Program-made: the position numbers and the translations under genes | The notes under the pieces: generated by a model | Database searches by the model: none | Told to the model about the DNA's origin: nothing | What the model saw: the letters and a program-made list of their open reading frames with translations, nothing else | Assembly (NCBI GenBank): GCA_046563655.1 | Contig: CM102289.1 | Coordinates: forward strand, 7,130,001 to 7,194,000 | Reading direction: 5' to 3' | Source: Yuukianura sp. NJ FZ-2021 | Taxonomy: Eukaryota | Length of the DNA stretch: 64,000 nucleotides | Shown here: one piece after another, positions 1 to 64,000 of the stretch | Layout of the letters: each line of letters begins with the position of its first letter | Position numbering within the stretch: the stretch's first letter is position 1

Positions 1-1532
1 CCGGAAGACAAAGAGAATTTTTCACTTCTTTGTGCCGAAATGAGAGCAGAATTTGACAAATACGGATTTCTGCTCACGTCGGCTGTGTCCGCTGGACAGT
101 ACACTATTGAAGAAGCATGTAATTTATATATAAATCTAAAATTCAAATTTTTTTAAGAAACCTGAAAATATTTTTTAATTCTGAACAGATGATATTCCAA
201 GTATTGCCGAGTAAGTTTTTATTCCGGAACTGAAATGATTATAAACATATACTGAAATAAACTCAAAATTTCACTAATGCATAAAAACCTAAAAATTTTA
301 GGAGCCTGCACTTTATCAATGTGATGGCTTATGATTTCCGTGGTGCTTGGGAACATCATCCATATACTGGTAGGTGAATCTCAAAAATTCAAATTGTACA
401 TCAAATTTTGAGCACTATTTGATGCATTAGGTCATCATGCTGCCTTCCAGGCAATGGAAATCGACGTCGGAAATGATTCTCTGCTGAATGTCGTGCGTAA
501 AACACTTCGATTTTTGAAAAATATGATTTGATATTTTAAAATATACATCAAATATTCTTTTAATTGATTTTATTTGTAATTCCAGAAACACGGAATGGAA
601 TTTTGGCGAGACAATGGTGCGCCAGCGCACAAATTGATCATGGGTTTGCCGACCTACGGACGTGGATGGGTTCTTCAGGATTCAACCAACACTGGCTTCT
701 ACTCACCGTCCACTCAGGGAATTCCTGCAGGTCCATACACTCGTGAGGTAAACAAATGAATAATTCTTAGCGATTATCTAGCCATTTTGAAGAAAATCGC
801 AATTCAAATTTTGTTTTTGTTTTTTAAAGAAAGGATTCTGGGGATACAACGAAATTTGCGAGGAATTGAACAAGGGTGGTTGGACTTCGGAGTGGAATGA
901 AGACGTAGTTGGTCCATATTCGTACAAAGACAATCTGTGGATTGGCTATGACGATGAAAACGCAATTGCATTCAAGTCTCAATGGGTAGCTGAAAATGGT
1001 TTTGGTGGAGCCATGTTCTGGTCACTGGAAACTGACGACTTTAAAGGAAAATGCGGCGAAACGAGTGCACTCATCAAAACTGCTTACAGAACACTCAATG
1101 GTGAAATTGAACCAGAACCAACAACTACCGTAGATCCAGATATCACCGTAAGCTCAAACTGAAAGGAAGCAATTTTGAATGTTTTTCGAAATTTAACAAA
1201 AAAATCTCTGTGTTTTTTTGAAAAGACGGTCCCAACAACTGAGCCTCCACCAACATCTCCTCCACCTGACGATGGAAATTGTTACTATAATGGACAACAC
1301 ATTGCAGATACATGTGATTCCGTCTTCTATGTTTGCGTTTGGCGAGGAGAATACTATGACCTAGTGGCATATAATTGCGAACATCCCTTGTACTATGACG
1401 AAGCAATTCAAAATTGGTAAAAATTTTAACAAAAACAAAATGCTACGTCTAAACTTCAAACCTCTTATCCTAATTTGTATTGTATTGCTTTGGTTTTTCA
1501 GCAACTGGGGAGATATCATTGGATGCTTCTAA
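1..1532 (+). CDS. GH18 chitinase, 3' part (catalytic domain, Pro/Thr linker, C-terminal CBM14 chitin-binding domain); multi-exon, 5' end outside the window
   Basis: Spliced reading gives PEDKENFSLLCAEMRAEFDKYGFLLTSAVSAG, FINVMAYDFRGAW, GAPAHKLIMGLPTYGRGW, GPYTRE, WIGYDDENAIAFKSQW and GGAMFWSLETDDFKGKCG. A PTTEPPPTSPPP linker and a 6-Cys domain follow, ending CNWGDIIGCF* (TAA 1530-1532). Introns are GT-AG, about 60-90 nt. Confidence 0.93.
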
Positions 1533-1821
1533 TCGTCGATCCCACTTAAAAGCTCTGTCGTTACCGTCGTATCATGGTTATCATTGATTCATCTTGTTCA
1601 AGAAATTTTTTAATTATGCAAATTATCGTCCAAACGGGTAACTTCGGTTTCAATTTCTAGCTGCGAGTTATGTAGACTCCTACCGCGCATGCGCAAACTA
1701 CTGTGTTAATGTAGTAAAAACTGATATTACATTTGTTCATGTCTCCAATTAAATTTTATTTGTCGAAACAAATTTTGAAATCCAATTAGCATCAATTATT
1801 ACTGCAGCATTTTGAAAATGC

Positions 1822-2800
1822 TTAAGACCATGCTGAACAGGCTCCATCACTGTCTGGTGGGCTTGCAATGTTGAGGCATTGAAGAACCTGCTTGTAGTGG
1901 TTGAATCTAAGAATTCTGTTCTCTCCATGAGAACCACCGTCACACTCCAGTGCTCCGTTGATTGCTTTCAGTGTTTTTCCAAAAGTGGAAGACACTGCAT
2001 GAACATTGTTTTTCCAAAAGCATGCAGCAGTTGCCCATCCAATCTCTGGATTATCTCCGACTTGGTCTGGGTTTTGAATTAGGCGGTTGTCTCCATAGAG
2101 ATACTGAGAGCAGGCGGCGTAGTTGTAGTCCCATGTCAACTGCAACATTCCTCGTCCGTAGTACACCTTTCCTGGAAGACCACCTTGGTTATTTGGATAA
2201 GCAGCAAGACATGCAGCCATGTTGTTTTGGCAGTATACTTCCTTGGTGTACTGGAATCCAACGGTTTCCCAAACAGCATGAGCTAGAAACTTGGCAGCTT
2301 CGTTTTTGTCAGTAATTCCAGCCTTGGGCAAAGAAGCCAGAAATCCTGCATAGTAAGATGCATCTGGATTTCCGCCTTTGGTTTTTGCGGCGCATTGAAA
2401 TTCAGCGGACGAAATCATTCCTAAATTGAGAAATAAAAGTTAGAAGAATTTTAGAATTTTTTGGCAAATTGCAATTTTTATTTTAAAGAGTTTTGCTCAT
2501 GCCTGTGCCTGGCTTTGGTGGAGCTGCGGTTGATGTAGGTCCAGTTGGAGTTGGAGCCTTAGTTGTAGGTGCGGGGGAGCCACCTCCTGGAGTACATCCC
2601 GAACTAGCAGGCCAGTCGCAGTAGTTGGCAGCAGCATTCCAGTACAGGCCGGATGGACATGATCGTTGGATGTAGTTGCCTGCAGAACATTCTAAATACG
2701 TTGCGCAGTCTTTAGGATTTGGTGCAAACCCGCCCGAACATTTCTGTCCAAAAGCGTTCCCGAAAGCTAAAAATAGACTGACAACGGCTAAGAAGTACAT
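1822..2800 (-). CDS. Secreted GH19 chitinase with N-terminal CBM14 (peritrophin-A) domain; exons 2800-2503 and 2420-1822
   Basis: Signal peptide MYFLAVVSLFLAFGNAFG, then CBM14 (C..PNPKDCATYLEC..RSCPSGLYWNAAANYCDWPASSGC) and a P/T linker. GH19 motifs follow: FLAHAVWETVGFQYTKE, YYGRGMLQLTWDYNY, L-x-x-NPDQV, ACFW, FGKTLKAINGALECDG. Confidence 0.9.
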
Positions 2801-2866
2801 TTTCAGAAATTGTTGCGCAACTTTTTTGGTTTTTTTTAATGAAGCCATATCCTGGTGGGATCGGGG

Positions 2867-2873
2867 TTATATA
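2867..2873 (-). promoter_or_regulatory. Putative TATA box of the GH19 chitinase gene
   Basis: TATATAA on the minus strand about 70 nt upstream of the ATG at 2800. Confidence 0.4.
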
Positions 2874-3615
2874 GGAATGAAATTCGTCTCCAGCAGACTT
2901 TTTTCTTTTGTTAAATTGAATAAATGAATTTTCAAATGAACATGCTTAATCAAATTCTACCGAAACACAATACTTTTAACTAAGCGGTTTAGCCAAACGC
3001 TATAAAACCACTGCAGAAGGTGTGTTTTTCTGTTTTCAAGTTGTCAATAAATTTCATAATATGTCATTTCAATAATTTAATCACCACACCTTAAAGTGGC
3101 ACTTTGTTATTTCGGGATAGTAGCGTCAACAAATTTTTTTAAAAATTTTGATTTATTTAAAACGTGGGTGTTCGTGCAAAACATGACGCAACTGAACGTC
3201 ATGTCAGGTGGAATTCATGCCTGTTAAGTCGTCGGATGGAGCTTCTGACGGCAATATTTCAGTCAGAATTTTGAAGTTGTACAACCATTAAGTTCTGAGA
3301 TTTAAAAACTTTAGAATTTAAAGAATTTAGGCTTTACTGACTGAATGTTTACGAAAAGACACGCAAATAGCTTTATTTTGCCATAAATAGTTAACTAGCA
3401 ACTGTTTGAATTTATGCCAGAAGCTTGTCTCCGTAGGTGAAATCCTCGTAATAGGCCTTAAATTAAAATTAACACAAATCCAAATGTGAATCCATATACT
3501 TAAGCTAGCATGCAATATATCCCTGGTAACGTTACAAAGTGAAGGTTCTACGCTTCACTTAATTATTAATTAATATAATTGAATAGTTAATTATAGACTC
3601 AATTAATAAATTGAT

Positions 3616-5700
3616 TTAAATTAGTAACGTAGTAAATACCTTCGCTCTAACAATAGAGAATGCATGTTCAAACGCCAGAATCAAAATACTGCTTAATATT
3701 CCTACTGCAAAAAAAATTAGAGTACATGCAACAAGATTGGATTTTAGGGTCAGCGGTTCCTTAATGTGTTCCTCTGCTTCAAGTTTTGTGGGTGGATATT
3801 CAAGTTTTGAATAAATTCCAGAATGTATAATTGATTGCACTTTACGAAAGAGCCATGGATACAATTCTACAGGAACACTGACAAATCGAAGTGTCATGAA
3901 AGTCGGAAACAGAGCGTCATCCCCTGCATAAACTTTCTTTTCCTGCAACACTTTTCTGTTTACTTTCTGAAATTCTGCTAACTTTTCAAGTCCATCTGGG
4001 TAAAGGGTGTTGTTGCACTGTAGCAAGTGATCTAATGTCGAATAATTTGCCGTGATGTTGTAATAGGTTTGGTTGCGAAGTCTTTCGTAGGTGAAAAAAT
4101 GTGGGTGTTTTAATTCATGTCTATGAATTCTTAAGAGAAAGTTAAAAAAATAACTTGCCTGTGATAAATAAAACAACATAATGGTCCAATATTCATCTTC
4201 AGTAACTTTATCCAAATCAATATAATTGTTAGCTTGCAACCTGTGCTTCACCGCGGCTTCTTCATAGGCCTTCTTTACAGCATAAGGAGAGACAATTCGC
4301 AGGAGAATTGTGTATCCTTGTCGTATCGCATCTTCAAGTTTGGATAATTTGGTTTTTGGAAATGGTAATGTATTTGCAGCGGCTAGAGAAGATCTGTATG
4401 CATTTGTTATAACTAAAGCGGTAAAAAGCAGTAAGGCTATGATCATACGAATGTTCCCACCTGTGCCAAATTTGCGTAATTTCCGCAAAATTTTGGCGTC
4501 TTGTTCAACAAATAATTTAAAAACAAATGAAGCCGCCACTCCCAATGGAACAATGTTGCCCACTTTAAACGCAAATGCCAAATACAAAGTAACGGAAAGC
4601 ATGCACAAAATAGTGGAAACCCAGACAACTGGCTGAAACTGTTTGAAGTAAACGTTAAAATATATGAATCGCTGTTGTCCGTCACACGTCAGAAAATTGA
4701 ATCGTAACGTAGAAACAACAAACAAACTTATGCCTCTCTCTCCCATTGTGAAAGTGAATGGTGACAAATCACTCAGATACACCCGGTATGCATACATCCC
4801 ATGATTTTTGTTAATTGTTAGCTTGAAGGTTACTTCCGATCTCAGTGTTTGGTTCAAATGAGGCCGCTCATTGACCAATAAGTTCACAACGGGCGGAATC
4901 ACAGAGGATTCCGCTGGTTCCAGTACAAGACTAGCTCCAATACGAGATAAAACTTTCTCAACCTTTGGAAATTTATCACGCTGTGTAGTCAAATGCATGT
5001 TACCAACTTCACTTGCAGATTGAACGATGACCCAGGTTACTGAGCATGTAAAGTAAACTGCACTGTGTCCAAGCAAGTCAAGTAGCGGTCTGCCAATATT
5101 AGTATATTGCACATTCACTAAAGCCTTGGCTTCAACTTCGCACCCATGCGAGCACAAAGAGGCTACCCATATTGACGCACTTCCTGTCAAACGATACTGA
5201 TATCGACAAACAGAATTAGCTAAGAGAGGAAACATAGTATGCAATTTGAACCCTGTTTGTATAACTATTGTATACGTATTAAGTTCTGTTTTATACCAAC
5301 GATCGCTGTATGGACAAATGGTTGATTCTATCAATCCCATCTCAAGTGCGTCAACTTCAATCGTTGACGCTGGATTTAAAATAAGTAATGCATAACAGGT
5401 TTGGTGAGTCAAACGTCTCTTGATCCTAATAGGGAACGACATGTTAGCAGCATATTCTCTGAGAGTTATCCATTCTTGATTTGTGGTAAAGTTTTGATTG
5501 GTGGATTGTATACTGTACCGCATCCAAGGTGTAAGTGGGCTGAAAACATTGGCATCATCGGTTTGGTTGAAGTCGACCAATACCACGTAGCAATTTGAAA
5601 AGCTGTTAGTTAAAGAGGTAAAAAATTGTTGCACTGGGAATGCCGGAATTGCCTTTATATTCGCCATTAAACTCAAAACCGATACAACTGTATGCGCCAT
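3616..5700 (-). CDS. Intronless divergent ionotropic receptor (variant iGluR)-like membrane protein, 694 aa
   Basis: Single ORF with an N-terminal hydrophobic leader and FNFLTCDG. The topology is M1 (FQPVVWVSTIL), a pore segment (LFVEQ), M3 (LVITNAYRSSL), an S2 lobe ending IHSGIYSK, and a C-terminal M4 helix, as in variant iGluRs. Confidence 0.75.
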   Translation of the reverse strand: MAHTVVSVLSLMANIKAIPAFPVQQFFTSLTNSFSNCYVVLVDFNQTDDANVFSPLTPWMRYSIQSTNQNFTTNQEWITLREYAANMSFPIRIKRRLTHQTCYALLILNPASTIEVDALEMGLIESTICPYSDRWYKTELNTYTIVIQTGFKLHTMFPLLANSVCRYQYRLTGSASIWVASLCSHGCEVEAKALVNVQYTNIGRPLLDLLGHSAVYFTCSVTWVIVQSASEVGNMHLTTQRDKFPKVEKVLSRIGASLVLEPAESSVIPPVVNLLVNERPHLNQTLRSEVTFKLTINKNHGMYAYRVYLSDLSPFTFTMGERGISLFVVSTLRFNFLTCDGQQRFIYFNVYFKQFQPVVWVSTILCMLSVTLYLAFAFKVGNIVPLGVAASFVFKLFVEQDAKILRKLRKFGTGGNIRMIIALLLFTALVITNAYRSSLAAANTLPFPKTKLSKLEDAIRQGYTILLRIVSPYAVKKAYEEAAVKHRLQANNYIDLDKVTEDEYWTIMLFYLSQASYFFNFLLRIHRHELKHPHFFTYERLRNQTYYNITANYSTLDHLLQCNNTLYPDGLEKLAEFQKVNRKVLQEKKVYAGDDALFPTFMTLRFVSVPVELYPWLFRKVQSIIHSGIYSKLEYPPTKLEAEEHIKEPLTLKSNLVACTLIFFAVGILSSILILAFEHAFSIVRAKVFTTLLI

Positions 5701-6389
5701 GGATAAGTGTCAACTTGTTAACTTGCAACCTTAGGATGGTGATTCCGAAAATACGCTGCTACATTTGAATATGATTGATCACTTACTTGAATAGCAGTAT
5801 TTGTATCTACAGAAAACGGCTATCTTCCGCTAATCACCCTGCAAACGTTGCACAATATAATTACATCCTCAGTACGATTTAGATCCAATCTTCCAACAAA
5901 CGATTCTTCGAGTTTTTAAACAATCGCAAAAGGACGCCAACCAGGTCGGATAGTTCGCTTGTCCAACTAGCATATTTAATCGTTACTTGTGCGGCACGAG
6001 TAACTATTACATTTGTTTTCAGGACAAGTTGTGTGAAATTCGAAGAGTTTTGAAGAATTAATGGCTGCGGAATTTGAAAACTTTTTGAATTTTTAAGCGT
6101 GTCATATTTGCATTTTCTACACCGTTCCCGTACTACTTCAACAACTAACTTATCTAAACGTCGGAAACTCCAACCTTTATCGTGCTATTTATTGCAGAAA
6201 AACAACCGCTTTTGAAAAATTAATAAGCAGAAATTCTAAGAAGTTCTTACAAATTGCATATTCGTACAGTGGCACACTGTGAAGAAAGTTTACCGGGTTT
6301 ATTCCTACTGTATAGTTAGTTACCAATTTTATTTACACAAAACTCATTTAACTTATTTTATATAATTAAATTAGTACACAAAATTCAAG

Positions 6390-6691
6390 TCTACTTACAT
6401 GATAAATTTAATCTAAAGCATACATTAATTAAGTAGTAAAAGCTACTGTCTGTCTGTATGTCTGTCTGCATGCGTACCAGGTCATAAGAGCTGAACCAAA
6501 AAGACCTAATCCAATAAGAGCTAAAAAAAATAAGGGCTAATTCAATAAGACCTACTCCAATAAGAGCTAAAAAAAAGAGAGCTACTTTCAGAAAGGGCTC
6601 ATTTCAAAAACACGTTATCAAAAACGAAAAATTGAAACCAGCCAAACTTTTTGGAAAACTTGAATGCGTTTAATAGTCGAAGCACATCTAG
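6390..6691. repeat. Short repeat element with a (CTGT)n microsatellite and about 15-bp tandem units; possible non-autonomous Helitron-like element
   Basis: ctgtctgtctgtatgtctgtctg at about 6446-6469. Degenerate units follow (aagagctgaacc / aagacctaatccaat / aagagctaaaaaaaat / aagggctaattcaat / aagacctactccaat / aagagctaaaa). Candidate termini are TC (6390) and CTAG (6688-6691). Confidence 0.4.
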
Positions 6692-6726
6692 ATCAAAATT
6701 TCTGAAGAAGAATTAAATTTGCCATA

Positions 6727-8844
6727 TTAACTCAACGTAGTAGTCGATGTTCCCATAGATCTGAAAATGGAAATAGCATGTTCAAGTCCCAGAATGCCAA
6801 ATCCGCACAGCATTCCGATTAAAAGAAAAATGAAAATGCTTGCAACAAGGTTAGATTTTATGGTCAAAGGTTCTTTTGGATGTTTTGGTTCTTCAATTTT
6901 TGTCGGTGGATACTCAAGTTTCGCAAAGATTCCAGAATGAATAGCCGATTGTACTCTTGTGAACAACCAAACCTTCAATTCTTCCGGTACATGAGCAAAC
7001 CTTATCGCAACGAAAGTAGTAAACAAAGCGTCAATTCCAGCATAAACTTTCTTTTTCTGCAAAACATCCCTGTTTACTGTATAAAATTTTGCCAATTGCT
7101 TGTGTCCATCTGGGTATAAAGTTTTGTTGCACTCTAACAAATGTTCTAGAGTTGAGTAATTTGCTGTTATGTTGTAGTACGTAAGTTTTTCAATTACGGC
7201 GAAAGTGATGGCGACTGTATGGTTGAGTTTGTAGTACATTAACGCATGTAGTCGTCTAAACAAGTAGTTGGCCTGATTGTAGTAATAATAAAGTGACTCC
7301 CAGTATTCATTATGAATTCTCCAGTCAAAATAAGTTATGTTTTCCATTCCATGTTCAATTGCATTTTTTTCATGAAGGACTTTAGTAGCATAGGGGGCTA
7401 CCATTCGCACCAAAATTGTATAATTTTGGATAATTGCTTCACTCATAGTCGTAAGTCGAATTTTGGGGAGCGGTAAAGTGCTTTGTAATGTTATCGAGGA
7501 TCTATAGGCGTTTGTGATAATCAGAGCAACAAATAGTATCAAAGCCACCATGAGTCGCAAAGTTCGAACTTTTCCAAATCTTTTCAACTTTCTTGCAATT
7601 TCTCCATCTTGTTCAATGAACAATTTAAGTACAAACGATGCTGCCCGCCCTAATGCTCCGACAGAAAATTTGTCTGGTTCAGAATTAAAAGCAAGAGTAA
7701 AATAAAGCATCAGTGCAATTATAGTAAGAATTGTGGCGGTCCAAACAAGTGGTTGAAAGTATTTAAAGTAAATGTAAAACGACATAAATTCATGTTGTCC
7801 ATCACATGTCAAAAAATTGAATTCCAACGTGGTCACTACAAAATAGTCGTTTAAATTTCTTTCCTTGTCATATGCTCTGGGAATCATGTCATCTATGTAT
7901 ACCTGCACCATGTATCCTCCATATCGACTAACAAATATAGAAACAGGTACTTTGGAGGGTTCTGACCGATTTGATATAAGTGGCTCAGCGACTATGATGT
8001 TCAAAACTGATGGAATTAGTGATATCTCTACTGGTACTCTTTTGGTAAATTTTTTTCTACCAACAATGGAAACTTTGGTGGCCGTCAACTTTTTATCGTA
8101 ATTTATCGTCACTATGAGGTCCTCCGCTTCACTGACTCGTCTGCGTACGTACCAATTGGACGAACATGTATAGAACGCAACAACGTATCCAAGAAAATCC
8201 AAAAGTTGTCTGCCGAAACTAATGTTGCGACGTGAATCTACAATGGCTCTTGCATAACTGCCGTTGCCATATGCACATAAGGCAGTGGCATACAGTACAT
8301 CGCTGCCGTCCAAATCGTACTGGTAGCGACAAGGCGTGCGCCATTTTGGGTTGATAAATGGTTTTGAATGTAAATTTAAGTTGTTTGTTCGGACCATTAT
8401 TATATAAAAACTTGGCTCTGTTCGATACCAAACGTTGTCGGCTAACAAATAGTGTCGGTATACCAATGCCTGTTCAATTTGACTCACTTCGGCGTTGACT
8501 CCTGGGTTCAGAATGACAAGAGAAATGCAGCTCTGGTGAGTCAGATTTCGGTTGAACCTAATGGTGTAACACTGTCCCATGACATAGTTTGCGTAGCTGA
8601 GCATAACGTTCTCGTTTGAAGTAAAATGCTTGATGGAGAGAAGGCTGTAGCGCATCCAAGGCGTTGATGGGCTGAATACGTCTTCCCGCGTACGATCGAA
8701 TTCGAACACGACAATGTTGCAAGTATCAAAACTGTCAGTTAGACCAGTGAAAAATTGTTGCAACTTTAATGCCACCGGAAACACAGTAATTCTGCTGGTT
8801 AGTATAGCCAACAAAGTTAAAGTTAAGAATAGTTTATGCGGCAT
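6727..8844 (-). CDS. Intronless divergent ionotropic receptor-like protein, 705 aa; tandem paralog of 3616-5700
   Basis: Shares VFSPxTPWMRYS, CRYQY, FNFLTCDG, FQP(L/V)VW, ITNAYRSS, YYNITANYSTL, LYPDG, IHSGI and LEYPPTK with the neighbouring ORF. Confidence 0.75.
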   Translation of the reverse strand: MPHKLFLTLTLLAILTSRITVFPVALKLQQFFTGLTDSFDTCNIVVFEFDRTREDVFSPSTPWMRYSLLSIKHFTSNENVMLSYANYVMGQCYTIRFNRNLTHQSCISLVILNPGVNAEVSQIEQALVYRHYLLADNVWYRTEPSFYIIMVRTNNLNLHSKPFINPKWRTPCRYQYDLDGSDVLYATALCAYGNGSYARAIVDSRRNISFGRQLLDFLGYVVAFYTCSSNWYVRRRVSEAEDLIVTINYDKKLTATKVSIVGRKKFTKRVPVEISLIPSVLNIIVAEPLISNRSEPSKVPVSIFVSRYGGYMVQVYIDDMIPRAYDKERNLNDYFVVTTLEFNFLTCDGQHEFMSFYIYFKYFQPLVWTATILTIIALMLYFTLAFNSEPDKFSVGALGRAASFVLKLFIEQDGEIARKLKRFGKVRTLRLMVALILFVALIITNAYRSSITLQSTLPLPKIRLTTMSEAIIQNYTILVRMVAPYATKVLHEKNAIEHGMENITYFDWRIHNEYWESLYYYYNQANYLFRRLHALMYYKLNHTVAITFAVIEKLTYYNITANYSTLEHLLECNKTLYPDGHKQLAKFYTVNRDVLQKKKVYAGIDALFTTFVAIRFAHVPEELKVWLFTRVQSAIHSGIFAKLEYPPTKIEEPKHPKEPLTIKSNLVASIFIFLLIGMLCGFGILGLEHAISIFRSMGTSTTTLS

Positions 8845-9591
8845 CGCAAAAGTTTATATTATTTTAACTCTGTTTTCAGAAAAAGTTCCAGATACTAGCT
8901 CTGTAAAACAAAGAATTTCATTTAAGTATGCCTAACGTTTATTTTTGGTAATAGCATTTTGGTATCTAAAACAAAAGTTTTGCAAAGATTCAAAAAAGAT
9001 AAGGAAAGAAATTGTATTTTCAAAACTGCAGGTTTGTTGACTTCAGTTTCTGATGACATATTTAGGCTGGTGTTTCTAAGATCGCAAAAGATTTTTCAGC
9101 ACCAACATTTTTCCCTTGAACTTCGCGAAAACTGTCTTAGACATACACTCTTTTGAATACAAAATTTGAACATGACATTCCGTTGGAAATTTTAAATCCC
9201 AAAAGGCGCGTTTAGATATGCATATGCTTTAAGCTGAATTTGGAAAACCAAAACGTTCAAAAACAAACGAAAACGTTCTTTTTCATATTTGTTTGAAGTA
9301 AAGTGAAAATTTGAATCTGTTTTGCGTCTAACGCACTTAGAGAGGTTGTCGGTAACATGAAACAAGAGTTCCTATTTAAGTATAGTCCTCGTAAGGTTTT
9401 TAAATTTACTTACCGAAATCTTCAATTTAACTTTAACCATTATCAAAACTATAAAAACCAAATTATCAAATCAGAGTTATTGACGAAGAGAAACCCCTAT
9501 TGTTAGGAATACAAAAACATTTAAGCGTTCTTATTGTTGTTAGCAACTGGCTTCATTTCGCTCGATTCAGTTCATAAAGTTCGTTTTTGCA

Positions 9592-12500
9592 ATGAACTTT
9601 GCAATAGCGATAGCATTCCTCATTGTGCCTGTTGTGACAGGAGTTCTGATCGATGGAAAATCTAGAGAACGGTCGCTCGTTTTGGCTACGAAGCAGAAAG
9701 ATGTCGACCTGAATGACCTTGACCCCCAAACCTACCTAACACGGAACCGCAGAGCTGCTAGTGCTTTGGAGCTGATTGAATTCAAAGTAGATGTCAAGAT
9801 TAGGTATCGATACAGCAAGACCTACGTGACGTCACATGTCCGCAATTCTGATTCACGGGCACAGGAGGTCACCTTCCAAGTCATTTTGCCAGAAACTGCG
9901 TTCATTTCGAAATTTGTCATGTAAGTTATATTTTGAAATTTCTAAAAATTCAACTAAAGTATTTTAGTTTTAGTATTTCAAGTGTTTTACTGTTAGTTGA
10001 ATTTGAAATTCAAAATTTTGAATTTGTGTCAGGGAAATTGATCAGACACAGTATGAAGCCTATGTTGAAGAAAGGGAAGCGGCGAAAGCAGACTACGAAC
10101 GTGCAAAATCTCGAGGTCAAAGTGCAGGACTATTAGAGTTGAAGTACGTCATCAATTTTACACATAAAACAACGTTAATAACTTATGGAATTATAAATTT
10201 CAAATTATAAATTACAGTGCCCGACATGCCAATGTTTTCAATGTCAACGTTAGCATCAAAGCAGGTTCAATTGTTTGGTTCAACTTGACCTACGAGGAAC
10301 TGCTGTGTAGAAGATTCGGAAGATATGAGCAAGCCATTACACTAAACGGAGATGAGGTGATTGAATGATTCATTATTTACAATTTTATATCAGATTATTA
10401 TTTATACTTATTACTTATTATTTAGATTTCAAAGAACAATGACGTACAAGTGCGCTCGACCATTGAGGAGTCACAAGAATTGAAGCACGTCAGAGCTTAC
10501 AATTATCAAAATGAATTGGACACGAGGACGGACAGTGAAAATTCAAGTAAGAATTATACAGTAGCAGTTGTTGAGTTTTGAATAACGAAATAATTAAAAT
10601 TGAAATTGTAAAATTTTAGAAAAAGCTGACATAAACAAAGACGGCAAGAATCGTGCAACTATTATGTGGAAACCCAGTTCCAAAACGGACATTTTGAAAC
10701 GTTTTGTTATTCAGTATGATGTGAAACGCGAAGCCGATTCGGGAGAAGTCCTTGTATAAAAAACTTTTTTTAAACTAACTATACAAATGTTTTAAATTTT
10801 GTTTTTACTGACAGATTATGAACGGCTATTTCGTACACTTTTTTTCGCCGCCAAAATTGAAATCACTGCAAAAACATATTGTCTTTATACTCGACGTCTC
10901 TGGTTCTATGGAAGGGCGGAAAATTGAACAGATGAAAGAAGCCATGAAGGAAATCTTGAAAGATTTACGTGCAAAAGATTACATCAACCTTGTCATTTTC
11001 TCCGATACTGTCACGGTATATTAGTATATACACTTCAATGAAACCAAGGTTTTTATTTTCTAAATTCAATCTTTTTTTTTCTTTTCAAATTTTGTTTTTA
11101 GGTTTGGACTCCAGGCGACGTTTATACAGCTCATTATGGCTTTGGAGGTCGAGGTATACGAAATAAGACCGAACATCCCCGGTTTCAGCCGTTCCGAGCA
11201 AACTCCAAAAACATCCAAGACGCTAAAGGCTACATTGATAGCTTGAAGGCCAATGGTGGAACAAACATCAACGATGCGTTAGTCGAAGCACTGACATTGA
11301 TAGCCCGTTTTAAAAAAGCCAGAGACGACAATGAAACCGGAAGTGAAAAAAACAAAAGCGTTGCCTCTCCAGTTGAAATTTTAGAACAAAGAACAGAAAG
11401 CATGATTCTGTTTTTGACCGATGGAGAAGCAACATCCGGCGAAACAAATTTAGAAACGATTCAAAAAAATATTCAACTTGGCAACCTTGGTCTGTCTGTC
11501 CCTCTGTTTTCATTGGCATTTGGAACTGGAGCCGATTTTACTTTTCTACGCAAACTCTCTTTGCAAAACCATGCTTTCGCACGTAAAATTTACGAAGCTG
11601 CAGATGCTTCTCTACAACTCCAAGGTTTCTACGCTGAAATTTCGTCACCGCTACTTTCAAATGTCCAATTCAACTACACTTCCCCAGATTCACCTTACGC
11701 CGTTAGTGAAATCACGCGGACAACATTTCCATCATTTTATAAAGGGTGGGAATTGCCAGTGGCGGGAAAAATTGGTCCATCAGGAAACAATTTATTCAAG
11801 GGAAATTCAGACGAAGACATGTCAGATCCAAAACCCTCGTCGAAGATGGCCTTCACTGACCTACTGCCTTACCCACCAACAGATAGTTGTCACTTCTACA
11901 CCGATGTGAGTGGAATCGGCTATGATGGTCTCCACCACTGGCACAGACCAATGATTTACGTTCCCCACCGACCTTGGTGGTGCTACCCACCTCCTCCACC
12001 CACTCCAGTTACCACCACCCCCAAACCCCCTACTGACGAAGACACTTTTCTAGAACGTCTTTGGGCATACCTCACAATTCAAAATTTGATTGAAAATGAT
12101 TTGGCGGGAGTTACAGAGACAGGAGAGAGTCCAAAACAGAGGATACTGCGACTGGCTCTTAAGTACGGCTTCGTCACTTCGCAAACGTCACTAGTCGTTG
12201 TGAAGCCGGAATCTAAGAATGTTACAACTGTGGAATCAGCTGATGCTCGGCCAACAGCCTCACCTAAGGGCTGGGCTGCAGGAAAATCAGGTACGAAAGC
12301 ATCGAAATTCAGCGTAATTGCAGCGCGGAAAGTTTAAATTTTAAAGTTTGCCTTCAAAAGGTGTACGTCCAGTGGCGTTTAATCGCGGGTCGTCCAAATT
12401 GACGATTCAAAAATTCGCGTCGTTTGAAAGCGTGAACGATATGTATCAAACTGACGACGATGCTGGACCGCCAATGTTCAATAGGGGCAGGCTAGAAGAT

Positions 12501-13077
12501 ACTAATGATGACATTAACTCAAGACCACCGCCGCAACAAACAACAACGACAAACCCGAAACCACCGCCAACTAAATCGGTGTATACGCTTCAAGATTTGA
12601 AGTGGTTGATTGCTGACACGCTTACAATTGATGATACCGACGACGGAACCTCCAAAAACTACCGAGTCGCAAAATCCGAACAAGAGGTTAATGCAAGCTT
12701 TGAAAATTTTTTTATTTGCAGTGCAAGAAATGTCACAAACACTAAAAATTGACATTTCTCGTCAAATTTTCAGAGTAGCAACTCTACTGGTACTGGGTCC
12801 GAGTGTACGATTAAGAGCCCAGGCTCTAGAATCAACAGAGGGAAAGGAAAATGCGAACACTTGAAAGATTGCATTCACGATGACTTTGTTGATGATTTTG
12901 ACGTTTACCAGGACTCATACTTCTGTCCCATCCAGTCAACGTAAGAATTTTCTAAAATTCCGATTCTGTCTTTAATGGTGAATTTTGTGAATTCCTACAA
13001 TTTTTGAGTATTCATATTCATCCTTTTCCAGGGCATCTTCAGAAGTGTTCGCTGGAGCATGTTGTGAAACGGCCTAA
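9592..13077 (+). CDS. Inter-alpha-trypsin inhibitor heavy chain-like protein, copy A (signal peptide, VIT, vWA, C-terminal clip-like Cys domain); multi-exon
   Basis: VIT: IRYRYSKTYVTSHVRN..AQEVTFQVILPETAFISKFVM. vWA: GYFVHFFSP..KHIVFILDVSGSMEGRKIEQMKEAM, ANGGTNINDAL, FLTDGE. Also FLERLWAYLTI and YGFVTSQTSLVVVKP. Ends FAGACCETA*. Confidence 0.9.
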
Positions 13078-13444
13078 AATGTTAACAAAGAAATCGCAGT
13101 AAAGGGCATTTTGTTGTAAAACGGAATGCTAAACTTCGAAAACTAAATTTGTTTTTTTTTTGTCTTACGCCCTTAGCGAGATTTTCGGTAACATTAGACA
13201 ATGGCAGGTCTTAAATTTTGGCCTCGTAAGATTTTTTAATTTACTGACGTTTCCGAAATCATCAATTTAAATTAACCTTGTAACTCCCAGTACAAAAACA
13301 ATAAAAAGCAAATTATCAAATCACAGTAATTACCGAGCAGAAATACCTATTGTAAGGCATACTCAAAATTTGAGCCTGCTCAGTGTTCCGTTAGCAACTG
13401 AACTTCATTTCGCTCGATTCAGTTCCGAATCGTCGTTTTTTGCA

Positions 13445-16400
13445 ATGCACTTTGCAATAGCGATAGCACTCTTCGCTGTGCCTGTTGTGACAGGAGTTCT
13501 CATCGATGGAAAATCTAGAGAACGGTCGCTCGTTTTGGCGACAGATCAGAAAGATGTACTTGCTGACCTGAATGACCTTGACCCCCAAACCTACCTAACA
13601 CGGAACCGCAGAGCTGCTAGTGCTTTGGAGCTGATTGAATTCAAAGTGGATGTCAAAATTAGGTATCGATACAGCAAGACCTACGTCACCTCACATGTCC
13701 GCAATTCTGATTCACGGGCACAGGAGGTCACCTTCCAAGTCATTTTGCCTGAAACTGCGTTCATTTCGAAATTTGTGATGTAAGTTATATTTTGAAACTT
13801 CTCAAAATTATGAATTTTACTGTACGTTGAATTTGGAATTGAAAAGTTTGGATTTGTTGCCACAGGGAAATTGATCACATACAGTATGAAGCCTATGTTA
13901 AAGAAAAGGAAGAGGCGAAAGCAGACTACGATCGTGCAAAATCTCGCGGTCAAAGTGCAGGACTATTAGAGTTGAAGTACGTCAATATAACTTAAAAATA
14001 TTAATAACATATGCATTTATAAATTCCAAATTATAAATTGCAGTGCCCGACATGCTAATGTTTTCAATGTCAACGTCAACATCAAAGCAGGTTCAATTGT
14101 TTGGTTCAACTTGACGTACGAGGAATTGTTGTCTAGAAGATTCGGAAGATACGAGCAAGCCATTACACTGAACGGAGATGAAGTAATTGAGTTATTCTAT
14201 TTACAATTTTATATTTATTAATACTTTCTTTAACATATAAAAGCACAAGCGTCATTAACATTTAGATTTCAAAGAACAATGACGTAAGAGTGCGCGTGAG
14301 CATTGAGGAGTCACAAGAATTGAAACACGTCAGAGCTTACAATTATCAAAATGAATTGGAAACAACGGACAGTGAAGGCTCAAGTAAAGATAATAATAAC
14401 GAAATAATTAAAACTAAATTTTTAAATTTTAAATTTGTAAAATTTTAGAAAAAGTTGACATAGACAAAGACGGAAAGAATCGTGCAACTATTATGTGGAG
14501 GCCTAGTTCAAAAACGGATATTTTGAAACGTTTTGTTATTCAGTATGACGTGAAACGCGAAGTTGATTCGGGAGAAGTTCTTGTATGAAAAAGCGGCACA
14601 TTTTTTTTAACACGAAGTTGTAGTAATATTTTAATTTTGTTTGTATCGACAGATTATGAACGGCTACTTTGTCCACTTTTTTTCGCCGCCAAAATTGAAA
14701 CCACTCCAAAAACATGTCGTTTTTGTGCTAGACGTTTCTGGTTCTATGGGCGGGAAGAAAATTGTACAGTTGAAAGAAGCCATGAGAGAAATTTTGAAAG
14801 ACTTACATTCTAAAGACTACATCAACCTTGTCATTTTCTCCGATACTGTCACGGTAGGCTTTCTACGTAAACAAGTTTTTTATTTTCTTAAAACACCTTT
14901 TTTTTCTTTTCAAAATTTTAAATATAATTTTTAGGTTTGGAGTCCTGGGGACGTTTATACCCCTCGATACGACTTTAGTGGTCGAGGTGTGCGACCTGAG
15001 AGCGAACGTCCACCACTTCAGCCATTTCGCGCAAACTCCAAAACCATTCAAGACGCTAAAAGCTACATTGATAGCTTGACGGCCAATGGCGGAACAAACA
15101 TCAATGATGCGTTAGTCGAAGCACTGACATTGATAGCCCGTTTTAAAAAAGCCAGAGACGACAATGAAAAGGGAAGTGACAAAAACAAAGCCGTTGCCTC
15201 TGCCTCTCCAGTTGAAATTTTAGAACCAAGAACAGAAAGCATGATTCTGTTTTTGACCGATGGAGAACCAACTTCCGGTGAAACAAATTTAGAAAAGATT
15301 CAAAAAAATATTCAACTTGGCAACCTTGGTCTGTCTGTCCCTCTGTTTTCATTGGCATTTGGAACTGGAGCCGATTTTACTTTTCTACGCAAACTCTCTT
15401 TGCAAAACCATGCTTTCGCACGTAAAATTTACGAAGCTGCAGATGCTTCTCTACAACTCCAAGGTTTCTACGCTGAAATTTCGTCACCGCTACTTTCAAA
15501 TGTCCAATTCAACTACACTTCTCCAGATTCACCTTACGCCGTTAGTGAAATCACGCGGACAACATTTCCAACGTTTTATAAAGGGTGGGAATTACCAGTA
15601 GCGGGAAAAATTGAGCCATCAAGAAACAAATTTTCTCCGGGAAATTCAGACGAAACACCAGAGCCAACACTGTCTTCGAAGATAGCCCACACTACCCTAC
15701 TGCCTTACCCACCCACAGATCATTGTCACTTCTACACCGATGTGAGTGGAATCGGCCATGATGGTCTCCACCACTGGCACAGACCAATGATTTACGTGCC
15801 CCACCGACCTTGGTGGTGCTACCCACCTCCTCCACCCACTCCAGTTACCACCACCCCCAAACCACCAACTGACGAAGACACTTTTCTAGAACGTCTTTGG
15901 GCATACCTCACAATTCAAAATTTGATTGAAAAGGATTTGGCGGGAGTTACAGAGTCAGGAGAGAGTGCAAAACAGAGGGCACTGCGATTGGCTCTTCAGT
16001 ACAGCTTTGTCACTGCGCAAACCTCTCTAGTTGTTGTCAAACCGGAATCTAAGGATGTTGCAAATGCAGAATCTGTTGATGATCGACCCTCAACGCCAGC
16101 ATATTATGCCGCAGGCGGAGGTATGTAAAAACGTAAAATTCAGCGTTGTTGCAACGCGGTAAATTTAAATTTTAAAGGTTTGCGCTCAAAAGGTGCTCGT
16201 CCAATTGCTTTCCGTAAAGGTTCTTTGAAGCTGGTGAAAGTATCCGGGTCGCGTGGAAGCGGGAATACACCCAAGGAGGAATCCTTTGATACGGCCCAGA
16301 CTGGAGCGAATTACGAAGAAGAATCAGTAAAGACAAGTGGAGGAGGCAGTTATGAAGTTGCTCGTAAGTCTGTCCGCAAGAAGTCAAGACCGCCAAAGCA

Positions 16401-16978
16401 ACTGCAAACAACGACAAAACTGCAACCGCCGACACAGCAATCGACGACAAAACCAGAACCCCCGACAACAAAGTCGATGTATACCCTGCAAGATTTGAAG
16501 TGGTTGCTTGGTGACATGCTTACAATTGATGATATCAACGACGGAACATCCAAGGATTACCGTGTCGCAAAATCCGAAAAAGAGGTAACCTGCAAGCTTT
16601 ACGGAAAGTTTTTATGGTGAAACAAATGTTTCAAAAACTAAAAGTAGTGATTTCTGTTTTAATTAAATTTTCAGATTAGCAATTCTGCTGTAGGGTCGGA
16701 GTGTACTATTGGGAACAATGGATCTAAACTGAATAGAGTGACAGGAAAATGCCAACATTTGAAAAATTGCATCCACAATGACTTTGTTGATGATTTTGAC
16801 GTTTACCAGGACTCATACTTCTGTCCCATCAAATCCACGTAAGAACTGTGTAGAATTCCGATTCTGTCCTGAATGGCGAATTTTGTGAATTTCCACAAGT
16901 TTTGAGTTTTTATAATCAAACTTATTTTCCAGGGCATCGTCAGAGATGTTCGCTGGAGCATGCTGTGAAAAGGCCTAA
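13445..16978 (+). CDS. Inter-alpha-trypsin inhibitor heavy chain-like protein, copy B (tandem duplicate)
   Basis: Same exon structure and motifs as copy A (KHVVFVLDVSGSMGGKKI, FLTDGEPT, FLERLWAYLTI). Ends FAGACCEKA* (TAA 16976-16978). Confidence 0.9.
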
Positions 16979-17573
16979 CAGGTTAACTTGTAACATAAAT
17001 CCATAGTGACAAATCAAACTAAATTCAAATAAAACTGCTTACTTTTAAGCATTAATGCTGAGTGTTTAATTTTTAACATCTATGTTGAATGTGTCTTTAG
17101 TAGAGAATCTTTTCAGCCTTTCATATCCGAACTATTCATGCATCATGAAAGATTTCGTTGTTTGCTATTCATGACCCTCAAGTTGTGAAAGACAGACTCA
17201 ATTGAATACTGTACACAATATTGTTCTCATTGCTAAAAATAGTTTTTTCGTTTCCAAAATTAGTATGTACGGAAGTGATTGGTTTATGTATGCAGCATAC
17301 TTATATTACTACATTATACTTGTACCATGTACGCTGAATGAAGTATTGTGATAAGCCAACAACGATTTTTAAAAGATAAAAGAAATGAACTCATTTTGTC
17401 ATTATCACTCAAGCGTGTATAACGAAGAAAAACATAGTACATAAGGTTCTGCAGCACAAAGTAGAACTTTTTCAAACGAGTAAAACGAAGTAAGCTTCAA
17501 TTGTCTTTGTTTTAAGAAGTAAAGTAAGCACATTTGTTATCAATTTGATTTTCAAATCATTGTGACCTCGAAC

Positions 17574-18486
17574 ATGTCATCAATTTATTTCGCGTTTGTT
17601 CTTGTGCTGTTAATTTGCCTGAGTAGTTCAACCCCAATAAAAAGTTCGACCATTTTAAATGGTATGTACATAAAAATTTTTCCAAAAATTTAAATCTTGT
17701 CTATATAAAAACTTGAGTTTTTTTTAAAAAGAACATCGGATTAAACGCGGAGCTCCCGCAGCAGATTGGGAAAAGAGACGCTGGCCAAATGCAACAGTGT
17801 ATTATGAAATCGATGAGCAGTTAGGTATGACCGTACTTTAAAAAAACGAAACTCAATTCTTGTAATTTTCATTTTTGAAAGTTTTTTTTGTTTCTAGAGC
17901 CAATTCGTGAGCAACTTGTAACGGCAATGCAAAGAATCGAGAATATTTCTTGTGTTCGCTATGTTCCGCATACTACAGAACCTGATTACGTTTTCATTCA
18001 AAATCACACTGAATGTAAAGAACCCGTTGGAAGACAAGGTGGGCAACAAATAATCCAAATCAACATGACGGGATGTGGGAATTTTGGATTCTTTCTGCAC
18101 GCGTCAATGCAAGTTCTTGGATTCTATCATGAACATCAAAGATTTGATAGAGATGAATACGTTGACATCTTTGAAGAAAATATTGATCCAGGTAACTGGG
18201 TTAATCAAATTTTGAAACTAAAATATGTTCATGCCAATTTCATTTATTTTTTGGCTCAAAAATAGAGTGGTATGATTGGTCCTTCAGTAAATTGGACGAA
18301 AACAGTCACTACTACAACAGTTCATACGACATTCACAGTATCATGCACTACGGATCTTACCAGTTTTCAATTAATGGAAAACCAACAATTTTGGCAAAAG
18401 ATGGCACAATACTTTTACCTTGGACGGACAAAACAGAAATCACTGAGTTGGATAAACAGGCCATCAATGACTACTACGGATGCTAA
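17574..18486 (+). CDS. Astacin-family (M12A) metalloprotease homologue with a degenerate zinc motif; 4 exons
   Basis: Signal MSSIYFAFVLVLLICLSSS, a RIKR processing site, RRWPNATVYY, SCVRY, VGRQGGQQ, HASMQVLGFYHEHQRFDRDEYV, Met-turn YDIHSIMHYG, and ending YYGC*. Confidence 0.88.
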
Positions 18487-18629
18487 AAAAGGTTTAAATA
18501 AATTAAATATTAATATGATAAATCATTTTCAAGTCCTTTTTGCCATCTCTGGTGCGCTGTAATCCAAAAGAATTTTATTCAACAAATTGTTTGAATTTTG
18601 TCCAATTTTGTGAAAAGTCTGGACCCTCT

Positions 18630-19404
18630 TCAGCCTTTAACACATTGCTAGAAATTGAAAAAAATTTGACATTAAGAAACTAAAAAAAAACTACAACAAT
18701 AAATACATGCTATGTAAAATCAAAATACCCCGAGGAAAACTTCATGAACGCATTGACCAACCTAATAAAAAAAATCATTTAAAGTTTTGTAAATGCAAGT
18801 TTGGATCAAGAGATGTGCGTACCTCCATGAACGCGAGGCAATTGGGGTCATTAGGTTGGCGGACTTTAGTACCTAAAATTTTCACATATAAAATTGAAAA
18901 TTTCAGTTTAAAGCTATAAGCGTTTTTAAACTTAAATTGCTCACCGTGATCTTTCATGCACTTTTCAACTCCATCTACAAGTGGTTGTTTGACTGAATCC
19001 GGTTTCATAACGTCCATGATATACTTGTAGATTTTGTCATGGTCTAACCCTCCGTCGGCATTCAGTAAGTTCTTCTTTTCCAAAACACAAACCCCAAAAC
19101 ACGAAATTTGCTCCATTGGAATTTTATAAACCGATAAAATTTTGAGCTCTCGCAAACATTCTGTGATGACTCCTTTTTGGGCATCAGTCATGCTCAAATC
19201 TTGGCCCAAGCATTGGAGTTCCTCCTGTGCAGTTGTTTCCTAAAAAAATTTTTTAAACAAGTTAAAAATTTGGGGAATATTTCCAATTCCAAAGTTGAAA
19301 TTTACTAATTGTAAGCCTCTTTTGAAATTTACCTCCAATGTTAGAAGAAATAGGAAAGTAGCTACGCCAATCTGAAACCACATAGATTTGAAAACAGGCG
19401 CCAT
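18630..19404 (-). CDS. Odorant-binding protein-like, 5 exons
   Basis: Spliced: MAPVFKSMWFQIGVATFLFLLTLE|ETTAQEELQCLGQ..ITECLRE..ISCFGVCVLEKKNLLNADGGLD..EKCMKDHG|TKVRQPNDPNCLAFME|VGQCVHEVFLG|QCVKG*. It has the OBP C-x3-C and C-x8-C spacing. Confidence 0.8.
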
Positions 19405-19999
19405 TTTAAAATTACAAGTCCAACTTCCACTTTTACTAATTACTCAAAGCGTTTCGTCCAGAAACAATTGCTTTTATATGAAACTTCTGTCATAATATAA
19501 AAATTGTACACGTTTCAAATTACTTTTTGTTTTTCAAATTAGGTAACCTATTCAAAAATATTGAAGCACTGACAAAAAACAACTTAGCATAAAAATCATA
19601 ATAATTAAACTTCATAGTATAAGTAAACCTTGTGTTTTGTCATTATTTTGATGGCTATGACGCTGTCATACAGCTAAAAAAAATACAGAAAGTTTTTGAA
19701 TTTGTCAAAAAAAATGCAGCAAAAGGAAAATTCCACAAATAAATTCTGGTTTGCGTGATACTTTTTGTGCTAAATAATTGAGTAATAATTTTGTGTTTGT
19801 TCTTCAAAATATCTATATAAACAGAAATAAATTTTTAGTTTAAATTGGATGAAAAAAGTCAATTGTGAATTGTCAACACTTTTAATTCAGCATGGTGTGA
19901 TCTTGACACAAAATTTACACCGGAAGTTCATTAACTTTGACATGTAATATTTTTCTGGAAAGTTGTGTAAGAACTGTCGATCTGCAAGGTACAACCAGG

Positions 20000-20980
20000 C
20001 TATGCTGTGCAGATCTAAAATAGAATTGACATAGCATTAATTTTCAGTTAAATTTTGAATGAAGATATATGAAATGTACCTCAAGGAAGGCGTCATGAAC
20101 ACACAGTCCAGTATTCATGAATGTTTGACAATTTGGATCATTGTCAGTTACTTGAGCTCCTGTGTGGATGATATAACATTATTTCCAAACTAACATCTGA
20201 ATCTAAAGTTCATGAATCTACAATACATTATAAATATGTACACAAGGTTTTACTGTAGAACGGTAGTAAATCAAGTTCATAGATAAGACTGTGTAGTTTG
20301 CAAAAAATATTGAAGCTATCGCAAAAAAATGATGAAACTGTTCATATTATACAGATACAGTACGGACATTTTCTGACCTTGACTTATTTGAGAAAAAGTA
20401 AGAACCTAAGTAGCTAAAGTATTCGCTGCTTGATTATGTTATGTACTTACCATGGGTTTTAATGCATTTATCTGCTGCATCAATAAGTAGCTTTTTAGTT
20501 TCTGCGTCTTGCATATGGTCATCAATGTATTTGAAAGCCTTCTCGTGATTAATTTTTCCATCTGGAGTTAACTTTTAAACAAAAAGGAATGTAAAAAATA
20601 CGAACTAAATTCAAATAATCACTAGACCTTAACATGAGAAACTTTTTTTTACCATGTCTTTCTTCTTCAAAATGCAAACTCCAAAGCAAGCAACTTTTTC
20701 CATAGGAATTTTCCAGATGGAGTTGATCTTATTTTCACTGAGACAGTCCATGATTTTTGCTTTCTCCTGCTCCAGCAACTTCACTTCTTGGCCACGACAG
20801 CTTGTCTCTTCTTGCCCCCATGCCAGCCCCTGAAAAAAAAAAGTTTCGAAATTTTGGAAAATAAATGGAAAAGTGTTTTGAAGTTTGGCAACTTTAAAAA
20901 CTCGGTTATGAACTAGAAGTCCAAGTATAATGTCTTACAGTCACAGTACAAAGTAAAACAACGAATGTGAGTAACATCAT
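20000..20980 (-). CDS. Odorant-binding protein-like paralog, 5 exons (absent from the ORF track)
   Basis: Spliced: MMLLTFVVLLCTVT|GLAWGQEETSCRGQ..IMDCLSE..KIPMEKVACFGVCILKKKDM|LTPDGKINHEKAF..DKCIKTHG|AQVTDNDPNCQTFMNTGLCVHDAFLE|ICTA*. All introns are GT-AG. Confidence 0.8.
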
Positions 20981-21572
20981 CTTTTCGACCGCCAAACTGC
21001 TCCTTCTAGGTTTCAAAAAGTAGAAATGCGACAGAAAAATGAATGTGGATCTAAAATTTATATCCAGTGAATCTTTGCAGTAACAATTAAAAATTTTTAT
21101 AGCTTCCGTTCCAATTTCGAAAATTGGGCGGAAGTAAGCTGGTAATTACAAAAATCTTTTGAATTTTGAAAAAGTTCAGTGACTTACATTAAATTACCAC
21201 CCAAGTTACAATTCTTTTAATTAAAATAATTAAATCTACTCATTAACCAGGTAAGCTTTTGAGTCCTCATGAGCATAACTGGTATAAAACTGAACTGCAT
21301 ATAGAGCTTTCGGTCACGCCATTTGAAATTTATTGAACATAAGTTAGTACTAACTGACCAAGTAATAAGAAATATACAAATACCACAAAACTAATCCCTA
21401 GCTTGATATATAGTACATCAATAGCAGTATTTACGAACTACATTTCTCGACTTCTTTGGTAGTACATAGAACGAGATATTGATTGCTTATTGCCTTTAGA
21501 GCTAACGTAAACCGAATACTCTAATGTTGAATTATGTGTACTTAGGTAGAAAGTTTTGTATGAAGTAGTTCG

Positions 21573-22330
21573 TTAGAATCGTGGACACTGAACACCTTCG
21601 ATGATCAGCCCAGTGCTGCAACGCAAAATGACTTTGGCTTTACCAAGTGTTGGATAGGGTGATACAAAATGGTTAGAATTGTAGGACGAACTAAAATGTA
21701 AACAAAGAAATTGATTTGAATTAGTGTGATTTTCAGTGGGAAAACGATATGTTTGAACTACTCCACAAACAACTACTATAAATAACTCTTGTAAAGTTCA
21801 ACTTACAAGTTCTTTTCCTCTTCTTCTTCGTTTGGCTGGACATGGTTAGCAAGTGAATATGTGTTTAGAATTATTGGAGACAATTCTTCGTAGAATCCAG
21901 AGTCACCAGGTACAATATCCTCATCGTTTTGTTGGTAGAGCTGGGAAACGTCCAGCTCGATAGGATCGTATTCATATTTAGATGCCTCCGGAATTTGGCC
22001 ATTGGTATTGGCTGTGACTGCTTGTTTGTAGTCCAACGTAGGAGCTGGTGTAGAGCTGGAAATATTGTTCCGCCTTGGTCTTTTGGTAACAGGAGTTTGA
22101 CTGTAGCGCAACGGCGGTTTACGACCTCGACTTGAACGATCCGGTATAATAGCAGCCTCAGTCATGTCTTGCAGTAGTTTCTTACCGCTTCGACGTGTTC
22201 GTCTTTTCGGATTTGCGTCTGGGTCAGTTCGGTGGCTAGAATATAATAGAAACAGAAAGTAGTATAAGTGAGACACTAAATACAGAACTACTTGAATTGA
22301 TTGATATTGATTAATAGCTTACCCATCCAT
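21573..22330 (-). CDS. Putative 3-exon orphan gene encoding a basic, low-complexity protein
   Basis: ATG GAT GG|gtaagc splices in frame to HRTDPDANPKRRTRRSGKK..RSSRGRKPPLRYSQTPVTKRPRR..EEEEEKN|gtaagt, then to SSYNSNHFVSPYPTLGKAKVILRC..CPRF*. No recognisable domain. Confidence 0.45.
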
Positions 22331-23184
22331 AATGTTAAGCTACACAAGTATCTGGTTCGCTTACACAGCAGTTCATAAGCAACTGATGAGATATAACTGT
22401 GAAAAAAGTAATCGATTATAATCAAGAGCACGAGCAGAGGTGGCTGAACTTGCTAGGGAAGAGTGCAAATGAATTTATCCTTCCTCGGTTTAGGTAAGGG
22501 CAGAGTATGCCAGTTGTAACCACTATTCTACCACCAACGACATCATGTTTGTTTGTAAACACCTAGTAGTTACTTATTATTAGATATATACCCTAACCAT
22601 AGGCATCCGCTGTATAATAACGAAACGACGCAGTGTAACTACCGGGTGGTTACAAATATAGCGATGGTGGTTACACTGACTGGTTTCAACGAATGTAACT
22701 TTTCCTTGCAACAAGTTGTTCTTATCCGCTTGTACACAGTAGTGTAACATAACACAGTTGTTTGTTAGTAACACAGTGTGTGTGTGATACAAAAACGGGC
22801 ATTGCATAAAAAAAAAAAGATGTAAAGCGGCAACATCGCAAGGAGATGACAAACCAGGTCATTCAAATAGTATTTACAAATAGTTCATTTGAACATGATT
22901 TATAAAGTAGGCGTTAAAAAACTTTAATAACTTCAATACCTCGTCAAATATATTATCATATACAAATATGTAGATGTCAAATATGTGCATTATTCCTTGT
23001 TTTGATTTTTTTCTAACTTATATTTAGACTTCGACATTTTAAATTTCCAGGTATATCTATATAGGGTAGGGTTTACTAAAAGCCTCGCACAAAATTGGAT
23101 ACGAGAGTTAGAAAATAATCGCGTAAAAATAACGTTGAAATACTACACGGGATTAAGATGTTAGTCACCAAAGGGGACCAAGGG

Positions 23185-23241
23185 TGACTTTGAGCCGGAC
23201 GACCAATGGTGAGTCACCATTGGTCATCCGGCTCAAAGTCA
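23185..23241. repeat. Near-perfect 57-bp palindrome (28-bp arms, 1 mismatch, 1-nt centre)
   Basis: tgactttgagccggacgaccaatggtga-g-tcaccattggtcatccggctcaaagtca. Confidence 0.9.
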
Positions 23242-25714
23242 TTTCTTTGACAAATGCTTATTTTAATGAAAAAAATTAGTTAACTATTGCCTAATGTAAT
23301 GAATGAATATTGTCTTTAGCGGTAAAGTAAACAATGGTTAAATGAAGTGATCCTCGACAGCCAAATGTACAGAAAGAACACAGCCAATGTTCATAAATTT
23401 GAGTCACACTTGACAGTTGACTACAGTTAATTACTATTAATTACTACAGTTAATACATTAAAAGTTTCGCATTAAATTTGGCAACACTCCGTTCATTAAC
23501 TAGCAGCTAACTGTTTCATAAACACTGACAAAATCCATAATGTTGACGTTACATTTTAAACTCATGCGCCGAAATTTAAATTTTTAATTACACTAAATTC
23601 CTATAACATTTGTATCATACTTCCATATCAACTCCTCTTCTGTACAAACAATCACATGTTCCTAATATGTAACTCTTCCTGGTCATCTCAATCTCAATGC
23701 GAACAAAATAGAAAGTGTGGTTGTGTAGTAGTCAAATTATCCATCTTACCTTACATTAAATTTGCGAGTTGATCCTTTCACTATTACAGTTCCTTGCTAA
23801 ATTTGAATTAATGTTCCAGCATTGACGTTTAGTTTTTGCTTGACTAAATTTGTTAGAGCCAATGTTTTAATGTACTCCGTCTGTGTGTCCCTTTCTTCTG
23901 GCAAAGTGTACTGAGAATGTGTTAGTTTGAATTTGGTTTCTGCCTTTGTACTTTTTTGGTCGTAGTTCCTCGTACACTCGTTCCTCGGTAGGTGAGAAGT
24001 TTTAAGAGGATACCAATATCACCATAACATAACCTAACATTGTCCTTACAGCAGTCACTGCCTCCAAAATACTGCGCCAAACCAAGAAGCCCTGCAAAAA
24101 ATATTATAGTTACCACAGTAAATTACGCCTTACCACTCCACCTTCATTCTACCATTTGCACAAATGCTTTCCTTTTATCAATTTATCCCAATTTACTGCA
24201 AACTAATCACAGTTAGGCTCAAAAATGTAACAATGATTAAATATTGCAACTACAATGTGTTTGTCGTTTTCAGACTATGAGAACCAAATGTGTAATTTCA
24301 ATTCTAGAAATTTGTTGTTGCAATTGGTAAATTTCTGGAACTTACCATTGCATGTTTTGTAATGTTATGAATTGCACGACAAGAAACTTTAAAAAATATT
24401 GCCAATCACGTAATTTATAAAGTGGAAATAAATTTCTATTTGAAATGAAAATTCGATATGAACCGAAAATTTGATGTCATTGAAACTAGTTTAATTGACT
24501 GCTGTGCTAAAAATAAGTTGAAGGATGAAAAACTATATAACTTATGGTTTCAACTTTTGAAATTTTCCGATAAAGTCAATGAATCGTATCGATTGAATTT
24601 TTTTTTGTTCAAGGATCCACTGAATAAACAAACAACATTTGAAAGAAGAGACAAACGAGAGGGTGAAAATTGCTTATTACAAAATTATATGGTTCATCGT
24701 AAATGCTGGAAATGTCTAAAAAGTTAGTTTAAAATGCTAGCACACGTTTAAAGTACAGATGGACAACTATTCTGGCATATCAATAGGCTTGGATTTATCC
24801 TGTAAAGATCATAAACTGTATTCAAATGACACTAATTCCTAGAACTTTCATTTTGCTAGTCACGTACGCTTACATCTACAGTGAATGTCATTTAGCTTGT
24901 ACCTGACTTTCTTTAGTAAATTTTCTACAACGCTGTCCTCTAAGTTCCAGCAACAAAATCTCAAAATGAAGAAAATCCGACAAGAAGTATACAGCATCAC
25001 CATCCTAATCTTTGCAATGCGTCGTAAGCATTAGACTCAACTGAAGATGAAGAAGTGACGTTAAACCAAAATGCTAACTTTGTACAAACTGAAATTTCCA
25101 TGAAATTTCCACCTACTCCAAATTACCAAAGCACTTTTCAATTGTAAACTTTTCTGTTAACAACGGAGGTTAGTCTAGAGGGGTGAATTTGACAAGCGTC
25201 TTCCTGGAACAGAAACCTGTAATTTCTAAATTGTAACTTTACAGATTCTGCTGGAAATGTTGAGGAAAGTAAAAATATCGTTAAAGCTCGGCTATATAAA
25301 TTCTCGTTTTGTTTTTTTCTTTGGAAGAACTTTTCAAATTCTGGTTTTATAATTTTACATTTTTTTGTTAACTTTGAAACTAAAAAATTACTAAACTAAA
25401 AGCGGGTGCACATTTTTTGTGAAGGGGTGATACACGGCTTCTCGTAAATTTGTGATCAGATGAAGTTTTTTCAAATGGAAAATCATTCGAAGTCTGTAAT
25501 AAGGGGGAAGTCGAATGCTTCTGCGGTCTATACCATTACATAGAAATTTGAGTCAAGTTCTTGTCACGTACGCACTACATAAGATCTACAGCTGCTATTT
25601 GGTTAACAGTTATAAACTTTAACTAATGTAACAAATTTATTAACATTAAATTTGTTAATGTAATTACCGTAGAATAGGTTGTCTGCTCTCAGTACTTAAC
25701 TAAAAACTACTTTT

Positions 25715-27218
25715 ATGGATTGTGTCGCAAACACGGAAAACGTAAGTCTAAACTTCAAAATTTAATGTACCAACAAAACAACGTGACATGGATCTATTTG
25801 AAGAAATTGAACAACAAAGCGACAATTCTATTTTAATTGTTTAGGCAATGGGTGAAAGACACAAGAACAAGAAGGAAGCTACCAAGAAATTGATACTGAC
25901 TGGAGTGTTATGTGTTATTTGGTATGTGGTGTCACTTTTCAAAGCACTACTGGCCAAGTACATTTCAACCATGTTCAAGAAACCACTGACCCTATCATTT
26001 GTCCAACTAGTTTCAATTTCAGTTTACTCTATTCCACTTTTATACTTTTGTAAATTGAAATTCAATCCTCTGTCAAAGTACTACTTCATACGATTCCTCA
26101 TACCACTGTCCATACTTAAAGCAATTACGACTGCATCGGGACACCTTGCAATATGGAATATATCGGTGTCATACAGTCAGATTAGTAAGTCTTAAGCTCA
26201 GTACACAATTTATTCAGTATATTTAAATATTTATTATACTATTTTAACAGTGAGAGCTTCGATGCCAGTGTTTACTGCCCTGTTTTGTTGGATTATACTT
26301 CGAACGACACTTTCGCTCCGATCCTACTTGACTTTGATACCAATCGTACTTGGAGTGGCTATTACGACTGTCACGGAAGCAGATTTTAGTCTGTTCGGTA
26401 TGTTTTGTGGCATGTTGGCAACATCAGGATCGAGGTAATTAGTTATTTAACTACGAAATAGTGAATTACTTTAGTTTTGGATGTATACATATGAATCCTA
26501 ATTGTTTTTAGTATTCAGACGATATACAACAAGATCCTAATGGAGAAGTCCAGAATCCACAGTTTCCAATTGACAGCCCTTCTCGGATGGACGTCAACTG
26601 CACTTTTTTTCTTCGTCTGGTTTAGTGCCGATGGCCTTGAATATCTTCACCTAAAAAATGTAAGTTTTTGTGTTACTTACGTCAAACATGTAACAATTGA
26701 AATACGTAAATAATTGGTGACATTTGAAGGTCAGTTGCAGCATGAAATGACATGTATTTTTGTTAATTGTGACACGAACATGATTTGACTTACAGAGTAC
26801 CGAAGTCAGTTCATCCAATTCTACTGGAAATACATGGGAATGGAAAGTATCTGGACTGTTAGTGCTGGATGGATTTACAAATTTTATACAAAACATCGTA
26901 GCTTTTGCAGTTCTGTTTTTGGTTTCGCCCACATCCTATGCTGTTGGAAACATAACAAAGAGGCCTGTGATTATAGCAGTTAGTATTGCTGTATTCAAAA
27001 ATACAGTGACATTATTCAATGTGCTTGGAATTGTGATTACTGTAATTGGTGCTTCGTTGTATACGTACTTTGAAATTGAAGAAGACAAACCGCCCAAATC
27101 GACTAGTAATATTAGTAGTACTTCTATTGACCAACTTCCGGACGGCGCTGCGCAGAATCCAGCTACATCAAAGCAATGCCTATTCCCACTACCTCCTGAA
27201 AACCCTAAAACTGTCTAG
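25715..27218 (+). CDS. SLC35E / triose-phosphate-translocator family (drug/metabolite transporter superfamily) protein, copy A; multi-exon
   Basis: Short first exon MDCVANTEN|. Motifs: LCVIWYVVS, PLTLSFVQL, SGHLAIWNISVSYSQI, RASMPVFTALF, YLTLIPIVLGVAITTVTE, NFIQNIVAFAVLFLVSPTSYAVGNITKRPVII. These match SLC35E1-type motifs. Confidence 0.85.
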
Positions 27219-28089
27219 TTAATACTGTTAATACAGAACCAGAGAAACATAAAGGTCTGCTACTTCACTTACATAGGTTATATACCCTAATTAAGTATTA
27301 ATCGTGATCAAAGTTGTATTATAAAGGCGCGAATTGAAAATGCAATCAATATCGATGGTAAAAAAATTTGAGGCACTAGTTGCCAATTTGCAAATAAATC
27401 CGAAGTATCCAACAAAAGTATTTGGTTGTTCCCAATTTCTGTAAATCTTTTTTTTGTATTAGATGCCCTCGTTTTTTTATTTACTGTCCAAAACACCAAA
27501 ACTAATTTAAACTTAATGAGTTAACAAAAAAAAATACTTGACTTTTTTTTGCACGGAAAATTTCATGTTAGTGGCGTTGTACGGACAAGGAAATCCATAA
27601 AAAACTTAAATAATCCATAAAAACATTTTTAAATACCTTTCCAGTGTATTGTTTTCCTGAAATTTGACAGGGGTGACACTTACGTCATACTGATTAATAG
27701 CCGTGTGAAAATTTTAACTTGGAAAGTGATTTAAATCAATATTTAAATTGTATGTTTGAAATTTTCATCCGAATTTTCCATACGACATGCTAATCCAATT
27801 GCAAATACTTCCCAGCTTTAGTAAAAAACACATTCACATGGCCATTTGTCCAAAATTTGTAATTGGAAGGTATAAAAATTCAATTCATGAACACAAAATC
27901 TGTCAGTCACGAGAATCACACTGTAAAAAAACATGTGCCCAAGAGAAAATTTTGAAAAATTATTTTGTTGAGTTTTAAACATATTTTAATTTAAGCCCAA
28001 GCACAACCATAAATATTTTAGAAACTTTTCGACAAAAAATTAGTCACTCTGAAAACTTCGAAAAAAGTAGATATAAGGTGATTAAAAAA

Positions 28090-29390
28090 ATGTACAAATT
28101 TTTAAAATTTGACTGTGTCGGAACTCGGAAATGGATTCTAACAGCAACACTTTGTGTAATTTGGTATTTAGTGTCACTAGTGAAAGCACTACTAGCAAAA
28201 TATATCTCAACTGTGTTTCATAGACCACTCACGCTTTCATTTACACAACTTTTGTCAATTTCAATTTATTCTGTACCACTTTTATTTTTTTGTAAGTTAA
28301 AATTCAATTGTGTTACGAAATATTACTTTTTTCGATTCCTCGTACCACTGGCAGCACTTAAAGCATTCACAACTGCCTCTGGACATCTTGCTATTTGGAA
28401 TGTTTCGCTTTCCTACAGCCAAATCAGTAAGTTTTCAAATTTAAAAAAACGCAAATGCGGAGTTACTCAGCTAAAGCTTTTAAAAAATTGTCAAAAGTCT
28501 TTGATTAAGATTTTGAAACAAAAATGTTATTAATTTTTCTCTTGAAAATTTTTAGTGCGAGCAACAATGCCGATCTTTACGGCTCTGTTTTCTTGGATTC
28601 TGTTGTCCACAAAGTTATCCATAAAAGGATACTTGACATTGATACCAATCGTAGCAGGAGTCGTTCTTACAACAGTAACCGAAACTGAATTCAGTTTGTT
28701 TGGTATGATTTGTGGACTTTTAGCTGCATCAGGATCCAGGTTTGTCAAAATTTGCTTAAAATTTTACATTTTTAGTTTTTGAAATCATAAAAACTGTTTT
28801 GGTGTAGTTTGCAATCCATTTTCAACAAAATTTGGATGAAAAATGCTGAGATTCATAGTTTCCAACTCGCAGCCTTGCTTGGGTGGGGCTCAACGTCAAT
28901 ATTCTTTTTCGTTTGGTTCGCCCATGATGGATTGGAACTTTTTCAAACTCGAAACGTAATTAAAAAATTTTCCATTTTTTTAAACAAAGTTTTTAGGTTT
29001 AAAATTTTTCTTTTGTTTTATCTACAGAACACTGACTTCAGTACGTTAGATTCTTGGAAGGTTCCAGGACTGCTTGTTTTAGATGGTTTTATAAAATTTG
29101 TTCAAAATACGACTTCGTTTGCAATTTTGTTTTTGATTACCCCCACGTCATATGCCGTAGCGAACGTCACCAAACGCCCCGTGATCATCGCAATTAGCAT
29201 TTACGTATTCAATAATGTCGTAACTTTGCTTAACATATTAGGAATTGTTATTCTAGTTATTGGAAGTTCACTTTATACATATGTCAAATTGGCTGAAAAA
29301 AATACAAAACATGTGCAAACGCCTACCGCAGAAATCGCTACGGAAGTTGTTTGCTCAGACACTAACATCCAACCAATAAAATCTGTATAA
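28090..29390 (+). CDS. SLC35E / TPT family transporter, copy B (tandem paralog)
   Basis: LCVIWYLVS, SGHLAIWNVSLSYSQI, RATMPIFTALF and TPTSYAVANVTKRPVII, with similar intron positions to copy A. Confidence 0.85.
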
Positions 29391-29605
29391 TGTCAAATAT
29401 AAAATTGCCTGGCCTAAGCTAATTACTAACTCCGTTATATTATGCTAGTTTAACCAAGATCTGAACTGTTTAGTGTTAATACATACTGTAGTTTTTACAT
29501 TTACCGAAGAATTAAAATTATTGTACTCAAAAATTGAGTCATTGACAATGATTTATTTCCGAATAAATGAAATTCAATTGTAACCATTCAATTGACCTGC
29601 ATGGC

Positions 29606-31194
29606 TTATTTTTTGCTTTTCTCACAAACACGCCAACCTTCAATTTCCTGATGCTCTTTAGTACAAGTGAGACCTTCTGCGCAAGTCACAAAGTAGGAAC
29701 TGATATAAGCAAAGTTACCCGGGTAGTATCTGCGGTTAAGGTAAGCATTCGGGTAAAACGGTTCCTGTTGGTAGTCAAATTCGCTCGTACGCATCATCGC
29801 AATGGATCCACATCTCTCGCCTTCTTTCGCCGTGCAAATCTTTTTCTTTGCATCCCATTTCAATTGTGAATCAAAACATTCGCATTTGTTCCCAGTACAA
29901 GACAGACCTTGGTAGTAGTTACACTCTTCCTGGACTTTCTTGACTTGAAGGCGTCCCATTCTGTCGTAGGAATTGTACGGCAATTGACGAGTGTCGGCCA
30001 TCACACATTCATTTTCATACGCCAACAAGCATTTTCCAGAAGGTGATTCTGAGTGGCCTTTGTTACATTGGCAATGCCCGTCTACGCATTCCGAATTTTC
30101 AGAGCAACTTGGACCAGAGTCGACCTTACAAGCAGATCCTGGAAGCAAAACGCAACTGGAATTTGCCGTGCTTGAAAACGCTTGGTGTGCTCCAGCTTGA
30201 CATTGGCAGAGTCCGTCGACGCAGCTTAAGTGTTTGTCGGCATTGCAAGGATTATGCGTAGAGCATGCGACGCTGAAGCTTCCGACACATTTTCCGGCAG
30301 AATTCAACGTGTAGCCAGGCTGGCAAGTACATTTCCCAAGCCGTTTGTTTTCGTCCTTCCTTCTCAATTTGTCATCAATGTTGACTTCCGGCGATCCCAT
30401 ACTGCTTCGACTATATGAACTTCCGTACCTATTTTCATAAAATTTCGAATTTAAAAAAAATTAATGTTTTCAATTTTGAATTTTTACCTTGATTTGAAAA
30501 TTTCCAGCGTGGTGGAGCAAATGGAGTTCTTTTCACAGAATGTTGTTGAGTTGCAAGCGGCTGCTACTTTTGTAACGCATCGTTTTGCTTTTGTATCGTA
30601 AAAGACGTTTTCATTGGTGCTGCAAGTACAAACGTTTTCGGAACCGCAGGTCAATCCAGCATAAGAGTCGCAAAAACTGCCGTTATTTTTCAATTCTTCT
30701 GAGCATGCCTCGCCATGTCCAAGAGCTCGAATGCAATTCTGGCCTTCATCATCTGGATAGTAACCACGTTTGCAGAGACATCGATTTGGCATGGAAGATC
30801 CTCCGCTGGAAAGCAGATACTCGTAGCTTTTGAGCGATTCGGGTAAGTCCGGCATTTTGTTTGGATCTTTCTGTTCGCAAACGGCATCTATTGGGCATCT
30901 GGAAATTGTTGGATAGTAGTTGTAGCTTCCACCGTAACTGCCGTAGTAACTGCTAGTTTGTTCTGGAGTGCAGGATTCGCCAATCAGAGCAATGCAAGCT
31001 TTGCGTTCTGTATCGTAGAAGGCCATTTCTTTGCAAGTACAAACGTTTTCGAGGCAGATGAGGTCAAGGTCAGGACGACAGCTTTCACTTGCTTTGTAGT
31101 TGTTGCAAGATTCGTCATGTTCTCTGAGCCGAGCAGAACTGAGCTGCAAAAGGCCGAGAACCAAAAAAATCAACTCGCGATTTAGCAGAAACAT
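29606..31194 (-). CDS. Secreted cysteine-rich protein with repeated EB/EGF-like modules; 2 exons (intron about 30430-30488)
   Basis: Signal MFLLNRELIFLVLGLLQLSSA followed by repeated C-x(n)-GLxC-xxxx-CxC-x(n)-C modules across both ORFs (30484-31194 and 29606-30400), joined by a GT-AG intron. Confidence 0.8.
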
Positions 31195-31970
31195 TTTGGC
31201 AAAATTTTCGAAATTAATTCTGAAACGAATTTTTAAAAGTTATCAGTCGATAACGATATTTATACGGTTTTGGAATTAAAAACATGCATGTCAAATTTTC
31301 AAAATCATGTCCGAGGATGAAATTTGTGAAGATCAAGGTCTTCAAAATTCCAATTTCCAATTAAACTAAATCCTGTTCAATTGTGTACTTATTTCAAAAT
31401 AATTTTGAAAAAAATTAGGATGCTTTGTGTTGTTAAGTAATTGATTGAAATCTACACTTCCTGTTTTTTTACGTATTAATTTTTGATGTCTATTGATATA
31501 ATTCACGAATGAGGAATGAGTCAGTGTCACGCCATGAGTGTTTTTTTCAAACTAAAGCTAATGCCAAGGTCAAGGTCAACAATTTTGAGGAAGGTCACAA
31601 TCAATAACAAAATTTCTATACTACTTTAGGCCTATTCTTTTATTAAATGTAACAAATTTTAAAAAAATTAAAAAAAAATTTTTTTTTAAATCGTTCGACT
31701 GAAATTTCAGTTTATAGCTAAAACATGACTATCATTTAATTTGGGTTGCAGCGTTTCGGAAAACACTAATGTTGGCTGATTGGTTACTCTGTCATTCAGT
31801 CATTTAGCATTGTTGTTCTCTGGTTGAAGGTCGGAAGGATTGTCACAATTGTTGGTTTTCCTCATTTGACTTTTGAGATTGTGTTGAATTTGAATTAGTA
31901 AAGTCAGTCATGAAATGCTTGCCAAAGTTGAGCAAACAAGTTAACTTGATTTTTGTAATTTTTTTTGGCA

Positions 31971-32459
31971 ATGGAGTTTAGTAAAGTTCTTTGTGCTATT
32001 TTACTGACGAGTCTTGTATCATTGGCGTACACACGTAAGTATACTGATCACAAATTATTTCCTTCTCTTTTATTTTCGTGCTTTTAATTATAATTCTTGA
32101 TTTTATAATTTATGTTATACTATTTTTTAAATATACATTTTGTGAAATGTTATTTAGAATTATGTAGAACAAGAACTAGAGGATACGGCTTTTGTGGATT
32201 CGTACATGAATGTCCTGACACCCCAGAATTTCAGACGACAAAGGAGTTACTACGTTCAAACAGTAACGCAAATACACACCGCGTACAAACGAGACTGTGC
32301 GGTTTTAACTTTACAGTTCCGAGGGTAAGAAATTCAAAATCTAAACAAACAATATGTAATTTAAGTATTTTAGTAATCAAAATTTTACCTATTTTTAAAG
32401 TATTTGCCTTCTAGGTTTGCTGCCCGTACAAGATTTTTAACCGAAGAGATCAAACCTAA
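31971..32459 (+). CDS. Secreted clip-domain-only peptide, 91 aa; exons 31971-32034, 32158-32324, 32415-32459
   Basis: MEFSKVLCAILLTSLVSLAYT-QLCRTRTRGYGFCGFVHECP..RLCGFNFTVPRVCCPYKIFNRRDQT*. It shows the clip pattern C-x9-C-x5-C-x28-C-x9-CC, and the splice phases are compatible. Confidence 0.8.
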
Positions 32460-32522
32460 CCTAGAATATGCTGATTGTCAAGAAATTCTTTTCTGTTTTG
32501 CTTTTCTTGTTTTGAAACAACT

Positions 32523-34427
32523 TCAGCAGCTTGTAAATTTTGCACGGTAGGAAATTTTGACCTTGTCCTTTGTAACTTCTATACAGAAAAATATCAAAGC
32601 AAAAACTACTGCTACAGTAAACACAATCACTACACCCAAAAACACGTTCAGCGGTAATCTTCGTATCGTTTCTTCCCTGGTATACGATTCAACAACTCGG
32701 TACAATTCCGTATCGGACTGCTGTTTCATCCATTTTGCACTTTTGGCTTTGTTCCTCTCTTCATCCCACTTTGTCCAAGCATCTTTGAGTCCAACCGAAA
32801 TGATTCTAAGGAATAGCATATTAAAGTACCCAGTAAGAGGGGAGCCCTTGGGAAATGCCCAAGTGACTCCAACCGATAAATCAGTGTCCAAACTTTTCAG
32901 GAACAGCGGTGTATTTTGACTAGATGACAGAGAAGTGTTGGATGAAATTGCATAGTCACCGGCTTGTGAGTAATCGAGACACGCTGAATTATCATTCAGT
33001 AGTGCTCGGGTGATACACTCTGCTGATGAATTGATTAACAGCATTCTAGCAAAAATTGCTTTGTGGACAGGATCTTTGGAAGTAGCTGTGTACTGATAGA
33101 TAGCTCCACCATAGTAACAGAAGTACAAAGTGTAGTCACTGAATGCAAGGTCACGGTGTGACCTCGGAAGGTCACCGGCTTGACTTGGTCTTGTCAAGGA
33201 CGACATAAGCTTTGATCGATATGCAGTTCCCGTTAGAAGTCCAAACACACACGTCAGAAATATTAAAAAGCGCGCGCGCGAACCAGGCAACCGGACGAGA
33301 ATAGTACATTGATCAAGCATAATTTTAAAAATGGCTAACGTTATTGATATAAAAGATGTTCTGGGGCAATGAATTGCGTATTTAGTGTGAAGTATTTTTG
33401 AATCTAAGTATAACACAAGAATTATTAGAATTATTACAAAAGTAACCAGAATCCACGTAGTTGGTTGAAATGGCAAGTAAATTGACTTCCAAGTGAATGA
33501 TTTTGGCGGTAACCGAACATAGAATACGCGAGTGTACCGATCTAAATTTGTTGTAAAGTCGACTACACGGTCACGTGCAACTGATGAACCAATCATAATG
33601 CCGAAATCTACTCGACGGTGAAATATGTCACCAACGGCTCCAGTCCATTTGCCACTGCTCATGCGCAGTCCCGTAGAACGATCTCCTCCTCCAGGAACAA
33701 CTTTGTAGGTAAAGTTAAAATACTGAGCACAACTTTTTAAAATTTCAAAATATGTACCTTCACCATCTAGCAGGAATCCTTCGGTACTGCTAGAAGCAAA
33801 TCGAATTTTTTCTGGAAATGATGTAATTGCCGCCACAAGTTCTCTATTAGCAAAAAGATGGGAGCAAGGTTGATCAGCGGTTGAGTAACACTGATTCTCC
33901 GCAAGCAGTTTTTGATCTTCCAGGGTAAAGTAATTGAAGTTTTTGAAACGTCGAACGTATTCACTTCCCGCGAAATTTTGAATTTCCGTTGCTGTCAAGA
34001 TTTGAATAAATACATCCCAGTGAGGTCTGGCTACTCGGTTTGCCATTACAGTGTTAATTAGATGTGAGTTTGCTTGAAATGTTGCCGACGTTGAATGTAT
34101 GAATACAACAAATTCATATTTGGTGTAATGCAAAGTGAACGCAGAAGATTTAAAAATTTCAGCATCTTGAAATTCAACGTCAAAGTAAGATTTGTTCCGA
34201 TTGTTTTGAAATTTTGAAACTAGATGAACTGTAGTAATGAGCAATTCATGAAATCTAAAATGCTCAACATTGAAACCAGTATTTTCAGAATCAGTTGCAA
34301 GAATCCAAGTAGAGCTGCTAGTGTATGAAGTTATACCAAGACTGATTGTTATGTCCGAAGTGAAACAATGCGAAAATAGTTTAAAGTTAATTAAAATCAC
34401 AAGAACCAATAGGGAAAATCTAGTCAT
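32523..34427 (-). CDS. Intronless ionotropic receptor (variant iGluR)
   Basis: Likely start MTRFSLLVLVIL. S1 lobe GTYFEILK..FNFTY..GKWTGAVGDIFHRRVDFG..RDRVVDFT; M1 PFQPTTW; M3 TAYRSKLMSSLTRP; S2 FPKGSPL; C-terminal M4 helix. Confidence 0.88.
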   Translation of the reverse strand: MTRFSLLVLVILINFKLFSHCFTSDITISLGITSYTSSSTWILATDSENTGFNVEHFRFHELLITTVHLVSKFQNNRNKSYFDVEFQDAEIFKSSAFTLHYTKYEFVVFIHSTSATFQANSHLINTVMANRVARPHWDVFIQILTATEIQNFAGSEYVRRFKNFNYFTLEDQKLLAENQCYSTADQPCSHLFANRELVAAITSFPEKIRFASSSTEGFLLDGEGTYFEILKSCAQYFNFTYKVVPGGGDRSTGLRMSSGKWTGAVGDIFHRRVDFGIMIGSSVARDRVVDFTTNLDRYTRVFYVRLPPKSFTWKSIYLPFQPTTWILVTFVIILIILVLYLDSKILHTKYAIHCPRTSFISITLAIFKIMLDQCTILVRLPGSRARFLIFLTCVFGLLTGTAYRSKLMSSLTRPSQAGDLPRSHRDLAFSDYTLYFCYYGGAIYQYTATSKDPVHKAIFARMLLINSSAECITRALLNDNSACLDYSQAGDYAISSNTSLSSSQNTPLFLKSLDTDLSVGVTWAFPKGSPLTGYFNMLFLRIISVGLKDAWTKWDEERNKAKSAKWMKQQSDTELYRVVESYTREETIRRLPLNVFLGVVIVFTVAVVFALIFFCIEVTKDKVKISYRAKFTSC

Positions 34428-35072
34428 TTTAATCTTATTCTTGTTTAGTTTTTTTCCTAACATGTAATGATTCGGCTTAGCAATGACATTCTGAAAATGT
34501 GAAAATATATATAATACGCATCGTCCAATAGAGAGTCGAAATCGATAAATCATAGATTTACAATGACAAATGTAAACAGTCAAGTTGACACTGTTTACAT
34601 AGCTAAATCGGCCATTTCAGGTAAAACTGAAGTCAACATGATGTCGAAAAATGTCAAAATTGGGATTTACGCAGGCAGGAGTCAAAGTTAAGTCGAAGCA
34701 CGACATGAAACCCTATGAATTATTCCGACTCCGCTTTTTGCTATTTATTTGAATTAGTTTAATTAACTTAATATCATATTAATAAAGTACTTGAACTTAC
34801 TTATAGTTACAGTCAGCATGATAAGAACAGAATTTCAAAAGGAAGCTGTTACGTCACATTTTTTGAAGAGGCGGGAAAATTTTTCTTTATTTCCAACACG
34901 AGGAAATCAGCTGTTGTTAAATGTTTTGTTGAAATTTAAATTAGCAAGTCAAAAGTAATTTTGAGTAATAAATCGATGTACAATGGACTTACTAAAGTCA
35001 GCGGTAAGTAAATTAATTGCTAATTTGATCTTAATTACATTCTGCACACGTTAAAACAGAATTCAAACAAAA

Positions 35073-36768
35073 ATGGAAATAATTAGTAAGTCGTCGCCTG
35101 GTATTCGAAATCATATTTTGTAATGACAATTTGTCTGATTAATCATTATCGTCTTCCTTAATTTTGTTCTAATATGTTTAACAGTACGTTCTGTCATCAG
35201 ACGAAGAAGATGAAATTATACCTCAACAGATTGAAACCGAGGTTCAAACGCAAAATTCAAAACCGGTATCGTCTGATTCGACTTCTGAAACAAGTCGAAA
35301 GCAGCAAGAAGAAGACACAGTAATCGATGAAAGTATGATAGCAGTAGTAGAGAAAAGCACGGATGTCAAAGAGGATGATATCGAATACATTGGAACAGTG
35401 GTGACTCCATTTCCTTCGAATTCCGACTCTTTTCGACAGATCCAGATAAAATCGGAACCGATCTACGACAGCGAGTCTGAGTCTGTTACAACCGCTAATA
35501 TTTCAGACTCAGAAAGCATCGATTCGTCAGAGATTAGGTGAGAAAGCTGAAAGTATTCAAAAGTCACAACACCTCTGGAATTTACGGACTTTGATTCCAT
35601 GTTCCAATATATTTTCAGTGATCATGACGATGAGAAAACGAAAGCAAAGAAGCGACAGCCACCGAAAGCCAAGGGCGAGCTGTGGCTTCAAGACCTACCT
35701 CCAATTGAAGATCTACATATCTCTGTACCGCACGAAGAATGCGAGGCAATTGGGTTTATCAAAAGCATAGTCGATACACTAGGTAAGATTTAAGATATCG
35801 GAACTGTTATTTCTCTGAAATGTGATTATATCGATGAATGTTTTGTTAGCTGTCGTTGAAGCTTACCCATTAACTCCAGCGTTGGACATCGATTCGGTCT
35901 TGTTTCTTTCGGAAGGAGATGAGGCATTGGGTCACATCTTTGACGTTTTTGGCCCAGTCAACCACCCACATTACTGCGTACGGTTTAATTCCAGGGAACA
36001 CATTGACACGAGAGGAATCAAAGTGGGTGCCTTGGTGTACTGTGCTCCAAAAACGCCACATACCGGTAACTGGACATACATTTCTCAAGTTTTCTGGTAT
36101 CACTTTATGTTTGTTTAACCGTATTTTTAGCTTATGTTCTGGTGGCTCAACTACGAAAGTTGAAAGGTACTGATGCATCATGGAAAGATGACCACGAAAC
36201 ACCACTGGACGAGCTTGAGTTCTCCGATGACGAGGCTGAAAAAGCTGCTCGGCAGGGCCAATCAGAACCCGGAGTAACTGGAACCGAGCCCAGAAAATTC
36301 GCCAAACGGGGCAGGTCTCGACAGCGTGGCCGCGGACGTGGAAATTTCCATACCAACAATGGACATCATCCGTATCCAGAGCAACATGCTGGCCCATATA
36401 CTCCTTCCCACGTACCCGGATTTGCTCCACCTCGGTACTACACTCCCCGCTTACGAGGTGGATATCATTCTGGAAGTAATTGGTATCAACCTAATTACGG
36501 TCCACCGCCGCCGCCACCTCCTCCGATGTACCCAGCATCTTACAGTTATCAACATCCGAATCCTTACTATCCTGTTCAAAATCAAGGCTTCAACGATTAT
36601 CGGGCTTGTCCGCCACCACCACCACCACCACCTCCTCCTCCTCCTCCTGCACAAATGCATCATCCACAGCTGAATCTTATACATCCAGCAACTTCCGGAT
36701 CCACCGCACCAGTTTCACAAGAAAAGCATCAGCCGAAAGCTTATACTAACGGTAACGATGTACTTTAG
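35073..36768 (+). CDS. NAF1: H/ACA ribonucleoprotein assembly factor NAF1; multi-exon
   Basis: KAKGELWLQDLPPIEDLHI, PALDIDSVLF, LGHIFDVFGPVNHPHYCVRF, LRKLKGTDASWKDDHETP..LEFSDDEAEK, then a Pro/Tyr-rich tail. The first exon assignment is less certain. Confidence 0.9.
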
Positions 36769-37186
36769 TTGCAAAATTCCGTTGATACCTTTTCCTAAGT
36801 TGACAAGCCCATCAATCACCTTTTTACATATCTTGTCTGTGTATTCACCTCATAGGTTTATATGATTTATATAACATATTGCATTCTTATGTTGAATTTA
36901 CTTGTTTTGAATCAAACTATCCAGAGTAGAATTGAGTAGCATAAACATTTCAAATGAAGTAGATCATGACTTGAAATGTTGGTGAATTCGGTAACCTGGA
37001 TACCGATTGATTCTAGTCTTGAATAATTTACAGTTTTAAGAAAACAGGTTGACAATTGACACGCCAGGAGAGCGTCTTACTTTCTCCAAGACGTTTCCAT
37101 TCGAAACAGTTTTCATCATACTTTCTTCTATAAGTTCTAAAATTGTTGTATTTCTTGTAAAAACGTAATTTTAGTTTGCCTAAACA

Positions 37187-38083
37187 ATGAAGTACGCACT
37201 GGGTATTAAATTTTTGATTTCATTTGTCGTGGGTGGAATCGCCGTTTTGTACAGACTTCAAGTACGGTCAAAGCAAACCAGGTCAGAGGTCACAACACTC
37301 ATCAAAGTCCCTAAACTGTTCCTCTTCAACTTTCTCACAAACGCATCCAATGTCCCTACCGTAAGTTTTTTGAATTGACGTAACTTCAAAATTTTGAATG
37401 GTAAAAACTTTCACTAAACTTGAGCCAATTTTTTTCCAGTACTTCTCTTGGATAACCAAATTTGAAGAAATTGACAAACGGAAGAACCTTACAATGGAGA
37501 AATCTTATCGCGGTGTTCTCAACTTACCGTTTCTTGGGCAACATGAAGTTCGCTACTACGTCAGTGACTTGGATCATGGGAGATGGGTTGTCCTCAAGCC
37601 AGATCGTATCAGAGGTTCATACTTCAACACTGAAATTATGCTTATGGTTAACTCAGTCAGTGCATCAGAAAGCCAATTTTACATGAAGATCGTCTATCAT
37701 TGCTACTCGGCTCTGTTTCAGGTTAGTTGGGATCAGTACATTCGCAATTTATGGCTGAAATTTGTTATGACCTTGACGTTCGATTCTAGATGACGTTGGG
37801 ACCAGTTTTGCAGAGTATGACGGATACGCAGTTGGAGAAGGTCATGAATCGTGTACAACTGATTGTAACTAGAAAATGGAAACGTTGGCAAAATTTACCG
37901 TCGAAGAAACCGAAACCAGCTTCTGGTCGCGTCAACGCAACCAAATCGGAATCTCGCGTTGTCGTCAAGGACGAATCGGATGAAACCGCACCCTACTGGA
38001 CTCCGGATGAACTTCAAGCGAAACAAAAGAAACAAGCAAATCCAGTTCCACCCAGAGGTATTCCAGGGGTGGATGAGTTGTAA
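37187..38083 (+). CDS. Uncharacterised protein, possibly START/SRPBCC-like lipid-binding fold; 3 exons (37187-37360, 37440-37721, 37790-38083)
   Basis: N-terminal hydrophobic anchor. LFNFLTNASNVPT|YFSWITKFEE resembles the SRPBCC entry motif, and the in-frame GT-AG junctions are compatible. Confidence 0.55.
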
Positions 38084-38658
38084 AACTTCGTCGTTCGATT
38101 CAAATTCGCATATTTTCAACATTTCTTGAAATATTTACTGAAAACTTAAAATTTACTGAAGCACAACGGTATACTAGCTGCATTGTTGAAGTGCTTTGCA
38201 ATTGTTAAACGCTGTGTTACGTTGTGGTTCGGAATTTCTCAAAAGTACTTTTAACGTTTTTCAAATTAAACTACACCCTAAACTTCTTGATTTACATAAA
38301 CCCAGTCAATTTAATTTTTTGCCCACCGAAGTAGGACGTTTTTCAGCAGAATTTATAGAACCTGAAATAAAAAAAAAAGTAATAATAAATGAAATTTTTG
38401 TGGAATGGACATTTCAGGAATTTTTTTTCAAATATTTACAGAACGTACTTGACGATACTTAGAATACAAATTTTCAAATGAAATAGTGTGCAGTGTGCTA
38501 CCTCACTCAAGTTGATAACCAAGTATTTTGTACACAAATTTTGACAAACATTTTGAAACTGACTTTTCCAATTTCGTTAAAATATGAAATTTGATATAGT
38601 GTTTGGTTTAATTCCAACATTTTTTGAAACCATTTCATTTCAACTCTAGCAGTTCAAA

Positions 38659-40266
38659 ATGGCGTTGACCAAACTTGAGTCGTTCTATTTGAGCACAGCA
38701 GTTTTCTTTGGTTGGATTTCTGGACAATTTCCTGTCCAGAATCCATTTCGACGTCCATTTCGATTCAAATTTAAAAGTGTATCTACACTCTACGCAATTC
38801 TGGCTTTTATTTACAACACTGCAGTTGGATGTTTGTTTATCATCAGAAACCCTAAAACGTATCGCGTACGCCCTCTGTCAACATTTCTGAGGCATGTTGG
38901 ATCCGAGTCCTTGTACTACGTATTCGACTTTACACTACGCGTCCTATCTTTTCGCTACTGCAAAGATGTCGTGGACATTTTGAATTATATTTGTACGACT
39001 CATGCGCCTAGGTCGCGTCAAACAAGTTTGACACTCTGCTTTCTCCTTGCTATAAATTACTTTTTGATCCTTATTGCATCAGCTCTTGTATACTACTTTG
39101 GTGCATCTTTCCAGACGCACTCCTTTGGCATTCCATGGATAGACAATCTCTACTTCTGCATTCTTTTCAGCACAGATACCTACGGATTCTTTTCCAACTT
39201 CTACGTTATGTTTTTCATCCTGTTTGCTGGAATCCATCTCAACAACAACCTTGAACAACTTACTGATGACTTTTTGGCGGTAATTGAAACAACTCGAGAT
39301 TCGAATTTTGGCGGTTCGGATCACTCCGAACCAAAACTTTGGATGGAATGCGACCCTACACTGCGCCACATCAATTTCATGCCTCAGAATAAACGGAAGC
39401 TTAGAGAATGTGTAGAAGCGTTTTCGAAATTGAAATCGATGTATGCGAAATATGGCAGAGCTGCAGGGGGCTATGCTGGGATGGCACTGTTTGTCCGCGC
39501 ATTCTATGTGGTCACAACGCTCTATGACTTTCCGGGAATACATGACTCCGGCTTGATCATCTACCACGTTTGGTTCATGATACAGTACTTGGGACACATT
39601 TTCATCCTAACAAACTTGGGCAGCTGTATGGAGTGCAATGTAAAGTCCATTAAAAATATTAAACGTCTTGAAATTATTTGTTATACACTTTAATATACTT
39701 GATATGGCATGGTTTTCCTAAGTGCTGACTATTTAGTGGTTATATAAAGTTCACGCCAAGTTTTTAACAAATATTTGTTGTAGCATAACTTGACTAATCT
39801 TAGTGATGTTGCTGTATTTTGAAAGGAAAAATTTTGTGACTTGAATTTTCAGGTTCAGAAACTGCATACCAGTTTGAGACGAGCAATTTACCGAGCAAAA
39901 CTTGAAGATGCTTTGGATAACCTTCCAGAGGTAAAGAATAACTTCAAAAATTTTGATTTTACATGTGAAATTTGAATGGGCTTCTAAATGAATTGTATAG
40001 GCAGACACTTTGCTAGAAACTGTATGTTCGTGGCGGTGGAAACTTTCAGCCAATGGGTTATTTCCAATTAACTGTGGGGTACTGCCCTCTGTAAGATTAT
40101 GAAAATTAATAAAATATTAAGAAAGCTAAATTTACGAAATTTTGAACTAAAATTTATGGCCTATCTAACTACTTAAATAGTTGATTTTTTTTCAATTTTG
40201 CAGGTGTTTGGCAGTATGTTAACGTACGTGATTGTGATGCTGCAGCTCAGACAATCAGAAAATTGA
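38659..40266 (+). CDS. Gustatory receptor (7tm_7 family); 4 exons
   Basis: A long hydrophobic first exon is followed by three phase-0 introns near the 3' end. The C-terminus KLSANGLFPINCGVLPS|VFGSMLTYVIVMLQLRQSEN* has the GR TYxxxxxQ signature. Confidence 0.88.
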
Positions 40267-40748
40267 ATTTCTAAGAAACAAGAGTCTTCAAAATGCATTG
40301 TATTTCAAATGTTAAAATTTCGACTAATTAATTAAATAACATTATGGTTTGACCTTTAAGTTAAGGCCACTTATATAAGTAACATAACAGGAAACTCTTG
40401 CAATGTTATTTGCATATTTAATGTTTCACCGCCGGACTATTGCATAACATGAACAAAGCACTGTTGCAAAACCGCATATGAATAGCGTGACAAAACTTTT
40501 CATTTTCCCTTTCTCTCTATAACGGAACTTTCTAAAATACTGGTTTAACGGTTCATCTTGTTAAAAAACTTGTCAAAATCCAACTTTCTAACTCCTCATG
40601 TTGATGTGGAGAACGTGACGATGGACAATGCAATAAATTATTACACAATTCAGTTGGCAAACGACTCACAACCAATTGGCACGTCCCCATCTTGTCTCCA
40701 AAGTGTTGTGTCCAGTGTTTTGAAAAAATTAAAAGTGCAACTCTTAAA

Positions 40749-42893
40749 ATGAATTCTTTTGAAAAAGTTTTAAGATTTTTAATTATTTATATTTTTTCAA
40801 TTCCGATCCTGATTTTTATAACGCCGGCTAGATGGGTATTCGATTTTTTGACGGTTTACCATCCAGATTTCTTTCGAAGTCTAAACAGTCCGGAAAATCA
40901 TCGAAAGAAAGTCGAAAATGTTCAACGACAGGTACTATGTTCTTACAGTATGTGAAAAATTGTAGACAAAAATGGCGGGAAAATAACAGAGTTTCTGAAA
41001 TTTAAACTGTTTGTTAGGTTAAAGAGTGGAAGATGGCTGGAAAGAAGTCGCACATGTGCACTGCACGTCCCGCTTGGCAAACACTGTCTATCCGAAGGCT
41101 AAATAAAAGCAGATTTACACAAATCGAAATCGATTTGGAGGACATTATAGAAATCGACGAAAAAAATCAGGTCTTGTATAAAAAATTTTTTGCTGGTCTT
41201 TTGAAATTTTATGTCAGTGATAAACTGTTTTTGAAATTCATGTTTTCCCGCCAAATTTTTCTTAGATTATAAGCGTGGAACCAGGTTTGAAAATGGGAAC
41301 GCTAACTCACAGGCTGCTTGCACTTGGGTGGACGATTCCAGTCATTCCTGAATTTGAATCCCTTACAGTCGGTAAGTTTTTACCGCTTTTTTTTTTAATT
41401 TTTTTAAATTTCTATTCATGAAAAGTATTTTGAAATTTATGCCTTGTATAGGTGGATGCGTAAATGGCACTGGAATTGAAACGTCGTCGCACAAGTATGG
41501 CCTCTTTGCTGACGCTTGTCTTGAATTCGAACTCGTACTGTCCGATGGAAGCGTCGTCACTTGTTCTAAAGTAATTTCATTAAAAAATTATGATAAATTG
41601 TGTTGGTAATTTTGAAGTATGACTTCTATATTTTCATAATTTTATTTTGGTCAGGAAACCAATTCTGACTTGTTTCATTCCATTTCCTGGTCACATGGGA
41701 CGATTGGTTTTCTCACAGCAGTGAAGATCAAACTACTTCGAGCATCCAAGTAAAGGCAATTAAAAATTTCAAATTAAGGAGAAATTGAAAGTAGTTAACT
41801 CCAAATTTTTTGTTACCTTTAAAGATATGTGAAAGTGTCTTATTATCCAACAAATTGCATCGTCAAGGCGCAAAAACTTTTGCAAGAATCTGCGCATGAC
41901 TTCGTGGAGGGCATAATGTTTGGCTTGAACCAAATTGTGGTTATGCACGGAGAGCTGACTGATGAGCCAGATCATGACAAGGTGAAAATCCCAATGCCAA
42001 AAAATTCAATTTTTTTCATTTTCCAAATCGTTTACTCCTTTAAATTGACTTTTTTAGGTGAACCATATCAATCGTTGGTACAAACCGTGGTTCTACAAGC
42101 ACGTTGAGGCCAAACTTCAAGGTCAAAGGTCAAGTGTAGAGTACATTCCTGTCCGTGACTACTATCACAGGCATCAACGGAGTTACTTCTGGGAAGTGCC
42201 AATATGTTGTCCAATGGGCAATTGGGCTCCACTTCGTTTTATCATTGGATGGACATATCCGGTGAATTTTCAGTTGATGAAGCTCCTTTCCCCCGAATAT
42301 ATCTGGGATTTGGCTTATGATAAACGACACGTTCTGCAAGACTTCCTGATTCCTATGTCCAAGTTGAAAGACGCTGTGGAACTGTCGCATAAGGAAGTTG
42401 AGGTATGCGCATACGCAAAAGTCACCATAAACTTATAATCAAAATCTTTTCATACTTTTTATTAAATTTCAGGTTTATCCAATATGGCTCTGTCCGTGCA
42501 AATTTTTCAAAAACCCAGGCATGGCTCATCTCCCGCCAAATTCAGATGAAATGTACATCGACGTTGGAATCTATGGCATGACACCGAAAACCAAAAATTT
42601 CGATCCTAGAGAAAAAATCCGAAAATTAGAAGCCTTTGTTACTGAAAGCAAAGGGTGAGCTGATTTCAAATCAACATTATACAAGAAAATGCAAGAATTA
42701 GGATTCTGAAATTCTGTTGTTATGTTACAGATTTCAGTTTCTGTATGCTGACACGTACCTGACGCGAGATGAGTTTCGAAATATGTTTGATATGGAACAT
42801 TATGACAGAATCCGAAAATTGTACAACTGCCAAGATGCTTTTCCAGAAGTTTTTGATAAGGTTTCCAGACAGGCACGTCAAAAAAGCAGTTAG
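40749..42893 (+). CDS. DHCR24: Delta(24)-sterol reductase-like FAD oxidoreductase; multi-exon
   Basis: [130 protein letters not shown]. Confidence 0.92.
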
Positions 42894-45800
42894 GACTTCC
42901 GAAAAACGTCTTTGTTTTTGAAATTTTTGTTTTTCAATGCCGCCATTTTGAAAGTGAAGTAGGATATTTCTTGTGGAAATTTTTGTTTCTACATTACAAA
43001 TATTATTTACAAATTTACTTGCTCTGACAAATGTATGTTTATAAGAGACTGCCTCTAGTTTGCAAATAAGGGCAATTAAAATTTACAAAACAAAAAAGTT
43101 CATGGTCTTTTACAAACTTGTTGTTTTGGATTTGAGTTTTAAACGTGACTGCAAAAAGCATTTTTAATGATGTGGTGTATACCGAACTGGGTTAATTATG
43201 GATAATAAGCAGGTTTGAAATGTTTATGTTTTTTTTATAAACTTTAAGATTCAACTTACTCAGGTTTTGCCTTGACTGATTTCGATTTCTTTAAATTTAT
43301 TTTATTTGAAAACATTGATAGTTTATACTTATACTTACTCGAAATGATCTTAAAATGAGATCAACTTTCTAACTACTGTTGGACCTTGCGTTTCCTCACT
43401 AAAAAATATAAGCCTTGAAGCACACTTCGTGAAGATTTGACGCGTCGTGCATTGACAAATGAGGAAAGTGATACCTATTATTGCCATGTCACTCCTGACG
43501 ACGCCTTGATTGACGACCTGCTGCGTTTTCAAAAGGACGCTGCGCTCACTGAGAGTGAAATTACTGCAAATTAGATGCAAGTTCTTGTTATACAAAACTG
43601 AAGCCAAAATGGAAAGAATTTCTACTGCGTCGACGTGGGGTGTCGCTCTGTCCGCTCTCGCGTAAAACTCTAAATATTTCTATACAAAACTCATGAAAAC
43701 AAATTTTGCCATTCTTTGCAATTCATGCAATGACCTCAGTTTTAGGAAGATTGTCAAATTGAAAAAGTAACTAGCTTTACATTCTAAAGTTTTTCTTGCA
43801 GTTTTTGTTCTTTTAGTGTTCGCTACTTTCTTAACGCCGTTTTCGAATTTTCTTTTCGAACTGCACAAGATGAGCAGTGGTTCCGATAGATGATTTGAAC
43901 CTTGGAGGCTCAGCTCAGCGCAATTTTGTTAAACCGATGTTGTTAAAACGAGAAGTTTTTTTTGAAAACAATACACACGTTCCGTCTTACGTGAGTGATG
44001 ACACGCGTTGCGTTGTAGTTGGTGTCCCTATGCTGAAGAATTTTTGAATCCCTTGAACTGTAAATTGCATTTGAAATTTCCCTCCAAAACATATGATTAT
44101 CTCTGCAGTAACATCATCTGCAGAAAAAAAGAAAACTTACTTTTTTTTCCTTTGAAGAATAATGGGACGACACAAAAGTCGTCTCAAACTACAAAAATTC
44201 TCAAAAGTCTTGCATCTCTGCAACTTCTCCTCATTAATTTAGCCCTTTCCCTTTAACATTTAACAATCAAGTCTTTTCAGAAAGTATGCCATTGTCTCAA
44301 ATTGTTCAAAAAAAGTCTAGTTTTAGAGGATAATGGTGATTGTTTCAAGAGGAAGAAGAGGACATAGGGTTGATGGTAACACGCTCATCTCAATGTCAAA
44401 TCACAAAGAAGATGACCTAGTAACAATACTTACTCTTCACTTCTTTCCGTCTCTTCTTTTTGCTTGTAACTTGAAGACTTGGACGTAATCTGCCTAATAA
44501 TCCAAGATCATCTTAACCTTCATCTCTTGTTAAAAAAAAACTCAGGTTTTCACTAATTAACAAAAAGCTAAAAGTTTATAAATACAGTCAAGGTCCAATT
44601 CTGACCTGCATGATAGCCATACCATAACATGTTGCAGAGTTTCAACAAGTTTCACTTTCACTTTCCATTTTCATGTGGCATTTTCACCACTTATTAAAGC
44701 GTTAATAAAGATTTCTCACTTTTTTGTTTGTTTTCGCACATGCAAAAAAGTTTTGAAAGTTTGTGCAAAAAATTTGAACTATGCTGATGATCTTTGAAGA
44801 ATGAGGAAAAGGGAATGTTGGCAAAAGAGTGAGCGGCAGACGTAAACATCACAGTTAGTAAGAAAATTTACTGTTATTATTTTAGCATAACAAGTTTTCA
44901 GTTTCTACCGCATGATTTAAAAGCAAAAACTGTTTGGAAATTCTGGTTGCGTTTGTGCAGAAGGCACAGAGAAATGTATGATCATTACTTTATTAGTTTT
45001 GGTTATAACGTCACACTGCTTTGCTTTTTGTAAGCGGAAGAAACAGAAAGTCAAAGTAAGGCCTTAAGGAACAAAATTTTCACGGTGCACTTCTTTTTAT
45101 TGTCCAAAAAATACCAGCAAGAGACATTTAGTCTAAGGAAAGGAGACGGAAAAAAGTACGCGTTTTTTCAAAAATTCAAAATACTCTTTTGCAATCCACG
45201 AACAAAGAAAATGAAGCAACAAATGTCGTAATTTTCCTAAATCCCTCCGCATGCTTGTCACAAAGTCGTTACTTTTCATTTTTTAATGCTTTTGACTTTA
45301 GGCGAAATTTTTGAAAAAAAAAATACCATTTCAAAAAAATATGTTAGTTAATGGAAATTAGAATTTCTATACGCAATGGTGCAAAATAAGGTAATTGAGT
45401 TCAGACTGACATGAATGAGTACAAGGTAATCCGTTTTGAAGTGGTTTATCCTTAATTTCTGTTGATATTTGGCGATTTGTGAATAACAACAAAAGGTTGC
45501 AAAGTCACTTTTATAACAAATGTTTGTAAGTACTACTTGGTTTGTACTATGATGTACGTGCACCACTTAAGTATTCCATCACTGTCCTAAAAAAATAATT
45601 TTTTGTACAATTCGTTTTGGTTTTCAAAAAACGTACGTCCTGAACATGCGAAATACAATGCTAAAAAATTGTATACTGAATTACAAGTTTCATTCCTCGT
45701 GTAACGTAAACCGTTTGTTTTCAACTGCACAAACTACACAGTGGTTATGTTGACAGGTTAATCGTTACTTTTTGTCACCCGGATTGGTGTCAGTCAACCA

Positions 45801-46699
45801 ACTTCAGAGGCTGCGTAGTATAATGTCTCTTATGAAAATTAATGCTCATGCGCAGGATTCTATTAAGCTCAATTTCCTCTTTGCGTGCTAAGAACGCTAA
45901 CTGATTATCAATGTCTTAACTTGATGCGTTTCTAACGGAGGTTTTCGAATTGAATACTTAAAAGATTATGATAGAGGAAGTGCGTTCTGCTAGAAGATTT
46001 TTATGTGAAGGTGAGTCGCATTAAAATTTAGGAAATAGACAATTTTTTACTTTACGCTTCAAATTTAGGACTCGCTTGTACCTCTTAAATTAATGATGAT
46101 TTAGGTTAAGACGATGGCTCTGATTAAGTTAAAGCAGTTTAAGTTAAAACTTAAGCTAACAATTAAAGTTAAGTTAAATTGAATTAAGTTTTAAGACAAA
46201 GGCGGATGTAGAACAATAAATGTGCACTGAAGAGGTGTAAATTACATGGGTAGAATTACTGTAATTCCGCAGAAAGAGCGATAATTGATGACCGCGAAGA
46301 CAGAAACCGTTTTGAATTAAAATGTAAACATAATTGGTATGAAATTCACACCCAAATTATACAAAAAAAAATAATAAAATAAATTTTCTACCATAAACCA
46401 TATCTACATTTAATCCAAAATTTAATAAAATATTATTCTATATTATATTATGCATACCGTGTTGGGTTGAATAACACTACATGTAAAAAATCTTCACAAT
46501 GCTCACCTTAAATTGAAAATTAATTTTCACATTCCACCTAACGTTTGGCCACGTTATGAAAACAATAACAAATTATTGTTTTCATTGAAGCCAATTTCCT
46601 GCATCTGAAAGCAACTCAAATTTCTCCCACTCAAATTAAATCTAACGTGTATTACATATTTGCCGCTACGGCCATAAATCCTAATCAAAAGCTAATAAC

Positions 46700-47538
46700 C
46701 AGGCCTGTCAAAAATATGTGCTAAAAACCACCAACATATTTATTTAAATATGTATCAAAAACCGTGAAATATGGACTAACATATTTACTAAAAGTTCAAT
46801 ATGTATGACTTTTAAAAAGGAATCGCAAAATTCCTGATGCTTTTAAGCCTGTGAAACTATAAATACATTTATGTGTTTGTCGGATAAAGCATGTAGGGTA
46901 CGGCAGGAGAACAATGTACGACGTAACCGCGAATTGTATTCCTTGAACCTCTGCGCTATGTGCGTCAATATAGACTCAGACATACTTGCCACCGACAAAA
47001 TGGACACGGCAAGTTAAAATGCGGATACTGTTTTTTTTTTCGGATTCGGGTTTTCCTTCGGCTGACACGAACTCACATTCATTGGTCTATGAAAAGTATA
47101 AGGGGCTACTTAATTACAAAAATTAAAACGCTTTTAATTAAAACAAACATAACAGGATTAGTTGTGGAAAAACATTTCTCATTGCATCCGCTCAGTGTAT
47201 CGATTGTGTGGTTACAAATACCGTGGCGTACGGCACGCGCTGTAATCGAACGGGCGAAATTCTGGTCTACTTTGACCGGTTTCCTTTCTAGAAAACGCCA
47301 TTTTTACCGATCAAACGGATCGCCGCCCAGACATAGGTTAGGTTAGAGGAAAAAGTCCGAAAAGTCTTGAAAAAGTCCGAAAACTGTCATTTTTCAGTTG
47401 TTTTTCACAAAAAAAGTGACGAAAAAGCGAAAATATGTACGTAAATATTTACCAAAAACGTAAATATTTTTTTCCGTCGAAAGCGCCTGAATATTTAAAA
47501 AATATGTTATATGTAAGTACATATGTTTGACAGGCCTG
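46700..47538. mobile_element. Non-autonomous DNA transposon (MITE), 839 bp, hAT- or P-like
   Basis: Terminal inverted repeats CAGGCCTGTCAAA(A/C)ATATGT(G/A)CT. A perfect 8-bp target-site duplication CTAATAAC lies at 46692-46699 and 47539-47546. There is no transposase ORF. Confidence 0.9.
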
Positions 47539-50500
47539 CTAATAACCTAACATAAAAGGTAACGGTAACGATGCTGAGAATTAGCCTAACTAACCTAATG
47601 TAATCCAAGCCAAACCGGAACCTGTCGCGATGAATGATGGAGAGGTGATACAGATCTAGAAAATTAGTAAGAAAATTTCCTACGGTTTGTTGTAATCTCA
47701 CACCTTCGATAACATCTTATTCTTCATTACTCAATTCAAAACTCAAGGCAAAAAAATGAAAAGACAATTGAACAATTGAATTTCGAAGACCTGAAATTTT
47801 CAAAAATTCAATTAATCAATAACCACTTTTTTCTAACTCAAAACTGAAAGTTAGACATACCTACTAGACACTCCAACTTTGTATTTTTTGTTTTGTGTGG
47901 AATTGAGTTCTTTCAAAATTTTGAACCTGCAACAGCAATGTCTAACACTACATCCGTCAATCTGAAAGTTCAAAACTGAAAATTTCAAAACTTCTTTTTC
48001 AAAAAATTCTTTTTTTAAGTATGAGAGGGGAAAATTTGTTTTCAACCGAAATTATCCAGTGAATGATCTGTTGTAGTTGTATGTACTACATCACATCATT
48101 TGTCATCTTTTTCTTAATTAAAGTTACAAAAACTGTTTTTATTGTAAAGAAATGGTTAGAAGGTCTACGGAAAAAAATTGAAACTGACACGTTCTATTGT
48201 TCAATTTTTTTTTCTTTTGCTAAAATATTTCCTTGAAAGTTCCTGTAAAACTCTTCACAAAGAAAATCCCTTTTCTTTCCACTTCCCCTTTTTATTAACA
48301 ATACAATATTTGGATAGTATGACAGGAAATGATTACTTGGATGTATTCATATTTTAATTAAATTCTCTACTTCCTGTCGTAGTCTTCAGTTTCAAGTTTT
48401 AAGTCCCTCACTAAACGTTTTATGAAATTAACAACACAAAAAGTCAACACTTTTGTCCAAATCCTAAAACCCTGGCCAAATTGATGTTGTATTTTTGAAA
48501 TTACGCCACTCGCTGACAGTTTTGTAGAGGCAACAGATGCACCAATTACAAATTTAGTGTTTCGTAACATAAATTTTGTGTTGTCACGGTTGCAACTCTT
48601 TAATCCATTAACCCTCCACTACGTTGGATAATAATAACAGGAAGGAAATCCGCTGGCTTTCAAACATTTTATGACAACCGAAGGACTAACGGTTAAATGT
48701 TTGAATTCCAGCGCCGTTTCGAAAGTCGTCGTGGCCAGCTGAACGTAGGGAATGTAGTAAATGAACATAGGGTAGGTTGGGGGTTGTTGACAACAATGGA
48801 AAGTAAAAGTGATCTTCCCTCGCATCATGACGCTGGATTACAACAATAGAGTACAAAATTACAAAAAGAAACAACTAAACTTCATTACTCTAACATAACT
48901 TTCGATTCTGCAGTTTCAACATTTCTAGCTTGTTAGACTGTTTCAACATTTTCAGTTGAGCGTCATTTTTCGACATTACGGTGAAAAACGGACAATTTTT
49001 ATTTGGTTTAGAAAATTTCAAAACTTTCGAACATATCAAATTTCACTTTTTTCAGTTTTTTTTTTCTGTCAAAAATTGGCTTCCCTAATTTGTTCACCCA
49101 CGGAGCTAAGTTTTCTTTGGAGAGCTTGATTGGAGCAGCAGCCTTAGGAAAATTCTGAATTCGATTTCAAAATAATATGATAAAAATAAGTAAAACTAAA
49201 TAATAATTAGTTCTGGAAGGTCATAAAGTTGTATGCCAAAAGGCAATGGTCCTTGTAAGATTTCAGAACATGCTGGTTAGCCTTTACATTGTTTTTTCAT
49301 CTGAACATGATTCGGAAATGGCCTTGTTAAGATTTAGAACTTCCACCGCCCACGAAAATATGTCGGAAGATTTGAATCTACAGAGAAAAAAATCCAAAAG
49401 CGGCTTCGACTTAATATAATCGAGTCCTTATAAATTTCGGAACCCGTGCCCAATTTGGTCAACTGATCATGAAATCAATCCCCACTGGGAACACAAGATC
49501 ACTTTCAATTTCAAATCATCTCCTCTCTCTGCAAGATCATTTTACATAACCCAAGCCATTCATTTTCAGCATATGCGCAATGGTCTTCAATTCTTATTCT
49601 TTGGTTTGAAAGAGAGAACTTGAACTTTTGTAACCTCTCTTGCAAAATTTTCCGAATTCGTTTCTCTCTCTGTGCAACTTTCTCTATTTTTTGATTTTTT
49701 TTTTCAGTCAAAAGAAAAACCGGTCTTCGGCAAAGAAAAAAGTTGTGCCGGTTGAAGTTTTATTTTGAGCGATGGGGAACTTTATTCTCAGGCTTTCTTT
49801 TTTTCAAAATTTTTAGACAAATGAGTTTTATGACTGAGAAGCATCAGGAGGCCGAAAATAATTTCGGTTCTCTTCTTTTCTTTCTTTTATGTTTCGCAAT
49901 AAGCTTGAAGCAAAATGAGAAATTACATATTTTGAAATGAAACTTTTATTCTTCCGTCTAAATTTTTACGTCTCACTTTCATTTTTTCATTTTTCATACC
50001 AATCCAGGGGAGACTTCAATTTAGAAAGAAAAAAGTTCCGGACTCTCAGGAGCCTTAACAAGGGAACGTCAAAGCGAAACAAAAAAAAACGCTCCCGGAT
50101 TTGAAAGTGCAACAAAAATAGTCGTTGTTACTCACAAAACTAGAATAGGGGGACCCTTTTTGGAAAATTGAAGGGGTCAAAGGGCCCTTGCAACCCCTTC
50201 ACATCAATAAAGCTTCCCTTCAAGTTCACTAACGCATTGCATGACAACCGGCGTACAGATCATCATCTCTTTTTTTGAAAAAAGCCAAAGGGACTGGGAC
50301 ATGAACTGTAATCATTGTCAGTAGTGGTTCACTGCGTGCAGCAACACTTCATAACACAAAATCTACGCAAATATTGTCTGCGCAGAAGCACAAATCAGCA
50401 TTGGCCGTACTTTGACCAAAACATAAACTATAAGTTAGGGGGATCAGTGGACTTTTGAATTTTTTGGGCTGCTTCCCCCTAACTTCCACTCGTTCGCATG

Positions 50501-52021
50501 TTGAAAAACAACAATGGACTTGAAAGGATTCTAATCAATGAGGAAGCTTCAAATCTGCGCCAAATCTCACTTCTCAGTTCTCTACAAAACTTTTGTTAAT
50601 GTTGAAGTGATCTACGGCCATAAAAGTGTACAGGATTTGTGCAAAAGTGAAATATTTTATAGCATTTTATTCATTAGATTTACACACTTCAATATCTTGT
50701 CATGTTCATCTTTGAGACACTTTGACACCTTGACACTTTTGAACAAAAGTGACAGCGTAATTTGTGCATGACTGAACCAGTTTTGAGTTGTACAGTAAAA
50801 GTGCATTTGAACGTAAAGAAAAACGGCAATTGGGTTGTACCAAAAGTTAATGTTAAGGAATGGTACACCGCTGCTACATTATTCACCTGCTTTAGGTGGT
50901 GCAACATTTGTAATTTTTGTAAAGGAGGGCTACAGGGTGATAGTGACAAGAAGAAAACCTGCCGGAAGTGGGGATTGATCCCACTATGCTTCGTTCTTAA
51001 GTTTTTCGTAGCAGTGTTTCAATTTTTTTAGTCTTTTACGCACGGATTGTTTCGAAAGACTTAACTTTTGCGTGTGCCTATTGTTACAGAACCGGCGTCT
51101 GGTTTTGAAAGGTTCGTTACAAAAGTTTGAACAGTGAAATATATGCGTACGAGGAAATTTTGGAACTTGGCGGTTTTTGTGTCGTGACATGTGAACGTTG
51201 TTCCTGATTTTAAATTTTCTACTGTACTTGTTTCTAAAAAGCATTTTCAAATTCAAACTCACGTGCTACTGCATTGTTTTAAGTTTCACCTGCCCAATAA
51301 GTTTAAACGGGGCGTGGGAACTTTTGAAAAAACTGGAAGGGGAGATTGTTATTGTTGTGAAGCGGAAACCACGCCAAGGCAAAACTGAAACTGGACGATG
51401 ACAACATCCAGTAGCTAACATTTTTCACCCTCCATTTGCCATAAGCATTTTGACTCTGAAAAGGAGAACAATCAAGTTTGTGTGCTGAACAAGCATCAAT
51501 TTGAAATGCAGTTTTGGCACGGCAGGAGTCAGCATAAACTGGAACAGTTGTGAACAAAGCAAATTTTTGTTTCATTTTATGGACTGAGCAGAGCAGTGAT
51601 TGCAAAAGTGATTAGAGCATTTGCGTAACTCTGAAATTTCCATTTCAATTTGGAATTTTCTGACCGCATTAGTAGAAATTTTGGTTTAGTGATCCGCTAA
51701 CCTTGGATTTTGACTTGGATATTACACTATTACACAGAATAGTGTTGGATTTTCCTAGAAAAGCGTAAAAAACTATTGTTGCACAAGTTTTGTTTTTACA
51801 ACAATGAAGACTTTGATGACTCATCATCACTTCCTTTCTGCTGACCAAGGAACAGGAGAACCGAAGCGAAACGATTCGCCATAGTCCTTCGCCATATTCA
51901 AATTTACGAAAATTTGGACACTGTGGAGCGTCAAACTTGCGAAATTTCATTTACGAAAATTTTTACTTGGCGAACATACGGCTCCTGTGTAAATTCAAAC
52001 AAATTTCGTATAACTTCAAAC

Positions 52022-55000
52022 ATGTCTGTGGATTCAATCAAAAGTTGTGAAAATCAAACATTGAGGGGACCATACAAATCACGTGATTTGTTCGGAGTGC
52101 AACTGGAGGTAAGACGCTTTCTGTTAATTTTTTTTTTCAAAATTTCGAACATAAAATTACGTTTCTTAAGTTAATTTTTTTTGCATTTAAAGACATCAGC
52201 TTTAAAAGCGTACTGTACTGAAAAAAAAATTTTTTCTTACGCAGCCTTCAAAATTTTAGCATTTGAGGTGTGGGATATTTAAGGTCACAAGTGACATTCT
52301 TTGTGCCAAAAATTATACAAAAAATCAACAAAATTTTTTATTGTTTTTATTGTAATGAATTACGATAATGCTTAAATATTTTTTGGGAGACGTAGTGAAA
52401 GCATTGGATTCTATTTGCAAACGGGAATGTTTAACACAAAAAATATTCAAGAAATTCATGTGCATATATCATTTCAAACTTAATTTTTACAGCAAATGCT
52501 GTATTTGGGCGCTTCAGTGTCGACGGCGATGCGGCGCACCCATCTTCTGTACAGCTTCACTAAAATTGGCAATAAATTACCAACGCGTGAATCACGAATT
52601 TGCTAAATACGCTTCACCATGTCTAACATTCAAAGTTTATTTAACTGTATGAATTGAGTCGTAAATTAAATTTTTTCGAAGAAATTCGTGTTCATCAAAA
52701 GATTTGTCGTGATAGATATTGGACTTCTTTTTAAGGCAAGTGCGTAAAAACTCACAAAAAACTTGGGGGAAAAAAGTAACGGCTCATTTCGCATCGACTT
52801 CCAAATTTGTTAACGGAAGTTATAAAAGGTGCTGCTGATTTTCATCGCTTTTAGGAAAAGAAAAAAATTTCTCGCAGTTTGCGGCTTTTTCTTTCAAAAC
52901 TTTTGATTTCATCAGACACAAAGAGAACTACGGCATTGGAAACGGCGAGTTTCTGATTTCGTCAACTTTTCTAGTGTTGAAATCATCAGAAATTGCCGCC
53001 ATTTTTATTCTGGTTCAATTCTCGAACAAATTGTATAGTTTGAAAGTTATCTTTTCATTTCTTTTTGTTATTTTACACAAAATGTGCGAATTTGACCAAA
53101 ATTATGTGATGGAGATTTGGGTTAGTGAATGCCACTGAAGCATATCGAATCTTGTCACTATTCAATTCGATTGTTTTTTCAAGTGAACATAAAAAGTTGT
53201 TTTTCAAAGTTGGTCATGAGCGTTGCGTCTGCGCAGGGTTTCAAAGCAGGACAAAATCTGCGATTCAAATTACCCACAGCAAAGCTGATTCCAATTTTTT
53301 TCTTACTTGAGCTTTATTTTTCAATAAGCATCGTCTTTTGCATTTCTCCTTTTTTTTTAGACAAATTAAAGTAAATTGTAAGGTTTTCACCGTGTAAAGT
53401 TTTCACTCTAATAATTCCAAATGTTTAAAAAAGTTTAAATACAAGGCGGAGAATGCTGAATTGTCGCTCATTTTTACTGAATGCTCATTGTCACATGCAC
53501 ATGAGCATGCTCATGAGACATGACCCGAATTCCACTCTGCCTAGTCTTTAAAATTTTAATTTGCGCGGGAAACGATCTCTCTTACTTTAGTCACGCATTG
53601 GGCATAAACATGCTCTAAAAATTTTCACTTATTTTCAAAAACGTTCCCAAAATAACTCAAAAATTTGAGTGAAATGGATTTTTAACAACTAATTTGCTTC
53701 TCCGAAAGTTGCTGTTCCTCTCGTATAACGTAAACGCATTCATAGAATCAAAAAATTAGTACGTTCGCGTATATGCAGCAACACAATTGAAGAAACGGAA
53801 GAACATGTAAAGATGTGAAGTGTAAAAAGTTAGATGAAGATCAAATTTTACAGATGTATAAAGGGCGCGGTGCTCCTTCCTTCCTTGAAGTTTGTGCAAT
53901 CTTCCTGTCAGTTTTGCTGAGCAAGCGCAGATTCAATTTTGATGCGAGTTGCTCTGCACAGGCCCAAACACTATGATTTTAACCTAGTTACTACCTGAGG
54001 CAATCAGCAAACCCTCGAGTACAAAATTGTTTCACTTTCTTGCATTGATTGATTAGATCATTGTAATTAAATGCTTAAACATTTCAAGTGTTGGAACACT
54101 TTCACTTCAATTCCTTTTACGTCCAAAACCATACACGCCAAAAAGTACAAACTGCGCAAGTGCAGAACCCACCGTTATTTAAGAAATGTGAATCGTGAAT
54201 CTGATCCAAAAACTTTCTAACTTTGGTAGGAATTATTAATGGAAGACCAATTTCAGGGTACTAATGGGCTTCAATTCCTGTAATCACACTCTCATTACTG
54301 ACATAATGGGTGCAAAGCTAAACGGGATCTGTTTTTTGCTACTATACCAAACTTTCAAATTCTGGTTTTTCAAAACAGGAAAAAAGTTTGCCAATTTGAA
54401 ACGGAAAAGTTGGAAAAAGTTTTTGTAACTTTTTTTAATTAGGTGACCAGCTTGCTGTTGGATACAGAACTTACCAAGCTCTCAACTTTACAATCTGAAC
54501 TGCATTCAACACATAACTCGGATCATGAAGAGCAGCAAGTGGAACTCATTTTTGCCATTTCGTAAGCCGTTACTTGGTGTTAAGAAGAAACTAAAATAAT
54601 ATAATAACTTTAATTAAATCATTTTATTATATGAATTTAAACTTTTAGGAGAATACAATCTCAAGTGGAACAATTGGAACGAGAGTACAAGACGCATGCC
54701 CTTGGAGCTCTCAAGAACGCACCACTGCGAGGTTCAGGAAAAGTGGGTTACTTTTACTTTTATTTTACTAACGCTCAATTCCTTTTTTTTGCCAAATTCT
54801 TAATTTTGCAAAGTCATACTTTCCATTTTCAAAAGGAAAGCCTAAGTTAACAAAAGAACCGATGTTAATTTTAACTAATTCCAATTTAATTTAACGTCAA
54901 TTTAGAGTAATCGAAGTCAACCTGCCATTGGACTGAAGTATCTCCCAAAACTTCGCGTAAGTTAAAAAGTCATGATTCCAATTTGGCACAATTTGCTACA

Positions 55001-58000
55001 CTCCTTTTCCATTTTGCAACAAATTTCCTTCTCCCATTTGCCAAAATCTTTTCAACTGTTACATTTCCTTTAGAAAATGCTGACTAATGTCACCTTATTT
55101 TTCATAAGTGCAGTTGAATTTTAAAATATTCAAAAGTTGTTGAAGTGCAGAAAATGGAAGAGTAGGAACTGTACATTTAATAGGATTATGTGTGATTCAA
55201 ATGTACTTTAAGAACCACTTTAGGCGTCACCCCTCATAAACTGAGCATCTCAGAAAAACTTAATTCATTCACACAATCCTTCCATAGTACTTCCACTGTG
55301 TAGGGCTCTCAGTCTCCCGTCAACGGATGCGCAAGTCCCGTTACAAAAATTAACACTTTCGATTCGCTTCAGTGAGGCTCAAGTATTCAAATATTCAATG
55401 AATAAATTTGAAAAAAAAGCTTCCCGCCCTTCAGCCTAACTCTAAACACCAACAATCCTGCATTCTTAAGTATTCCATTGCTCCCGCTCCCCGCCCTATG
55501 CTATCCCGTATCTCCGCTCGTAGGAACAGGGATCGGTAAACTTTCGGAGCAATTGGTTTCGGAGTAATGCACCTTTCGAAGCAATTGATTTCGCAGCAGT
55601 TCATGCGGAGTAATGGCGTGCCCCTTCATTTCATTTCCTAGAAGTCCAAAAACATGCAAAACGGGGTCCCTTCCAACCAAAAAGAATTACGGAAGACTAT
55701 TGGAAATTTTTTGAAACGTTTTAAAAAGTGAAAAGGAAGAAAGATTTTTTTTTCAAAAAACTTGACAATTTTTTTTACTACATCAGAGTCTAACTCCTGA
55801 AATGTTGGCCAAGGATGAACCTCCGAGGTGTGACATATCCAGTGCCCTATCAATAAATGAGGTCATGACAAGTATCAAATTGCAAAGTGTTTTTCATCAC
55901 ACTCGAGATTTTCGCTTAGCTTTTGCTTTTGAGGGTGCGTTTTGTTGATTCTGAAAGGTCTCCTCCCTTGTCACTTCCAAACTGAAGATTTGTTGATTGA
56001 TGGCCGAATGAATGCTTGTTTGTTTTGTTCTGTGGTGGTGTAATGTAATGTGTGACTTTGGAAGTAGAGCAAACTTTGATGATCATCTACCCAATCGAAT
56101 CAGTTTCCTTGAAATCCTAAACAAGCTTTAGACACCAAGAATTGTCTTTGTCAATGACCCAATTCTACAAAAACCCATCTTCAGACGCACCCAAAACTAA
56201 AAGAAGAAACAGAAACCTTTTGGAGTAATTGTCACTGTAGTGTCTATTTCTGAGTTCTTAGAAAATAGGATTGTGTGGACACAAACACAAGGATTCAGTT
56301 ACCTTGAAAAGACTAATTAATTTAACAAAGGTAATTGAATGAACAAATGAACACTGTGGGGGAGAAAAGTAAACATACTTTTGTGTGTCTTTCTGTCAAA
56401 TTGGAAACAAAAGCCTTGGCTTCATTTTGGTTTTCAAAGAAAAACTTTCGATAGTTTTTGGAAACAAAATCTCTAGAGTCTCGAGTCAGTGAGTCGAATC
56501 CAACCTCCGGGACTTTTTTTTAAACAACTTCTAGAGTAAAATCAGGCAGAAGATCTTCCAAGGGAAGGTAGTAGGGTTCTGTAGGCCTTCCAGAAAAGAC
56601 GCGTTGGTTTTAGGCTGAAGTGAAAGTTAGGGAAGTGAAAGTCTTCCAGAATAAACTTTTGATAACAAATGCGGTTGTTTGCGGCACGTAGACTGCGGTT
56701 TGCAAAGTGAAATTGGCCGTGAGAGATGCTAGAGGCAAGAGGCACTTTGCTACGGTGACACTTCCGAGAAAGCAGTGTCAACATTTCCGTTTCCGTGCAA
56801 TTTTCAAACCTATGCTTTTCTATTGAAAAGGACAATAACATCCTTCACTGTTGAAGGGCTAATGGGCTTCTAAGAAGCACAGGCCACTTTTCTGGTTTGA
56901 CACCTTCGGAAATGCCATTTGACATTTGAGACACAATGGTTGTTGCTTGACTCGACGCAACCAAGCGTCACGACCGCCAACATTCAGTTTTCTTGAAGCC
57001 AAAAAAGAAAGGGAGGGAAGTTCGAAATAAGAAACAGGCAGATCAAGGATCACTTCATCACCAATGACCTTAAGCTGAAAAGCCATTTCAGTTTCGGTGT
57101 CGGTTTTCTCCACTTCTGGAATTGTTATTATCCAATGCCATTAGTTCACTTCACTCTGAAAGCCGGGAGCATTTGAACTGTTTGCAAATCCCGGCTGAGG
57201 ATATCCTCAGCCATCGCCCTCATGTGTGAAACTTCATTTCTCAACGTAAGTTTGATGTCAGTTGTATTTGTTTAATTTAGCTTTGCGAAATACTCAATTT
57301 CAATTTCAGTTAATGAATTTTTTCTCATATCTAAACTTTTTCGTTCCAGTCATCTGTTTCGTTTAAAGATTTTTGTGTCACTTTTTTTAATTGTGAGGGT
57401 TTTTTATCCTCATTTTTCACTGTCGGTTTTTAAGTCCACCTTCCCAATCTGGGGCCAAAGGAATGTTAAGTTTGGATGAGTGAAATATTGGTGAGTAGCC
57501 CTCCAGAATTTGAGGATATCCTCAGTAGCTGTGTAAAACTCTGACACGTCTGGTTTTCAATTACCAAAGTTGGCCATTAAGACTTAAAACAAATAGAAGA
57601 TGAAAGGGATCCCAAATTTCAAACATTCATCTGTTTGCACTTTCCATTACCACCGTCATTTCCTTCTTCTTTCATGTTTCCAAAATGAATTTTGGGCGTT
57701 TTGAACACAAATCCAACTCACTTCAGTTTGAAATTGTGCTGATGATCAAAGCTTTTGGACTAGTCTGATCTAAAGGTACAAATCCAATTTCAAAAGGATT
57801 GTGGGCTGTGTGAACGTGGTTAAGCGTTTAGTTGGAAGATAACGTCAGTTCTAATTTGCTTTTAGATTGAGCAGTGTTAGCCTTGTTTTCAATTTCATAT
57901 TTCACATTCTATCAACTTGAGCAGCGATTTTCCTATGTGGAGGATTTTGGGCTTGGGAGGAAAATTTTTCGTTTAGACAAAATGCCTCTGGAGATGAATG

Positions 58001-61000
58001 TTTCAGAAGCAGTCGGTTGAACATTCAGTACAGACGCTATGTGTTTCCTAGTGCATATTTTTTACATAGTCATTGGCAAACAATTTGTGGAGCGCAGTTT
58101 ACATGTTAAGTGAACGTGAAAATAGCATTAAGTTAATCTCAAAGTTTAAAATGGAAGCGATAACGCCACTGAATCATCTCAATGACCTTGACATTCAAAC
58201 GAAAGTCGAATCTTTAGTGGGCAAAGACACTTCAAGGATAGTTGACATTGAGCAGAAAAGTTGGTTTGAACAACAAGAAATTCTAATGGTCAATGGTTTT
58301 CCCGTGTCGCTTGGAAGTCACGAGGGGATTCAAATCAAGCATTACATTCAAAATGGTCAATGTTTCCCGCCACAACTGCTGAGTTCTATTTTGAGAAGAG
58401 CGGGAGTTTTGGTTGATCCAGGATTTGAATTTGAAATTGAAAGTAGTGAAACTAGAAGTATCACTCGGACGGAGGAGAAACTGGAATTGAGGGATGAAAG
58501 TGGATTAGTTTTAGATGGAATTGTAACGGCGTCTGAAGATCGGCTTGGAAGTGGATCCGAATCTCCCGGACTTTGGGACTTGGGTTCTGTCAACTCCATT
58601 AAAACTTTTGGAAAACGGCGGGAAAATGACCAAAGTTCAAATAATTTTGAAATGAGACGGAAATATAAGCTGGGTTCAGTGGAAAGTGCTGGCAGTAGTT
58701 TATCCAGTTTTTGTTCCAGTTCTGAATCGGATGAATCAATATTGTCGTCTTCGCCATCTTCAGTTTTCCACCAATCATTTCCAAGTCCCAGAAATATTCA
58801 AAGTGTGAGTGTTTTTTGGGTCATTGTGTACATTTTTTAAAAAAATGGTCTAAAAACAGTTTTGTCGCGGCACTTTTCTAGAGTACGTGTGCCTTGTATG
58901 ACTTTAGCAATTTTCGGTAAACAGCTTTGAATTTGTGTAGTAGAGCGGCAGTTTTTCCAAAATTAACTACTTTTTTAGGAGTTTGGAAAAGTTGAACAAT
59001 TTTTTAAACAGGATTTGCGCTACAAAAAATGGAAAAGAGTTGTTGACATGCACTTTTAAACCTCCCCCGCAGCACACAGTCGCATCTCGTTTTGCTACAA
59101 AATGTCTATCGAAGCGTGTCCTAATTCCATTCAAACTTTCCTAAACCCCAAAACCATTAAGCCTAAGCCAAAATTTTCTCCGAAAAATTTCTCCATTAAC
59201 ACCACTACTAACCCATACACATGTTTGGATTAAGTTACTTTTTGTGCTAAAACCTAACAAAACTTTTTTTTTGGTTTCGTGTTTATAGCCAAGTATTTTT
59301 GGAACCGTGGCAGCATCCTCCGCTGAAGCTCTGCCCTACCCAAAACCTCATCATCACCACCGAAAAGTAAAAACAAAAATTGACACCTTTCTAGATAAAA
59401 AGGAGAGGCGTGTTTTGTAGGTGAAAGTGAAAGTTTGTCCTAACATCGCGTGCTGGGGCAGTAAAAGACGTAGTAACGGCCGTGCAAAAGTACAGTACAC
59501 GTGGGAAATGTTTTCTTTTACAACAAACTTTCACTTTTACAGCAAAACTTCACGTTCCTCGTCCACTTATTTTGAGTCACCCTGTACTTTTTCGGTGTGA
59601 GCACTAAACACAGTGTAAATAATGGATTCGTTGCTCTTCTCTCCAGACACTTCCCCAGACGCCAATCACTGGAAGTGGTTCCCAGAGTCTCATTGACGAA
59701 AGCCGACAAAACACCGCCGCGGCGCTGGATCGTCTCAGCTCACTTTCGTCTGAATCTTCGTCATCGTCGTCAACTTTTTCATCCGATGAAAAAATGCTTC
59801 TGGCTGGTCCTGAAACCATAGTTACGACAACCGTAGTCAAGCCATGTGACTGGGACAACGTAAGTCACTCAAAACCTAACCTAATTAACTAAAAATTCTG
59901 AACAAAATTTCCAAAATTTGAATTTCAAATTTCAAAAAATGCTTGTTATTCTAGGCTTTGGTGTATCAAGACACAACGCTGGTGTCAGGGACGCTGGACG
60001 CTCTGATTCAGCATCTCGTACCAACGCAGTCGTATTATCCAGATCGAGCCTACGTTTTTGCATTCCTTCTGTCATCTCGTCTCTACATCAAACCGCATGA
60101 ACTGCTTGGACGCGTTTTTCGCTTAGCCGTGGCCACTACACAACACTCCAATAAAATTGTAAGTGTCAAATAAACTTTAGACAGTTGGAGTAACAGCATG
60201 GCAAAACCGAACTAACATCATGGCACAGTTTACTACTCCGGAAGTGCAGTTTTGTGGTGCTAAATCTCCGTTTTTGTTTATTCAGCACACTTCTAAGGAA
60301 CTGAAAATAATTTCCCATGTGGTTCAACTGCTGGGTGAGTGGGCTGAACTGTTTCCATACGACTTTCGTGATGAACGAATGATGGCACATGTTAGAAGCA
60401 TAACCCAGAAATGTATTGCAGTCAACCCTACGGTAAACATAATTTTTATAAAGTATTAAATTATTATAATAGGAGTAATATAGTTGAGTAGTATAATAAT
60501 TTACAGTGAAGAGGTAAAAAGAAAGAAGGATTTGACGCCGTTAATCTTGTTGAACAGATCCGACAGGACGTGTCACAACTTCTGACTTCGTTACTGTCAC
60601 GCCTCACGTCTCTCGAGAGATACGAAAACTTTTTGCAGAGGATCAATACAGAAGCAGCACTAGGCGAACCCATTACAGCCGTAAGTTAACTGAACTTTGA
60701 CATTAGCCACAAAAATGTGGCTGCTAATTTGCACTTTCGTGGTAATTAAATTAACTTACTTCTATTTTTTATGAAATAGCCATCGATTCTAACAATTTGT
60801 CCTAACGCAAGAACGCTTGCGCAGCAGTTGACGCATATTGAACTGGATCGACTGTCTCACATTGGACCAGAAGAATTTGTTCAGGTATGTTTTAAACTAA
60901 ACAGTAAGGTTAGGCTGAAGATGAAAAAAATCAAGCGTGAAGTGTCACATGATCACTTGAAAAACAGTTATTTGACTTGAGATTTTGTTTTTTTTATGTT

Positions 61001-62135
61001 TTTAGGCCTTTGCCAAGGACACTTCTCAAGTGGAGACGAAGTACAAGGATTTGAAGAAAACGAGGAATCTCGAATCCTATGTTCAATGGTTCAACAGACT
61101 GTCATACTATGTCGCAACAGAGATTTGCAAGGTTGAGTGATTGACGTTTTCAATAGCATAACCAACATTACATTAGGCTAACTTAACTTAACCTTTTACA
61201 ACATTTAGATGCCAAAAAAGAAATCACGCGTTCGCATCATCGAGTACTGGATAGAAGCTGCCAAGGAATGTTTCAATATTGGAAACTTCAATTCTCTCAT
61301 GGCAGTTATTGCTGGACTGAACATGTCTCCGGTGTCACGACTCAAAAAAACTGTACGTTAAAATTTCAAAGTTACCAAAAAATGTTAGAAATTTGAAACA
61401 AATTTTGTCCACAGTGGCATAAGGTATCCAGTGCACAACTTTCCATTTTGGAGCATCAGATGGATCCATCCTCCAACTTTTCATCATATCGTTCAACTCT
61501 GAAGGTGCGAAAAACATTTCTCAAACTGTTTTTGAATAATTTTAAAAAATTGAATTTTAAAAAAATCCAAATTGTAACTTTTTTAAACATTGTTTTTAGG
61601 CTGCTGTTTGGAGGTCGACGGGAACGGCAGATGAGAGACAAAGAATTGTCATTCCATTTTTTTCTCTCCTTGTCAAAGATCTTTACTTTCTCAACGAAGC
61701 ATGCGCGTCAAAGTGAGTTTTTGTCTATTTCTAGCACAGAAAAGAAATTGAAAGGAAATGAAATCTTGAAATTTTGGATCAGGTTACCTAGTGGTCACAT
61801 TAATGTTGACAAGTTTTGGCAGTTGGCAAAGCAAGTGACAGAAGTCATAGCTTGGCAGCAAGTCACTTGCCCCTACTCCAAAATCCAAACCCTCATCAAC
61901 TCTCTCCAAACAGCTCCGATTTTTAGTGAAACAGGTTAGCTGTTAAAATTTTTGGGAAAAATTTAAAACCTTTACATTTTTGACTTTGAATTTTCCCATA
62001 GCTCTCTGTCTATCGTCCTACGAATGTGAAGCAGCAGACAATGCACAGGAGAAGGAACGCCTCAAGTATTTGCGAAATGAAGGCAACGCCAAAAAACTTT
62101 TTTCAGGCAGTACGGAAAAAGAGGATCTCAAATAG
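52022..62135 (+). CDS. RASGEF1: RasGEF domain-containing family member 1 (RASGEF1A/B/C-like) with alternative 5' exons
   Basis: Core exons from about 59290 encode ALVYQDTTLVSGTLDALIQHLVPT..YYPDRAYVFAFLLSSRLYIKPHELL, WAELFPYDFRDERMM, LAQQLTHIELDRLSHIGPEEFVQAF, WFNRLSYYVATEIC, ECFNIGNFNSLMAVIAGLNMSPVSRLKKTW, LEHQMDPSSNFSSYRSTL and INVDKFWQLAKQV, ending EDLK*. Candidate upstream exons are 52022-52108, about 54443-54561 and about 54648-54742, with an alternative large exon at 58151-about 58804. The core is certain; the 5' exons are inferred. Confidence 0.85.
55542..55617. repeat. Short degenerate minisatellite (about 15-17-bp units), probably a transposon remnant
   Basis: tttcggagcaattgg / tttcggagtaatgcacc / tttcgaagcaattga / tttcgcagcagttca / tgcggagtaatgg. 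Confidence 0.55.
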
Positions 62136-62843
62136 TTGTGTCAAAAATTTGGATTTCAAAAACTTAGAAACTGGAGGATTTTGAAATTTACAACAATATT
62201 TGTCTACCCTTGCACCTTCTTCTTTTGGAACTGCTTTTTTAAATTGATGTTCACAGTAATTATTTCAATGACAAACTGTCTAGTCACTTAAACTGGTTGG
62301 TTACCCAGCACTAAGGTTAACCTTTTACCAAAACATTTCAAGGTTTGATGTTCACTGTATTCTGAATAAAAATTTATTCAACTTAAACATTTAACAAAGT
62401 ACTATTATTTGTTTCTATAATGATTACTTTAATATTTGCTTTGGTTGTAAAGTAGTAACGATAGCAGGTACAAAGGCATTTGGTTGCATACGAATCTATT
62501 GAACAAAAAATTATGAAGGTTATCAACAACTAGGAATCCACTGTTTGAATTTTAAATCCTTACACGCTTGCTGTATTCAAAAGTTCAAATCTCCCTAACA
62601 TTTAAAAACAACATTAGTTGAACACAAAACCTAAACTAATCGGTAAAATAATCGAGCCTAACTTCCCAACTTTAAAAACTAATTATGCTCAATGTAGTTA
62701 ATCTTGCCTAATTAAGTCAAAAGACCTTTTGGAAAAATTATTTTGGGTAGACTCGACTACTGTAGTAAAATTTGAAAAACAAAACGGAGCATACACAAAT
62801 ATTTCTAAAAACAGAACTTTTCTAGAGTTCATTAGACTACGTG

Positions 62844-64000
62844 ATGGTCCAGTTTAACACATTAATACTGTTCTGCTTCACGGCTGTTCAACTTACTGAT
62901 CATCAACATTTTCTCAAAGGTAACCCGTTAATTAGTTGTTAAATTTTTAATTATTTTTAGTTTATTTTTGAAAAATAGTGTGGAGACATAAAAGCTATTG
63001 CTCTTTATATATTTACAGTCAAGCACGTTGGACACAATTTGCTCAGCGTCGTTAGTCGCAGTGAATACGCATGCGTAAGAAAAAGATGTCGCATTGCTAT
63101 AATTTCTGACCATAGTGATCCAGCGTTAGAAGAACTTGGGACAGAGGGGGCTGGAGGTCAAAATGTTTACGTGCGACAATTTGGGGAGCATTTGTCGCAA
63201 CTCGGCTGGGACGTTGATATGTTCACACGGCAGTGGCGGAAACAGCCGAGGATTGTTCGTCATAATCCGAATTGTCGGACGATTAGACTTAGAGCTGGTC
63301 CGTTTGAAAATATACATCGAGATATTCTACTACCTCATATGGACGAATTCTTAAAGTCATTTCTACACTTTCAAGGGCAAAATAATGTTACATACGATGT
63401 GATTCATACAAACTACTGGTTGTCAGGAGTCGTCGGGGTCAAGGTCAAGCACATTTCCCCTTCAATACCGCTTGTGCATGTGTTTCACTCTTTAGGAAAG
63501 GTCAAGGACAATTGGCTTCAAGGTCAAAGGTCATCAAGAACAAATATTTCAGTTCATACGGGTACCAACGAGAGAATTGAAGCTGAACAAAAGATACTGG
63601 ATGAAGCCGATTTGATAATTGCTACCAGTCCTCATGAAGCGCAAGATTTTGAACGCCATTATTCAACATCAAAGTTCAGAAAAAATGTTGTCGTGGTTCC
63701 AGCGGGGGTGAACTTGGATCACTTTGGGGTCACGGGGTCACGTGACACAAAAATTCAAGCCCGCGAAAAGCTTAGCTTAAACCCAAATTCAAAATTGGTT
63801 CTTTACGTAGGAAGATTTGACCGCCGAAAAGGCATTGACGTACTGGTTGAAGCGATTAGCCAATCAGCGTTCCGCGATGACCCGAACTTTCAACTTGTGA
63901 TTGCAGGCGGAACGACTGAGGGAATGGCAGACGAAGTTGAATTCAAACAAATACGAAGATTAGTTCATCAAAGAGACATGCAGAATTCTACAAAGTTTCC
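62844..64000 (+). CDS. GT4 glycosyltransferase resembling cyanobacterial sucrose-phosphate synthase (MshA/SPS group); exon 1 62844-62919, intron 62920-63018, exon 2 63019 to beyond 64000 (runs off the window)
   Basis: Open frame with no stops: CRIAIISDHSDPALEELGTEGAGGQNVYVRQFGEHLSQLGWDVDMFTRQ..HNPNCRTIRLRAGP..YDVIHTNYWLSGVVG..VHVFHSLGKVK..RIEAEQKILDEADLIIATSPHEAQ..VVPAGVNLDHF..AREKLSLNPNSKLVLYVGRFDRRKGIDVLVEAI..LVIAGG. The phase-1 intron runs G|gtaacc to tttacag|TC. Confidence 0.9.

What the first reader, a model, noticed from the sequence alone, without database searches (positions are those of the whole stretch)
62844..64000. Cyanobacterial-type sucrose-phosphate-synthase-like glycosyltransferase embedded in an animal genome
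Seen in sequence: an uninterrupted frame of more than 320 codons, missed by the ORF track because it runs off the window, about 700 bp after the host RASGEF1 stop. Established knowledge: the motif series RIA(I/L)IS-x-H-x-DPA..(E/G)AGGQNVYVRQ-x-GE-x-L-x-QLGW-x-VDMF(T/S)R..CRTIRL-x-AGP..HTNYWLS..H(T/V)(Y/F)HSLG..ATSP-x-E..VLYVGRFD-x-RKGI is, from my recollection, the pattern of the minimal glucosyltransferase-only sucrose-phosphate synthases of Nostoc/Anabaena (SpsA/SpsB) in CAZy GT4. Actinobacterial MshA is the more distant relative. Animals are not known to synthesise sucrose. Inference: horizontal transfer from a soil cyanobacterium or bacterium, possibly providing a new sugar-osmolyte (drought or cold protection) or glycoside-forming pathway.
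Basis: partly seen in the sequence, partly recalled or inferred. Interest (0 to 1): 0.88.

Follow-up and report, generated by a model that had tools for sequence, protein, structure and literature searches.

The report
Cyanobacterial-type sugar transferase gene in animal
An animal genome carries an intact gene for a sugar-adding enzyme whose closest relatives are the small sucrose-phosphate synthases of cyanobacteria, apparently taken up from bacteria and refitted with an intron and a secretion-like leader, though what it makes in the animal is still unknown.

Summary
A stop-free frame of 340 codons (62979 to the window end, + strand) encodes a GT4 glycosyltransferase, 708 nt after the stop of a RasGEF gene. 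Its best solved relative is the sucrose-phosphate synthase of Thermosynechococcus (TeSPS, 6KIH, E 1.5e-52), ahead of MshA (8.4e-41). By my count 51 of its 120 best database hits carry an organism name; 50 are cyanobacteria and one is the fly Bradysia.

It is not a contaminant. One 31.6-kb contig spans RasGEF to the transferase. A run from a second organism joins the AT-rich upstream DNA, the intron and the frame.

An upstream ATG exon (62844-62919) joins in frame across a GT..AG intron and adds a hydrophobic, signal-like leader. A metagenomic relative (L001, 52% identity) has the same two-exon plan. A Romanomermis (nematode) protein has a similar leader. Bradysia and hagfish (Myxine) also carry members of the family.

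The five TeSPS substrate-contact residues that fall inside the window are kept. Sucrose-6-phosphate synthesis is untested, and the leader argues against a cytosolic role. The transfer and the family assignment are supported; the function is open. I found no paper on this enzyme in animals.

The parts
62136..62843 (.). Spacer between the RasGEF stop and the transferase start; holds the presumed promoter and 5' UTR
   Evidence: 30% GC, below the 38-46% of the eight host ORFs measured. Contigs of X1 and X2 (runs of one sample) carry a variant in which 73 nt (62669-62741) are replaced by 38 other letters (tables 5 and 5c). A contig of organism B (X5) covers 62321-63375 in one piece (record 31).
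62844..62919 (+). Predicted exon 1: ATG plus 25 codons and one base, encoding a hydrophobic, signal-peptide-like leader (MVQFNTLILFCFTAVQL...)
   Evidence: Read from the sequence and translated. Kyte-Doolittle maximum over 11 residues is 2.35, against 0.5-1.8 in the cyanobacterial, Bradysia and Myxine N-termini. Exon 2 has no in-frame ATG before the first conserved motif, so an upstream start exon is needed. There is no RNA evidence.
62920..63018 (+). Predicted phase-1 intron, 99 nt, GTAACC...TTTACAG
   Evidence: Canonical GT..AG ends, 22% GC, and the splice restores the frame. The relative L001 has a phase-1 intron of 75 nt (GTAAGT..TTTAG) between a similar leader exon and the catalytic exon.
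63019..64000 (+). Exon 2 (partial; runs off the window): GT4 glycosyltransferase catalytic region
   Evidence: Open frame. Collinear with cyanobacterial proteins apart from small insertions. GC 43.5% and GC3 38.8%, inside the range of host ORFs.
63153..63719 (+). N-terminal (acceptor-side) Rossmann domain, Pfam Glyco_transf_4 / Glyco_trans_4_4
   Evidence: PF13439 E 1.8e-21 and PF13579 E 2.8e-19, ORF residues 39-227. Holds Q41, R94, H150 and R179. R94, H150 and R179 correspond to TeSPS R105, H158 and R178.
63756..63998 (+). Start of the C-terminal (nucleotide-sugar) domain, Pfam Glycos_transf_1; the rest lies beyond the window
   Evidence: PF00534 E 5.5e-12, ORF residues 240-320, profile positions 4-77 of 172. 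Holds R259 and R263, which correspond to TeSPS R249 and R253, the UDP-phosphate contacts.

Best explanation
This is a gene of bacterial, cyanobacterial-type origin that now resides in an animal chromosome and looks functional. It belongs to the family of minimal sucrose-phosphate synthases (TeSPS, Anabaena SPS-A), a branch of the MshA-like GT4 retaining glycosyltransferases.

Shown:
- The family assignment.
- The physical linkage to animal genes.
- An intact frame with host-like base composition.
- Retention of the residues that in TeSPS hold the glucose 6-OH (His), the acceptor phosphate (two Arg) and the UDP phosphate (two Arg).

Inferred:
- After transfer the gene gained an upstream start exon and a phase-1 intron.
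- The new exon encodes a hydrophobic, signal-like leader. The same plan is seen in a metagenomic eukaryotic relative, and a similar leader in a Romanomermis protein.

Mechanism I commit to: the protein transfers a hexose from a UDP-sugar, with retention, onto an acceptor that probably carries a phosphate. UDP-glucose is the donor by analogy with TeSPS. My odds are about 65% that the leader takes the protein into the secretory pathway. There fructose-6-phosphate is not expected, so the animal enzyme would act on a different, still unknown acceptor. I put about 20% on it still making sucrose-6-phosphate in vivo.
For: - Family: Pfam GT4 N-domain and the start of Glycos_transf_1. The best solved relative is TeSPS 6KIH at E 1.5e-52, against MshA at 8.4e-41 and H. 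orenii SPS at 1.3e-12.
- Full-length relative: L001 matches 6KIH at 284 bits against 157 for MshA. Its AlphaFold model (pLDDT 90) has 6KIH as its first structural neighbour, TM 0.92 normalised to the target.
- Nearest sequences: by my count 51 of the best 120 hits carry an organism name; 50 are cyanobacteria and one is Bradysia.
- Trees: window plus P0001/L001 are sisters (SH-aLRT 94 and 96) inside a clade (95 and 97) that holds the cyanobacterial TeSPS-like proteins.
- Residues: R94, H150, R179, R259 and R263 equal TeSPS R105, H158, R178, R249 and R253.
- Linkage: X3 record 17, a 31,591-nt contig, covers 59000-63997 in one piece with 119 differences. X5 record 31, from another organism label and another study, covers 62321-63375.
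- Eukaryotic features: a GT..AG intron of 22% GC, a spacer of 30% GC, and coding GC and GC3 in the host range.
- Shared gene plan and leader in L001, and a similar leader in Romanomermis.
- The organism-B piece covering 63436-63901 has 18 substitutions and no gaps, while the piece that is mostly non-coding has 20 gaps.
Against: - There is no RNA evidence for the exon model or for expression.
- The last roughly 110 residues, including the catalytic Glu of the EX7E motif, lie outside the window. They could be checked only in the relative L001, where E331 and E339 are kept.
- X1-X3 come from one sample, which may be the source of the assembly, so only X5 is independent. X5 does not bridge to RasGEF: depth is 0.17-0.47 in 62006-62339.
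- The signal-like leader rests on hydrophobicity alone. The window's leader lacks a clear cleavage motif by my own reading.
- The acceptor-phosphate arginines are not uniformly kept in the relatives. L001 has Gln at R178 and Romanomermis has Ala at R105. MshA also has Lys and Arg at these two places, so they do not single out fructose-6-phosphate.
- The window protein has 9 extra residues between H150 and R179 relative to cyanobacterial proteins, inside the acceptor-side region.
- The grouping with Romanomermis has only 83-85 SH-aLRT and involves a long branch of 2.44.
Confidence: 0.75

Rival explanations
1. It is a working cytosolic sucrose-phosphate synthase. With a phosphatase, it lets the animal make sucrose as an osmolyte or desiccation protectant.
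For: The closest characterised enzyme is TeSPS, whose activity with UDP-glucose and fructose-6-phosphate was shown by assay and mutants (PMC7264703, passages read). In the window protein, the TeSPS contact residues that fall inside the window are all kept, and so is the Gln of the GGQ motif.
Against: - The predicted leader is hydrophobic and signal-like in the window, in L001 and in Romanomermis. That does not fit a cytosolic enzyme.
- The relatives have lost one or other acceptor-phosphate Arg, and L001 has Val in place of the GGQ Gln.
- There is a 9-residue insertion in the acceptor-side region.
- No phosphatase partner could be sought.
- The kept residues are also kept or conservatively replaced in MshA.
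Confidence: 0.2
2. The gene was not transferred recently or repeatedly. It is an old animal (or older eukaryotic) gene, inherited vertically and lost in most lineages.
For: The AU test does not reject one clade for all six animal and metagenomic rows (p 0.379, log-likelihood difference 4.28). The animal rows sit basal to the cyanobacterial crown rather than inside one cyanobacterial genus.
Against: - Each animal lineage is more similar to Nostoc proteins than to the other animal lineages. The window is 47-48% identical to Nostoc, against 35% to Romanomermis, 42% to Bradysia and 36% to Myxine. Bradysia is 56-59% identical to Nostoc.
- The leader and its intron are seen in the window and L001, and a similar leader in Romanomermis, but neither Bradysia nor Myxine has such a leader.
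- Only these few animal lineages turned up among 3120 representative hits. Only 30 of those proteins were looked up by name, so others may be hidden.
Confidence: 0.07
3. The frame is a cyanobacterial contaminant joined to animal DNA by an assembly error.
For: The frame runs off the window, so its far side cannot be seen here. X1-X3 may be the very reads the assembly was built from.
Against: - A 31.6-kb contig that differs from the window at 119 places still joins RasGEF to the frame.
- A run with another organism label and from another study joins upstream spacer, intron and frame.
- The protein is only 44-48% identical to any cyanobacterial protein.
- Translation needs an upstream exon and a GT..AG intron.
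- The k-mer depths of the transferase pieces (153-217 in X1) are like those of the RasGEF pieces (133-183). This is a weak point, because contig depth is coarse.
Confidence: 0.02
4. The gene is a transferred relic that is no longer used, still open by chance or only recently inactivated.
For: There is no expression evidence. In organism B the transferase coding piece differs at 3.9% (18 of 466). The RasGEF pieces, which include introns, differ at about 1-5%.
Against: - 340 open codons in 37% GC DNA.
- Key residues are kept.
- There are no gaps in the coding piece of organism B.
- A relative at 52% identity is also intact over 467 codons, with both EX7E glutamates kept.
Confidence: 0.05

Closest known systems
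Minimal cyanobacterial sucrose-phosphate synthases: TeSPS (tll1590, PDB 6KIH) and Anabaena SPS-A
   Same: It is the best solved relative by sequence (E 1.5e-52). For the full-length relative L001 it is also the best by fold (TM 0.92 normalised to the target, 40% identity). Both are glucosyltransferase domains alone, without a fused phosphatase domain. TeSPS residues R105, H158, R178, R249 and R253 are kept. The gene lies in the same well-supported clade.
   Different: - Identity is only about 45%, and the gene sits on a long stem outside the cyanobacterial crown.
- It has 9 extra residues between the His and the second Arg.
- It has an N-terminal hydrophobic leader encoded by a separate exon.
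- It sits in an animal genome next to RasGEF.
- Activity is untested, and the catalytic glutamates are not visible in the window.
MshA, D-inositol-3-phosphate N-acetylglucosaminyltransferase of actinobacteria (PDB 3C48/3C4Q; NCBIfam TIGR03449)
   Same: Same GT-B GT4 fold with a phosphorylated acceptor. It is the second-best solved relative (E 8.4e-41) and the top NCBIfam model by score (177.6 bits). Public annotation of the Bradysia and Myxine homologues uses this name.
   Different: The score is far below the curated cut-off (177.6 against 462.5; the full-length relative P0001 scores 203.5). The true MshA representative, P0158 (692 bits), falls in the outgroup of the tree and is 32% identical.
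Animal-borne members of the same family: Bradysia coprophila XP_037025486.1 and B. odoriphaga KAG4065739.1, Myxine glutinosa UPI00358E4D98, Romanomermis culicivorax A0A915I903
   Same: They are the same TeSPS-like family found in animal records. Romanomermis shares a signal-like leader and insertions at the same places. It groups with the window at SH-aLRT 83-85.
   Different: They are 35-42% identical to the window protein, less than the window is to Nostoc. Bradysia and Myxine lack the leader and sit elsewhere in the tree. One origin or several cannot be told apart (AU p 0.379). I did not check whether those records are free of contamination. The Bradysia protein lies on a 13-Mb contig and is present in two species.
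Two-domain and Halothermothrix-type SPS (PDB 2R60; NCBIfam TIGR02472) and plant SPS (TIGR02468)
   Same: The same reaction class is proposed, and the fold is GT4.
   Different: They are distant: 2R60 at E 1.3e-12, TIGR02472 at 108.6 bits against a cut-off of 576, and TIGR02468 at 25 bits. The Nostoc TeSPS-like proteins also fail TIGR02472 (113-151 bits). That model therefore does not cover the minimal-SPS family, and failing it says little.

Membership tests
GT4 / GT-B retaining glycosyltransferases | N-terminal GT4 Rossmann domain | tested here: met
   PF13439 at 77.3 bits (cut-off 28.5) and PF13579 at 70.5 bits (cut-off 29.7).
GT4 / GT-B retaining glycosyltransferases | C-terminal nucleotide-sugar domain with the EX7E glutamates | tested here: inconclusive
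   Only the first 77 of 172 profile positions of PF00534 lie in the window (46 bits). The glutamates lie beyond the window end. In the 52%-identical relative L001 both are present.
Minimal cyanobacterial SPS (TeSPS / Anabaena SPS-A family) | Closer to TeSPS than to MshA or other GT4 enzymes | tested here: met
   181.8 against 143.3 bits. For L001, 284 against 157 bits, and 6KIH is the first fold hit.
Minimal cyanobacterial SPS (TeSPS / Anabaena SPS-A family) | Falls inside the clade of TeSPS-like proteins on a tree | tested here: met
   It lies inside the clade with SH-aLRT 95 (91 rows) and 97 (47 rows), but on the stem outside the cyanobacterial crown. Both are quick trees of subsampled rows without bootstraps.
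Minimal cyanobacterial SPS (TeSPS / Anabaena SPS-A family) | TeSPS residues that contact glucose, the sucrose-6-phosphate phosphate and the UDP phosphate (H158, R105, R178, R249, R253) | tested here: met
   H150, R94, R179, R259 and R263 of the ORF. These are not specific to SPS, because MshA P0158 has Lys and Arg at the two acceptor positions.
Minimal cyanobacterial SPS (TeSPS / Anabaena SPS-A family) | Catalyses UDP-glucose + fructose-6-phosphate -> sucrose-6-phosphate | not testable with these tools
   This needs a recombinant enzyme assay.
Minimal cyanobacterial SPS (TeSPS / Anabaena SPS-A family) | Soluble cytoplasmic protein that starts directly at the RIALIS strand | tested here: not met
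   The predicted product has a 50-residue N-terminal extension with a hydrophobic leader. This rests on a gene model without RNA support.
SPS glycosyltransferase domain, NCBIfam TIGR02472 | Score at or above the curated cut-off of 576 bits | tested here: not met
   108.6 bits for three quarters of the protein. The TeSPS-like Nostoc proteins score 113-151 bits, so the model does not cover this family.
MshA, NCBIfam TIGR03449 | Score at or above the curated cut-off of 462.5 bits | tested here: not met
   177.6 bits. The full-length relative P0001 scores 203.5 bits.
Horizontally acquired gene in an animal | Nearest relatives are prokaryotic, and the gene is absent from most animals | tested here: met
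   By my count 50 of 51 organism-named rows among the best 120 are cyanobacteria. Among representatives, only Bradysia, Myxine and Romanomermis were identified as animals, from 30 looked up by name.
Horizontally acquired gene in an animal | Physically linked to undoubted host genes in independent data | tested here: met
   A 31.6-kb contig spans 59000-63997, but it comes from the same sample as the likely source of the assembly. An independent run joins 62321-63375 only.
Horizontally acquired gene in an animal | Eukaryotic gene features (intron, host-like composition, expression) | tested here: inconclusive
   The intron and composition fit and the intron plan is shared with L001. Expression was not tested, because no RNA holder is listed.

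The most novel reading that the evidence does not exclude
Several far-apart animal lineages have each taken up the same cyanobacterial minimal sucrose-phosphate synthase. These are the window's organism together with an unknown metagenomic eukaryote and perhaps a mermithid nematode, the sciarid flies, and a hagfish. In the window's lineage the enzyme is active. Either it gives an animal the first step of sucrose synthesis, or, carried into the secretory pathway by its new leader, it founds a new kind of animal glycosylation on a phosphorylated acceptor.
Probability: 0.2. Interest if true: 0.85.

Novelty: new member of a known kind. Interest (0 to 1): 0.6.

Why it matters
Bacterial genes that settle in animal genomes and gain introns and targeting signals are a known but still short list. 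Each clear case shows how a foreign enzyme is fitted into animal cell biology.

This case involves the enzyme family that starts sucrose synthesis in cyanobacteria, a pathway animals are not known to have. The family also turns up in at least three other distant animal lineages under uninformative automatic names. If the enzyme is active, one of two things follows. Either an animal makes sucrose-6-phosphate or a related sugar phosphate, or a cytosolic bacterial enzyme has been re-aimed at the secretory pathway. Both can be tested directly with one recombinant protein.

Four full-text searches found no paper on this family in animals.

Tried and rejected
- Own genome: none is held. The 3' end of the gene, other copies and a sucrose-phosphate phosphatase could therefore not be sought.
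- RNA evidence: no RNA holder is listed.
- Host taxon:
  - A 708-aa ionotropic-receptor-like ORF found nothing at E <= 1e-10.
  - A DHCR24-like exon gave a nematode, Acrobeloides nanus, as best named hit at 53%, followed by metagenomic, chytrid and methanotroph proteins.
  - Two Atlas look-ups were uninformative.
  - Rfam found nothing in the window.
  - The host is clearly an animal and looks ecdysozoan (PBP_GOBP, CBM_14, astacin, EB). I could not place it further.
- Tandem repeats in 61000-64000: none.
- Earlier findings of this scan: nothing on this genome or this sequence, and one unrelated note.
- NCBIfam labels for 100 of the 149 new representatives: only P0158 passes the MshA cut-off, and none reaches any SPS model at E <= 1e-95.
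- Glucosylsucrose synthase (TeGSS/Alr1000, PMC9909042) was considered because its gene neighbours TeSPS. No chain named as TeGSS or tll1591 appears among the five PDB hits at E <= 1e-5, so I rejected it.
- Names for the sister groups outside the clade: mostly unnamed metagenome proteins. One is a Deltaproteobacteria MAG and one is 'bacterium HR26'. The donor is therefore 'cyanobacterial-type', not a named genus.
- dN/dS between organisms A and B could not be computed. Read laying gives tables, not sequences, and prints only part of the differences.
- In X5 there is almost no cover at 62006-62339, so that run does not bridge to RasGEF.
Full report
**1. Observation**

The frame is real. One search lists an ORF at 63039..63998 on the + strand, 320 aa and open at the 3' end. 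From stop to stop it starts at 62979, giving 340 codons inside the window. With the window's base composition, 340 open codons have a probability of 3.2e-11. The longest open frame in 100 shuffles of the window was 233 codons.

The upstream gene is a RasGEF (Pfam RasGEF_N and RasGEF). It ends with TAG at 62133-62135, 708 nt before the ATG at 62844. A loose contig end shows the frame going on for about ten codons past the window.

**2. Family**

Pfam finds the GT4 N-terminal domain (PF13439, E 1.8e-21) and the first part of Glycos_transf_1.

Against solved structures the ranking is as follows:

| Chain | Protein | E-value | Bits |
|---|---|---|---|
| 6KIH | Tll1590 | 1.5e-52 | 181.8 |
| 3C48 | MshA | 8.4e-41 | 143.3 |
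| 2R60 | H. orenii SPS | 1.3e-12 | 50.7 |

PMC7264703 shows that Tll1590 is a sucrose-phosphate synthase, here called TeSPS. [quoted passage not shown] I read passages and the Catalytic Center section. The same paper says Anabaena SPS-A is 54% identical to TeSPS. Cumino et al. 2002 I saw only as cited there.

Two Nostoc hits, P0009 and P0004, match 6KIH at 464 bits. The cyanobacterial crown around the window protein is therefore the minimal-SPS family.

The NCBIfam models give an apparently opposite ranking. MshA scores 177.6 bits and the SPS domain model TIGR02472 scores 108.6 bits, both far below their cut-offs. But the TeSPS-like Nostoc proteins also score only 113-151 bits on TIGR02472. 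That model stands for another SPS branch.

**3. Relatives and tree**

In the word-indexed search, the best hit is an unnamed metagenome protein, P0001, at 52% identity. Cyanobacterial proteins follow at 42-47%. By my count 51 of the 120 listed rows carry an organism name; 50 are cyanobacteria and one is Bradysia coprophila.

The exhaustive search of 50%-identity representatives gave 3120 hits at E <= 0.001. Only P0001 was above 50% identity over a full-length match; two short fragments (P0141, P0144) reach 52-53% over the conserved N-terminal part.

I looked up names for 30 representatives. The named ones include:
- P0126, from the nematode Romanomermis culicivorax.
- P0132, from the hagfish Myxine glutinosa.
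- P0078 and P0276, from two Bradysia species.

I built two quick IQ-TREE trees from subsampled rows. The first had 91 rows: every third full-length hit, the first 45 full-length representatives and a few forced rows. The second had 47 hand-picked rows. Both gave the same picture:
- The window protein and P0001/L001 are sisters (SH-aLRT 94 and 96).
- Romanomermis joins them weakly (85 and 83), on a long branch.
- All sit inside a clade (95 and 97) that holds the cyanobacterial proteins, but basal to the cyanobacterial crown.
- Bradysia and Myxine sit apart and are unresolved.

An AU test does not reject one clade for all six animal and metagenomic rows (p 0.379). However, each animal lineage is more like Nostoc than like the other animal lineages. 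I think several transfers more likely than one, but this is not settled.

**4. Is it really in the animal genome?**

The window's other ORFs carry animal-type domains: GH18, CBM_14, astacin, TPT, ligand-gated channel, Gar1/Naf1, EB and PBP_GOBP.

laid the contigs of four runs on 59000-64000:
- A 31,591-nt contig of X3 covers 59000-63997 in one piece. It has 119 differences and 13 gaps, so it is another haplotype or individual, not a copy of the assembly.
- X1-X3 are one sample and may be the assembly's source, so this is not fully independent.
- X5 has another organism label and comes from another study. One of its contigs covers 62321-63375: spacer, leader exon, intron and the first 357 nt of exon 2. 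A second covers 63436-63901 with 18 substitutions and no gaps.
- X5 does not bridge to RasGEF.

Coding GC (43.5%) and GC3 (38.8%) lie inside the range of eight host ORFs. The intron is 22% GC and the spacer 30% GC. The protein is no more than 48% identical to any cyanobacterial protein. Contamination is very unlikely.

**5. Gene structure**

Exon 2 has no in-frame ATG before the first conserved strand. The ATG at 62844 opens 25 codons plus one base. GTAACC follows at 62920, and TTTACAG ends at 63018. The splice restores the frame.

The product starts with a hydrophobic stretch (MVQFNTLILFCFTAVQL). The metagenomic relative was fetched as L001. It has the same plan: an ATG exon at 832-898 with a hydrophobic leader, a phase-1 intron of 75 nt (GTAAGT..TTTAG), and one uninterrupted exon to the stop. 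L001 is therefore eukaryotic DNA too.

The Romanomermis protein also begins with a signal-like stretch. The Bradysia, Myxine and cyanobacterial proteins do not. The window, L001 and Romanomermis also share insertions after the HSLGxxK motif and before the PxG strand.

None of this has RNA support.

**6. What it does**

TeSPS numbering equals the chain index of 6KIH minus 3, which I checked on five residues. The window protein keeps these TeSPS residues:

| TeSPS residue | Window ORF residue | Role in TeSPS |
|---|---|---|
| R105 | R94 | sucrose-6-phosphate phosphate |
| R178 | R179 | sucrose-6-phosphate phosphate |
| H158 | H150 | glucose 6-OH |
| R249 | R259 | UDP phosphate |
| R253 | R263 | UDP phosphate |

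The glutamates E331 and E339 lie beyond the window. L001 keeps both. An AlphaFold model of L001 exon 2 (pLDDT 90) has 6KIH as its first structural neighbour and MshA as its second.

So the protein is very probably an active retaining UDP-sugar transferase with a phosphate-bearing acceptor.

Several points argue against a plain sucrose-phosphate synthase:
- The signal-like leader.
- The 9-residue insertion between H150 and R179.
- The loss of one acceptor Arg in each of L001 and Romanomermis, and of the GGQ Gln in L001.
- MshA has equivalent basic residues at the same places.

My odds:
- About 65% that the protein enters the secretory pathway.
- About 20% that it makes sucrose-6-phosphate in vivo.
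- About 50% that it acts on another acceptor.

**7. Known or new**

Four full-text searches found no paper on this family in animals. I saw only the listings and abstracts of what they returned. Public records of Bradysia, Myxine and Romanomermis carry the homologues under automatic names.

The finding is a new member of a known kind: a bacterial enzyme gene domesticated in an animal. It has two unusual sides. The enzyme family is one that animals are not known to use, and the same family recurs in far-apart animals.

**8. Limits**

- The host taxon is not resolved. It looks ecdysozoan. The best named hit of one conserved exon is a nematode, and there are two OBP-like ORFs.
- The gene's 3' end, its expression, its partners and its activity could not be tested here.

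Noticed in passing
window 1822-2866 (-), with 791-1162 (+): A GH19 chitinase domain ORF matches Pfam PF00182 (E 1.1e-13). Its best solved relatives are plant class IV and Streptomyces GH19 chitinases (E about 1e-22 to 1e-20). It lies directly downstream of a CBM_14 peritrophin-A exon on the same strand, next to a GH18 fragment. GH19 is uncommon in animals (my recollection), so this may be a second gene of foreign origin.
   Followed up: partly
window 3616-8853, 9544-16620, 18775-20934, 25845-29390: Several tandem gene pairs: two long single-exon ionotropic-receptor-like ORFs (697 and 708 aa), two VIT/VWA (ITIH-like) genes, two OBP-like ORFs of which only one reaches Pfam PBP_GOBP, and two TPT-family transporters.
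   Followed up: no
window 41823-42438 (+): A DHCR24-like exon has a nematode protein (Acrobeloides nanus, 53%) as its best named hit. The next hits are mostly metagenomic and methanotroph (Methylococcales) proteins at 44-50% and a chytrid at 46%. No arthropod or vertebrate DHCR24 is listed, possibly because of the word index.
   Followed up: no
window 59904-59939: A stretch of about 35 nt inside the RasGEF region also occurs on at least four other contigs of run X3, and many loose ends start there in all four runs. It is a short dispersed repeat or low-complexity element (tables 7 and 8).
   Followed up: no
window 62668-62742 and 59000-63997: Heterozygosity is high. The spanning X3 contig differs from the window at 119 places and 13 gaps in 5 kb. 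A variant in X1 and X2 replaces 73 nt of the spacer with 38 other letters.
   Followed up: no
P0127 (unnamed ENA protein, 422 aa): This relative inside the TeSPS-like clade has Ser where TeSPS has the essential Glu331 (YSPSG instead of YEPFG) and lacks part of the GGQ loop. It may be an inactive or re-purposed member.
   Followed up: no
PDB 8VRF, 8UAG, 9DCM (fold search on the L001 model): Solved 'sucrose-phosphate synthase(-like)' proteins of Leishmania major appear as distant structural neighbours (17% identity). This is another eukaryote with an SPS-like GT4, but not of this clade.
   Followed up: no
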